A DNA stretch of 30,038 bases, from the IMG/VR virus record IMGVR_UViG_3300033077_000655; one strand, 5' to 3'. Both the position numbers and the translations under genes were made by a program. Source of the stretch: a virus (Duplodnaviria > Heunggongvirae > Uroviricota > Caudoviricetes). Positions 1 through 30,038 of the stretch are shown here, piece by piece. The number at the start of each line of letters is the position of its first letter. Within the stretch, counting starts at the first letter, position 1. The notes under the pieces are model-generated. The model saw only the letters and a list, made by a program, of their open reading frames with translations. It had not been told where the DNA came from and did not search any database.

Positions 1-1
1 A

Positions 2-346
2 CCACATGAACATGTACGCGCCGTAGGTCACATGCAAGTCAACGCCAGAGGAGACAAATTGGATGCTGATGGCAATGTGATCTCAACCAGGTCACAACAG
101 GTCAATCGCAATCTTGATCGCACTACCAACACTGCACCGGGACCAATTCCCACCAGCAGTCGAGTACAAAAAATAGCTGATAAAGACGCAGCCGATAAAG
201 AAGAAGCTGATAAAGAAAAACTTGAACAAGCAAGATTACAACGACAGGCGCTGCGAGCACAAGGAGTAGTACCTCAAGTTGAACAGCCCACAACAGGACT
301 AGCAGCAGCCATGGCTCGTGCAGCCACCCAACCCAACGAGGAATAA
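2..346 (+). CDS. Hypothetical phage protein, 5'-truncated (frame is open to the window edge)
   Basis: The frame upstream of ATG 32 reads PHEHVRAVGH with no stop. The stop at 346 abuts the next ATG, and a GAGGA RBS for the next gene lies in its 3' end. Confidence 0.7.
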   Translation, partial: PHEHVRAVGHMQVNARGDKLDADGNVISTRSQQVNRNLDRTTNTAPGPIPTSSRVQKIADKDAADKEEADKEKLEQARLQRQALRAQGVVPQVEQPTTGLAAAMARAATQPNEE

Positions 347-748
347 ATGACCAAATTCGCCTTTCAACCACACCAACTCACCCGACAACAAATTGTTCCA
401 CTCAAGGATTCAGTGATTGTGAGTGACATGATCTTTGACACACGTATCACTACCAGTGGTATTATTATTCCCAACGACAACGGCAAAAGCACCGGCATTC
501 GCCCACGCTGGGGCCGAGTGTATGCAGTAGGAGTCGAACAACAAGATGTTACTGTTGGACAGTGGGTTTGTATTGAACACGGACGATGGACTCGTGGTAT
601 TGATATCGAAGATGAAAGCGGCAAAGTAACTTTACGTAGAGTGGATCCTAAAGATATCATGATGATCTCTGATGAAGTACCCAACGATGACACATTCTCC
701 ACAGCAATACATGTGGAGGCCAAGCCTGACTGGATGCAACACAATTGA
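347..748 (+). CDS. groES: Co-chaperonin GroES/Cpn10-like protein
   Basis: PLKDSVIV...T(T)SGIIIP...G+V+AVG...DVTVGQWV matches the Cpn10 pattern PLxDRVlv..TxsGIiiP..G.VvAVG...vkvGD.V. Confidence 0.8.
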   Translation: MTKFAFQPHQLTRQQIVPLKDSVIVSDMIFDTRITTSGIIIPNDNGKSTGIRPRWGRVYAVGVEQQDVTVGQWVCIEHGRWTRGIDIEDESGKVTLRRVDPKDIMMISDEVPNDDTFSTAIHVEAKPDWMQHN

Positions 749-1221
749 TCTTCAATCACATCAAGCAGCTCAAAGCTGATGGCAAACGTATTGGTATTAC
801 GTTCAGCACGTTTGATATGTTGCATGCCGGCCACATTGCCATGTTAAGTGAAGCCAAGAACCACTGTGATTATCTTATTGCTGGCTTGCAAACTGATCCC
901 ACAATAGATCGTCCTACACAAAAGAACCCACCGGTGCAAAGCATAGTAGAACGCCAGATACAACTGGCTGCTTGCCGTTATGTGGATGAAGTTGTGGTAT
1001 ATCAAACTGAAGAGGATCTTATAGATCTGTTGTTGATCCTGCCTGTGGATGTGCGTATCCTAGGTGTGGAATATCAAGGCATGGAGTTCACTGGTCGAGA
1101 AGAATGTGTAAGTCGAGGTATTGCACTGGTATTCAACGGGCGTGATCATTCATTCTCCAGTTCAAGCCTGCGCCGACGTGTGGCCAAAGCTGAAGTAGAA
1201 CGTGGTCTAACACAACAATGA
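745..1221 (+). CDS. Cytidylyltransferase-like (TagD / glycerol-3-phosphate cytidylyltransferase family, HIGH superfamily)
   Basis: ITFSTFDMLHAGH (HxGH) motif, LIAGL, ER...LAACRYVDEV and a C-terminal SSS motif. TTG start overlaps the groES stop (TTGA). Confidence 0.8.
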   Translation: MIFNHIKQLKADGKRIGITFSTFDMLHAGHIAMLSEAKNHCDYLIAGLQTDPTIDRPTQKNPPVQSIVERQIQLAACRYVDEVVVYQTEEDLIDLLLILPVDVRILGVEYQGMEFTGREECVSRGIALVFNGRDHSFSSSSLRRRVAKAEVERGLTQQ

Positions 1222-1466
1222 AATGTAAAACTTGTCACGACGTGATTCGTCCAAACTGTGATTATAATCAAGGGCGTTGCCCACATAGGAAACCCATGAT
1301 AGAAATTCAACCCCGAGACCCCAGCAAAAGACACTTTTATGTTAGCCTGGTCAAGAGTGTACTACGCATCGGCGCAGGCATATCATTGATTATGGTAGGC
1401 TTTCCTGAAGCAGGCACACTGCTAATTGTTGCAGAAGTTTTAGGCATTGTCGAGGAACTGGTATGA
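1218..1466 (+). CDS. Small hypothetical protein with N-terminal CxxC...C...C and a hydrophobic C-terminal hairpin
   Basis: ATGA coupling at both ends. CKTC...C...CPH followed by two short hydrophobic stretches. Confidence 0.6.
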   Translation: MKCKTCHDVIRPNCDYNQGRCPHRKPMIEIQPRDPSKRHFYVSLVKSVLRIGAGISLIMVGFPEAGTLLIVAEVLGIVEELV

Positions 1467-1651
1467 GTAGAGAGTCAAGACCAAGAAAAGCCACAGTGGA
1501 TCAAGAAGAATTGGCCAACCGACACGAATCGATCTTTGGCAAGAAACTACCAAAGGAACGTTATGTTCCTCCACCATTGCCGGCAGAATTGCAAACACAA
1601 TCCTCGCACGAAAAGCAATTGGGTAAAAATATTCCACTTGGACGTACATAA
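1463..1651 (+). CDS. Small hypothetical protein
   Basis: ATGA overlap with the upstream gene; fills the gap in the operon. Confidence 0.5.
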   Translation: MSRESRPRKATVDQEELANRHESIFGKKLPKERYVPPPLPAELQTQSSHEKQLGKNIPLGRT

Positions 1652-1655
1652 TCTT

Positions 1656-1862
1656 ATGGTTGAAAACACGGTTGCAAATGTTCAGTGCGGATGTTATAAT
1701 TGTATGAACAAGATCAAGGATGCCCGCGGATGGCCATTGACCATGAGCACATTTATTGTGTGCCCGGACTGTGGTAATAAACGTTGTCCCAAGTCAACCG
1801 ATCATAATCTAGCCTGTACCAATTCAAATGATCCAGGCCAACTAGGAAGTAGATACCAATGA
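1656..1862 (+). CDS. Small Cys-rich, putative zinc-binding protein (68 aa)
   Basis: Start re-assigned to ATG 1656, just after the upstream stop at 1651. Contains CGCYNC, CPDCGNKRCP and H..AC. ATGA coupling to the clamp loader. Confidence 0.65.
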   Translation: MVENTVANVQCGCYNCMNKIKDARGWPLTMSTFIVCPDCGNKRCPKSTDHNLACTNSNDPGQLGSRYQ

Positions 1863-2782
1863 AACAATTATGGGTAGAAAAATACCGGCCTGACACAGTG
1901 GACGGGTATGTGTTTGTGGACGATTCACAGCGAGAACAAGTGCAATCCTGGATTCGAGACGGCACAATTCCACACCTGTTACTGAGCGGTGCAGCCGGCA
2001 CAGGTAAAACCACCTTGGCCAAAGTGCTGATCAATGAACTGGGCATAGACCAATACGATGTGATGTATGTGAATGGAAGCAAAGAAGGTCGCAAAATTGA
2101 ATGGGTGGACAAGCTGATCAGCTTTGTGCAAACCATGCCATTTGGTAAGTTCAAAGTGGTGCTGATTGATGAAGCTGACTACATGAACAAGGAAAGTGTG
2201 CAGCCTGCATTGCGCAACTTGATGGAGGACTACTCCAGCACAGTGCGATTCATAATGACTTGTAACTATCCACACAAGATCATTGACCCTATCCACAGTC
2301 GCTGCCAAGGGTTTCATATTACCAAAACTGATCATACAGAATTCACTGCCCGTGTGGCCACAGTGCTGGTAACAGAAGGTGTGGAGTTTGATCTAGATGT
2401 GCTAGACACTTATGTCAAAGCCACATATCCTGATCTGCGCAAGTGTTTGAATCTAACACAGATGAATTCACAATCAGGAACTTTAAGTGCGCCCAGTGCC
2501 ACTGATCGAGCAGCTCGGGATTGGAAACTGGATTGTGTAGACATGTTCAAGCGTGGACAGATACGTCAAGCACGTACACTGTTATGTCAAAGTAGCACAC
2601 CAGAAGAAGCAGAAGATGTATTCCGTTGGATGTATGATAACTTGGACTTGTGGGGCAATACCGACGAACAAAAAGATCAAGCTGTTGTGATCATCCGTAA
2701 TGGTATTGTGAATCATAACTCTGTAGCTGATGTTGAAATCAACTTGAGTGCAACATTGATCGAATTGGCAAATCTAAAATGA
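1859..2782 (+). CDS. Sliding-clamp loader AAA+ subunit (RFC small subunit / T4 gp44-like)
   Basis: LWVEKYRP box, Walker A GAAGTGKTT, Walker B LIDEAD, SRC arginine-finger motif. Confidence 0.92.
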   Translation: MKQLWVEKYRPDTVDGYVFVDDSQREQVQSWIRDGTIPHLLLSGAAGTGKTTLAKVLINELGIDQYDVMYVNGSKEGRKIEWVDKLISFVQTMPFGKFKVVLIDEADYMNKESVQPALRNLMEDYSSTVRFIMTCNYPHKIIDPIHSRCQGFHITKTDHTEFTARVATVLVTEGVEFDLDVLDTYVKATYPDLRKCLNLTQMNSQSGTLSAPSATDRAARDWKLDCVDMFKRGQIRQARTLLCQSSTPEEAEDVFRWMYDNLDLWGNTDEQKDQAVVIIRNGIVNHNSVADVEINLSATLIELANLK

Positions 2783-3078
2783 GATATTTCTTAATCACCT
2801 ACTACCTAAAGCCTGACGGCAAGATTGACGAAAGCACCACAGTTGCCAAGAATCTCAAACCCAAGGATATTCAAACGTGCAGTGTGATCCTGGACTTTAA
2901 AAAACTTCAAGTGGTCAAAGCCCAAATGAATGGAGTAAGTGTGCCCAAGGACTTTGACAAGATTGTAGAATACTATATTCAGCACTATGAAAGTATCATC
3001 AAGCGGTTGTTTGCCGAAAACGGATATGAACTTGTAAAACAAGAAACTGTGGCCGGAGCCACAGAATCTGTGATTTAG
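2779..3078 (+). CDS. Hypothetical protein
   Basis: ATGA coupling to the clamp loader; ends directly against the convergent phoH stop. Confidence 0.7.
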   Translation: MRYFLITYYLKPDGKIDESTTVAKNLKPKDIQTCSVILDFKKLQVVKAQMNGVSVPKDFDKIVEYYIQHYESIIKRLFAENGYELVKQETVAGATESVI

Positions 3079-3822
3079 TTATTTGACGTATAGTGCTAGT
3101 ATGATCCCTATGATTGGATGGCGTTGTATGTCTCGCCCGGTTAGCCTGCAAACAGCCATTCCTGTGACTGGATAATGCTCTAACCGTGAACAGAGATCTA
3201 ACAGTCCATTTTGGCCCTGAGCTCGATCGGCTTGTTCCACATCCCCAGTGACCACAATGCGCGATTCAGTGCCTATGCGACTCAGCAGCATTTTCATCTG
3301 TGCTGGCGTGGCGTTCTGCATTTCATCTGCAATGATCCACGCATGTTTAAATGTGCGTCCACGCATGTAGGCCAAGGGTGATATTTCAATGGTGCCTTCG
3401 TCAATCATGGCTGCAATTTCAGGTGGGCGATAGTATTCACGCAATACATCCAGCAAGGGACGAGTCCACGGTTCCATCTTGGCAACGAGATTCCCGGGTA
3501 AGAACCCGTGCTGTTCGTCTTCTACGCCAATGGCCGGTCGTGTTAGGATGATACGTTTGCATTCGCCTGTTCTAAATGCTTTTACAGCAGCCAACATGGC
3601 CAGGTAAGTTTTACCAGTGCCTGCAGGGCCAACTGCTACCACAATTGATTGTTGTGAGTTGAGTAGGTTTAATATGAGATTTTCTTGATTGCGTGATTTT
3701 GGTATGAGTTCTATTGGTCGTTGTCGCTGCCTGGGTTCTGGATTGAACGGAATTGTGTTTTCTACCATATGTGTTATGATGCGTTTTTGTATTTGGGCTT
3801 TGGCCCCTCTTTGTCTACTCAA
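3079..3822 (-). CDS. phoH: PhoH-like ATPase
   Basis: GPAGTGKTYLA, LTRPA, GFLPG, AYMRGRTF, IADEMQN and VTGDVEQ motifs. Start placed at TTG 3822 because AGGAGA (3830-3835, minus strand) lies 7 nt upstream. Confidence 0.92.
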   Translation of the reverse strand: MSRQRGAKAQIQKRIITHMVENTIPFNPEPRQRQRPIELIPKSRNQENLILNLLNSQQSIVVAVGPAGTGKTYLAMLAAVKAFRTGECKRIILTRPAIGVEDEQHGFLPGNLVAKMEPWTRPLLDVLREYYRPPEIAAMIDEGTIEISPLAYMRGRTFKHAWIIADEMQNATPAQMKMLLSRIGTESRIVVTGDVEQADRAQGQNGLLDLCSRLEHYPVTGMAVCRLTGRDIQRHPIIGIILALYVK

Positions 3823-3865
3823 GTTTGGTTCTCCTAAAGTGTTTGCCAATTGGGATTAGCATGAA

Positions 3866-3871
3866 TATTTA
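3866..3871 (-). promoter_or_regulatory. TAAATA late-promoter-like box for phoH
   Basis: TATTTA on the + strand in the divergent intergenic gap; matches the core of the T4 late promoter TATAAATA. Confidence 0.5.
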
Positions 3872-3977
3872 GGTGTTTGTAATCAGAGATCTGTGTACTG
3901 AGATTTCAGAGATCTATGGCATAAGTATTAGACTGTGCTCGAGTATTTCAAAGCGCACAGGTTCTAGTCTCCTGCCA

Positions 3978-3983
3978 TAAATA
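3978..3983 (+). promoter_or_regulatory. TAAATA late-promoter-like box
   Basis: CATAAATA in an intergenic gap, 5 nt before ATG 3989. Confidence 0.6.
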
Positions 3984-3988
3984 TCCGT

Positions 3989-4594
3989 ATGGACGAAAAC
4001 ATCTTTAAAGATCACACAGACTACTGGAATGTGGCTGAAAACATCCGTGATATCTACCTCAGTGAGGGCAGCTTGCTCACACTGTTGGATTTTGAACGAG
4101 TTCTCGACGAACTGGATATCTATGCATTTCGAAACTGGGATCGTGGCGAACTAGTACAAGGCCCTGATATTGGCAAATACAAAATAGGCTGCATATTCAT
4201 GTGGCCTGAGAATCTCATGCCCGACCCACGTGGTGGCCGTAGATTGTTACCATTTGATTGCGAAGTAAAATTCAAAAAAGTAAACATGAAAATACCCATC
4301 AAGGTCACAGAACCCAGTGACTACGAAGCCGGTACACACATTGCTAGATTGATAACTAAAAAAGTATGGTTGGTTGAGATTGTGATGCCCAAGAACCTAA
4401 TCGCAGACATCCGTACAGGTAGTGTTGATCTAGAAGGTGAAGAAATTGATTTACAAGATCTAGACGACGCTTACGCAGAAGATATCGACAAAGACCAATA
4501 CAAAGATGAAGAGAAAGCAAATGCAGCACAACAACAACTTCAACAACCCGCAGCAGCCCCCACAGCCGCAGCACCGCCGCCGCCGGCAGCTTAA
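3989..4594 (+). CDS. Hypothetical acidic phage protein with a Q/A/P-rich tail
   Basis: 201-aa ORF directly after a TAAATA box. Confidence 0.8.
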   Translation: MDENIFKDHTDYWNVAENIRDIYLSEGSLLTLLDFERVLDELDIYAFRNWDRGELVQGPDIGKYKIGCIFMWPENLMPDPRGGRRLLPFDCEVKFKKVNMKIPIKVTEPSDYEAGTHIARLITKKVWLVEIVMPKNLIADIRTGSVDLEGEEIDLQDLDDAYAEDIDKDQYKDEEKANAAQQQLQQPAAAPTAAAPPPPAA

Positions 4595-5120
4595 CGAAGG
4601 CTTGGCCTACAAGGACATGGAGGGCATGATGAAGCCCACCGTGCATATCGACGAGTTCTCAAGCAAAATGGGCGAAGATGCTGATGTTATTGTGGTGAGC
4701 TTTTTTGTTCGAGACAAACAAGCAGCTAAAGATCTTATGAACTGGTTTGAAAAAGGCTATGACTTTGTGTTAGATGCTGATCAAAGCCCTGGTGAAATCA
4801 AACCCAATCGTTATCTGGTGTATTTAGAAATGCGCCGTCGCAATGCTGCTCCTAAACAAATACAAGAGATACTAGACGATCTTGGAACACTTACAGAGTA
4901 CGAGCCAGATGATTGGATCATGGTCTACCAGAAACAAAAGCACGAATGGAGCCCCGAGACCTTTGCTAAACTAGTACCACTTACTCCCAATGAATATCGT
5001 GAACGCACAGAAGGTGATCTTAACGAAATGCGTGTTGCTGCCGGGTTAAATACCAAACCTGTGTACAAAGTGTTGGACCCAGCTCTCAAATCCATACAGG
5101 CCGCTGCAGGTATACTCTGA
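4506..5120 (+). CDS. Hypothetical phage protein (start uncertain: ATG 4506 or 4521, TTG 4602, ATG 4617)
   Basis: Globular-looking sequence from QLNEGLAYKD onward. The N-terminus overlaps the low-complexity tail of the previous gene. Confidence 0.75.
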   Translation: MKRKQMQHNNNFNNPQQPPQPQHRRRRQLNEGLAYKDMEGMMKPTVHIDEFSSKMGEDADVIVVSFFVRDKQAAKDLMNWFEKGYDFVLDADQSPGEIKPNRYLVYLEMRRRNAAPKQIQEILDDLGTLTEYEPDDWIMVYQKQKHEWSPETFAKLVPLTPNEYRERTEGDLNEMRVAAGLNTKPVYKVLDPALKSIQAAAGIL

Positions 5121-5148
5121 CTCTAAGGGTTAGAATAGTATTAGCAGA

Positions 5149-5154
5149 TAAATA
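5149..5154 (+). promoter_or_regulatory. TAAATA late-promoter-like box for the lysis cassette, inside a 7-bp inverted repeat
   Basis: GCAGATA-AA-TATCTGC (5144-5159); ATG 5160 is 5 nt after the box. Confidence 0.6.
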
Positions 5155-5159
5155 TCTGC

Positions 5160-5633
5160 ATGTGGCTTTTACACCTTCTTCCTGACGCATTTATTGCGTG
5201 GATTGTTAACATCATTTTGATAGCCGGCGCTGTGACCACAGTAGCCGGCTTTTTTGTGAAGTTTATTCCATTTGTAAACACCTACAGAATACCTGTGCAA
5301 ATAGCAGGTGTTTTGCTGTTGACTGTGGGAGTTTACTTTCAAGGTGGATATTCAACAGAAATGGCCTGGCGAGAACGTGTGCGTGAGGTGGAAGCAAAAG
5401 TAGTCGAAGCACAAAAGAAAAGTCAAGAAAACAATATAGAAATAATAACCAAGTTTGTTACTCGAACAAAAGTCATACATGATCAAGGACAAAACATTGT
5501 CAACTACATAGATAGAGAAGTTGTAAAAAATCAAGAAGTTGTTCGATTTGTGGAAAATTGCCCTATCCCTGACATCATCATTGCCACACACAATGCAGCG
5601 GCGTTGAATCAATCCATTAAGGAAAACAAATGA
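5160..5633 (+). CDS. Putative inner-membrane spanin (Rz-like)
   Basis: N-terminal transmembrane segments, a helical/coiled-coil region and a C-terminal Cys. Overlaps a lipoprotein gene and precedes the endolysin. Confidence 0.6.
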   Translation: MWLLHLLPDAFIAWIVNIILIAGAVTTVAGFFVKFIPFVNTYRIPVQIAGVLLLTVGVYFQGGYSTEMAWRERVREVEAKVVEAQKKSQENNIEIITKFVTRTKVIHDQGQNIVNYIDREVVKNQEVVRFVENCPIPDIIIATHNAAALNQSIKENK

Positions 5634-5893
5634 GATATCTGGCCATTTCACTTGTATTGTGGTTGTCCGGGTGTGCAGCAGTTCCGGTCACTGCGTCATT
5701 TCCCGACGCACCGGCAATGTTGATGGAACGCTGTGCTGATCTAAAACTCATTGCAGGTGAAAAGATCAGCATAGTGGATTTTGTAAAAATCATTACAGAA
5801 AACTACACAACATATCACGAATGTTCAGCTCGGAATCAAGCCTGGCAAGAATGGTATACTACACAAAAGAAAATATGGAATGAAGTACAATGA
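5630..5893 (+). CDS. Putative outer-membrane lipoprotein spanin (Rz1-like)
   Basis: Signal peptide with lipobox LSGC, Pro-rich segment after the Cys, ATGA overlap with the i-spanin candidate. Confidence 0.65.
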   Translation: MRYLAISLVLWLSGCAAVPVTASFPDAPAMLMERCADLKLIAGEKISIVDFVKIITENYTTYHECSARNQAWQEWYTTQKKIWNEVQ

Positions 5894-6510
5894 GTAATTC
5901 AATACTGCAACTAGAACAACTAAAACAAATGGTTAAGAATCCTCATATTGACCACTGGTATGAAGCTATTGATCAATTGCTGCCCGACTACAATATCAAC
6001 ACACCGGCCAGAGCAGCGGCATTTATAGCACAATGCGCTCACGAGTCGGGCAATTTTGTTTTTGTTAAAGAAAATCTCAATTATAAAGCTGCTAGTTTAA
6101 TGAAAACATTTGGCAAGTATTTCCCCACAATGGAACAGGCACAGAAATATGCTAACCGGCCTGAAAAAATCGCCAACAGAGTATATGCCAATCGCATGGG
6201 CAATGGTGACGAAGTTTCAGGCGATGGATATCGTTTCTGTGGACGTGGCCTGATTCAATTAACTGGTCGAGACAACTATACATTTTTTGCTGGTAGTTTG
6301 GAAATTCCTGTGGAAGAAGCCAGTGAATATCTGGCCACATTTGAAGGCGCGGTGCAGAGTGCCTGTTGGTTTTGGGAAACCAACAACTTGAATAGATTTG
6401 CTGATGCCGGAGACATAAAAGGCTTAACCAAAGCTATCAATGGTGGTTACATTGGCCTGGCCGATCGCATCAGCCATTACGAACATGCATTGCATGTGAT
6501 GGGAGTGTAA
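5890..6510 (+). CDS. Glycoside hydrolase family 19 endolysin
   Basis: AAFIAQCAHESGNF, ENLNY, GDGYRFCGRGLIQLTGRDNY, SACWFW and INGG motifs. Confidence 0.9.
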   Translation: MSNSILQLEQLKQMVKNPHIDHWYEAIDQLLPDYNINTPARAAAFIAQCAHESGNFVFVKENLNYKAASLMKTFGKYFPTMEQAQKYANRPEKIANRVYANRMGNGDEVSGDGYRFCGRGLIQLTGRDNYTFFAGSLEIPVEEASEYLATFEGAVQSACWFWETNNLNRFADAGDIKGLTKAINGGYIGLADRISHYEHALHVMGV

Positions 6511-6511
6511 A

Positions 6512-7120
6512 ATGACAAAAAAACAACATCACACAAGTCGCAGTGAAAAAGAAAAAGAAGATTGGATGAATTCAAAATGGAGGCCCATGATGGGTTGGAT
6601 GTACATGACTGTGTGCATGTGCGACTTTATTATATTTCCGGTATTGTGGAGTTTGTTACAGTCATTGAGCAAAGGGGCAGTAACCAGTCAATGGCAACCG
6701 TTGACCTTGCAAGGTGCTGGACTGTTTCATATTGCCATGGGCGGTGTGCTAGGACTAGCAGCATACGGCCGTACACAAGAAAAACTCAACGGAGCCAACA
6801 ACGGTGGATTAACTCAACCAGGACTAGGAACAACTTATGTTCCGCCGGGGCAGGGACAAGTTAATGTAAGTAACCAACCCAACTTAGTTGGAGGAGGATT
6901 CGGAGGAAATGCATATGGCAACACAACAACATCAAACACCGGATTTACGACCGGCACAACAACATTTGGCTCTGCGCCAACAACAGGCTTCGGCGCACCC
7001 AGTGGCTTTGGTTCACCAGTCACGCCCACAGAAACCAGTTGGGCAACTGCTCCAGCAGCAGTAACCACAGGATACGGCGGCAAAAAAGCACCCCCAGACC
7101 CTGTATTTCCAGAACTATAA
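6512..7120 (+). CDS. Putative holin (GTA_holin_3TM-like) with a long G/T/P-rich disordered tail
   Basis: WRPMMGWMYMTVC..DFIIFP and a second hydrophobic segment GLFHIAMGGVLG; adjacent to the endolysin. Confidence 0.65.
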   Translation: MTKKQHHTSRSEKEKEDWMNSKWRPMMGWMYMTVCMCDFIIFPVLWSLLQSLSKGAVTSQWQPLTLQGAGLFHIAMGGVLGLAAYGRTQEKLNGANNGGLTQPGLGTTYVPPGQGQVNVSNQPNLVGGGFGGNAYGNTTTSNTGFTTGTTTFGSAPTTGFGAPSGFGSPVTPTETSWATAPAAVTTGYGGKKAPPDPVFPEL

Positions 7121-7129
7121 GGACAACTC

Positions 7130-7345
7130 ATGAAACATTCATTTTTGATTGGAATTTTATTAGTGGTATTATTCTTGCTGGTAACATGCTTACCGGCACA
7201 GGCAGAAACCACACAGGTCTGCATAACTGTCAAGGACAAAGCCGGTGAAGTGGTCAAAGATTCCAAAGGCAAAGTCAAACAAAATTGCAAAACAATGAAG
7301 AAACACCAAAAGCTAGAAGGTACCCGGGTCCCGGAAAAGAAATGA
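7130..7345 (+). CDS. Small exported protein (signal peptide, Lys-rich, two Cys in the mature part)
   Basis: AAGGA RBS; MKH + hydrophobic core + AQA cleavage motif. Confidence 0.65.
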   Translation: MKHSFLIGILLVVLFLLVTCLPAQAETTQVCITVKDKAGEVVKDSKGKVKQNCKTMKKHQKLEGTRVPEKK

Positions 7346-7359
7346 TCCTCATCTGTGTG

Positions 7360-7365
7360 TATAAT
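7360..7365 (+). promoter_or_regulatory. Perfect TATAAT -10 hexamer (overlaps TAATTA) before the J-domain gene
   Basis: TATAAT lies 8 nt before ATG 7374; no recognisable -35 or Shine-Dalgarno sequence. Confidence 0.4.
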
Positions 7366-7373
7366 TACATACA

Positions 7374-8147
7374 ATGACTGATCACTATGCTACCCTGGGT
7401 GTTGCCCGCACTGCTTCCGCTGATGAAATAAAACGTGCGTTTAGAAAACTAGCATCACAACATCACCCCGACAAAGGCGGCGATACTAGGAAATTCCAAG
7501 AAATACAAGCAGCCTACGACACCTTGGGCGACGAGCAGAAACGAGCAGCCTACAACAATCCGCAAACACATCATCCATTTGGTGCTGGCCATCAGAACTT
7601 CAACTTCAATGAGATCTTCAACATGTTTGGGGCCAAGTTCCAACAACCACAGCAACGTGGTCATTCTAGAATGACCTTGTGGATAAAGATACAGGATGTG
7701 GCATCCCCGGGATCTAGAGTAATTTCCATGGGCACACCGACTGGCACACACAACATTGAAATCAACATCCCCAATGGCATAGAAGATGGGGACAACGTGC
7801 AATATGCCGGCATCGGACCTGGCGGACAAGATCTAGTGGTCACTTTCCGTATACATCCTGATCCAACTTGGCAACGAAATGCCAACAACGTGATAACAGA
7901 TAATCATGTGTCATTTTGGAAATTGATAGCAGGAGGTGATGCTCCTATGTTGGATATACGTGGCAATCGGATTGAAATCAGCATACCACCAAACACACAA
8001 CCAGGCACTATGTTACGGGCCAGAGGTCGAGGCTTGCCAGATCGAAATGGCAATTTAGGTGACATGCTGGTACGAGTACAGGCCAGATTGCCCAGCAACA
8101 TCCCTCCAGAATTAATGGCTGCTATACAGCTGGAATCTGCCAAATAA
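7374..8147 (+). CDS. dnaJ: J-domain co-chaperone, class B (CbpA/DnaJ-like, no zinc finger)
   Basis: DHYATLGV...IKRAFRKLA..HHPDK, G/F-rich linker, DnaJ C-terminal motifs GQDLVV and LRARGRGLP...GDMLV. No CxxCxGxG repeats. Confidence 0.88.
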   Translation: MTDHYATLGVARTASADEIKRAFRKLASQHHPDKGGDTRKFQEIQAAYDTLGDEQKRAAYNNPQTHHPFGAGHQNFNFNEIFNMFGAKFQQPQQRGHSRMTLWIKIQDVASPGSRVISMGTPTGTHNIEINIPNGIEDGDNVQYAGIGPGGQDLVVTFRIHPDPTWQRNANNVITDNHVSFWKLIAGGDAPMLDIRGNRIEISIPPNTQPGTMLRARGRGLPDRNGNLGDMLVRVQARLPSNIPPELMAAIQLESAK

Positions 8148-8159
8148 GTATGTGAAAGG

Positions 8160-8188
8160 TTGATCTCTATTGAGATCTATAGTATACT
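8160..8188 (+). promoter_or_regulatory. Sigma70-type promoter TTGATC-N17-TATACT for clpA
   Basis: 17-nt spacer; predicted +1 falls at about the A of ATG 8195. Confidence 0.55.
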
Positions 8189-8194
8189 ACTCTT

Positions 8195-10480
8195 ATGAGC
8201 AACTCAAATTCAAACGCAATGCAAGACAATCCAGAAATCGATGCTATCATCGAAGGTGCAGTACAAATCGCACAAACTTGGAAACACGAATATGTTCTAA
8301 CTGAACATCTATTGCTGAGCCTAATTAGACACGATCCGTTTAGAAAAACACTATCCAAATATGGCTGCGACGTGGCCATGCTGGAAACAGAACTATGCGG
8401 ATATTTGGATAGTTTACAAAGTTTAGTTAAAAATGAAACTGATTTGACTCCACGAAAAACCACTGCTCTGGAACGAGTGTTCAATCGAGCACTGACTCAG
8501 GTGTTGTTCACTGGACGTAGACAGGTTGTTACTATTGATCTTTATCTGGCCATCATGGGCGAAAGCAATAGCAATGCACAATATTTCTTGTTGAAATACG
8601 GCGTACACAAAGCTGAGTTTGTGGAATTTTGGACCAAGAATTATAAATCAGAAAAGTCAGCAGCAGGTATGAATCATCAGCAAGCCACCGAGGTCCTGGA
8701 AGAATACTGTACCAGTCTAAGTTCTCTTGCTGCTACCGATCGTCTGGAACCATTGATCGGCCGCGCAACAGAACTGGATGAAATGATTGCTGTACTAGCA
8801 CGTCGATTCAAAGCCAATGTGCTCATGGTGGGTGACCCAGGTGTGGGCAAAACTGCAATCATTGAAGGGCTGGCTCAAGAAATTGCAGCGAACCGTGTGC
8901 CTGAGTTCCTCAAAGGTTACGAAGTATGGAGCCTGGAGATTGGTAATTTGGTAGCAGGATCTAAGTATCGCGGAGACTTTGAAGAAAAATTCAAAGCAGT
9001 TATTGCAGCATTGGAAGCCAAACAGAAATGCATCTTGTTTGTGGATGAGGCACACACCATGAAAGGTGCTGGTGCCGGCAGTTCAGGTAGCTTGGACTTT
9101 GCCAATATGTTGAAACCAGCCATTACCAAAGGCAATTTAAAAGTAATTGCATCAACAACCTGGGAAGAATACTACGAATCATTTGAGAAAGACCGCGCAC
9201 TCATGCGTCGCTTTTATCGACTCAGCATCGATGAACCAGATCGTGACACTACAGAAAAGATTCTTATTGGACTTAGTCCACGTCTGGAAACATTCCACAA
9301 TGTGCTAATCGACACCGAAGCCATGACTGCTGCTGTGGATCTTGCTGCTAGATACATTCATGACAAAAAGAATCCTGACAAATCAATTGACTTGTTGGAT
9401 GCTGCTTGTGCTAGAGAACGTGTAAAAGATTCTGGACTGACCACAGTGACCAAAGGCATGATCGAAGAGCAAGTGGCTCGAGTAACAGGTGTGCCCACAG
9501 ATCGACTGCAAAATGAACGCAGTTTGAAAATTGTGGATCTAGAATCAAATATCAAGCAAAAGTTGTACGGACAAGAATCGGCTGTGGATTCAGTATTAGA
9601 ACGTGTGTACATCAACTTCTCAGGTATTGGTACTGTGGGCAAGCCCATGGCCAGTTTCTTGTTCCTGGGCCCAACTGGTACAGGTAAAACTGAATTGGCC
9701 AAGCTGTTGAGCGAGAACTTGGACATGCATCTGTTGCGTTACGACATGAGTGAGTTCCAAGAGAAGTTCTCGGTCAGCAGTTTGATTGGTGCACCTCCAG
9801 GCTATGTGGGCTTTGAAGATGGCAATGTAGGCGGCGGCAAGTTGATTAGTGATCTCAGCAAACATCCATTCTCGGTGATCTTGTTTGATGAAATTGAAAA
9901 AGCACATGCCGATGTCACTAACATCTTGCTGCAAATGCTGGATGAAGGGCATGTGACTGGTGCCAATGGCAAGCGGGTAGACTGCAAGAACACCATTATC
10001 ATCATGACATCAAATCTAGGTGCCAGAGACAATGAAAACAACAACATTGGATTCAGTACTGATTTGGAGAAATCCGGAGAAGAAGATCGTGCAATGAAAG
10101 AGTTCTTCCGCCCAGAGCTGCGCAATCGTATTGACAAGATCTGCAAGTTTACCAAGCTGGATACACTGGCCATCAAGAAGATTGTTGTGAAGTTCTTGGA
10201 TCACTTGAAAGCAAGTGTGGCAGAAAAGAATATCCGATTGTTCTTCTCAGAAGCAGTGATTGAACTGTTGGCTGAAAAGGGATATGATAGTAAAATGGGT
10301 GCTCGTCCGTTGAATCGCAAGATTGACGAATTGATCCGTGTGCCGTTGAGCAAGCGTATTTTGTTCGAACAGCTGACTGATTGTGCATTAAATGTAGAAT
10401 TGCAAGATGACAAGATTGTATTTGAACTGAAAAATCCACAACATGTACATACGTATATTGCCACCCCAGATACAGTGTGA
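8195..10480 (+). CDS. clpA: ATP-dependent Clp protease ATP-binding subunit ClpA
   Basis: Clp N domain, two AAA+ modules (GDPGVGKT/FVDEAH and GPTGTGKT/LFDEIEKAH), pore loops GSKYRG and GYVG, IGF ClpP-docking loop (NNIGFS). 761 aa, no ClpB middle domain. Confidence 0.9.
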   Translation: MSNSNSNAMQDNPEIDAIIEGAVQIAQTWKHEYVLTEHLLLSLIRHDPFRKTLSKYGCDVAMLETELCGYLDSLQSLVKNETDLTPRKTTALERVFNRALTQVLFTGRRQVVTIDLYLAIMGESNSNAQYFLLKYGVHKAEFVEFWTKNYKSEKSAAGMNHQQATEVLEEYCTSLSSLAATDRLEPLIGRATELDEMIAVLARRFKANVLMVGDPGVGKTAIIEGLAQEIAANRVPEFLKGYEVWSLEIGNLVAGSKYRGDFEEKFKAVIAALEAKQKCILFVDEAHTMKGAGAGSSGSLDFANMLKPAITKGNLKVIASTTWEEYYESFEKDRALMRRFYRLSIDEPDRDTTEKILIGLSPRLETFHNVLIDTEAMTAAVDLAARYIHDKKNPDKSIDLLDAACARERVKDSGLTTVTKGMIEEQVARVTGVPTDRLQNERSLKIVDLESNIKQKLYGQESAVDSVLERVYINFSGIGTVGKPMASFLFLGPTGTGKTELAKLLSENLDMHLLRYDMSEFQEKFSVSSLIGAPPGYVGFEDGNVGGGKLISDLSKHPFSVILFDEIEKAHADVTNILLQMLDEGHVTGANGKRVDCKNTIIIMTSNLGARDNENNNIGFSTDLEKSGEEDRAMKEFFRPELRNRIDKICKFTKLDTLAIKKIVVKFLDHLKASVAEKNIRLFFSEAVIELLAEKGYDSKMGARPLNRKIDELIRVPLSKRILFEQLTDCALNVELQDDKIVFELKNPQHVHTYIATPDTV

Positions 10481-11120
10481 ATCACGCAGCACCTTGTACT
10501 TTGGCCAGTACGAGTATGTGGTAAACTTGCCATGTAAAGAAGCCTGGATCATGCGTGATCTCAATCGTCTGGTGATTGAACAAAAGCTAGTGCATCGTGA
10601 ACTGTATGTCAGGGACCACGAAAAGAACGTAAACATGCTTGCTATAAGAGAAACTGTGATGTGTATAGTAGACACACTGGAGCAGTTGAAAAGCAAGTTT
10701 ATGCATCGATCATTTGGGTGGCAGGCTTTGCATGTGTATACCAATGATTTAAACGATGTAAACACATTGATGACTGCGTTCAACAACAAAGTCACAGTAA
10801 AACAAGCAGCAGTGGTATATCCCAGTGGTGTGATAATGCTGGCAACTGAGCCCAAATACCCATTTAGAACCTACTTCCGAGACAAGATTCTACCTGTAGT
10901 TAAAAAACAAGCATTGTGGACGTGGATCAGTTGTCAAACACCTGATCTTGTGGCCAGCCCTGCAACCAAAATTTGGTTTGAGTCCAAGTTCCGTGTGAGA
11001 TCAGAATGGTGTCGCGGTCATTATTATGTAGAACACACTGATCTCAAGCACATTACCATGTTGGCAATGGTATGTCCAGGGCTGACTCGCAAAACCGTAC
11101 AAGTACAAAAACGACCATAA
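10443..11120 (+). CDS. Hypothetical protein
   Basis: 225-aa ORF continuing the operon; its stop codon is part of the next TAAATA box. Start uncertain. Confidence 0.7.
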   Translation: MYIRILPPQIQCESRSTLYFGQYEYVVNLPCKEAWIMRDLNRLVIEQKLVHRELYVRDHEKNVNMLAIRETVMCIVDTLEQLKSKFMHRSFGWQALHVYTNDLNDVNTLMTAFNNKVTVKQAAVVYPSGVIMLATEPKYPFRTYFRDKILPVVKKQALWTWISCQTPDLVASPATKIWFESKFRVRSEWCRGHYYVEHTDLKHITMLAMVCPGLTRKTVQVQKRP

Positions 11121-11123
11121 ATA
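11118..11123 (+). promoter_or_regulatory. TAAATA late-promoter-like box
   Basis: CATAAATA, 4 nt before ATG 11128. Confidence 0.6.
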
Positions 11124-11127
11124 CAGT

Positions 11128-11292
11128 ATGGCAAAAATACATGAAGAAATAGTTGTGATCAAGCTATCAAAATTGGTCAAAGACGATGCAGCACCTGCTG
11201 AAATCGCCACAAATAATGTGCTGACTTCGCTAGTGTCTGTGGTTGAAGAACTTGCAGGCGCAGGTGTTGTTGTAGAAGTGGAACGGGCATAA
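11128..11292 (+). CDS. Small hypothetical protein (54 aa, absent from the ORF track)
   Basis: MAKIHEEIVVIKLSKLVKDD...VVVEVERA*. Follows a TAAATA box and has TAATG coupling to the next gene. Confidence 0.75.
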   Translation: MAKIHEEIVVIKLSKLVKDDAAPAEIATNNVLTSLVSVVEELAGAGVVVEVERA

Positions 11293-11669
11293 TGGCCATT
11301 ACCACTGTCACACTAGTGCCTTATACAGAGTATGGTGTGCCATCGGGTAATTATGATGGATCCAGTGAAGATTTTATTGCTGATCCGCAAAAGGCCGCCA
11401 ATTACTATCGCGGTCGTGGTGGTATACAAACTCTACGCTGGGTGTTTCGTGGTGTGCAAGGCGAAGTTGTAATCCAGGCCACCCTGGACAATGATCCTGC
11501 TGAATCACGTTGGTTTGACATAGCTGCATATGGTGACGGCAGCTCAGCTGATTCCAGTACCATAACAGACACTTATATACAAGCTGTGATAGGCAACTTT
11601 GTATGGTTACGAGCTGTGGTCACAAACTTTAAAGACGGCATCATTGAAGTAGTACAAGCCACATATTGA
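11292..11669 (+). CDS. Hypothetical beta-rich protein, possibly virion-associated
   Basis: Coupled ORF in a late-type operon; alternating beta-strand pattern. Confidence 0.7.
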   Translation: MAITTVTLVPYTEYGVPSGNYDGSSEDFIADPQKAANYYRGRGGIQTLRWVFRGVQGEVVIQATLDNDPAESRWFDIAAYGDGSSADSSTITDTYIQAVIGNFVWLRAVVTNFKDGIIEVVQATY

Positions 11670-11670
11670 T

Positions 11671-12105
11671 ATGAACACATCAATATTCAGTTGTAGTATC
11701 GGAACCACCGACCCTGCTGTACCATTGGGTATGGAGATTTGGTTTGATCACACATGTGTTTTTGATCAGGTGCATGTTCAAGAATCTCACACCATAAGAT
11801 ACGAATTCAATGACGATGATGGTGACCATGAACTGAAATTTGTATTAAAAAACAAACAGTCAGAACACACCACTGTGGATTTGGATGGAGAAATAATCTC
11901 TGATGCTGTGTTGACCATTCACAATATAAGTTTTGAGGATATTGCTTGTCAATATCTAACAACCAAGTTGGCAGAATATCAACACAATTTCAATGGTACC
12001 GGAGCAGAAACTCAACAAAAGTTTTACGGTTCCATGGGTTGCAATGGCACAGTCACTCTGAAATTCTCCACTCCTATATACCTTTGGTTATTAGAAAACT
12101 TGTAA
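11671..12105 (+). CDS. Hypothetical protein
   Basis: 144-aa ORF starting 1 nt after the upstream stop. Confidence 0.7.
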   Translation: MNTSIFSCSIGTTDPAVPLGMEIWFDHTCVFDQVHVQESHTIRYEFNDDDGDHELKFVLKNKQSEHTTVDLDGEIISDAVLTIHNISFEDIACQYLTTKLAEYQHNFNGTGAETQQKFYGSMGCNGTVTLKFSTPIYLWLLENL

Positions 12106-12106
12106 C

Positions 12107-12112
12107 TAAATA
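12107..12112 (+). promoter_or_regulatory. TAAATA late-promoter-like box
   Basis: In a 13-nt intergenic gap, 6 nt before ATG 12119. Confidence 0.6.
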
Positions 12113-12118
12113 CTAGGT

Positions 12119-13117
12119 ATGAAACAATTAGTAATCATGCCTGGTGGATTTCATCCTTTTCACGCAGGCCATTTAGCACTTTATCAATCTGCATTGCAGG
12201 CTTTTCCTGGTGCTGATGTCAAAGTGGCTGCAACCAATGACACTTCGACTCGCCCATTTCCTTTCAAATTAAAAGAAAAGCTGGCACAATTGGCCGGAGT
12301 TCCTCCTGGTGATTTCTATCAAGTTAAATCACCATTTCGTGCAGACGAGATCACACAGAATTACGATCCTGCAGACACACAGTTGATCTTTGTTCGTAGT
12401 GAAAAGGACGCTACAAAGCCTCCACAAGCTGGTGGTATCAAACGTGATGGCACACCGTCATATCTGCAACCCATTAGTGATCAAATGGCGCCAATGACTC
12501 AACACGCATACATGGCATACTTGCCCACTGTGGAGTTTGGTCCTGGCATGACATCTGCTACTCAAATACGCACAGCATGGCCAACACTGACAGAACGTCA
12601 GAAAACTGCTCTTGTGATGAGCCTGTATCCTAACACACAAAGTAATTTAAAGTTAGCTACCACTGTGGTCAAGATGTTGGACACTGCTATGGGCACCGAA
12701 GGCTTGAATGAATTCGCACCAGATGGATTCAACGGCGGTGATAACGGCGAAGAGTTCAGTCCAGCAATTGCCAAGATGGCACAAGAAGATGGTTTCACTA
12801 AAGGTGTAAGTCTTGCTGATGGTGCTACATTAGAACGAGCAATGAACATTAACCACTGGCACAGCCAACACGGCGGTATGTATAAACAATACTTTGCCAA
12901 AGGTTTTAAAGCAGGTCGTATGAATAAAATCCGTCACGACAATAAACAATACAATCTCAACTTGAAGTTGATGAAGGACGGTAGCATCAGACACGGTGAG
13001 CAAGGTGTCGACGAAGAAGTCACACGTCAAATGAACATTGGCGGCATGCGTGCCAGTTATCAAAGCAAGTACAACCAGCCTATTGCTGAAGATTATTTGG
13101 ACGAAGCCAGGTTGTAG
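12119..13117 (+). CDS. HIGH-superfamily nucleotidyltransferase (cytidyltransferase-like) with an unrelated C-terminal extension
   Basis: VIMPGGFHPFHAGH motif and MTSATQIR (SxT/KMSKS-equivalent). The extension begins after GLNE. Confidence 0.75.
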   Translation: MKQLVIMPGGFHPFHAGHLALYQSALQAFPGADVKVAATNDTSTRPFPFKLKEKLAQLAGVPPGDFYQVKSPFRADEITQNYDPADTQLIFVRSEKDATKPPQAGGIKRDGTPSYLQPISDQMAPMTQHAYMAYLPTVEFGPGMTSATQIRTAWPTLTERQKTALVMSLYPNTQSNLKLATTVVKMLDTAMGTEGLNEFAPDGFNGGDNGEEFSPAIAKMAQEDGFTKGVSLADGATLERAMNINHWHSQHGGMYKQYFAKGFKAGRMNKIRHDNKQYNLNLKLMKDGSIRHGEQGVDEEVTRQMNIGGMRASYQSKYNQPIAEDYLDEARL

Positions 13118-13150
13118 AAATTTTACGTGAGTGCTATACTCCGTTAAATA
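13112..13150 (+). promoter_or_regulatory. Tandem promoters: TTGTAG-N17-TATACT (extended TGn -10) followed by TAAATA
   Basis: -35 at 13112-13117, TG at 13132-13133, -10 at 13135-13140, late box at 13145-13150, RBS-like GAAAGGG before ATG 13174. Confidence 0.55.
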
Positions 13151-13173
13151 TTCTACAACATTGAAAGGGCCTC

Positions 13174-14085
13174 ATGGCAAACGAACAACAATTACCTTAC
13201 CAAAACGCATCCCCAGTGGATCCGGTTAATGGTCAACAAAGCATCCAAGTCAACATTGATTACTTGAAAACCACAAGAGTTCATCTTTGCATGCCCTGTT
13301 ATGGCGGACAACTCACTGAATCCACATTCATGAGCTATATCAAATGGGCCAATGTGGCACGTCAATTGGGTCTAGACTGGACTGTGGAAACAATGACCAA
13401 TGAATCTTTGATCTCTCGTGCTAGAAACACTCTCACAGCCAAGTTCCTGCACACCAAAGAATCCACTCACTTGATGTTTATTGATGCAGACATTGGCTGG
13501 GAACCCTGGCATTTGCTTGTGATGTTGAATCATGACAAGGATGTGGTAGGTGGATTGTATCCTATGAAAAGCCTGCCTGTGAAATGGTGTGTTAATGGTA
13601 TTCCTGATGCAGTACAAGATGATCCATCCGGCTTGATTGAAGTCACCAAGACCGGCACTGGGTTCTTGTTGATCAAACGAGATGTATTTGAAAAACTCAA
13701 TGCACATCCTGCTGTGAAGCCTTTTATCAATGACATTGGACTGGATCCAGAATTAAATTCTTACATGAAAACATACTTTGACACTGCGGTACGTGAAAAT
13801 CGTTACTACAGTGAAGACTGGACATTCTGTGAAAACTGGCGTGATATCGGTGGACAAGTGTTTGTAGACAAGCGTGTGTTGTTAAAGCACACAGGCACGT
13901 ATGTGTTTGATTATCAAACTCAAGACAAGCTGTATGCGGATCTGCATCAAATTGCTCTGAGCAATCAAGCCAATCAACCACAGATTGTGATGCAACAGCC
14001 TGCACCGGCTGCACCAGTGGCTGTGGAAGCCACTGTGATTGCCACAAACAAGAAGGTGTCAGAGGAAACTGCTACTGCTGCATAG
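13174..14085 (+). CDS. GT-A fold glycosyltransferase-like protein
   Basis: MPCYGG, ESLISRARN, FIDADIGW (DxD), GTGFLLIKR, YYSEDWTFC and late H motifs. Confidence 0.75.
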   Translation: MANEQQLPYQNASPVDPVNGQQSIQVNIDYLKTTRVHLCMPCYGGQLTESTFMSYIKWANVARQLGLDWTVETMTNESLISRARNTLTAKFLHTKESTHLMFIDADIGWEPWHLLVMLNHDKDVVGGLYPMKSLPVKWCVNGIPDAVQDDPSGLIEVTKTGTGFLLIKRDVFEKLNAHPAVKPFINDIGLDPELNSYMKTYFDTAVRENRYYSEDWTFCENWRDIGGQVFVDKRVLLKHTGTYVFDYQTQDKLYADLHQIALSNQANQPQIVMQQPAPAAPVAVEATVIATNKKVSEETATAA

Positions 14086-14088
14086 CGA

Positions 14089-14094
14089 TAAATA
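14089..14094 (+). promoter_or_regulatory. TAAATA late-promoter-like box for the giant protein
   Basis: In a 13-nt intergenic gap, 4 nt before ATG 14099. Confidence 0.6.
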
Positions 14095-14098
14095 AGGC

Positions 14099-17000
14099 AT
14101 GAACTTTCATGACCTTGACAACTACAATCTCGCAGATGCTGTAAAATTCCATCAACGTCTAAACCCCCGTTTGTGGGGTAGAGACGAGCACTTGTTGCCC
14201 GAGGTGCGTGACAAGTTGTTGGCAATAGCAGCAGATTTCCAAGAATTCCTGGGTGTGGATGATCTCAACACCCGGGACATTACCATATCAGGTAGCAATG
14301 CTGCCTATAGCTATACTCCCCATTCTGATATTGATCTACACCTTGTGGTAGACATGCCCGACGATCCTGTGTATCAGGAATTGTTTGCAGCCAAGAAATT
14401 TCAGTATAACCAAGAACATGATATAAAGATTGCCGGAGTTCCGGTGGAACTGTATGTACAGCCTAGTGATCAAAAGCATGTGAGTCAAGGCATTTACAGC
14501 GTGAAGAATGGTGACTGGACACAAGTTCCGCAACGTCGTCGTGCTAGTGTAGATGACTCATGTGTACAGCACAAAACAGCTGATCTTGATGCTAGAATAC
14601 ATTCGGCCATCAAATCAGGTGATGCTGATGCTGTGAATCAGCTGTGGGACAAGATCAAAAACATGCGGCAAACTGGCCTGGAAAAGAATGGCGAATTTGG
14701 TTGCGAGAACATCACATTCAAACTGTTGAGAAATATGGGTTGTATTGGTCAATTAAAAGATGCCAAGACAGCAATACAAGATCGTGAATTAAGTCTAGCA
14801 CGTAAACCGGCGCCCAGAAAGAAGATGAATTATGGCATGCGTGATTACTGGTATCCAGGCACTGCGTATGCTGGCCAAGATCATCCTGCCGGCACTGAAT
14901 CAGAACAAGTGGATGAAAGTGCAGATCCTGATCACTTGAAAAAGATACTGCATCGTTTCTACGCCAGTTGCGTGGATAAGTTGCAGTTAAAGAATCCACC
15001 ACGTTTGCAATTAGAAACAACCACTGACTGGAGTCAAGAGAATGGTAGTTTTGGACAATATGACTCTGACAGCAACACCTTGATCCTGGCCACTTCTGGC
15101 CGTCATGTGCTGGATATACTTCGCACCATGGCACATGAGATGACACATCGCCAGCAGGATGAGCGCAATCCCCTGCCTATAGATGCTGGAGAAACAGGTA
15201 GTCCTTGGGAAGATCAAGCCAACGCCATGGCTGGTCGTATCATGAGAGATTGGGCACAAGAGCAGCCCGATATGTTCGATGGTGTCACACTGGAAGAAGC
15301 GTCAGGCTACATCCCCACAAAGAAGCAGGCTCGAGATCCAAGATTCGTCATGGCCCTGACCCGAGATGTGCGCCCAGGTGCTGTGGGCAAGGAAGCCAAT
15401 AAACTGGGATTACAAACAGATAGCCAAGGCCATCCTGCCCTGCTCACAGCAGGGTTGAACCGACTGTTGCGTGAGTTCAAAGAGCAGGACCTGTTTGAAA
15501 TCAACATGGGTGGCAAGAACCTGCGCAAAGAAGCAGCCAAGACAGGTGCCCTAGCCGGCATGGAGTTTGAGATGATTGTGCCCGACACTTCGTCCGAGGA
15601 TCAAGAACTAGAGCCTGACTTTGACATGGATGAATCAGCCAGCAGTGCCAGCGATATTCGAGACTTTTTCTATGATGGGGACTACAACAGTCGCAGAAGT
15701 ACCCAGGACATGATTGACCAGATAATGGATGATTACAGTAACTGGCAAGTGGAACAGTTTGATACACGTTGGGACCTGGATGCAGAAGAATTTATCTTTC
15801 AGTATATCAAAGACAATATAGATGATGACGACGTCAGACAGATGTTGGATCTGGAAGAGGAAGACCCCATTGGCCGCCAGGAATATCTACTGGTCGCGGA
15901 CATGATTGCTACTGAACAAATGGAACCCTGGTACGAAGATGCCAAGAATGATGCCAGCGATAGTTTCTACGAAGATGACCGTTTTGAAGACTTTCTTCAG
16001 GATAACAACATGGAGCACATGAGTGATATCTATCATCGTTACGATGGCATAATCCATTGGCCACACTACACCAGCGGTGGCGGCGACACCAGCGTTGAAG
16101 ATGTAGCAGATTCATTCAGTGCTGCTGTGGGTCGTCCTGCACAAGCAAGAAGTGATTATCATGCGTATGGTCAAGAGCGTCCAGGTCCTGGCAAGAACTT
16201 TTATGTGGTAGAGCCCGATGGCAGTTTACAGCCTGACGACACCAACGATTCAGGCTTGGAGTTTGTGAGCCCACCCTTGCCCATAGATGACATCATGTCA
16301 GACTTGAAAAAGGTCAAGGCCTGGGCAGACAAAACAGGTTGCTACACCAATGATTCTACTGGCCTGCACATCAACATCTCAGTGCCCAACTATAGCCAGG
16401 ACCAATTGGATTATGTAAAGTTGGCCTTGCTCATGGGCGATGAATATGTGTTGAATAACTTTGGGCGTGCCGGTAACACTTATGCAAAATCTGCAATGGG
16501 CAAGATCAAAGGCAAAGTAACTCCAGAGAATGCCAAACAAATCCTAGATAAAATGAAGTCAGGCCTGGATCAATTGGCTACCAAAGCCATTCATTCAGGT
16601 TACACAGACAAATACACATCAATCAACACCAAGGATGGACACATTGAGTTTCGCAGCCCTGGTGGGGATTGGTTGGATGATAACTTTGACAAGATTGAAA
16701 ACACGCTGATGAGATTCACCGTGGCCATGAGTGCTGCGCTAAATCCCGAAGCGTATAGACAAGAGTATCTCAAGAAGCTGTACAAGATGTTGGCACCCAA
16801 GGGTGAGAATGATCCGCTGGCCATCTTTGCAAAGTATTCAGCCGGTGAGTTGCCTAAGGCTGCACTCAAGAGTTTTGTACGTCAAGCACAGTTAGAGCGT
16901 GGTAACAAAGCAGCCAAGCAAGCTGAACTGGATGTCATGCAAAAAGAACTTACTCCAGCACCTGAAGAATCTAACCAAGGTAACTGGGGTATTTGGCTTG

Positions 17001-20000
17001 GGGCAGCGAATCAATTTTCACGTATGCCCGGGGAATATCCTGCAGGTCAATCTGATACTTTGCGTAGATTCCCCAGCCAGGAAGCTGCCGAACAATTCCT
17101 AGCTCAGACTCGTGCAAGCATTCCAAGAATGCGAACAGATGCGGAAGTTCGTGAAATCCAACCAGCAACTGCACCAGCAGCTATGCAACCTGGTCAATAC
17201 CAATGGCAAATAACCGATGACAATGATCAAGTGGTGTATAGTTTTGTATCATCTACTGCTCAGCGAGATGCCAACGACGTTGCAAGAAACTGGATACAAT
17301 CACAACCACCTTCTATTAGAGCTCGTGGTCCGTTTAATGTGTGGCTGGCACGCTTGGGCGGGCAAGTTCCAGGCAGCACGGTAGATCTACAACGTCAACG
17401 CCAACGAGATGCAGCATCAGCAGCAGCCAGCATGGCAGCAGATGCAGCACCGTCAGCACGTCAGCTGCAACAGATGGCTATGAGCAACGTCACGAATCCT
17501 CCATATTATCCACCACCTACTCCAATTCCTGGTGTGCAAGATATTGATATAGATATCCCTATGGCACAAACACAGTGGGAAGTATACAATAGATCGTCCA
17601 ATCAACCAATATTTGTAATGCAGGCAGCAAATCAAGCAGAAGCATGGCGCAAAGGTCAAGAATGGGTTGCTGCTGCGCAGCAGGCAGATCCAACAGTGGA
17701 TGCTAGTAACTTCTCTGTAAGACCAAGTTCTCAACCAGTTGCTGAAAGTATCACTGTGCTAGAACAACGTCTACGTCAAGAACTAGATGCCTTGGGCAAT
17801 CAAGCACCAACTGGTCCCGAGTCTCCTCCCAAAATGCCTGCAGGCACAATCAAAGTGGATGTGAGTGACATGTACGACTGGTACAAACTGGGGCAACACA
17901 TATCCAATCTCAAAGGCGTGGACAAGAGAACACTAGGAACAGGACCCCCTAGCACTGTTTTTGCGTTTGGTTCTGAAGAGCTGGAAAACAAATACAGTCA
18001 CGAACTCATGAACCTAGGCTTGAAAACACATGACCTAGACGAGCCTGGTGAAGAAGATGTAGATGAAAGCCAAGAAATTACTAAACTTGGTAAACTAGAT
18101 TCAGTTCTAGAACGATGCATTAGCATGATATATCGTGGTCAAGAAACCAATCCTGAAAAGTATGGGCGTGTGGCTGCTTGTTTGATCGATGACAAAAACA
18201 ATCACACCTATGCTATCAACTTGCCCGGACCCAATGGAACACGCCGCCATGCTGAACGTGTGGCCATCGATACACATTTAAAACGCCATGGACGTATTGG
18301 TTCCAATGCCATTATGGTCACCACATTGAGTCCTTGTGTGAATCACATGGCCGAGCGAGATGGTGAAAGCTGCACTGAGTTGTTGAGTGATTATGGTATT
18401 GAGAAATGCTATGCTGGGTGGCAAGACCCCACACAGCAGCCTGCAACAGCATATCCATTCAATTTGCAGGTCACTGATAATGCAGACATTTTTAACACTT
18501 GTCAAAACATAGCAGCCAGTTTCCTACCACAAAACATGACCAACAATTTAGATGAAGCAATCAATCCAGATTGTTTTGATCCAGCATTCAATGACACGCA
18601 AATCTTTGACGGGTTGACTTATCGTGCCACAGTGGAAGAAGAATACGGCAAGCCAGTGCTCACAATCAAGGTTCTTGATGACAACTTTCAGCAAGTGGGT
18701 CTTTCCAAATTCAAACAAAGCAAAAAAGGTGTGGTATCGTTGATCACCAGCTTTCGCCCTGAATATCAAGGGCAAGGTATTGCACGTAACATCTATGCGT
18801 ATGTTAGAATGTTAGGCAACACCATTGTTCCGAGTAAAAATCAGTTGCCACCGGGCAAGGCCATGTGGGCAGCCTGGAAGAAGTCTGGCGATGCCAAACA
18901 TCTAATGAAAGATGTAGCCGAAGCAATCAATCCAGATGTACTTGACCCTAGATTTAATCATAAACAAAAGATTGGTGACTACACATACATCGCAGGATTA
19001 GAACCAGATGAATGGGCGGATGAAGATTTGTTTGTTATCAGATGTTATGACGGTGAGAAGATGATTGGGCAGGCTAGATTCTACACAACATTTGGTGATT
19101 CATTAGTGAGCGCACTGACTACTGTAGAGCCTGAATATCAAAAACAAGGTATTGCAAGTACAATGTATGCGTATGCTAGAATGTTAGGTAATACAATAGA
19201 ACCAAGTGCTTCACAGTTGCCATCTGGTAAAAAAATGTGGAAAGCATGGAAGAAGTCCGGTGATGCCAAACACCTGATGAAAGATGTAGCAGAAGAAGAG
19301 GAACCAACAAGAATCAAGATCAACAATAACGATGCCGCACGAGCATTCATTCAACGAGTTTATGCTCGGTATCCACACACCATGCAGAACAATCATGTGA
19401 TGGTGTGGGGGTCCGGTGACGATCAACAGTTTGCCATGTTTGAATTAATTCCTAGCTTTAGCAAGCGTGGTGCAGTTGAAGTTAAATGGATTCAAGCATA
19501 TCCCTTACGCCAAGGAGTTGGCACACGTGCCATGAAAGAACTACAAGCCATGGCCAGAGAAGATGGCATCAGCTTGACATTGTTTCCCTGGGACAAAGGA
19601 CAAGTGAGTCAGAGCAAACTGACCAAGTTCTATCGTGGACAAGGATTTAAGCCTACTGTTAAAGGTGGTAAAGCAATGCAGTGGGAGCCTATATCTGAAC
19701 GCAAACAATATCCACTAGAAGATTTTGAAGGATTAAAATTCAGAATAGTTGCCGACAGCGGTCAACTGTTTGTGAATGCTCTTGATTCAACCGGAAACAA
19801 TGAGCTAGGCCATGTTACATTCAATATTGACGATAGTAATGGCGTGGATCCACAGGACTTGTTTATCAAAGACAAATTTCGAGGTCAAGGTATTGCCAAA
19901 ATAATGTATGATTTTGTCAAAAGCAAAGGTTACAAAATACAACGAAGTTGGGATCAAACCGATGCAGGTGCAGGTTTTTGGAACAAGCACAAAGGCGACG

Positions 20001-20377
20001 ATGTCCGTGTGTGGGAACAAAAAAATGTAGCCGAAGCAAGGCCTGAGCATCCTACCCATGAGTTTGAAACTGCGTACCATATTACCAGTACTGAAAATGC
20101 AGAAGAAATTCTATATGCTGGTCTAGATCCGTATGATGGCAAAGCATTCATGGTAGTAAACGAAGGTGATAAGGTCAAGCTACAAAGAGAACTAAGTACG
20201 GTTGGTAATTGGATGTACGCCAAGACAGAAGGCAGCGATGATCCATTGACATTGTTGCAAATTGATGTGTCAGGTATTCCATTAACATACGAACACGGAT
20301 GGTACTTTTCCACAACCAAAATCTCTCCTGATCGCATAACGGATTTGGGTGTAAAAGAACTAGCAAGGTATGTATAA
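14099..20377 (+). CDS. 2092-aa polyvalent protein: Pol-beta-type nucleotidyltransferase, HExxH metallopeptidase, amidoligase, Zn-deaminase, four GNATs, ART-like domain
   Basis: GSNAAYSYTPHSDIDLH (~14291); AHEMTH (15134-15148); GMEFE/GLEFVSP/STGLHIN/HIEFRS (~15557-16657); HAE...SPC...C (18248-~18372); four R/QxxGxG/A motifs (18554-~20030); AYHIT...ILYAGL (~20070). Confidence 0.85.
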   Translation: MNFHDLDNYNLADAVKFHQRLNPRLWGRDEHLLPEVRDKLLAIAADFQEFLGVDDLNTRDITISGSNAAYSYTPHSDIDLHLVVDMPDDPVYQELFAAKKFQYNQEHDIKIAGVPVELYVQPSDQKHVSQGIYSVKNGDWTQVPQRRRASVDDSCVQHKTADLDARIHSAIKSGDADAVNQLWDKIKNMRQTGLEKNGEFGCENITFKLLRNMGCIGQLKDAKTAIQDRELSLARKPAPRKKMNYGMRDYWYPGTAYAGQDHPAGTESEQVDESADPDHLKKILHRFYASCVDKLQLKNPPRLQLETTTDWSQENGSFGQYDSDSNTLILATSGRHVLDILRTMAHEMTHRQQDERNPLPIDAGETGSPWEDQANAMAGRIMRDWAQEQPDMFDGVTLEEASGYIPTKKQARDPRFVMALTRDVRPGAVGKEANKLGLQTDSQGHPALLTAGLNRLLREFKEQDLFEINMGGKNLRKEAAKTGALAGMEFEMIVPDTSSEDQELEPDFDMDESASSASDIRDFFYDGDYNSRRSTQDMIDQIMDDYSNWQVEQFDTRWDLDAEEFIFQYIKDNIDDDDVRQMLDLEEEDPIGRQEYLLVADMIATEQMEPWYEDAKNDASDSFYEDDRFEDFLQDNNMEHMSDIYHRYDGIIHWPHYTSGGGDTSVEDVADSFSAAVGRPAQARSDYHAYGQERPGPGKNFYVVEPDGSLQPDDTNDSGLEFVSPPLPIDDIMSDLKKVKAWADKTGCYTNDSTGLHINISVPNYSQDQLDYVKLALLMGDEYVLNNFGRAGNTYAKSAMGKIKGKVTPENAKQILDKMKSGLDQLATKAIHSGYTDKYTSINTKDGHIEFRSPGGDWLDDNFDKIENTLMRFTVAMSAALNPEAYRQEYLKKLYKMLAPKGENDPLAIFAKYSAGELPKAALKSFVRQAQLERGNKAAKQAELDVMQKELTPAPEESNQGNWGIWLGAANQFSRMPGEYPAGQSDTLRRFPSQEAAEQFLAQTRASIPRMRTDAEVREIQPATAPAAMQPGQYQWQITDDNDQVVYSFVSSTAQRDANDVARNWIQSQPPSIRARGPFNVWLARLGGQVPGSTVDLQRQRQRDAASAAASMAADAAPSARQLQQMAMSNVTNPPYYPPPTPIPGVQDIDIDIPMAQTQWEVYNRSSNQPIFVMQAANQAEAWRKGQEWVAAAQQADPTVDASNFSVRPSSQPVAESITVLEQRLRQELDALGNQAPTGPESPPKMPAGTIKVDVSDMYDWYKLGQHISNLKGVDKRTLGTGPPSTVFAFGSEELENKYSHELMNLGLKTHDLDEPGEEDVDESQEITKLGKLDSVLERCISMIYRGQETNPEKYGRVAACLIDDKNNHTYAINLPGPNGTRRHAERVAIDTHLKRHGRIGSNAIMVTTLSPCVNHMAERDGESCTELLSDYGIEKCYAGWQDPTQQPATAYPFNLQVTDNADIFNTCQNIAASFLPQNMTNNLDEAINPDCFDPAFNDTQIFDGLTYRATVEEEYGKPVLTIKVLDDNFQQVGLSKFKQSKKGVVSLITSFRPEYQGQGIARNIYAYVRMLGNTIVPSKNQLPPGKAMWAAWKKSGDAKHLMKDVAEAINPDVLDPRFNHKQKIGDYTYIAGLEPDEWADEDLFVIRCYDGEKMIGQARFYTTFGDSLVSALTTVEPEYQKQGIASTMYAYARMLGNTIEPSASQLPSGKKMWKAWKKSGDAKHLMKDVAEEEEPTRIKINNNDAARAFIQRVYARYPHTMQNNHVMVWGSGDDQQFAMFELIPSFSKRGAVEVKWIQAYPLRQGVGTRAMKELQAMAREDGISLTLFPWDKGQVSQSKLTKFYRGQGFKPTVKGGKAMQWEPISERKQYPLEDFEGLKFRIVADSGQLFVNALDSTGNNELGHVTFNIDDSNGVDPQDLFIKDKFRGQGIAKIMYDFVKSKGYKIQRSWDQTDAGAGFWNKHKGDDVRVWEQKNVAEARPEHPTHEFETAYHITSTENAEEILYAGLDPYDGKAFMVVNEGDKVKLQRELSTVGNWMYAKTEGSDDPLTLLQIDVSGIPLTYEHGWYFSTTKISPDRITDLGVKELARYV
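18554..19291 (+). repeat. Tandem intragenic duplication of a ~122-124-aa GNAT module
   Basis: Both units begin GAAGCAATCAATCCAGA (18554, 18920) and end WKKSGDAKHLMKDVAE; both contain YAY.RMLGNTI.PS..QLP.GK.MW. Confidence 0.85.
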
Positions 20378-21171
20378 TGAGAGCAAATGAATTTGAAGGC
20401 ATTGAAAAACTTCCAGCCGGTGAATATCGTGGTGGAAAAAGTTCATTATTTGTACCTACAAAATTTAAACCTGATTCTATACAGAAGTTGCCGGGCGGCA
20501 GCGGATTTGTATATACTATAGGGCCTGGGCAGTATGGTACAAATATAGAAATTTGGGATCCTAAGGGATCGGACTATATTAATGCAATAACACCGCCGGT
20601 TAGAAAACCTCGAGAGTCTGATGGTGCTTTTAAAGAACGAGTTCAATGGTGGGAATATGCCACTAGACGAGCATTAAATGCTCCAGGCCAATTGATTGGT
20701 AAACTTTCAATTACACCCGCAGATACAAGGATAGGCCAATTTCCGTTAGCCAATGCAGTGAGAGTTGATACTATCACAGTAGACGAGGATTATCGTGGCC
20801 GGGGCATTGCTAAAGCATTATACGGTATTGTATTAACTATTATGCAAGTGCCATTGGTAGCCGGCAATACGCAAACTCCTGGTGGACGTAGAAATTGGGT
20901 TAGCCTTGCTAGTATACCCGGCGTTGAGATAAAAGGGTATGTTGGGTTAGAAACTTATGATCTAAATTCTCGTAATATTGATACAGTCATGGGTCAATTG
21001 GGTGGTGAACATCTTGGCCGAGCCAAAGATGGAGACGCGTTTTTTACATTTGATGTACAACCTAGCACAACTGGACAAGAATTAGAAGCTTATGTCAAAA
21101 CTTATTTGCGTAAAATATACGGCAAAGGCCAATACAATTCTGGCCTGTATGCAACCTGGAGTGGCACATGA
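20377..21171 (+). CDS. GNAT acetyltransferase-domain protein with N-terminal MRANEF tag
   Basis: VDTITVDEDYRGRGIAKALY (motif A) and GNTQTPGGRRNW; TAATG coupling. Confidence 0.75.
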   Translation: MRANEFEGIEKLPAGEYRGGKSSLFVPTKFKPDSIQKLPGGSGFVYTIGPGQYGTNIEIWDPKGSDYINAITPPVRKPRESDGAFKERVQWWEYATRRALNAPGQLIGKLSITPADTRIGQFPLANAVRVDTITVDEDYRGRGIAKALYGIVLTIMQVPLVAGNTQTPGGRRNWVSLASIPGVEIKGYVGLETYDLNSRNIDTVMGQLGGEHLGRAKDGDAFFTFDVQPSTTGQELEAYVKTYLRKIYGKGQYNSGLYATWSGT

Positions 21172-22082
21172 GAGCAACGGAATTCTTAATTGAAAGAGCA
21201 ACTGATATATTGTTTCATTACACTGGTATCAGAGCCGGATTGAAGATACTGCAATCAGGTAACTTTGAACTGGCCAGCGTGACTGGTACCCGCAGTGAAG
21301 AACAATACGCACCGCCAGGCTATCCGTACTTTCTCAGTCTAACACGAACCATAACTGGTGACTATCATCGCTGGGTGGGATCAGGTGCTGTGATGTTCAA
21401 ACTCAATGGTGACTGGTTTAACTCTCGCTATATTGTAAAACCCATTGACTATTGGGAACGTGCATGGTTGCACAGCAATGGCACAAGAACAAGAGAATCA
21501 GAAGATCGTGTGTTCAGCAAAGACCCTACTATCCCAATCACTCCTGTGACTGAAGTTCATGTGTTGCTGAAAGAACAAAATGAATATCGCAGTCCAGAAA
21601 CACGACAGATTTTAATCACAGCCAAACAGCAAGGCTTGCCTGTGTTTTTTTACACAGACGAAGCTGCATGGCGATTGTTGGACAAGCGCAAGGCACAGAA
21701 ACCTGCACAAGCTCGTGAAGTGCTGCGTGGTCCGCAACCTGCTGGAAATTCTCGCAAGTCCACAGACTATGTGAAGCCTTGGATAGAGTTGATTACCAAG
21801 AACGACGAAGCACATCTAAGTGAACGAGCCAAACGTGCATTAAGGACCATGCGGTACTATGGTAATGCGTACGAGGATCAAAATCTCAGTGTGGATCTCA
21901 GCAATGCTCGCAAGCCGGATTCCGGAGACCGTGCCAGTGCAGTTTGGATAATTAAGTACATGCAGGACAATAATTTTAAATCCACACTGGAATTGAAGAA
22001 TGCCATCTCAGACAAATGGGAAGCCATCTACAAAGCCAAGCAACCGGTTGCAAAACCTGTAACACCGGGTGAACCTGTATGA
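21168..22082 (+). CDS. Putative ADP-ribosyltransferase-fold protein with MRATEFLIE tag
   Basis: LFHYT...LKIL, FLSLTR and RESEDR follow the H/R...S...ExE order of ART folds (inference). Confidence 0.5.
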   Translation: MRATEFLIERATDILFHYTGIRAGLKILQSGNFELASVTGTRSEEQYAPPGYPYFLSLTRTITGDYHRWVGSGAVMFKLNGDWFNSRYIVKPIDYWERAWLHSNGTRTRESEDRVFSKDPTIPITPVTEVHVLLKEQNEYRSPETRQILITAKQQGLPVFFYTDEAAWRLLDKRKAQKPAQAREVLRGPQPAGNSRKSTDYVKPWIELITKNDEAHLSERAKRALRTMRYYGNAYEDQNLSVDLSNARKPDSGDRASAVWIIKYMQDNNFKSTLELKNAISDKWEAIYKAKQPVAKPVTPGEPV

Positions 22083-22273
22083 GAGCCGCAGAATTTGTAA
22101 TCGATGAAAACTTTGCTGACGGTCGGAATCCCCAAGACAAGGGCGATAGCAAGCGGCATGGCATTCCAAAACATACCACATTGTCACAGTTAGATAAGAT
22201 AGGCCATGGATCGGGGCGTAAAGCACAGTTAGCCAGATGGCAGGCGAATATGAGACGAGGTCGTGCTAAATAA
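22079..22273 (+). CDS. Small basic protein with MRAAEFVIDE tag
   Basis: ATGA coupling; R/K-rich after the tag. Confidence 0.75.
   Translation: MRAAEFVIDENFADGRNPQDKGDSKRHGIPKHTTLSQLDKIGHGSGRKAQLARWQANMRRGRAK
22267..22272 (+). promoter_or_regulatory. TAAATA late-promoter-like box for the homing endonuclease
   Basis: Overlaps the last codon and stop of the upstream gene; 8 nt before ATG 22281. Confidence 0.55.
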
Positions 22274-22280
22274 TGCTATC

Positions 22281-22856
22281 ATGGCACAAGTTTACCTCAT
22301 CACAAATACTTTGAACAACAAACAATACATCGGTGTAACTAATAATTCATTACAAGAGAGATGGAAAAGCCATTTGTATGATAACAATGTTATCAGCAAA
22401 GCAATCAAAAAATATGGCAAGGAACATTTTTCTATAGAAGCAATACACGAGTGCGACACAATGGATGAAGCATACCTCCTTGAACCCAAATTCATCATTG
22501 AGCATAATACCAAATACCCAAACGGATACAATGTATCATCGGGTGGCAAAGGATCTCAAGTTGGCAAAAGAAAACCAACCCCTGAACATGTCAAACAGAA
22601 AATAAGAGAATCTATAAAGAAAAATCATTATTGGAATAACTTATCTGAGGAACAAAAAGAGAAATGTAGAGAAAGTTGGAGAGCAAACAATCAATCTCGC
22701 ATAGGACAAAAACGCGGTTCGTATAATAGTGGATTGTTCAAAAAAACTGTGTGGATCAACAACGGCAAACAAAGAAAAAGAGTTCCTGAGTCCAACATAA
22801 ACGATTGGGTATCAAACGGCTGGATGCGCGGGCACAAGAACGGAATCTCAAAATGA
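22281..22856 (+). mobile_element. Free-standing GIY-YIG homing endonuclease gene (Seg-like) with a NUMOD-type basic C-terminus
   Basis: VYLITN...QYIGVT, ERW..H, LLEPKFI, GYN...GG, KRKPTPEHVKQKIRES (NUMOD3-like), VWINNGK...GWMRG. Start set to ATG 22281. Confidence 0.85.
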
Positions 22857-23386
22857 AACTTTTAGAATTCAGTCCTCTCACACTTCACGGTAGTTTTGAA
22901 CGTGGACTGATCTTGAACAAACTGTGGCTGATCCACGAACTTCAAAAGATTCAAGATCAGTTCAGCACAATTTACATCCTGGGTGCATGGTACGGAAACA
23001 TGAGCATACTGTTGTCCAAGAGTGGAATTGAATACAATCACATTGTGAATGTAGATCAAGATGTCAGTGTAAACCGTGAGTCAAAGCGCATAGGCCGCAT
23101 GTTGAATATTGATAACATTGAATATATGGCCAAGGACGCTAATCGTTTGAACTATCAGCAACTGGATAAAGATGGACTAGTAATCAATACCAGCTGTCAT
23201 GACATGGAAAATCGCGGCTGGTTTGATCACATACCTGCAGGAGTCATGGTAGCACTGCAAAGCAGAGATGATGTGGATGATGATCTCGACAATTATGATC
23301 TCGGGCAAACACTTTATCAAGGATCAAGATCAGCTCGAGATCCCGAAACACACTATCAAAGTCTATTACGCATTGGGGTTAAATAA
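22853..23386 (+). CDS. Putative class I SAM-dependent methyltransferase-fold protein (MKLLEF start)
   Basis: Start re-assigned to ATG 22853 (ATGA overlap). IYILGAWYG motif I, VNVDQD motif II, VINTSC. Confidence 0.55.
   Translation: MKLLEFSPLTLHGSFERGLILNKLWLIHELQKIQDQFSTIYILGAWYGNMSILLSKSGIEYNHIVNVDQDVSVNRESKRIGRMLNIDNIEYMAKDANRLNYQQLDKDGLVINTSCHDMENRGWFDHIPAGVMVALQSRDDVDDDLDNYDLGQTLYQGSRSARDPETHYQSLLRIGVK
23380..23385 (+). promoter_or_regulatory. TAAATA late-promoter-like box
   Basis: 5 nt before ATG 23391; overlaps the upstream stop. Confidence 0.6.
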
Positions 23387-23390
23387 GCAT

Positions 23391-23819
23391 ATGAGAAACT
23401 TTATCAGACTTGTTGAAGCAATGGAAAAAGGTTGCCCGGTGGCCACACATGACATTGAACTCAATCTCAAGAATCGTCAAGCAGCCATTGACAATTATCA
23501 CTATGGTCCAGCAAATCCGTTAGAGCCAGGTGACTATTGGAAAAAGGCTGCTGACCGTTGGGCTGTGCCAGAAAAAATAGTCAAGACCATGAAATGTGGC
23601 AACTGTGCTGCGTTTGATGCCAGTGATTCAATGCGAAAGTGTATTGAGTCCGGAATCCGAGGTGATGAATCACATGCAGATGCTGCTGCCACAATAAATC
23701 TCAGTGACCTGGGCTACTGTAACTTCTTGCACTTCAAATGTGCCGGTACCAGGACCTGTGCGGCCTGGGTAGTGGGTGGACCTATTACTGAAAAAGATCG
23801 CGGAAAGAAGGTGATGTAA
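23391..23819 (+). CDS. Cys-rich hypothetical protein (MRNFIRLVE start)
   Basis: Start re-assigned to ATG 23391 after the TAAATA box. CGNC...C...GYC...HFKC...TC pattern. Confidence 0.75.
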   Translation: MRNFIRLVEAMEKGCPVATHDIELNLKNRQAAIDNYHYGPANPLEPGDYWKKAADRWAVPEKIVKTMKCGNCAAFDASDSMRKCIESGIRGDESHADAAATINLSDLGYCNFLHFKCAGTRTCAAWVVGGPITEKDRGKKVM

Positions 23820-24521
23820 ATGAAATCAAGTGAATTCATAACAGAACACCAGCAGCAGTTGGAAGAAAATCTACACCAGTGGTTCAAAGACAAATGGGTG
23901 AGATTTGGGCCCGACGGTAAGATTCGCGGTGACTGTGCTCGTGGAAGTGAATCTGAAGGCAAGCCCAAGTGTTTGCCACAGGCCAAGGCTCATGCACTGG
24001 GCAAGAAAGGGCGGGCGTCAGCAGCAGCAAGAAAGCGCAGACAGGATCCCGATGCTGATCGACGCGGTTCTGCCATCAATGTGGCCACTAAGAAAAAAAC
24101 AAACGAACAACGTTGTCCGCATTGTGGTGGCCCACTGATGGAATACGATGATCTGATGGAAAAGAAAGATGCCTGCTACTACAAAGTCAAGGCTAGTGCA
24201 AAAGTATGGCCTAGTGCTTATGCATCGGGGCGGTTGGTTCAGTGTCGTAAAAAAGGTGCAGGCAACTATGGCAACAAGTCAGAAAGTGCTGTGACTGAGT
24301 CCAACACATTATCGCCAGGTGCTGTGAGAAAGATACAACAGGTGCTGAACAAAAAATACAATGCCAATCTAGATGTGGATGGTGTGCTAGGCACCCTTAC
24401 TCGCCAATCTATTGAAAAATACATGCCATCAGCACATCAACAACCGGCGCCAGATTCCGATCGCACTACTCGTGTGCAAGGATTCAATGCCAAAGACAAT
24501 GATCACAGAAAGGTGAACTAA
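23820..24521 (+). CDS. Modular basic protein with MKSSEFITE tag and a C-terminal peptidoglycan-binding-like motif
   Basis: Basic Cys-containing modules separated by E-containing linkers; VRKIQQVL...LDVDGVLGTLTRQSI resembles PG_binding_1. Confidence 0.75.
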   Translation: MKSSEFITEHQQQLEENLHQWFKDKWVRFGPDGKIRGDCARGSESEGKPKCLPQAKAHALGKKGRASAAARKRRQDPDADRRGSAINVATKKKTNEQRCPHCGGPLMEYDDLMEKKDACYYKVKASAKVWPSAYASGRLVQCRKKGAGNYGNKSESAVTESNTLSPGAVRKIQQVLNKKYNANLDVDGVLGTLTRQSIEKYMPSAHQQPAPDSDRTTRVQGFNAKDNDHRKVN

Positions 24522-25316
24522 ATGAAATCAAGTGAATTTATAACTGAAAGCATGCGACGCTTGGAAGAAAAGTGGAGTCAAAAATACAAAAGCAGTATCA
24601 ACTGCTCTCATCCAAAAGGCTTTAGTCAACGTGCTCATTGTGCCGGTAAAAAGAAACACAACGAATCAGTTGAGATGGAAATGGTGTGTGAAATGTGTGG
24701 CATGTGTGAAACACACGGCAACATCATGGAAATCAAGACAGGTGCCACGGACTCAAATGGTGTGACCAAATGCTGGCCGAACAAACATGCAGAAGGCACA
24801 AAGAAGTCAGCTGTAACTGGCAAGCAGGTAAGAAACTGTGTGCCCAATGAAAGCATCGACGAAGCAGGATCACCGGCACAACAAGCAGCCATTGCTATTG
24901 CTATGAAAAAAGCCGGCAAGAAACCCAAAAGTTTAGACGAACAGTTTGACATGATTGAAGAAATGGTCGAACAACTGGCTGAAGCACATGGTGTTGATTC
25001 AGAACAAATTTGGGAAGATTTTGAAGCTGTGGATGATCATGAACTGTTGGAAACAGCAGCGTGGCGACGAAGTGCAGGCAAGAGCAAAAAAGGCGGGCTC
25101 AATGCCAAAGGTGTGGCCAGTTACCGGAGAGAGAATCCCGGCTCAAAATTACAGATGGCTGTGACCACCAAGCCCTCAAAACTCAAGCCTGGATCAAAAG
25201 CAGCCAAGCGTCGTAAAAGTTTCTGTGCCAGGATGGGAGGAGTCAAGGGCCCAATGAAGAAGCCCAATGGCAAACCCACACGCAAGGCATTAGCGTTGAG
25301 GAAATGGAACTGCTAA
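24522..25316 (+). CDS. Modular basic protein with MKSSEFITE tag
   Basis: Modules KWSQKYKSSINC..HC, CWP...NCVP, an acidic helix, and AAWRRSAGK...SFCARMGG...LRKWNC, separated by [ILV]-x-E linkers. Confidence 0.8.
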   Translation: MKSSEFITESMRRLEEKWSQKYKSSINCSHPKGFSQRAHCAGKKKHNESVEMEMVCEMCGMCETHGNIMEIKTGATDSNGVTKCWPNKHAEGTKKSAVTGKQVRNCVPNESIDEAGSPAQQAAIAIAMKKAGKKPKSLDEQFDMIEEMVEQLAEAHGVDSEQIWEDFEAVDDHELLETAAWRRSAGKSKKGGLNAKGVASYRRENPGSKLQMAVTTKPSKLKPGSKAAKRRKSFCARMGGVKGPMKKPNGKPTRKALALRKWNC

Positions 25317-25519
25317 TGAGAGCACAAGAATTCTTAACTGAAGAATTACTTACAGGATTCCATGTGTATGGTGCGTCCGTGCGTGTTAAAAATCCTTCGT
25401 ATACCACCAGTATAGATGTGGCCATATTTGCCAAGTCACCGGCTATGGCTCGATTGTTGCTGCAAGCTCAATACGGCAAAGACAGCATAGTTACCAATGT
25501 ACATAGGATAGACGAATGA
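25316..25519 (+). CDS. Small protein with MRAQEFLTEE tag
   Basis: Start re-assigned to ATG 25316 (TAATG coupling). Confidence 0.7.
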   Translation: MRAQEFLTEELLTGFHVYGASVRVKNPSYTTSIDVAIFAKSPAMARLLLQAQYGKDSIVTNVHRIDE

Positions 25520-25995
25520 GAGCCACTGAATTCATCGCTGAACTAAAGATAGACAACCGACAAGGGCTGGGGGCGGTGCCACACAATGCTGATGTGCATT
25601 ACTTTGGTCTAAACGTAGTAATGCGTCCCAGCATGTTCTTAAAGTTGAGTTTGCCTTTGGACAAGAACTCACCAGACGAACAAAAAACTATACAGCAATT
25701 GAAACAACAGATCAATGATCCTGGGTTTGGTGCGCCGTTCTTAACTGTAGTAGTGCCCGAAGCTTGGGAAAACAATGACTTTGGTCTAGAAGCCAAGGTG
25801 CGTGGTCATGACGGACGTCACAGAATGTATGCTATCATAGACGAGGAAGGTGACGATCCTGTGGAGGTTCATATTTTCATATCACACTTTCGTCGCAGAG
25901 ACATCACAGATGGTATCATCAAGAATCTACGCAATGGCATATTGAGTCAAAATGGACAGTATGTAAGTGGTCCTATATTTGGGGATGCCAAATGA
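25516..25995 (+). CDS. ParB/Sulfiredoxin-like domain protein with MRATEFIAE tag
   Basis: PFLTV...VRGHDGRHRMYAI resembles the ParB/Srx DGxHR motif. Confidence 0.55.
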   Translation: MRATEFIAELKIDNRQGLGAVPHNADVHYFGLNVVMRPSMFLKLSLPLDKNSPDEQKTIQQLKQQINDPGFGAPFLTVVVPEAWENNDFGLEAKVRGHDGRHRMYAIIDEEGDDPVEVHIFISHFRRRDITDGIIKNLRNGILSQNGQYVSGPIFGDAK

Positions 25996-26195
25996 GAGCA
26001 AGAGAATTCACACGTAAGAAAAAACCTGAATCGCAAGAACTAGATGAACTTACGTTTTTAGGGTCGCCCTGCACCAAGGATTGTTCCGGCCACAGGGCTG
26101 GGTATTCGTGGTCAAAAGCCCGTGGTAATCGTACTGCAATGAGTCACAGCAACAGTTTTAACAATGGCGCAAGATTGGCGTCACAGGGCAAATAG
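25992..26195 (+). CDS. Small protein with MRAREF tag
   Basis: ATGA coupling; FLGSPCTKDCSGHRAGYSWS module after LDE. Confidence 0.7.
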   Translation: MRAREFTRKKKPESQELDELTFLGSPCTKDCSGHRAGYSWSKARGNRTAMSHSNSFNNGARLASQGK

Positions 26196-26197
26196 AA

Positions 26198-26203
26198 TAA
26201 ATA
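26198..26203 (+). promoter_or_regulatory. TAAATA late-promoter-like box
   Basis: Intergenic; followed by an AAAGGAA RBS and ATG 26234. Confidence 0.55.
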
Positions 26204-26233
26204 AAGCATAGATCATTCATAAAGGAACATCAC

Positions 26234-27088
26234 ATGAGATCAACAGAATTTATCCAAGAAGCAGGACCCGGCGCTCCAGGTTTTGCACAAACTCCTGCTC
26301 AACTAGCAGCACGAGCTGCACAAGGTGAAAAGAATGCACAAGGAATTAAAAATTTCTTTGCCGGAGCACCACAAACTGGTGCTGCCAGCAACATGGCCAA
26401 GGATCCAGCACAACAAGCTGGCCAAGGTTTACCGGCGCCAGTGAATTCGATGGACGACAGCGACGATTTTTATGCTAACCCATTTGTGGCACCAGCAGCA
26501 CCGGTACAGGTGGGCACAGGAGTAGCACCGCCATCACCGCCAGATGGTATAGGAGTAGCACCTCCCACTCAAACCTCCACACCGGTACCTAAGAAAACGT
26601 TTACACCAGATCCAGCTGGTGTGGCAATTGCACAGCAATTAAAGATGGATTCTAACGCAATTAAATTATTCCAAAGAAATCAAGGCTTGACTCCAGACGG
26701 ACGAATTGGTCCTCAAACAACAGCGGCATTGAAGGCAGCACAATTGAAACAAGGCAACGTAGCTGCCAACGACAAAGGTGGTGCAAGAGGTGGTGCTGCA
26801 TTTGCGGCCACAGATCCACGCAGAACTGATGCTGCGGGCGGCGGCCAAACTGGATATAATTCACCACCATTTGCAGCACCAGCTGGTATAGGAGTAGCGC
26901 CACCGGCAGGAGCACGTCCACCAGCTGGTATAGGAGTAGCGCCACCAGCACCACGTGGCGGGAACCTGCGCAACCCAAATGCCGAAAATTTATTATCCAC
27001 AACTGAATCTAAACAACGTAATAAGTTAACAAATTTTGAAGAAAGCGTGGATCGCATGCGTCGGTTGTCAAACATGTTAAAAGGGTAG
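26234..27088 (+). CDS. Pro/Ala/Gly-rich protein with a peptidoglycan-binding domain and MRSTEFIQE tag
   Basis: IKLFQRNQGLTPDGRIGPQTTAAL is the PG_binding_1 signature; four G[TI]GVAPP repeats. Confidence 0.75.
   Translation: MRSTEFIQEAGPGAPGFAQTPAQLAARAAQGEKNAQGIKNFFAGAPQTGAASNMAKDPAQQAGQGLPAPVNSMDDSDDFYANPFVAPAAPVQVGTGVAPPSPPDGIGVAPPTQTSTPVPKKTFTPDPAGVAIAQQLKMDSNAIKLFQRNQGLTPDGRIGPQTTAALKAAQLKQGNVAANDKGGARGGAAFAATDPRRTDAAGGGQTGYNSPPFAAPAGIGVAPPAGARPPAGIGVAPPAPRGGNLRNPNAENLLSTTESKQRNKLTNFEESVDRMRRLSNMLKG
26879..26946 (+). repeat. 26-nt exact direct repeat, period 42 nt (encodes PAGIGVAPP)
   Basis: CCAGCTGGTATAGGAGTAGCGCCACC at 26879 and 26921; degenerate copies at 26513 and 26546. Confidence 0.85.
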
Positions 27089-27089
27089 C

Positions 27090-27869
27090 ATGAAGTTATT
27101 TGAGTTCTTGTCAGAAGCCACCAGCTCAAGCAATATCTATACCGTGAAATCCGGGGATTCCTTGCCAAGCATAGCAACGGCCAATGACACAACTGTGGAT
27201 GGCATCATGTGGCAAAATCCGGAGTTTGCTAGTGCTAGCGATATTGTGTTAGGATCTCGGATACGGTTGCCTGACACTAATGTACCTGGAACAGGATCGG
27301 GTGCCAGAGCATCAACAGGCGCTGTGAAACCCACAACAGCAAGACCACGTTCGATGAAAACGGCAAATCCAGTAGCATCCGGACTGACCAAAGAACAAAT
27401 GGCATTGTTGAACATGATTGCTGCCAGAGAAAGTGGTGGCGATTATAATATCATAAACTACAAAGCTCAAAATCTGATTGATGCCGGAAGATTAAACACC
27501 TCCGGGGGGCCTGGAGAACATCCTTTTGCATATGGTTACAAGGTAGATGGTCAAGACGTACCAGGAAAAGAGAAATATACAGCAGCTGGTAGATATCAGA
27601 TGGTGTGGACTACTTGGAAAGAAGCTGCGGCACTAGCCGGCGTAGATCCAAAAGATTTTTCACCGGCCAATCAGGATCTAGCAGCATTGGCTCTAGCACA
27701 ACAATCTTACAAAAAGAAATTTGGAGGTGATTTGAATACAGTATTGACTGACCCTTCAAAGGCAAGCCAAGTAGTAGCTGGACTTACACCTTGGAGTGTA
27801 CAAGCCGGAGGCCCGGGCTTCACTCCTCAGAATTATACTGCTGCATTGTCGGCTACAAAAACAGCATAA
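27090..27869 (+). CDS. LysM plus lambda-lysozyme-like muramidase/transglycosylase with MKLFEFLSE tag
   Basis: YTVKSGDSLPSIA (LysM); LLNMIAARESGGDY, AAGRYQM...TW and DFSPANQDLAA (lambda R-like). Confidence 0.8.
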   Translation: MKLFEFLSEATSSSNIYTVKSGDSLPSIATANDTTVDGIMWQNPEFASASDIVLGSRIRLPDTNVPGTGSGARASTGAVKPTTARPRSMKTANPVASGLTKEQMALLNMIAARESGGDYNIINYKAQNLIDAGRLNTSGGPGEHPFAYGYKVDGQDVPGKEKYTAAGRYQMVWTTWKEAAALAGVDPKDFSPANQDLAALALAQQSYKKKFGGDLNTVLTDPSKASQVVAGLTPWSVQAGGPGFTPQNYTAALSATKTA

Positions 27870-27901
27870 CACACCAAATAAATTTTAGAAAATAAATTAT
27901 C

Positions 27902-28228
27902 ATGTCTGCAACAATAACTTGGACCGTAACCAAAATGAACTGCTACCCAACAGCAGAGGGACAACCCAACGTGGTGTTTGAAGTTTACTGGATTTGTAGT
28001 GGTGTGCAAGACACCTACAGCAACTATGTGGCTGCTGTGAGCGCCTGCAATATTCCTTTGTCAACTACGTCTTTTACACCTTACGCTGATCTAACACAAG
28101 CACAAGTGCTTGGCTGGATCTGGGCCAATGGTGTTGATCAGTCTGCTGTAGAACTACAAGTACAAGCCTTGATTGACGTACAAATCAATCCTCCAGTGGT
28201 AATACTTCCACTGCCCTGGGCAGCATAA
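27902..28228 (+). CDS. Hypothetical phage protein (no tag)
   Basis: 108-aa ORF after a short AT-rich gap; ITWTV...YW.C...FTPYADLT..QVLGWIW...LPW. Confidence 0.75.
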   Translation: MSATITWTVTKMNCYPTAEGQPNVVFEVYWICSGVQDTYSNYVAAVSACNIPLSTTSFTPYADLTQAQVLGWIWANGVDQSAVELQVQALIDVQINPPVVILPLPWAA

Positions 28229-28230
28229 TC

Positions 28231-28827
28231 ATGAGACTATACGAATTCTTTGACCGACCACGCGAAGGCATGGGATTCTTGGGTGAAAAGAATGTTGAAG
28301 AAGGCGACTTAGACAAATTTAAAAAGTACACCAGACCAGTGGTAAAAACCAAGCCAAAGATTGAAAGAACAACCAATCCTGCTGGCAGAACAAATGACCA
28401 TGTTGAATGGAAAGTTACAACGCCCACTGGCGAGATTCACAGATACAAATCTAAAAAACAAGCGCAAGAACATTTTGATTCTTTTGGTTCTCAAGGTGTA
28501 GCAGAAGTCGCCCCTCCAGGAGCCAAGGCCGAACGCATGGTCCGGCATATTAAACAGGGCTATGCCAAAGATGGCAAGTTGACTCCAAAGGAAAAAGGCA
28601 TCGCTTTTGCCACAGCATGGAAAGCACACAATGCCGGCCAGGTGGAAGAGCAAGGTGTCACAGAAGGCTCCGAGTCTGGTCCAGTTGAAGCATATGGTTA
28701 TAGATACAACAACCGAGATCAACGCATAGTGTGGCGTAAAATTTTCCCGAGTGGAGAAGCTGCTTATGCCTGGGCAGACAGAAATAATGCCACAGTATTA
28801 GGCACCCGCTCAACAGAACAAAGATGA
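28231..28827 (+). CDS. Modular protein with MRLYEFF tag
   Basis: Short modules separated by NVEEG, GVAEV and GVTEG linkers. Confidence 0.75.
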   Translation: MRLYEFFDRPREGMGFLGEKNVEEGDLDKFKKYTRPVVKTKPKIERTTNPAGRTNDHVEWKVTTPTGEIHRYKSKKQAQEHFDSFGSQGVAEVAPPGAKAERMVRHIKQGYAKDGKLTPKEKGIAFATAWKAHNAGQVEEQGVTEGSESGPVEAYGYRYNNRDQRIVWRKIFPSGEAAYAWADRNNATVLGTRSTEQR

Positions 28828-29126
28828 CTTCACAATTTGTGTTGGTCAAAGCTGATGTTTCAATAAACTGGGACGGTGCGGCACCCAATTATAGATTGTA
28901 TGTGGGTGGTGAATTGTTTGCTGATCGTACATATATTTGGCAGGAACAGTATCTAGAAGAACTGATCCAAATTTATGCACCACCTGGAGATTATGAGCTG
29001 CATTGGGAATTGGTTCCGTCAACAGCAGGTGAAATAACTGTGACTAATGTACGAATTGATGATGGCCAAGTGGGATCACGTATAGTAAATAATTCAGTAT
29101 TAAGGATCGAACATGAAAGTACATGA
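28824..29126 (+). CDS. Hypothetical protein
   Basis: ATGA coupling; 100 aa. Confidence 0.7.
   Translation: MTSQFVLVKADVSINWDGAAPNYRLYVGGELFADRTYIWQEQYLEELIQIYAPPGDYELHWELVPSTAGEITVTNVRIDDGQVGSRIVNNSVLRIEHEST
29086..29091 (+). promoter_or_regulatory. Possible internal TAAATA box upstream of the 29113 gene
   Basis: Followed by an AAGGA RBS and ATG 29113. It lies inside a CDS, so it may be chance. Confidence 0.35.
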
Positions 29127-29313
29127 AATAATGGAAGATGCAAGTGGCACAGGCTCAGGATCTGTGGCTGTGATGGTTCAACCCATGGGTACACAAACAA
29201 GACAAGGCGGTTCTATGCTGAGTGGTAAATACACAACGGACCTAACGCCTAATACGCCCAAGGAATACAAAAGGAACAAGCAGTCCCGAGCTAAGTTTCA
29301 GAACAGTCGATAA
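29113..29313 (+). CDS. Small protein with a tag-like start (MKVHEIME)
   Basis: AAGGA RBS; G/S-rich then basic. Confidence 0.6.
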   Translation: MKVHEIMEDASGTGSGSVAVMVQPMGTQTRQGGSMLSGKYTTDLTPNTPKEYKRNKQSRAKFQNSR

Positions 29314-29331
29314 AATGACAATAGGAATAAT

Positions 29332-29772
29332 ATGTTAGCAGATTCATTGAAAACTTTATACGGAACAAATTTTGCATATTTTGTAAAAGCGTTCGGATTC
29401 CATCATAATGTGGAAGGTCCCGACTTTGGAGAACTGCATGATTTCTTCCAGGGCATCTATCAAGATGCATACTCTGCATTAGATCCCACAGCTGAATACA
29501 TTCGTTATCTGGGCGAATATGCCCCTGGAAGTTTAGAAAGATTTATAGAACTTTCTGAGATTGCCGGTCAGATCAAGATTCCCCGTGCTCGACTAATGTT
29601 AGAAGAATTGTATGCCAACAACAATCAAATGCTAGATGTGTTAAATGCTTGCTTTGCTTCTGCTAACGAAGAAAATGAACAAGGTATTGCTAATTTTATT
29701 GCAGAACGACTCAGTGCTCATGGCAAGTATCGTTGGCAACTGAACAGTTATTTGAAAGTTGAACGAGCATGA
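29332..29772 (+). CDS. dps: Dps-family ferritin-like DNA-protection protein
   Basis: FHHNVEGPDF.ELH.FF..IY...LDPTAEYIR.LG preserves the Dps ferroxidase H/H/D/E ligands; AGGA RBS. Confidence 0.85.
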   Translation: MLADSLKTLYGTNFAYFVKAFGFHHNVEGPDFGELHDFFQGIYQDAYSALDPTAEYIRYLGEYAPGSLERFIELSEIAGQIKIPRARLMLEELYANNNQMLDVLNACFASANEENEQGIANFIAERLSAHGKYRWQLNSYLKVERA

Positions 29773-30038
29773 GTGATGACATTGCAAACATACTAAAACG
29801 TCTGGCCGTAATTGAGTCGGATATTACTCCTGTTGGGGTGAAAACAGGACTGAACAAACAACAAAAGTCAGTGCCACAATTGGCTGCATTGTTCAGGCCT
29901 GACAATATGTCACCGGTGCTGGGTAGCAACAATCAAACAAAACCCTTGGGCAAAAACATGTTTGGTGATTCAGTACAGCCTGTTCGCAGTGCGTTAGCTG
30001 AACGCATGGCCGAGATTGACGAAGATATGTTGAGCAAG
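29769..30038 (+). CDS. Hypothetical protein, 3'-truncated by the window edge (absent from the ORF track)
   Basis: ATGA coupling to dps; MSDDIANILKRLAVIES... stays open to the end of the window. Confidence 0.7.
   Translation, partial: MSDDIANILKRLAVIESDITPVGVKTGLNKQQKSVPQLAALFRPDNMSPVLGSNNQTKPLGKNMFGDSVQPVRSALAERMAEIDEDMLSK

Follow-up and report, generated by a model that had tools for sequence, protein, structure and literature searches.

A giant modular protein of an uncultured T4-type phage, with module exchange points at Glu-ending motifs

About twelve modules make up the chain that the giant gene P0001 encodes: nine of enzyme type and three others. The points at which these modules are gained, lost or swapped among relatives coincide with [V/L/I]-x-E|[S/A] motifs, which is new here. 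The joint motif probably represents the cut site of a T4-type head protease, which it matches, and cleavage at the joints is predicted. With moderate confidence, we read the protein as a head-packaged cargo polyprotein that the prohead protease would process into about ten effectors. Rather than functioning as a single giant polypeptide, it is probably a string of cassettes joined at prohead-protease-type sites ([VLI]-x-E|[SA]); several of these cassettes are separately tagged genes elsewhere.

The giant gene and its genome

The DNA analysed (the window, 30,038 nucleotides) comes from a 125 kb contig of an IMG/VR viral record, which is ~36% complete and holds 168 ORFs. The frame of the giant gene is uninterrupted, and an ORF scan of the opposite strand across it returned short spurious ORFs only. 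Homologs of near-identical architecture occur in independent metagenomes (P0002, 1990 aa; P0003, 1814 aa), so that the ORF is no assembly artefact and the 2092-aa product first proposed from the sequence is real. Upstream lie two genes, of which one is cytidylyltransferase-like and the other has a weak, sub-threshold likeness to a glycosyltransferase (Anp1); neither is a head gene.

Protease, capsid, portal, tail-tube and terminase genes were looked for across the 125 kb contig, window included, and none was found; because this contig is only ~36% complete and has no protease gene of its own, the prohead protease is taken from relatives. Four of these, three 97-100% complete and one 82%, have genes for both Peptidase_S77 (E 1e-23 to 1e-25) and gp23 (E 1e-97). 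Three of the four were compared at the locus and are collinear with the window, their flanking genes sharing 43-80% amino-acid identity. The complete relatives have genomes of ~350 kb, in which a prohead protease of T4 type and the capsid protein gp23 are encoded, and the best reading of the source is an uncultured T4-type giant phage of ~350 kb.

Modules of the chain

Comparison of architectures across related phages, a check suggested along with the sequence-only reading, revealed a constant core and exchanged C-terminal modules. The metagenomic family includes 787 long homologs, which keep residues 1 to ~940, the nucleotidyltransferase (NTase)-zincin-amidoligase core; the C-terminal remainder varies, with deaminase, GNAT, GH19 chitinase/lysozyme, LysM, M23 peptidase, ParB, SET and NUDIX modules swapped in. 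Catalytic residues of the core triad were found to be conserved: of 120 family members, 116-120 have the motifs. AlphaFold models, as run on the NTase, zincin and ADP-ribosyltransferase (ART) modules, matched the proposed folds.

The N-terminal Pol-beta nucleotidyltransferase, first seen by motif, is borne out by a GS..DID sequence at residues 65-80 (motif hG[GS]...D-x-D, in 116 of 120 homologs) and by an AlphaFold model with the alpha-beta-alpha-beta core, for which Foldseek returned CdnE and AadA/AAD(9) at E 2e-3 to 1e-2; structure comparison also relates the fold to 2rff (Z 6.7), ANT and FAM46. This module matches PHROG 36119 (E 7e-43), is sub-threshold against Pfam NTP_transf_2 (E 0.008; 16.9 vs 21 bits), and has 2656 shorter homologs of 150-478 aa, many of which are fragments on short contigs. 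The zincin peptidase, also proposed by motif, is conserved more strongly than any other module (close homologs are 82-100% identical), with its HExxH, on the active-site helix of the fold, kept in 118 of 120 homologs; its Pfam matches are sub-threshold only, and its fold resembles YbeY (Z 9.0) and the peptidases lugdulysin M30 (8.6), Wss1 (8.5), Spartan (8.5) and selecase (8.1). The COOH-NH2 amidoligase is secured by PF12224 (31.9 bits, curated cut-off 22) and by conserved carboxylate, His and Arg motifs (GMEFE, LEFVS, GLHIN and IEFR, which 118-120 of the 120 homologs retain); a tagged amidoligase gene that stands alone shares 46% identity with it.

Beyond the core, module 4 is the most variable region among homologs; it gave no match in Pfam, PHROG or Atlas, and internal repeats in it were unsupported. 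Module 5 has 70 homologs (58-99% identity) located at differing positions, with 34 invariant columns that include PPxMPxGTxxVDVSD..DWY, and found no match in PDB, Pfam or PHROG. The predicted zinc deaminase is likewise upheld: module 6 scores 36.3 bits against PF00383 (dCMP_cyt_deam_1; cut-off 25), its HAE (1384) and PC-x11-C align with the zinc ligands of RibD 2hxv, and the motif occurs in 54 family members, a count that agrees with the 53 module-carrying homologs plus P0001 itself. Four GNATs had been counted; two of them pass Pfam, and the other two are probable. Module 8 passes Acetyltransf_1 (22.5 vs 20.7 bits); module 7 reaches only E 0.06 in Pfam, yet is ~50% identical to module 8, and both carry Q-x-Q-G-I-A motifs. 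Module 9 is sub-threshold against Acetyltransf_1 (E 0.005), and module 10 passes Pfam as Acetyltransf_7 (whole-protein match E 7e-15, best stretch 1891-1963).

The ART-like C-terminus holds at the level of fold. The AlphaFold model of module 11 (pLDDT 88.8) shows the split beta-sheet of the superfamily and has ART folds for almost all of its top structural matches, led by KptA/Tpt1 (Foldseek E 4e-4, prob 1.0, Z 8.6) and including CC0527 (Z 7.5), TreTu (7.4), DarT1 (7.3), PltA (7.1) and pertussis S1 (6.8); it is also near diphtheria toxin, and TreTu, DarT, PltA, pertussis S1 and diphtheria toxin all fall at Z 5-7.5. The family is rare: a set of 1.84 billion proteins contains 28 representatives, most of which are stand-alone and of ~115 aa. 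Of the residues expected for an H-Y-E or R-S-E catalytic triad, their 28-sequence alignment shows a near-invariant His (YH[IV]T) and an invariant Arg (PDRI), but no invariant Glu. As the ART has no such Glu, and the NTase and two of the GNATs score below Pfam thresholds, some modules could be inactive binders.

Table 1. Features of the giant gene and its surroundings; coordinates refer to the window.
Feature	Nucleotides	Residues	Strand	Remarks
ATAAATA, T4-late-promoter-like	14088-14094		+	4 nt ahead of giant-gene ATG
Giant gene P0001	14099-20377		+	single open frame, ATG start, 2092 aa
Module 1, Pol-beta nucleotidyltransferase + helical bundle	14099-14917	1-273	+	ends QVDE|S
Module 2, minimal zincin metallopeptidase	14918-15298	274-400	+	HEMTH at 346; ends TLEE|A
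Module 3a, conserved 67-aa segment (ASGYIP...)	15299-15499	401-467	+	ends RLLREFKEQDLFE|I
Module 3b, COOH-NH2 amidoligase (Amidoligase_2), acidic insert	15500-16933	468-945	+	Pfam PF12224
Module 4, variable Q/A/P-rich region	16934-17746	946-1216	+	ends PVAE|S
Module 5, highly conserved	17747-18067	1217-1323	+	ends DVDE|S
Module 6, RibD-like zinc deaminase	18068-18556	1324-1486	+	ends NLDE|A
Modules 7 + 8, tandem paralogous small GNATs	18557-19294	1487-1608 + 1609-1732	+	each ends DVAE|
Modules 9 + 10, two GNATs	19295-20035	1733-1867 + 1868-1979	+	end PISE|R, NVAE|A
Module 11, small ADP-ribosyltransferase-fold domain (YHIT, GLxP, PDRI)	20036-20374	1980-2092	+	
Array of 11 genes, T4 capsid-targeting-like N-termini (M-R/K-x-x-E-F/I...)	20377-29313		+	directly 3' of giant gene

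Joints, capsid-targeting tags and promoter

All seven [VIL]xE[AS] motifs of the giant protein lie at module joints, and [L/I/V]-x-E is present at 9-10 of the ~11 joints; the joint at ~940-958 has no Glu-ending motif, and in two others the P1' residue (E, R) is atypical. When the protein was compared by BLAST with 119 homologs, the breakpoints formed 16 clusters, nine of which fall within 5 residues of a [VIL]xE, a number that none of 20000 permutations reaches (random mean 1.8). Among these coincident clusters, the six largest are at 274, 400, 1214, 1316, 1483 and 1605, and a further breakpoint peak lies at 456, inside module 3a. Among 168 distinct junction strings of the family, 70% have V/L/I/M at P3, 68% have E at P1 and 65% have S/A at P1', and the motif persists regardless of the upstream module. 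The joint sequences themselves differ (VDE|S, LEE|A, LFE|I, VAE|S, LDE|A, VAE|A), only the three-position motif being common; disorder is predicted at joints 234-275, 397-400 and 1975-1983. Glu is the residue after which T4 gp21 and related proteases cleave (PMC9026906, PMC5694885).

The capsid-targeting sequence of T4 reads MKTYQEFIAE (PMC8442874). In related phages, the zincin, amidoligase and ART modules also occur as stand-alone genes with a tag M-R/K-x-x-E-F/I-[IL]-x-E at their start: ART proteins begin MRIxEI[LI]xE, zincins begin MRLYEF, MRIKEF or MRASQFIIE, and the amidoligase of one relative (L022) begins MRALEFLNE|I. Residues LFE 465-467 of P0001 align with the LNE of that amidoligase tag, and the joint at 455-467, which closes module 3a, reads as the relic of a capsid-targeting tag. 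A canonical targeting tag was sought at the N-terminus of P0001 and not found; the protein starts MNFHDLDNYNL (family consensus MNINEL), which fits only the loose pattern ^M...[ED][FILV].

Tags are instead concentrated downstream: the strict form occurs in 12 of the 168 ORFs of the contig, and 11 of the 12 make up the block behind the giant gene. The first gene of this array, a tagged GNAT, overlaps the giant-gene stop codon, and the block also includes peptidoglycan (PG)-binding domains and LysM. Given that the giant gene heads 11 tagged genes, that relatives carry muralytic modules and that complete relatives have a T4-type head, the genomic context supports a protein that would travel with the DNA.

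The late-type promoter proposed upstream survives in part. The canonical T4 late box, TATAAATA, has zero copies within the window; what stands is a conserved and enriched ATAAATA/TAAATA-core motif ahead of the ATG. Over the 125 kb contig, 10 of the 19 ATAAATA copies are followed by a start on the same strand within 60 nt, against ~0.8 expected, a ~13-fold enrichment just 5' of gene starts, and six of these ten sit at -11 to -13. The TAAATA core is kept 4-9 nt before the ATG of the homologous gene in 14 distinct relatives.

Possible fates of the chain and known systems

The packaging, cleavage, ejection and targets set out here, as well as each enzyme activity, are predicted. The giant gene would be transcribed late from the TAAATA-type promoter, jointly with the downstream tagged genes, and the entire chain would be loaded into the prohead. 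There, a T4-type prohead protease (gp21, Peptidase_S77) would cut after Glu at each joint and release ~10 small enzymes in fixed proportion. Ejected with the DNA, these might act within the first minutes of infection, through covalent modification of host proteins, nucleotides or nucleic acids.

The sequence-only reading had classed the protein with the polyvalent proteins of Iyer, Burroughs, Anand, de Souza and Aravind (2017, PMC5512222), and this assignment is retained. Such proteins, encoded by phages or conjugative elements, combine between 2 and 15 conflict-type domains in a single polypeptide, and here nine enzyme-type modules and three others occur in one viral polypeptide. Both share many such domains (zincin MPTase, ART, GNAT, NTase), a predicted packaging and injection with the DNA, widely varying modules, and muralytic modules in relatives (PMC5512222). 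Unlike the 2017 catalogue, the giant protein contains an amidoligase and a nucleotide-type (catalytic) deaminase; in that catalogue, Pol-beta NTases are listed for conjugative elements only, Alt-type ARTs of T4-like phages are said not to be in genuine polyvalent proteins, and the word 'linker' is absent (PMC5512222).

The protein could be a classic member of this class, packaged and injected uncut, its Glu-ending joints being flexible linkers and points of in-frame recombination, which we regard as possible though unlikely. N4 virion RNAP, ArdC and TraC1 do travel uncut (PMC5512222), a tolerated linker suffices for module swapping at joints, and a motif-avoidance test inside the folded cores gave a ratio of 0.65, within the span of the controls (0.6-1.7) and without sign of selection against internal sites. 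However, the joints are no arbitrary linkers: the three positions specified in them are those of the cleavage end of the T4-type tag, and at one joint there is homology to a tag of this kind. Elsewhere, the modules exist as proteins with tags of their own, and relatives encode a protease of matching specificity.

The cuts might instead be made by the embedded zincin, in the capsid or after injection. Iyer et al. proposed autoproteolysis by the metallopeptidase (MPTase) domains of polyvalent proteins, of which they distinguish 12 clades (PMC5512222), where we propose prohead-protease sites at the joints, and the zincin is both near-universal in the family (118 of 120 homologs), as its most conserved module, and close in fold to Wss1, Spartan and selecase, which are minimal peptidases. 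We nevertheless consider self-processing improbable: tags of small neighbour proteins end in this Glu motif too, as do those of stand-alone modules in phages that encode them as separate genes, the T4 precedent gives that cut to the prohead protease, and the zincin, since it is found as a tagged stand-alone cargo protein, looks like cargo and not like the processing enzyme.

That the protein is never packaged, and serves in the cytoplasm as a multi-enzyme protein for host takeover or for nucleotide or cell-wall metabolism, would fit the missing canonical tag, the upstream neighbours and the resemblance of the deaminase to the metabolic enzyme RibD, but seems very improbable given the overlap of its stop with the first of 11 tagged genes, the conserved late-type motif, the three module types that are tagged cargo elsewhere, and muralytic modules in relatives that make sense only for entry.

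Returning to the packaged and cut polyprotein, the cargo of T4 offers a close likeness. T4 cargo proteins are single-function and are cut once or twice at their ends, and Alt, an ART, is an enzyme cargo among them. Resemblance to IPI-III and Alt extends to the M-R/K-x-x-E-F-[IL]-x-E tags on neighbour genes and stand-alone modules, which are close to MKTYQEFIAE, to the Glu-ending cleavage-type motif, to the T4-type protease and capsid of relatives and to enzymes as cargo. The giant protein differs in that ~12 modules are chained, the tag-like sites are internal and the N-terminus is not a canonical tag.

Cut sites that end in Glu, several per protein, are also found in phiKZ-like giant phages (proteases phiKZ gp175 and SPN3US gp245), in which cleavage of many head proteins follows the Glu of a three-residue motif, A/S/G-x-E (PMC5694885, PMC9026906). 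These phages are of another lineage and have another P3 preference, and their cleaved pieces are propeptides and inner-body proteins, whereas the giant protein is a series of distinct enzymes.

Enzyme-type domains of the giant protein

The giant gene is a single open frame facing only short ORFs on the opposite strand, and an assembly artefact is excluded because two homologs of near-identical build, P0002 (1990 aa) and P0003 (1814 aa), come from independent metagenome assemblies. The sequence-only reading had credited the encoded protein, P0001, with nine enzymatic domains, and motif, profile or fold checks of each named domain confirmed that nine enzyme-type domains are present. The nucleotidyltransferase (NTase) falls below the cut-off of Pfam NTP_transf_2 (E 0.008) and has no phmmer match among PDB sequences; the AlphaFold model of residues 1-400 (pLDDT 72.8) resembles the nucleotidyltransferases CdnE, AadA/AAD(9), ANT and FAM46. 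The zincin fold compares with YbeY (Z 9.0), lugdulysin (8.6), Wss1 and Spartan (both 8.5) and selecase (8.1). Amidoligase_2 is matched at 31.9 bits (Pfam cut-off 22) with its motif set retained, and the deaminase at 36.3 bits (cut-off 25), its HAE and PC...C motifs aligning with RibD. Two of the four GNAT-like modules exceed the Pfam cut-off, one is sub-threshold, and one is a tandem paralogue about 50% identical to a passing module. Even the ART-like C-terminus, the weakest call of the earlier reading, held up: the last 113 residues are modelled (pLDDT 88.8) as an ADP-ribosyltransferase fold with KptA/Tpt1 as best structural match (Foldseek E 4e-4, Z 8.6), and the next matches are almost all ARTs (CC0527, TreTu, DarT, PltA, pertussis S1, diphtheria toxin).

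A search of 5.8 billion proteins returned 787 homologs of 1150-3661 aa. All retain residues 1 to ~940, which hold the NTase, the zincin and the amidoligase, and the catalytic motifs of this triad are kept in 116-120 of 120 homologs. The remainder is variable and draws on deaminase, GNATs, GH19 chitinase/lysozyme, LysM, M23 peptidase, PG-binding, ParB, SET and NUDIX domains. Modules 3a, 4 and 5 gave no match in searches that included Pfam and PHROGs; the small ART family is likewise unmatched in both, and modules 6 (deaminase) and 11 (ART) have no match in PHROGs. The idea that module 4 repeats a small W...A..W domain three times found no support (pairwise z <=2.4, alignments out of register), and the ESM Atlas gave no usable lead for modules 4 and 5. 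Module 5, with the core PPxMPxGTxxVDVSDxxDWYxxGQ, occurs in 70 homologs at differing positions, and a profile of it has no match among PDB sequences.

P0001 is the same in kind as the polyvalent proteins described by Iyer et al. (2017), among which it had already been filed, and it is almost certainly a polyvalent multi-enzyme phage protein. While this part of the earlier interpretation stood, its functional steps, the modification of host proteins or nucleic acids at the start of infection, are ones we only infer. P0001 departs from the published set in several respects: Iyer et al. (2017) make no mention of amidoligases or of a catalytic deaminase, whereas it has an amidoligase and a deaminase-type module; they report Pol-beta NTases for conjugative elements only, whereas P0001 belongs to a phage; and they exclude T4-type Alt ARTs from genuine polyvalent proteins, whereas P0001 carries an ART fold.

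Coordinates of the giant gene, its modules and joints, and surrounding or related features (a slash marks the bond after the joint or leader Glu)
Feature	Nucleotides (strand)	Residues	Remarks
Giant gene, P0001	14099-20377 (+)	1-2092	
NTase (module 1)		1-273	G-S...D-I-D at 65-80; PHROG 36119 E 7e-43
Zincin (module 2)		274-400	HEMTH; zincin fold in structure comparison
Module 3a		401-467	
Amidoligase (module 3b)		468-945	
Module 4		946-1216	
Module 5	17747-18067	1217-1323	best-conserved non-enzymatic module; 34 invariant columns
ART (module 11)		1980-2092	
Joints with [VIL]-x-E-[AS]		273, 400, 1216, 1323, 1486, 1608, 1979	VDE/S, LEE/A, VAE/S, VDE/S, LDE/A, VAE/A, VAE/A
Further joints		1732, 1867, 467	VAE/E, ISE/R, LFE/I
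ATAAATA before giant gene	14088-14094		
Other TAAATA/ATAAATA copies before ATG	3977, 5148, 26197		
ClpA/ClpB-like double AAA+ ATPase	8195-10480 (+)		761 aa; PHROG 4871 E 1e-234
Tagged block	20377-29313		
Tagged 304-aa protein	21168-22082 (+)		starts MRATEFLIE...
GIY-YIG homing endonuclease	22263-22856 (+)		PHROG 314 E 2e-31
901-aa cassette protein	30433-33138 region; also 29769-30038		30433-33138 region just past window end
L022 (related phage locus)	5802-15331		
Atu_ph07 (Agrobacterium phage)	150280-163143		

Module joints and their possible processing

Breakpoints mapped from BLAST alignments of P0001 with 119 homologs form 16 clusters. Nine lie within five residues of a [VIL]-x-E motif (random mean 1.8; none of 20,000 permutations reached nine), the six largest motif-coinciding clusters among them, and all seven [VIL]-x-E-[AS] motifs of P0001 stand at module joints. 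Modules are swapped at joints that end in Glu. The family has 168 distinct junction strings, of which 70% have V/L/I/M at P3, 68% have Glu at P1 and 65% have Ser/Ala at P1', and the motif is constant irrespective of the upstream module. The modelled joints are predicted to be disordered. A test for avoidance of the motif within folded cores, which could have told cut joints from plain linkers, returned a ratio of 0.65, inside the 0.6-1.7 spread that non-independent homologs give to control motifs. The N-terminus of the neighbouring 901-aa cassette protein reads MIIDDFFKPKLTVAE/ASA, and this short leader ends V-A-E/A like the joints of the giant protein.

Internal proteins of T4 are loaded via a ten-residue N-terminal tag, MKTYQEFIAE; the prohead protease gp21 cleaves behind the last Glu of this tag and so takes it off (PMC8442874; PMC9026906). 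Related proteases of giant phages likewise cleave behind the Glu of a three-residue motif (PMC5694885). We lean towards a scheme in which the giant chain would be produced late, enter the prohead by a route that the scheme leaves unspecified given the non-canonical N-terminus, and be cut by the prohead protease after the Glu of each joint, the freed pieces then leaving the capsid together with the DNA and modifying targets in the host. The scheme makes a precise prediction of about ten cut sites, each following a named Glu. In T4, a Glu-to-Asp change at P1 prevents processing. P0001 may be likened to the T4 internal proteins and Alt, but would differ from them as a chain with internal sites whose N-terminus lacks the canonical tag. 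Our literature search found no description of an enzyme polyprotein processed by a prohead protease. The same joints could instead be recombination-tolerant linkers only, within a giant protein that stays uncut, which we regard as unlikely.

Tagged neighbours and stand-alone modules

An N-terminus of the form M-[RK]-x-x-E-[FI] is found in 12 of 168 contig ORFs, 11 of them in one block whose first gene overlaps the giant gene at its stop codon. Among these N-termini is MRATEFIAE. A tagged GNAT, PG-binding domains and a LysM are encoded within the block, which also contains a GIY-YIG homing endonuclease that has no tag, and a tagged 304-aa protein that shares 92% identity with the product of a gene in another phage locus, L002, and has no Pfam or PHROG match.

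Three modules of the giant protein occur elsewhere as tagged stand-alone proteins. The ART family is rare (28 representatives in 1.84 billion proteins) and consists mostly of proteins of ~115 aa that start MRIxEI[LI]xE; stand-alone zincin homologs begin MRLYEF, MRIKEF or MRASQFIIE; and the L022 amidoligase is a separate 607-aa gene product that starts MRALEFLNE/I and is 46% identical to P0001 465-953. Since the LNE of this tag aligns with LFE 465-467, RLLREFKEQDLFE at 455-467 reads as a former targeting tag, now an internal joint. The NTase and the amidoligase are separate genes in L022, and because the amidoligase and the following four genes all begin with MRAxxF[IL]xE, the arrangement appears to be this cargo set in an 'unfused' form. 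In Atu_ph07 a stand-alone amidoligase, gp196, adjoins gp195, annotated 'nucleotidyltransferase, T4-like GC1542', two genes from a T4-like portal gene; as the two are adjoining separate genes there, their pairing is older than the fusion. The N-terminus of the giant protein is not a canonical tag, and in the family the consensus M-N-I-x-E-L is similar to a tag over the first six positions only.

These observations bear on how the chain might be cut. Iyer et al. (2017) proposed autoproteolysis by MPTase domains, and by analogy the embedded zincin could cut the chain itself; this is quite improbable, since the zincin is tagged cargo elsewhere and tags ending in this motif also occur on proteins without a zincin. 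Returning to cleavage by the prohead protease, we tentatively suggest, short of calling it probable, that T4-type giant phages build cargo polyproteins by fusing tagged head-internal genes, so that tags become internal protease sites and one loading event would deliver about ten effectors in fixed ratio, with the ever-present NTase, zincin and amidoligase as a conserved, injected host-modifying core that might act, for example, by peptide or nucleotide tagging. Residues 455-467 would then preserve one of these former tags.

Phage identity and the late-type motif

The contig of the giant gene is an IMG/VR viral record, 125,567 bases long, with its completeness put at 36%. Genes for a capsid protein, a protease, a portal or a tail tube are absent from that portion, and Peptidase_S77, gp23, gp19 and T4 portal profiles found no match in it. 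Around the giant gene the contig is collinear with three relatives of 347-364 kb that are complete or nearly so, two of them bearing terminal repeats, in the order ClpA-like ATPase, four small genes, cytidylyltransferase-like gene, 300-aa gene, giant gene and tagged genes, with flanking proteins at 43-80% identity. These three and one 82% complete relative encode the T4-type prohead protease Peptidase_S77 (E 1e-23 to 1e-25) and, next to it, a capsid protein of the gp23 type (E 1e-97) with four [IL]-x-E motifs within its first 45 residues. Because collinear relatives encode this T4-type pair, the source is a T4-type giant phage, which would have a prohead protease of its own. P0001 is probably packaged in the head, and it seems very unlikely to be a cytoplasmic protein that never enters the virion. 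Megablast detected no DNA match to the giant gene among 50,697 phage records, and tblastn gave only partial matches, to stand-alone NTase homologs of cyanophages, Maribacter and Lak phages and, for the amidoligase only, to Atu_ph07 and RsoM2USA.

If the scheme of head loading and joint cleavage is true, a single gene product can carry an entire set of host-modifying enzymes into the capsid of a T4-type phage, a head-maturation protease already in use frees them, and new effectors can be added by mere in-frame insertion at a three-residue joint. The injected repertoire would then gain an amidoligase and a nucleotide-type deaminase. The scheme would connect polyvalent proteins with capsid-targeting-sequence cargo, so far handled separately. 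The modules count as candidate enzymes for anti-defence or takeover.

The ClpA/ClpB-like ATPase, six genes upstream of the giant gene, is 72-93% identical in all relatives and keeps its place beside the cargo genes; to connect it with the unfolding or loading of cargo would be purely speculative.

The late-type promoter of the sequence-only reading stood in part. ATAAATA precedes the giant gene, while the canonical T4 late box TATAAATA has no copy within the window. Across the 125 kb contig, 10 of 19 ATAAATA copies lie <=60 nt upstream of a same-strand start (~0.8 expected), six of them at -11 to -13, and 14 distinct relatives with diverged flanks retain the TAAATA core 4-9 nt ahead of the corresponding ATG; ATAAATA is a genuine signal. 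In the window, copies of TAAATA/ATAAATA stand 4-9 nt before ATG, often with no intervening Shine-Dalgarno, and the spacing recurs in the related phage loci L001-L028, upstream of position 10001. If TAAATA is a T4-type -10 late element, this spacing would make transcription begin on the start codon or directly beside it, so that late mRNAs would be leaderless or near-leaderless.

What the first reader, a model, noticed from the sequence alone, without database searches (positions are those of the whole stretch)
14915..20035. Domain boundaries carry [ILV]-x-E motifs: a candidate protease-cleaved polyprotein
Seen: the inferred domain junctions each have an [ILV]-x-E motif (Glu codon position given): VDE 14915, TLEE 15293, LFE 15497, VAE 17744, VDE 18065, LDE 18554, VAE 18920, VAE 19292, ISE 19697, VAE 20033. 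The tandem-duplication breakpoints fall exactly on two of them (DEAINPD, AEAINPD). Known: T4 prohead protease gp21 cleaves after Glu in [IL]-x-E-like contexts. Inference: the giant ORF is packaged as one precursor and cut inside the head into about ten ejectable effectors, so new domains can be added as E-bounded cassettes. Caveat: the tripeptide is common by chance; the evidence is its coincidence with boundaries.
Basis: partly seen in the sequence, partly recalled or inferred. Interest (0 to 1): 0.8.

Follow-up and report, generated by a model that had tools for sequence, protein, structure and literature searches.

The report
Protease-cuttable enzyme chain, giant phage
A 2092-residue gene of an uncultured giant T4-like phage strings about eleven otherwise independent proteins together, each joint ending in the short motif that the T4-type head protease cuts, so it is probably a precursor that is cut into separate injected proteins, although neither cutting nor packaging has been measured.

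Summary
All ten Glu codons are in frame in one ORF (14099-20377, 2092 aa). One is a codon off: TLE is not the motif, LEE at residue 400 is. The tripeptide is not enriched overall (22 seen, 22.0 expected), but its position is far from random. Nine of 13 independently defined homology breakpoints carry a [VILM]-x-E Glu, against 1.7 expected. Across 120 relatives, Glu is the only enriched residue at the break (7.2x).

The strongest evidence lies outside the given coordinates. The genes just downstream start with a T4 capsid-targeting-like leader (MRATEFIAE versus T4 MKTYQEFIAE). The same cassettes occur as stand-alone leader-tagged genes and as internal modules of giant relatives. The leader's last Glu maps exactly onto the junction Glu in 14 of 15 alignments.

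Complete relatives of about 350 kb encode a gp21-type protease, a gp23-type capsid protein and a gp55-type late sigma factor.

Weak points: the giant has no N-terminal leader, this contig holds no protease (it is a fragment, about 36% complete), and nothing is measured.

Verdict: a new variant of the T4 internal-protein system. This scan has noted the same theme on neighbouring genes and in other genomes. I found no published description.

The parts
14088..14094 (+). ATAAATA box, like the T4 late promoter, 4 nt before the giant's ATG
   Evidence: Read directly. An nTAAATA box lies 4-10 nt before the ATG in all 20 relatives examined, although the flanks differ. In the complete relative G002 the box precedes the portal, baseplate wedge, head-decoration and gp55-like late-sigma genes. 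Its function as a promoter is inferred.
14099..14917 (+). Cassette 1, aa 1-273: nucleotidyltransferase domain (1-233) plus a 40-aa tail ending VDE
   Evidence: phrog_36119, E 7e-43. Pfam NTP_transf_2 scores 16.9 bits, below its cut-off. It is 38% identical to a stand-alone 265-aa protein of Maribacter phage Molly that ends at the position matching residue 233. The tail 230-276 has pLDDT<50. After the Glu, relatives carry at least four different cassettes.
14918..15298 (+). Cassette 2, aa 274-400: small HExxH zinc metallopeptidase, ending LEE
   Evidence: H346, E347 and H350 are invariant in 57 relatives. Pfam hits are weak and below cut-off: M30 and DUF6782. Foldseek gives weak matches to proabylysin 4jiu (prob 0.99, E 0.09) and to IrrE.
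15299..15499 (+). Segment 3, aa 401-467: near-invariant but predicted disordered peptide, with LRE at 459 and LFE at 467
   Evidence: Many columns are invariant, including L465, F466 and E467. Residues 396-469 have pLDDT<50. In a distant relative the next cassette starts a separate gene at this point, behind the leader MRALEFLNE.
15500..17746 (+). Cassette 4, aa 468-1216: glutamine-synthetase-like amidoligase (to about 940) plus three small domains in Q/A/P-rich linkers, ending VAE
   Evidence: Pfam Amidoligase_2 scores 28-32 bits against a cut-off of 22. Foldseek gives weak GS and YbdK matches. It is a stand-alone 607-aa leader-tagged gene in L025/L027. The inner borders at about 934-957 and 1065-1090 have no motif.
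17747..18067 (+). Cassette 5, aa 1217-1323: unknown function, acidic tail ending VDE
   Evidence: No Pfam match. 49 HSPs end at 1314-1332. Eight different continuations follow this Glu in relatives. P3 varies among V, I, M and L while P1 stays Glu in 68 of 75 relatives.
18068..18556 (+). Cassette 6, aa 1324-1486: zinc-dependent cytidine/deoxycytidylate-type deaminase, ending LDE
   Evidence: Pfam dCMP_cyt_deam_1 scores 36.3 bits against a cut-off of 25. Stand-alone homologues of 160-200 aa end right after the TFL helix and lack the phi-x-E tail. At least seven continuations follow the Glu in relatives.
18557..18922 (+). Cassette 7, aa 1487-1608: GNAT acetyltransferase copy 1, from AINPD to DVAE
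   Evidence: GNAT by its 53% end-to-end identity to copy 2; the Pfam best stretches lie in copies 2 and 4. AF2 gives pLDDT 80-90 for the domain and <50 for both linkers. In P0024 this cassette follows the 1323-type Glu directly.
18923..19294 (+). Cassette 8, aa 1609-1732: GNAT copy 2, the tandem duplicate
   Evidence: Pfam Acetyltransf_1 best stretch 1637-1693. After DVAE, relatives carry AINPD, EEEP, NFADG, EYTGP or the protein end.
19295..19699 (+). Cassette 9, aa 1733-1867: divergent GNAT-like module, ending ISE
   Evidence: GNAT hits are weak. It is a stand-alone 134-aa gene with the leader MRANEFLIEE in L008. That gene ends at KWDPK, with no ISE tail.
19700..20035 (+). Cassette 10, aa 1868-1979: GNAT, ending VAE
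   Evidence: Pfam Acetyltransf_7, E 7e-15, residues 1891-1963. AF2 pLDDT is 80-90.
20036..20377 (+). Cassette 11, aa 1980-2092, plus the stop codon: unknown function
   Evidence: Of 33 stand-alone homologues of 110-177 aa, 19 start with a full MRAxEF[VIL]xE leader and 13 with a shorter MRIxE leader. The mature part starts in the same register as residue 1980.
20377..29313 (+). Array of about 12 genes directly downstream whose products start with a T4 CTS-like leader
   Evidence: Leaders include MRATEFLIE (21168), MRAAEFVIDE (22079), MKSSEFITE (23820 and 24522), MRAQEFLTE (25316), MRATEFIAE (25516), MRSTEFIQE (26234) and MKLFEFLSE (27090). Looser forms start at 20377, 25992, 28231 and 29113. 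The T4 CTS is MKTYQEFIAE (PMC8442874). The giant's stop overlaps the next ATG, and the starts at 21168 and 22079 overlap the preceding stops.

Best explanation
The giant ORF is a head-to-tail chain of about eleven cargo cassettes of the T4 internal-protein kind. They comprise a nucleotidyltransferase, a small zinc peptidase, an amidoligase, a deaminase, four GNATs and three unknowns.

Each internal cassette carries a short added tail ending in hydrophobic-x-Glu. The next cassette starts exactly where a stand-alone version would start after its capsid-targeting leader is removed.

The most likely mechanism has four steps:
1. The gene is transcribed late, together with the leader-tagged genes downstream.
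2. The precursor is built into the prohead core.
3. The phage's gp21-type serine protease cuts after each exposed phi-x-Glu.
4. The separate enzymes are delivered with the DNA.

Shown here: the motif, its specificity and position, cassette exchange at the Glu, the equivalence with leader-tagged genes, and the presence of the T4-type protease, capsid and late-sigma genes in complete relatives. Inferred: late expression, packaging, cleavage and ejection.
For: - Position and specificity of the motif: 9 of 13 breakpoint clusters against 1.7 expected. Glu is 7.2x enriched at the break while all other P1 residues are 1.8x or less, and V/M/T/L/I are enriched at P3.
- Exposure: 9 of the 10 claimed sites lie in low-pLDDT linkers.
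- Same upstream cassette, many downstream cassettes, and the reverse, always joined at phi-x-E.
- The tail is junction-specific. Stand-alone versions end GRAK*, KWDPK*, AVV* and WTGK*. The internal versions add AKRKTNE, ISE, EEYSMDE and VNE..QDVAE. The Molly nucleotidyltransferase and the stand-alone deaminases also lack the tails.
- 62 distinct leader-tagged ORFs flank the giants in this contig, in G002 and in 31 loci. In 14 of 15 N-terminally anchored alignments (8 of 9 cassette types) the leader's last Glu falls on the giant's junction Glu.
- 32 of 33 stand-alone homologues of cassette 11 have a leader.
- The leader resembles the T4 CTS MKTYQEFIAE, and gp21 cuts after L/I-X-E.
- All four relatives that are at least 82% complete encode Peptidase_S77 above its cut-off, next to a scaffold and a gp23-type capsid gene. 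The protease is 35% identical to T4 gp21.
- Junction codons differ synonymously (GTG/GTT/GTA, GCT/GCC/GCA), so the constraint acts on the protein. At the joints P2 drifts while the P3 class and P1 Glu are kept.
- A late-promoter-like box is conserved before the gene, and the same box precedes structural genes. The gene is translationally coupled to leader-tagged genes.
- Relatives carry cell-wall-degrading cassettes (GH19, LysM, M23), which is typical of virion-delivered proteins.
Against: - The giant has no N-terminal CTS in any of 120 relatives. Its N-terminus is part of the nucleotidyltransferase fold, so the route into the prohead is unknown.
- No protease or structural gene lies on this contig. 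The contig is only about 36% of a genome.
- Six of the ten sites have Val at P3, whereas T4's published rule is L/I.
- Three domain borders lack the motif.
- Both AF2 models are of low overall confidence (pLDDT 57 and 64), so the linker test is weak on its own.
- The family-wide counts are not phylogenetically independent.
- The box lies so close to the ATG that it would imply a leaderless mRNA. That is unproven.
Confidence: 0.6

Rival explanations
1. The joints are cut, but not by the prohead protease inside the head. The embedded HExxH peptidase (aa 274-400), or another protease, releases the modules before packaging or after delivery. This is the mechanism proposed for polyvalent proteins.
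For: The zinc-binding HExxH is invariant in 57 relatives and sits in the conserved core. Iyer et al. 2017 propose autoprocessing by embedded metallopeptidases (PMC5512222). The giant lacks a CTS. An AAA+ protease-like gene lies 4 kb upstream.
Against: The same phi-x-E ends the CTS-like leaders of stand-alone genes that have no peptidase of their own. P3 hydrophobic with P1 Glu is the signature of gp21-type enzymes. The peptidase fold assignment rests on weak matches only.
Confidence: 0.12
2. The protein is not cut. The phi-x-E tails are flexible acidic linkers, and scars of how cassettes are fused in frame from leader-tagged genes. The chain works as one multi-enzyme protein, packaged or not.
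For: Nothing shows cleavage. The neighbouring 901-aa ORF (30433-33138) has 11 QGVAE joints with near-identical DNA, which fits recombination at the joint. The N4 virion RNA polymerase and ArdC are delivered uncut. Linkers are often acidic.
Against: In this ORF the joint codons are not conserved as DNA. Only the pattern is kept across unrelated tails (TNE, VAE, VDE, LEE, LFE, ISE, MDE, LSE, LPE), which points to selection on a recognition site. Asp, which is equally acidic, is not enriched at the break (0.3x; 0 of 13 clusters).
Confidence: 0.22
3. The coincidence of a common tripeptide with guessed domain borders is chance.
For: The total count equals expectation, 22 against 22.0.
Confidence: 0.01

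Closest known systems
Phage T4 internal proteins IPI, IPII, IPIII (and Alt): capsid-targeting sequence plus gp21 processing
   Same: The neighbouring genes have a leader of the same form (M-R/K-x-x-E-F-I/L/V-x-E against MKTYQEFIAE). The cut rule is the same, hydrophobic-x-Glu. The lineage has gp21-type protease, gp23-type capsid and gp55-type sigma genes. The cargo is diverse and fast-changing, with only the tag conserved.
   Different: T4 cargo proteins are single small proteins, each cut once behind its own leader. Here about eleven modules, mostly enzymes, are chained in one 2092-aa precursor without an N-terminal leader. Internal cut motifs take the place of leaders, and Val is frequent at P3.
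Polyvalent proteins of phages and conjugative elements (Iyer, Burroughs, Anand, de Souza, Aravind 2017; PMC5512222)
   Same: Many unrelated effector-type domains sit in one polypeptide. The architecture is highly variable. A metallopeptidase is embedded. Delivery with the DNA is predicted, and an analogy to viral polyproteins is drawn.
   Different: That paper proposes release by the embedded peptidases. It does not describe Glu-bounded cassettes, a link to CTS-tagged genes or prohead-protease sites. The word amidoligase does not occur in it.
Ejection and inner-body proteins of phiKZ and SPN3US, cut by gp175 and gp245
   Same: These are giant phages with a large mass of head-internal proteins. 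They are cut after Glu by a gp21-related protease, sometimes at several sites.
   Different: The motif there is S/A-X-E or A-X-E with a small P3 residue. In SPN3US all identified substrate cuts remove N-terminal propeptides, and neither paper passage I read mentions cuts that separate unrelated enzymes. The phage lineage is different and has no T4-type CTS.
Polyproteins of RNA viruses
   Same: One translation product is cut at short conserved sites into separate enzymes.
   Different: This is an analogy only. Here a structural maturation protease of a DNA phage would do the cutting, and the products are accessory cargo, not the replication machinery.

Membership tests
T4-type capsid-targeted internal proteins (CTS plus gp21 processing) | N-terminal capsid-targeting sequence of about 10 residues, like MKTYQEFIAE | tested here: not met
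   The giant starts MNFHDLDNYNLA, as do its relatives, and this stretch aligns with the interior of a stand-alone nucleotidyltransferase. The feature is met by about 12 genes directly downstream and by stand-alone versions of cassettes 4, 9 and 11.
T4-type capsid-targeted internal proteins (CTS plus gp21 processing) | Cleavage motif: hydrophobic (L/I)-x-Glu, cut after the Glu | tested here: met
   The motif is present at 10 of 10 claimed joints and is position-specific. Six sites have Val at P3. Cleavage itself was not tested.
T4-type capsid-targeted internal proteins (CTS plus gp21 processing) | The phage encodes a gp21-family (Peptidase_S77) prohead protease | tested here: inconclusive
   It is absent from this 125.6-kb fragment. 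It is present above the cut-off in 4 of 4 relatives that are at least 82% complete, and is 35% identical to T4 gp21.
T4-type capsid-targeted internal proteins (CTS plus gp21 processing) | The protein is present in the mature head and ejected | not testable with these tools
   There is no cultured relative in the phage collection.
Polyvalent proteins (Iyer et al. 2017) | 2-15 unrelated effector-type domains in one phage or plasmid protein, with variable architectures among relatives | tested here: met
   About 11 modules. 787 relatives carry varying cassettes, including GH19, LysM, M23, ParB, SET and NUDIX.
Polyvalent proteins (Iyer et al. 2017) | Embedded peptidase domain that could release the modules | tested here: inconclusive
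   The HExxH is invariant, but Pfam scores are below cut-off and the fold matches are weak.
Pfam domain families of single cassettes | Score above the curated cut-off | tested here: met
   Acetyltransf_7 55.6 against 27, Acetyltransf_1 48.2 against 20.7, dCMP_cyt_deam_1 36.3 against 25, Amidoligase_2 28.2 against 22. NTP_transf_2 (16.9 against 21) and the peptidase families are below cut-off.

The most novel reading that the evidence does not exclude
T4-related giant phages have two interchangeable ways of turning a protein into capsid cargo. One is a private N-terminal leader. The other is insertion behind a phi-x-Glu joint in a leaderless carrier polyprotein, whose conserved first 940 residues (nucleotidyltransferase, zinc peptidase, amidoligase) dock in the prohead by a route not yet described. 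That route might be the near-invariant but disordered peptide 401-467, which is itself bounded by two cut motifs. One maturation protease would then release a whole, rapidly reshuffled set of host-directed enzymes.
Probability: 0.35. Interest if true: 0.85.

Novelty: new variant of a known kind. Interest (0 to 1): 0.75.

Why it matters
If the cuts are real, this is a polyprotein strategy in a DNA phage. A structural protease would double as the releasing enzyme for a large arsenal of injected enzymes that can be swapped module by module.

It would explain how hundreds of uncultured freshwater-type giant phages vary their first-minute weaponry: 787 relatives between 1150 and 3661 aa.

It gives a simple sequence rule for predicting capsid cargo in metagenomes, namely a leader or a phi-x-E joint.

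It suggests a natural design for loading several proteins into T4-type capsids from one gene.

It also makes the targets of the packaged deaminase, amidoligase and acetyltransferases a defined question.

Tried and rejected
- Megablast of the ORF against phage records found no match. tblastn found single domains only and no fused form in any cultured phage.
- The exact T4 late promoter TATAAATA has 0 matches in the window. The looser nTAAATA box was then found.
- Peptidase_S77 and S78 are not on the window's contig. Because the contig is a fragment, this is not evidence of absence.
- My first breakpoint statistic, with loose HSP criteria, was too noisy: 1216 of 5176 contexts against 9.7% background. 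I replaced it with stricter criteria and P1/P3 scans.
- DNA microhomology at the joints is rejected for this ORF, because the codons differ.
- KDVAE-AINPD resembles a 2A skipping peptide, but there is no NPGP and the other joints lack NP, so I judged it chance.
- An intein or other self-splicing element is unlikely, because there is no conserved Cys, Ser or Thr at +1.
- Foldseek with the 1120-residue model gave only weak rows with E>0.01. The deaminase and the last cassette were poorly modelled.
- The alignment of capsid-protein N-termini with T4 gp23 is gapped over the T4 cut site. The candidate sites ILE and LKE are only consistent with the rule.


Full report
**What is there**

The window is the first 30 kb of a 125,567-base virus contig that CheckV rates about 36% complete. 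It is therefore a fragment of a phage of roughly 350 kb. The finding lies in one ORF, 14099..20377 (+), 2092 aa, kept as P0001.

Pfam and PHROGs give these domains:
- A nucleotidyltransferase-like domain, residues 11-233.
- A weak HExxH peptidase signal, about 316-388.
- Amidoligase_2, 664-779.
- A cytidine/dCMP-type deaminase, 1341-1439.
- Several GNAT domains.

The surroundings are an endolysin, a holin, an AAA+ protease-like gene and, further on, a family B DNA polymerase. There are no structural genes on the contig.

**Check of the observation**

All ten quoted positions are in-frame Glu codons. TLE at residue 399 does not fit the motif. LEE ending at residue 400 does, and that is where relatives break.

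The raw number of [ILV]xE is exactly what composition predicts, 22 against 22.0. Any signal must therefore lie in position, and it does.

I defined junctions without reference to the motif. A search of the large protein collection gave 787 relatives of 1150-3661 aa, with a conserved first 940 residues or so and very different C-terminal contents: GH19 chitinase-like, LysM, M23 peptidase, ParB, SET, NUDIX, GNAT and deaminase.

BLAST breakpoints of P0001 against the best 119 fall into 13 clusters.
- Nine clusters hold a [VILM]xE Glu, against 1.7 expected (0 of 100,000 random placements).
- The same test with eight other residues at P1 gives 0-2.

Across all 120 proteins, I kept breakpoints with a conserved upstream side and an unrelated downstream side. 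Of 1359 distinct contexts, 41% have the motif at the break, against 5.7% background.
- Glu is enriched 7.2x at P1. Every other residue is 1.8x or less, and Asp is 0.3x.
- With Glu fixed at P1, V, M, T, L and I are enriched at P3 by 3.8-9.9x.
- These contexts are related by descent, but the control residues share that dependence.

AlphaFold2 models of the two halves are of modest quality, with mean pLDDT 64 and 57. Nine of the ten claimed sites fall in pLDDT<50 inter-domain segments, as do 16 of all 26 [VILM]xE sites (35% of residues; P = 0.006).

The two GNAT copies align end to end, from AINPD to DVAE.

Three breakpoint zones (934-957, 1065-1090, 1238-1249) carry no motif. The amidoligase and the small domains after it seem to be one unit.

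**What the joints look like across relatives**

The same upstream tail is followed by many different cassettes:
- At least eight after the ...EEDVDE tail.
- At least seven after the deaminase tail ...PQAMAE.
- Four or five after the GNAT tail ...DVAE.

Conversely, one downstream cassette, starting NFADG, is preceded by DVAE, AMAE, IDE, VWE, LPE or LSE.

At the joints P2 drifts while the P3 class and the P1 Glu are kept. At 1323, for example, relatives have VDE, IDE, VSE, VTE, MDE, LDE or VAE. Non-junction sites such as 512, 587 and 1019 are not conserved as a motif.

The junction codons in P0001 differ synonymously. The constraint therefore acts on the peptide, not on a DNA repeat. This is unlike the neighbouring 901-aa ORF at 30433-33138, whose 11 QGVAE joints share nearly identical DNA.

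**The decisive context**

I scanned the contig for short N-terminal peptides ending in phi-x-E. The genes directly after the giant ORF start with MRATEFLIE, MRAAEFVIDE, MKSSEFITE (twice), MRAQEFLTE, MRATEFIAE, MRSTEFIQE and MKLFEFLSE, with looser forms at four more genes.

The T4 capsid-targeting sequence is MKTYQEFIAE. The T4 internal proteins are cut once next to this sequence, any protein fused to it is retained in the capsid (PMC8442874), and gp21 cuts after L/I-X-E (PMC9026906).

Sixty-two distinct ORFs with such a leader flank the giants in this contig, in the complete relative G002 and in 31 related loci. Twenty-two of them are homologous to cassettes inside giants. In 14 of 15 alignments anchored at the N-terminus (8 of 9 cassette types), the last Glu of the leader projects exactly onto a junction Glu of the giant.

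Examples:
- The window's own 64-aa gene at 22079, MRAAEFVIDE|NFADG..., against ...DVAE|NFADG... in P0007.
- The gene at 25516, MRATEFIAE|LKIDN..., against ...IVTE|LKINN... in P0051.
- P0001's own cassettes 4, 9 and 11 exist elsewhere as stand-alone leader-tagged genes.

Of 33 stand-alone homologues of cassette 11, 19 carry the full leader and 13 a shorter MRIxE form. All are in the same register as residue 1980.

The phi-x-E tail is junction-specific. Stand-alone versions end where the fold ends (GRAK*, KWDPK*, AVV*, WTGK*). Internal versions add AKRKTNE, ISE, EEYSMDE or VNE..QDVAE before the next cassette. The stand-alone nucleotidyltransferase of phage Molly and the stand-alone deaminases likewise lack the tails.

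**The lineage**

Four related virus records that are at least 82% complete (364, 347, 349 and 286 kb; two have terminal repeats) each encode the following:
- A Peptidase_S77 protease above the Pfam cut-off. It is 35% identical to T4 gp21 and has the GE.(N/D)HP and GVSSRG motifs.
- A scaffold-like gene and a gp23-type capsid gene next to it.

The capsid protein N-terminus keeps VILE and YLKE before the conserved core. This is consistent with an [IL]xE propeptide site, but the alignment with T4 is gapped there.

An nTAAATA box lies 4-10 nt before the giant's ATG in the window and in all 20 relatives examined. In G002 the box precedes the portal, baseplate-wedge, head-decoration and gp55-like late-sigma genes. 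This suggests late transcription. The short spacing would mean a nearly leaderless mRNA, which is unproven.

The giant's stop codon overlaps the start of the next gene, and the following two starts also overlap the preceding stops. This suggests co-expression with leader-tagged genes.

**Interpretation**

The best reading (0.6) is a cargo polyprotein. Internal-protein-like modules are chained through prohead-protease sites, built into the prohead, cut after each exposed phi-x-Glu and delivered with the DNA.

The main weakness is that the giant has no leader of its own. The conserved first 940 residues may serve as a carrier. Residues 401-467 are a candidate docking or pro-peptide, because they are near-invariant yet predicted disordered and are bounded by LEE and LFE. 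This is speculation.

Rivals:
- Cutting by the embedded HExxH peptidase, as proposed for polyvalent proteins (0.12).
- No cutting, with the tails as linkers or fusion scars (0.22).
- Chance (0.01).

**Comparison with what is known**

The system works like T4 IPI-III and Alt with gp21. It differs in being a leaderless multi-enzyme chain with internal sites.

It fits the general definition of polyvalent proteins (PMC5512222). That paper does not describe Glu-bounded cassettes, a link to CTS genes or prohead-protease release.

phiKZ and SPN3US cut after S/A-X-E or A-X-E. In SPN3US the identified substrate cuts all produce N-terminal propeptides.

Four full-text searches found no description of such a polyprotein. 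This library misses many subscription papers.

Earlier notes of this scan describe the leader array next door, the QGVAE protein on the same contig, and similar polyproteins in other genomes. I reached the leader array independently, before reading them.

**Verdict**

This is a new variant of a known kind. Interest is 0.75.

Noticed in passing
window 14088-14094; G002 genome-wide (L045-L062): An nTAAATA box has bimodal spacing to start codons: 3-7 nt with no Shine-Dalgarno, or 15-27 nt with AGGA. In G002, 58 of 142 boxes lie within 50 nt upstream of ORFs, many of them structural genes. This suggests T4-like late promoters, a subset of which gives leaderless mRNAs.
   Followed up: partly
window 15299-15499 (aa 401-467): A 67-residue stretch is almost invariant in 57 relatives yet has pLDDT<50. 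It is bounded by LEE and LFE cut motifs. Its role is unknown.
   Followed up: partly
G000:C1:30433-33138 (just beyond the window): A 901-aa ORF has 11 QGVAE joints encoded by nearly identical DNA (CAAGGTGTGGCGGA). It is a second, DNA-conserved type of joint in the same phage. L027 has a similar 700-aa ORF.
   Followed up: partly
window 22079-22273: A 64-aa basic mini-protein (leader, then NFADGRNPQDKGDSKRHG...) recurs as a cassette in 68 of the 120 giant family proteins retrieved. Its function is unknown.
   Followed up: partly
window 27090-27869 and relatives P0083-P0116: Cell-wall-directed modules occur among the leader-tagged genes and giant cassettes. The leader-tagged 27090 gene starts with a LysM-like stretch, and the giant relatives carry GH19, LysM and M23 cassettes. 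This fits muralytic cargo separate from the lysis endolysin at 5890-6510.
   Followed up: no
window 8195-10480: A 761-aa double-AAA+ protein matches phrog_4871, 'ATP-dependent protease', at E 1e-234. Its role is unknown. It is not a likely source of Glu-specific cuts.
   Followed up: no
G000:C1:110920-122991 (minus strand): A cluster of six radical-SAM-like genes plus a Nol-type carbamoyltransferase, possibly for DNA or metabolite modification.
   Followed up: no
window 18908-18934 and 18542-18568: KDVAE-AINPD and NNLDE-AINPD look superficially like eukaryotic 2A skipping peptides (D-V-E-x-N-P-G-P) but lack NPGP. I judged this chance.
   Followed up: partly
L043:2594-3403 (G002): An HNH-type endonuclease-like ORF sits directly after the major capsid gene, as homing endonucleases do in T4-like phages.
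   Followed up: no

Follow-up and report, generated by a model that had tools for sequence, protein, structure and literature searches.

A T4-like N-terminal tag shared by unrelated genes of a giant uncultivated phage

Organization of the tagged gene array

The window analysed here, a stretch of 30,038 nucleotides, belongs to a contig of 125,567 b (125.6 kb) that is about 36% complete and represents part of a jumbo phage of some 350 kb. Its source is a giant uncultivated T4-related phage. All genes and motifs of the array lie on the + strand. An ATAAATA late-promoter-like motif (14088..14094) ends 4 nt before the ATG of the gene heading the chain (14099..20377), which encodes an untagged polyvalent protein of 2092 aa with Pfam matches to amidoligase, deaminase and several GNATs. 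This motif is retained upstream of the orthologous gene in seven of eight relatives (in one only as TAAATA). The same or a close motif also precedes head genes (portal and gp67-like) in G001, one of five near-complete relatives (G001-G005) whose ClpA-like proteins are 62-71% identical to that of the window.

The 14 N-termini listed in the first-pass annotation are all found at their given coordinates in 20377-29313; a downward arrow marks their putative cut sites. Gene 1 (20377..21171; MRANEFEGIE, 264 aa) encodes a GNAT according to Pfam, without a canonical (I/L/V)-x-E at residues 7-9. Gene 2 (21168..22082; MRATEFLIE↓R, 304 aa) has an ADP-ribosyltransferase (ART) fold of DarT/Tpt1-like type, judging from an AF2 model (pLDDT 85.8, residues 1-7 disordered) whose best Foldseek matches are DarT. 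Gene 3 (22079..22273; MRAAEFVIDE↓NF) encodes a basic peptide of 64 aa, with a body start that is always E↓NF, and is followed by an untagged GIY-YIG homing endonuclease gene inserted in the array (22284..22856; Pfam PF01541, E = 3e-13). Gene 4 (22853..23386; MKLLEF, 177 aa) has no canonical cut site near its tag. The loosely tagged gene 5 (23391..23819; MRNFIRLVE↓A, 142 aa) has homologues beginning MMYRKYIRIVE↓ or MRDLINLME↓. Gene 6 (23820..24521; MKSSEFITE↓H, 233 aa) consists of small basic Cys modules with a weak PG_binding_1 match, and gene 7 (24522..25316; MKSSEFITE↓S, 264 aa) has a C-terminal DUF6321 domain.

Gene 8 (25316..25519; MRAQEFLTE↓E) encodes 67 aa. Gene 9 (25516..25995; MRATEFIAE↓L, 159 aa) may be ParB/sulfiredoxin-like, and its AF2 model (pLDDT 80, residues 1-25 disordered) gives only weak fold matches, the best in Foldseek being Srx, PadC, Noc and ParB with E of at least 0.05. 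Gene 10 (25992..26195; MRAREFTRKKKPESQELDE↓L, 67 aa) has an MRAREF start and may carry a propeptide of 19 residues, as T4 IPI does. A second ATAAATA motif (26197..26203), retained in the close relatives L163, L167 and L169, lies 31 nt upstream of gene 11 (26234..27088; MRSTEFIQE↓A, 284 aa), which has a PG_binding_1 domain. Gene 12 (27090..27869; MKLFEFLSE↓A, 259 aa) has LysM (Pfam) and endolysin-like (phrog_90 endolysin, E = 3e-13) domains, and its orthologues in relatives are precomputed as Phage_lysozyme2. An untagged DUF7936 gene (27902..28228) precedes gene 13 (28231..28827; MRLYEFF, 198 aa), which contains the internal linker motifs QGVAE and QGVTE. An untagged gene of 100 aa kept in relatives (28824..29126) is followed by the loosely tagged gene 14 (29113..29313; MKVHEIME↓D), whose 66-aa product is kept across the clade.

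The plug-and-play range of domains proposed in the first-pass annotation mostly holds: GNAT, ART, LysM with endolysin-like, and peptidoglycan-binding domains are recovered, whereas the ParB/Srx assignment has weak fold matches only and a methyltransferase-like gene 4 is only a lead. LysM/lysozyme and peptidoglycan-binding proteins must act in the periplasm, and a tail or ejectosome location would also fit them.

Conservation of the tag and of its junction with the body

Scanned in six frames for M[RK]xxE[FI] at an ATG with at least 40 codons after it, the whole contig yields 14 matches: 13 adjacent genes of the chain and, inside the 2092-aa gene, an antisense ORF that is spurious. From amino-acid frequencies, about 0.05 matches are expected among 192 genes. 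The motif is carried by none of the 177 genes outside the array, and EF[ILVM]xE occurs seven times at residue 5 of array genes and three times in about 40,800 other residues. The starts at 22853, 23391 and 25316 are not the first start codons of their ORFs; each coincides with the stop of the preceding gene or follows it by a few bases, like the rest of the chain. All-against-all BLASTP of the bodies (residues 13 to end) finds no match below E = 0.87, indicating that the genes are unrelated apart from the tag. These results confirm the first-pass claim of a clustered T4-like tag on about a dozen unrelated genes, absent from all genes at 1-14 kb. A DNA pattern for MRAxEF[LIVFM]xE is found on at least 120 contigs of IMG/VR; of its 143 matches, 141 stand at the start of an ORF with 40 codons or more, and the tag is carried by hundreds of proteins. 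Chance, or recent duplication of one gene start, has virtually no probability and is already refuted by the motif counts; nothing but the identical tags of genes 6 and 7 speaks for it, against the excess of the motif over expectation, the unrelated bodies and the spread of the tag.

The consensus is MRAxEF[ILV]xE, in its wider form M-[RK]-[AS]-x-E-F-[ILV]-x-E, of 9-10 residues. The closest known peptide is the capsid-targeting sequence (CTS) of the T4 internal proteins IPI, IPII and IPIII (Mullaney and Black 1996; reviewed in PMC9026906 and PMC3012670), likewise a short N-terminal peptide on otherwise unrelated proteins that ends in an (L/I)-x-E prohead-protease site, with an identical core E-F-I-x-E (MKTYQEFIAE in T4, MRATEFIAE here). 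The T4 record reads MKTYQEFIAE↓A for ipII and ipIII, ITE↓A for ipI, MELITE↓L for alt and LLRE↓S for gp24. The array tag differs in having 9 rather than 10 residues, M-R-A rather than M-K-T and no conserved counterpart of Tyr4. In the T4 CTS, residues 4 and 7 are the main determinants of targeting, and residues 8 and 10 those of processing (PMC9026906). Since the F, I/L and E conserved here are T4 CTS residues, the comparison supports a CTS reading of the tag.

Directly before the conserved body, P1 is Glu and P3 is L/I/V/F in 117 of 117 homologues of the gene 2 ART family, and P1 is Glu and P3 is I/L/V in 91 of 91 homologues of the gene 9 ParB-like family (208 of 208 pooled), although the counts at N-terminal tags are partly inherited and not independent. 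About 20 internal junctions behind unrelated upstream modules (13 ART and about 9 ParB-like) also obey the rule. Both AF2 models place the tag outside the fold, as a disordered extension. Elsewhere, modules found in the tagged genes or in the 2092-aa protein appear again either as standalone tagged genes or in polyproteins after xVAE or LxE linkers. The comparison among relatives thus points to a putative head-protease cut site at the end of the tag. Four of the 14 tags (20377, 22853, 25992 and 28231) are without (I/L/V)-x-E at residues 7-10, and these would need a later cut site or would stay uncut.

The cut site is the best-conserved feature across families, and internal polyprotein modules have it without the MRAxEF part. 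Together with the lack of conservation of the T4 Tyr4 determinant, this would suit a tag that is only a removable propeptide, namely a head-protease site keeping enzymes inactive until maturation, with prohead targeting by other means, such as via the bodies or by co-assembly with the polyvalent protein. Such a restricted role is unlikely, however, because the conservation of M-R-A-x-E-F far exceeds the needs of a three-residue site and is confined to true N-termini, the counterpart of T4 Phe7 is a determinant of targeting and not of processing (PMC9026906), and unrelated bodies cannot share a body-borne signal.

Cassette exchange at the tag

The syntenic locus is kept among relatives while the set of tagged genes differs. 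Whole cassettes make up the differences between the window and L163, L167 and L169. The gene 1 GNAT cassette is missing from its slot in all three and occupies another slot in L167, all three carry gene 3 as a fusion at the end of the ART protein, and the homing endonuclease gene is missing from them. Between the window and L163, gene 8 is a cassette indel whose crossover falls within the tag. At the breakpoints, similarity stops 8-26 nt inside one tag and restarts at the ATG of another, and 17 of 42 similarity ends fall inside tag windows that span 5% of the region. The tag MRANEFLIE of L163 is a chimera of the window tags at 20377 and 21168. Farther afield, the modules of gene 6 are separately tagged genes in G003, and those of gene 7 are also found inside polyproteins of G001 and T4-like cyanophages. 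These breakpoints suggest that tag-coding DNA is the site where gene cassettes swap.

Crossovers within tag-coding DNA raise the possibility that the tag is mainly a DNA or RNA element, such as a recombination handle like integron attC and/or a context for translation initiation or coupling, with a peptide that has no sorting role. Arg at position 2 is coded by AGA in nine of nine tags, compared with a genome-wide share of 22% among Arg codons. Array genes often overlap stop and start as ATGA or TAATG, and most upstream regions are without a Shine-Dalgarno sequence. The AGA bias and the ATGA overlaps may mean that part of the tag conservation is at the nucleotide or translation level. On the other hand, codon choice varies at synonymous sites under an unchanged peptide (Ala GCA/GCC, with GCT and GCG in relatives; Phe TTT/TTC; Glu GAA/GAG; Ile ATA/ATC/ATT; Leu TTA/TTG/CTT), the DNA at the internal junctions that obey the P3-hydrophobic/P1-Glu rule is unrelated to the tag, and the conserved residues are those important in the T4 CTS (PMC9026906). 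A mainly nucleic-acid role is therefore quite unlikely; DNA-level and peptide-sorting roles are not mutually exclusive.

Proposed head delivery and its known parallels

The search of the array contig, about 36% complete, found no protease, scaffold or capsid gene, so the link to a gp21-type protease rests on the relatives. All five near-complete relatives encode a Peptidase_S77 of the T4 gp21 prohead-protease type (E 1e-24 to 1e-29) and a Gp23-type capsid protein (E about 1e-99). The head genes of G001, the one relative examined for order, follow the T4 order portal, 67, 68, 21, 22, 23. Aligned with the capsid proteins of the relatives, T4 gp23 has FLTE↓AEIGG where these have LLAE↓SS and YLKE↓NAS. 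S77 is present on 5 of 29 partial tag-bearing contigs, about 8.8 being expected from estimated completeness.

A destination outside the head interior, such as the tail or ejection apparatus, the periplasm or the phage's own ClpA/DnaJ-type chaperones, is very improbable. Three cargo proteins have cell-wall domains, the chaperones are encoded 10 kb upstream of the array, the ClpA-like gene upstream of the array is kept in all five near-complete relatives, and a DnaJ-like protein is also encoded in the window, as judged by its N-terminal motif. The tag is, however, acidic and amphipathic, without a hydrophobic core or signal-peptidase site, and the signal that it closely matches has a known destination, in a phage whose head genes are homologous. 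Moreover, muralytic domains are also present on other internal or ejected phage proteins, as established for T7 gp16.

These observations make it probable that the shared starts act as T4-type capsid-targeting sequences and are cut off by the head protease. The address-label reading of the first-pass annotation is accordingly strengthened by comparison, through the CTS match, the relatives' protease, the junction before the conserved body and the cassette exchange. The 13-14 tagged genes would encode phage-head cargo, including the GNAT, the DarT-like ART fold, ParB/Srx-like, LysM/lysozyme and peptidoglycan-binding proteins and small basic Cys-rich peptides. The first 9-10 residues would hold each protein on the scaffolding core during prohead assembly, cleavage after Glu at the (I/L/V)-x-E site would release the mature protein in the head, and the cargo would exit with the DNA at infection and act in the host. 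Two further delivery formats under the same junction rule may be polyproteins, with QGVAE-type linkers between their modules, and giant polyvalent proteins. The tag-coding DNA repeated at each gene head would double as a crossover point by which cassettes are gained, lost and moved.

The T4 system is alike in that the relatives have homologous protease, scaffold-position and capsid genes and the locus is hypervariable. It differs in having three tagged genes and only small inhibitor proteins as IPs, compared with 13-14 genes in one array here, known from sequence alone, that include many enzymes and cell-wall-binding proteins; array genes also abut or overlap without intergenic elements, unlike T4 ip genes. 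T4 Alt, a packaged, injected and gp21-processed ART (PMC5512222), resembles gene 2 in its ART fold and in a short propeptide ending I-T-E, compared with L-I-E; gene 2 resembles DarT and Tpt1 and not the R-S-E Alt clade, and no sequence relation between gene 2 and Alt was found.

The phiKZ-like giant phages (201phi2-1, phiKZ and SPN3US) likewise have many head and ejection proteins cut C-terminal to Glu by a gp21-related protease, with redundant propeptide sites. Their sites are (S/A/G)-x-E (PMC5694885), with a small P3 in contrast to the hydrophobic P3 of the array, and their propeptides are mostly at least 100 residues, with no common short tag described.

In the T-even phages, hyperplastic IP loci (Repoila et al. 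1994, cited in PMC2839356 and PMC12373910) resemble the array in that the set of tagged proteins, injected in these phages, varies among close relatives. Their exchange has been ascribed to promoter/stem-loop elements between genes (PeSL-mediated modular shuffling; Arbiol et al. 2010), whereas array crossovers lie inside tag-coding sequence. The first-pass suggestion that the tag offers a rule for finding injected anti-defence effectors is overstated, since signal sequences have served to recognise ip genes in T-even phages from 1994 on, with more than 30 IP variants known (PMC12373910, PMC2839356).

Polyvalent proteins of phages and conjugative elements (Iyer, Burroughs, Anand, de Souza and Aravind 2017; PMC5512222), of which the 2092-aa protein is one, share with the array a repertoire of GNAT, ART, ParB-like, amidoligase, deaminase and lysozyme domains and a predicted delivery with DNA. 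The cargo domains match those predicted as virion-packaged in such proteins. The array differs in that the same domains also form separate genes headed by a CTS-like tag, and in having a putative T4-type head-protease site at the junctions, whereas polyvalent-protein processing has been proposed to occur by their own MPTase domains (PMC5512222). No paper tying polyvalent proteins to a T4-type tag or to head-protease processing was found in the open-access literature searched. Modules of the 2092-aa protein occur elsewhere as standalone genes with MRAxEF tags, suggesting that it is drawn from the same cargo pool as the tagged genes. The principle of such delivery is already known from T4 and the T-even phages, and what would be new here is that the cargo includes enzymes, that it is tied to polyvalent proteins and that crossovers fall within the tag.

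A common N-terminal tag on unrelated genes

The window makes up the initial 30 kb of a linear IMG/VR virus contig of 125,567 b with 42% G+C, and the CheckV completeness of 36% implies a genome of about 350 kb. Nearly all window genes lie on the + strand and abut or overlap. Megablast of the 14–30 kb region against cultured phages gave no match, and tBLASTn with NMNAT gave distant matches only, with no close cultured phage found.

The first-pass annotation listed fourteen similar N-termini between 20377 and 29313, and all of them were found where it had placed them. When the entire contig was scanned in six frames for M[RK]xxE[FI] at an ATG with 40 or more codons after it, there were 14 matches, 13 of which lie in the chain at 20377–29313, bearing out the proposed clustering; the fourteenth is an antisense ORF within the gene of the 2092-aa polyvalent protein. 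For the 192 genes, residue frequencies predict 0.05 chance matches. Outside the array, the motif is absent from all 177 genes of the contig, and a looser pattern gave no further real genes elsewhere on the contig. The untagged genes in the array are a GIY-YIG homing endonuclease gene (22284–22856), a DUF7936 gene and a 100-aa gene; the Dps/ferritin gene directly after the latter is also untagged and is counted with the array. The GIY-YIG gene is absent from L163, L167 and L169, three close relatives with the same locus. Paralogy as the origin of the shared start is rejected because the bodies, that is, the proteins after the tag, are unrelated, with no body-against-body similarity among array genes below E = 0.87.

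A DNA pattern for M-R-A-x-E-F-(L/I/V/F/M)-x-E has matches in at least 120 IMG/VR contigs, and 141 of the 143 listed matches begin an ORF with 40 codons or more; the bodies that follow differ widely. In five large tag-bearing relatives, one of them 73% complete and the other four 98% or more, the pattern with R or K at position 2 occurs in 3–6 copies per genome, and a reversed control of the pattern has zero occurrences in the same five. Since the window alone contains 7 strict copies, its array is comparatively large for this clade.

Among the cargo domains named in the first-pass annotation, those of the GNAT at 20377 (Pfam), the LysM plus endolysin-like protein at 27090 and the PG_binding_1 protein at 26234 held up, whereas the methyltransferase-like assignment of 22853 is a lead only and the ParB/sulfiredoxin-like assignment of 25516 consists of weak fold matches. 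A weak PG_binding_1 match is also present in 23820, and the remaining tagged genes encode small, mostly basic proteins. The 21168 protein has no match in Pfam or PHROG. It is predicted from its AF2 model to have an ADP-ribosyltransferase (ART) fold with DarT and Tpt1 as the nearest, these being the top Foldseek matches (E 3e-4, TM 0.34/0.49), and, as regards an H-Y-E-type catalytic set, His-17, Tyr-18, Glu-110 and Glu-112 are invariant in 36 sequences of its family. Foldseek with the 25516 model gave nothing at E ≤ 0.001, and its list is led by Srx, PadC, Noc and ParB, all at E ≥ 0.05; a search of its family for a DGxHR-type motif found invariant His-98, Gly-100, Arg-101 and Arg-103. Atlas feature searches, which give leads only, scored 0.88 for PARP/DarT, 0.87–0.93 for methyltransferase and 0.93 for ParB_N, the last for 25516. 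Pfam (E ≤ 1) and PHROGs gave no match for 22853, 23391, 25516 and most of 28231. The cargo repertoire of the window matches the domain set for which packaging in the virion has been predicted in polyvalent proteins, and T4 Alt is a precedent for a packaged, gp21-processed ART (PMC5512222). For the cell-wall-directed cargo, a location in the tail or an ejectosome would fit too.

Likeness to the T4 capsid targeting sequence and the junction rule

In the T4 record, IpII and IpIII begin with MKTYQEFIAE/A (the slash marks the cut site or, outside T4, its predicted place) and IpI with MKTFKEF...ITE/A; Alt begins with MELITE/L, gp24 with MAKINELLRE/S, and gp23 is cut at ...FLTE/AEIGG. The commonest window tags, MRATEFIAE, MKSSEFITE, MRSTEFIQE, MRAQEFLTE and MKLFEFLSE, have E-F-(I/L)-x-E in common with this capsid targeting sequence (CTS). 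Truncation and suppressor studies have shown that residues 4 and 7 of the T4 CTS act mainly in targeting and residues 8 and 10 in processing (PMC9026906). Equivalents of Phe-7, Ile-8 and Glu-10 are conserved in the window tags, whereas Tyr-4 has no conserved counterpart. A hydrophobic-x-Glu site is predicted at residues 7–10 in 10 of the 14 window tags, the other four being without a canonical site there. Just as the T4-type CTS is an N-terminal peptide of 10–19 aa common to unrelated proteins, 13–14 window genes have a common tag. In the large relative G001, two genes starting with MKTFAQYLIE and MKTLKDYLTE lie beside two MRAxEF-tagged genes (C1:155437–159291), and this variant is nearer to T4 MKTYQEFIAE in length and start.

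The boundary between tag and body follows a rule. Among the best 120 of 472 homologues of the ART-like 21168 protein, 117 have enough upstream sequence, and all 117 have Glu just before the conserved body (P1) and Leu, Ile, Val or Phe two residues earlier (P3). In 13 of these 117, an extra module lies between the N-terminal tag and the body; the upstream sequence is unrelated, and the junction is still L-x-E. The same rule holds in 91 of 91 homologues of the 25516 protein, about nine of which have internal junctions such as ...QIVNE/LKINN, so that the rule is obeyed exactly at the body start in 208/208 sequences of the two families together. By our own estimate, a random tripeptide satisfies the rule in about 2% of cases, so the internal junctions, taken by themselves, argue strongly for a functional site at precisely this point. 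In AF2 models of the 21168 and 25516 proteins, the tag lies outside the fold as an extension modelled with low confidence. The T4 gp23 site aligns with ...LLAE/SS and ...YLKE/NAS in the capsid proteins of the relatives, suggesting that their protease probably has the same preference as that of T4 for a hydrophobic P3 and Glu at P1. Taken together, the tag is probably a T4-type CTS with a head-protease site, used in a jumbo T4-related clade.

The head genes of the clade are consistent with this assignment. The ClpA-like protein of the five large tag-bearing contigs (259–525 kb) is 62–71% identical to that of the window, and all five encode both a Peptidase_S77 of the T4 gp21 family (in G001 at 195584–196210) and a Gp23-type major capsid protein (E about 1e-99). 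In G001, the one relative examined for gene order, the genes for portal, small protein, acidic protein, protease, scaffold-sized protein and capsid protein follow each other as in T4 20-67-68-21-22-23. Of 29 partial contigs with the tag, 5 encode the protease, against about 8.8 expected from estimated completeness. When the contig of the window was searched with PF03420 and PF07068, neither a protease nor a capsid gene was found, which is no surprise in a fragment that is 36% complete, and so the link between tag and protease rests on the relatives. Complex prediction for the gp21-type protease and a tagged 124-aa protein of G001 scored 0.00 with a poorly folded partner, and has no bearing on whether the two bind.

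The gp23-type capsid gene of G001 (C1:193248–194465) is interrupted, with one in-frame TAA within the Pfam match and two ORFs, one of 301 aa and one of 89 aa; possible causes are a sequencing error, recoding, or the insertion of an intron or intein-like element. The tagged protein encoded at 29113–29313 and its orthologues show, after the tag, a D/N-A-S-x-G-(S/T)-rich segment followed by V-x-V-Q-P-M-G, resembling the predicted mature N-terminus of the major capsid protein of the clade, E/NASAGSTSAGNIA...VGVQPMTG (L127–L129 and G001). This small conserved protein may mimic the capsid N-arm or be a piece of it. The ClpA-like ATPase gene (8195–10480) lies about 10 kb upstream of the array, is kept in every relative examined and is flanked by a DnaJ-like gene (7374–8147) whose N-terminal J-domain motif was read by eye; it is conceivable that the two products are chaperones that load or unfold cargo. 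The 525-kb relative G002 has two diverged copies of the whole locus (C1:800–40800 and 151100–191100), each with the ClpA-like gene at one end, the Dps gene at the other and the NMNAT and polyvalent genes between them.

In T4, the late promoter reads TATAAATA. A late-promoter-like ATAAATA motif stops 4 nt short of the start codon of the polyvalent gene that heads the chain (14099–20377) and is kept in seven of eight relatives (in one only as TAAATA) with diverged flanks; all four close genomes have a second ATAAATA upstream of 26234. The gp67-like gene of G001 is preceded by ATAAATA and its portal gene by the close variant TAAATATA. This placement would fit late co-expression of the array with head genes. 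Several long ORFs have the motif only 4–5 nt ahead of their ATG (window 3977, 5148, 11117 and 14088, 92991 of the G000 contig, and upstream of the portal and 72-aa genes of G001); at this spacing, a T4-type late transcript that begins a few bases further on would be leaderless or nearly so.

Cassette exchange and a shared cargo pool

L163, L167 and L169 are 72–98% identical to the window in nucleotide sequence over shared stretches, with shared array genes mostly at 80–92%. The polyvalent protein, ART, DUF6321, ParB-like, 67-aa, PG-binding, LysM-lysozyme and Dps genes form a frame that is kept in all three, and the locus content is otherwise hypervariable through whole-gene differences. Only the window has the GNAT gene after the polyvalent gene; that slot is without GNAT in the three relatives, and the GNAT of L167 occupies the slot of the 67-aa gene 25316. 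The block 22079–24521 is absent from L163 and L167, and L169 has three other tagged genes. The ART protein of the relatives (364 aa; L163 6659–7753, L167 7034–8128, L169 10001–11095, compared with window 21168–22273) ends with a basic peptide that is the separate tagged gene 22079 in the window. This is a gene fission or fusion with the tag exactly at the junction. In L167, a NUMOD3 endonuclease gene lies just upstream of the polyvalent gene, and the ATAAATA motif is lost there.

At the breakpoints, likeness to one window gene extends 8–26 nt into the tag and likeness to another starts at the ATG of that tag; the L163 tag MRANEFLIE joins the 5' half of the 20377 tag to the 3' half of the 21168 tag. 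Between 20.3 and 29.4 kb, 17 of 42 similarity ends fall at -5 to +27 nt of tag starts, a zone making up 5% of the region, and nine different tags are involved (binomial P 7e-12, the ends not being fully independent). These breakpoints are direct evidence for tag-coding DNA as the place of cassette exchange, which is new here. The codon of Arg2 is AGA in 9 of 9 tags, compared with 22% genome-wide, and the starts of many tagged genes overlap the stop of the gene before; some of the conservation may thus be for the sake of translation or recombination. GAATTC (the EcoRI site) is present in 8 of 12 window tags, and the relatives mostly have GAATTT. A purely nucleotide-level signal as the main explanation is rejected since synonymous sites vary at the tag Ala, Phe, Glu, Ile and Leu, showing that selection also acts on the peptide.

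The bodies of window tagged genes are found elsewhere either behind a tag or within longer proteins, where they are preceded by linkers of the kind QGVAE, ILE or LTE. The module WSQKYKSSINCSHP follows MKSSEFITE in the window and ...SVAE in a 552-aa polyprotein of G001, and the three modules of 23820 are distributed over separately tagged genes in G003. Modules of the 2092-aa protein (zincin/amidoligase region, deaminase and GNATs) occur elsewhere as standalone genes headed by MRAKEFIIE, MKLREF, MRANEF, MRAIEFL or MRASEFITE, and a 901-aa protein just beyond the window has ten QGVAE-type linkers. A common junction rule, new here, unites standalone tagged genes, linker polyproteins and polyvalent proteins. 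T4-like cyanophages encode polyproteins with the same small basic modules, one adjoining NMNAT and one terminase. These proteins of 816–840 aa (Synechococcus phage ACG-2014f gp129, L159, and S-SCSM2R_176, L160) consist of small basic Cys-containing modules (DUF5872-like, WSxKYKxSI and DUF6321) split by VKE/G- or LME/G-type sites. They are candidates for internal-protein polyproteins, and the phages that encode them are cultured ones whose virion proteomes have been published.

A possible expandable arsenal of injected proteins

The principle of tagged, injected head proteins is already known from T-even phages, in which more than 30 CTS-bearing internal proteins have been recognised via their signal (PMC2839356, PMC12373910) and all three tagged proteins of T4 are inhibitors of type IV restriction enzymes (PMC12373910). 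The first-pass annotation offered a sequence rule for finding injected anti-defence effectors; the tag itself is confirmed, recognition of internal proteins by their signal has a precedent in T-even phages, and the enzyme-rich cargo behind the tag is a new element. There is also a bolder possibility, somewhat less than even in probability, that the tag combines three roles, serving as a peptide both as prohead-core address label and as head-protease site, and as DNA providing a repeat for recombination of cargo cassettes. Such a three-in-one tag would produce an integron-like, expandable arsenal of injected effectors, in which one pool of modules would be shuffled freely among standalone tagged genes, QGVAE-linked polyproteins and giant polyvalent proteins. 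If true, it would give the polyvalent proteins of T4-related phages a concrete mechanism of packaging and processing, and metagenomics a simple rule for listing injected proteins.

The finding connects the T4 CTS/gp21 system with polyvalent proteins, so far the subjects of separate literatures, and nearly identical genomes show the arsenal rebuilt cassette by cassette. Should the tag act as it does in T4, a rule of nine residues would pick out the proteins that are injected ahead of gene expression in a large uncultivated clade of phages of about 350 kb, and such proteins would be prime candidates for counter-defence and host take-over.
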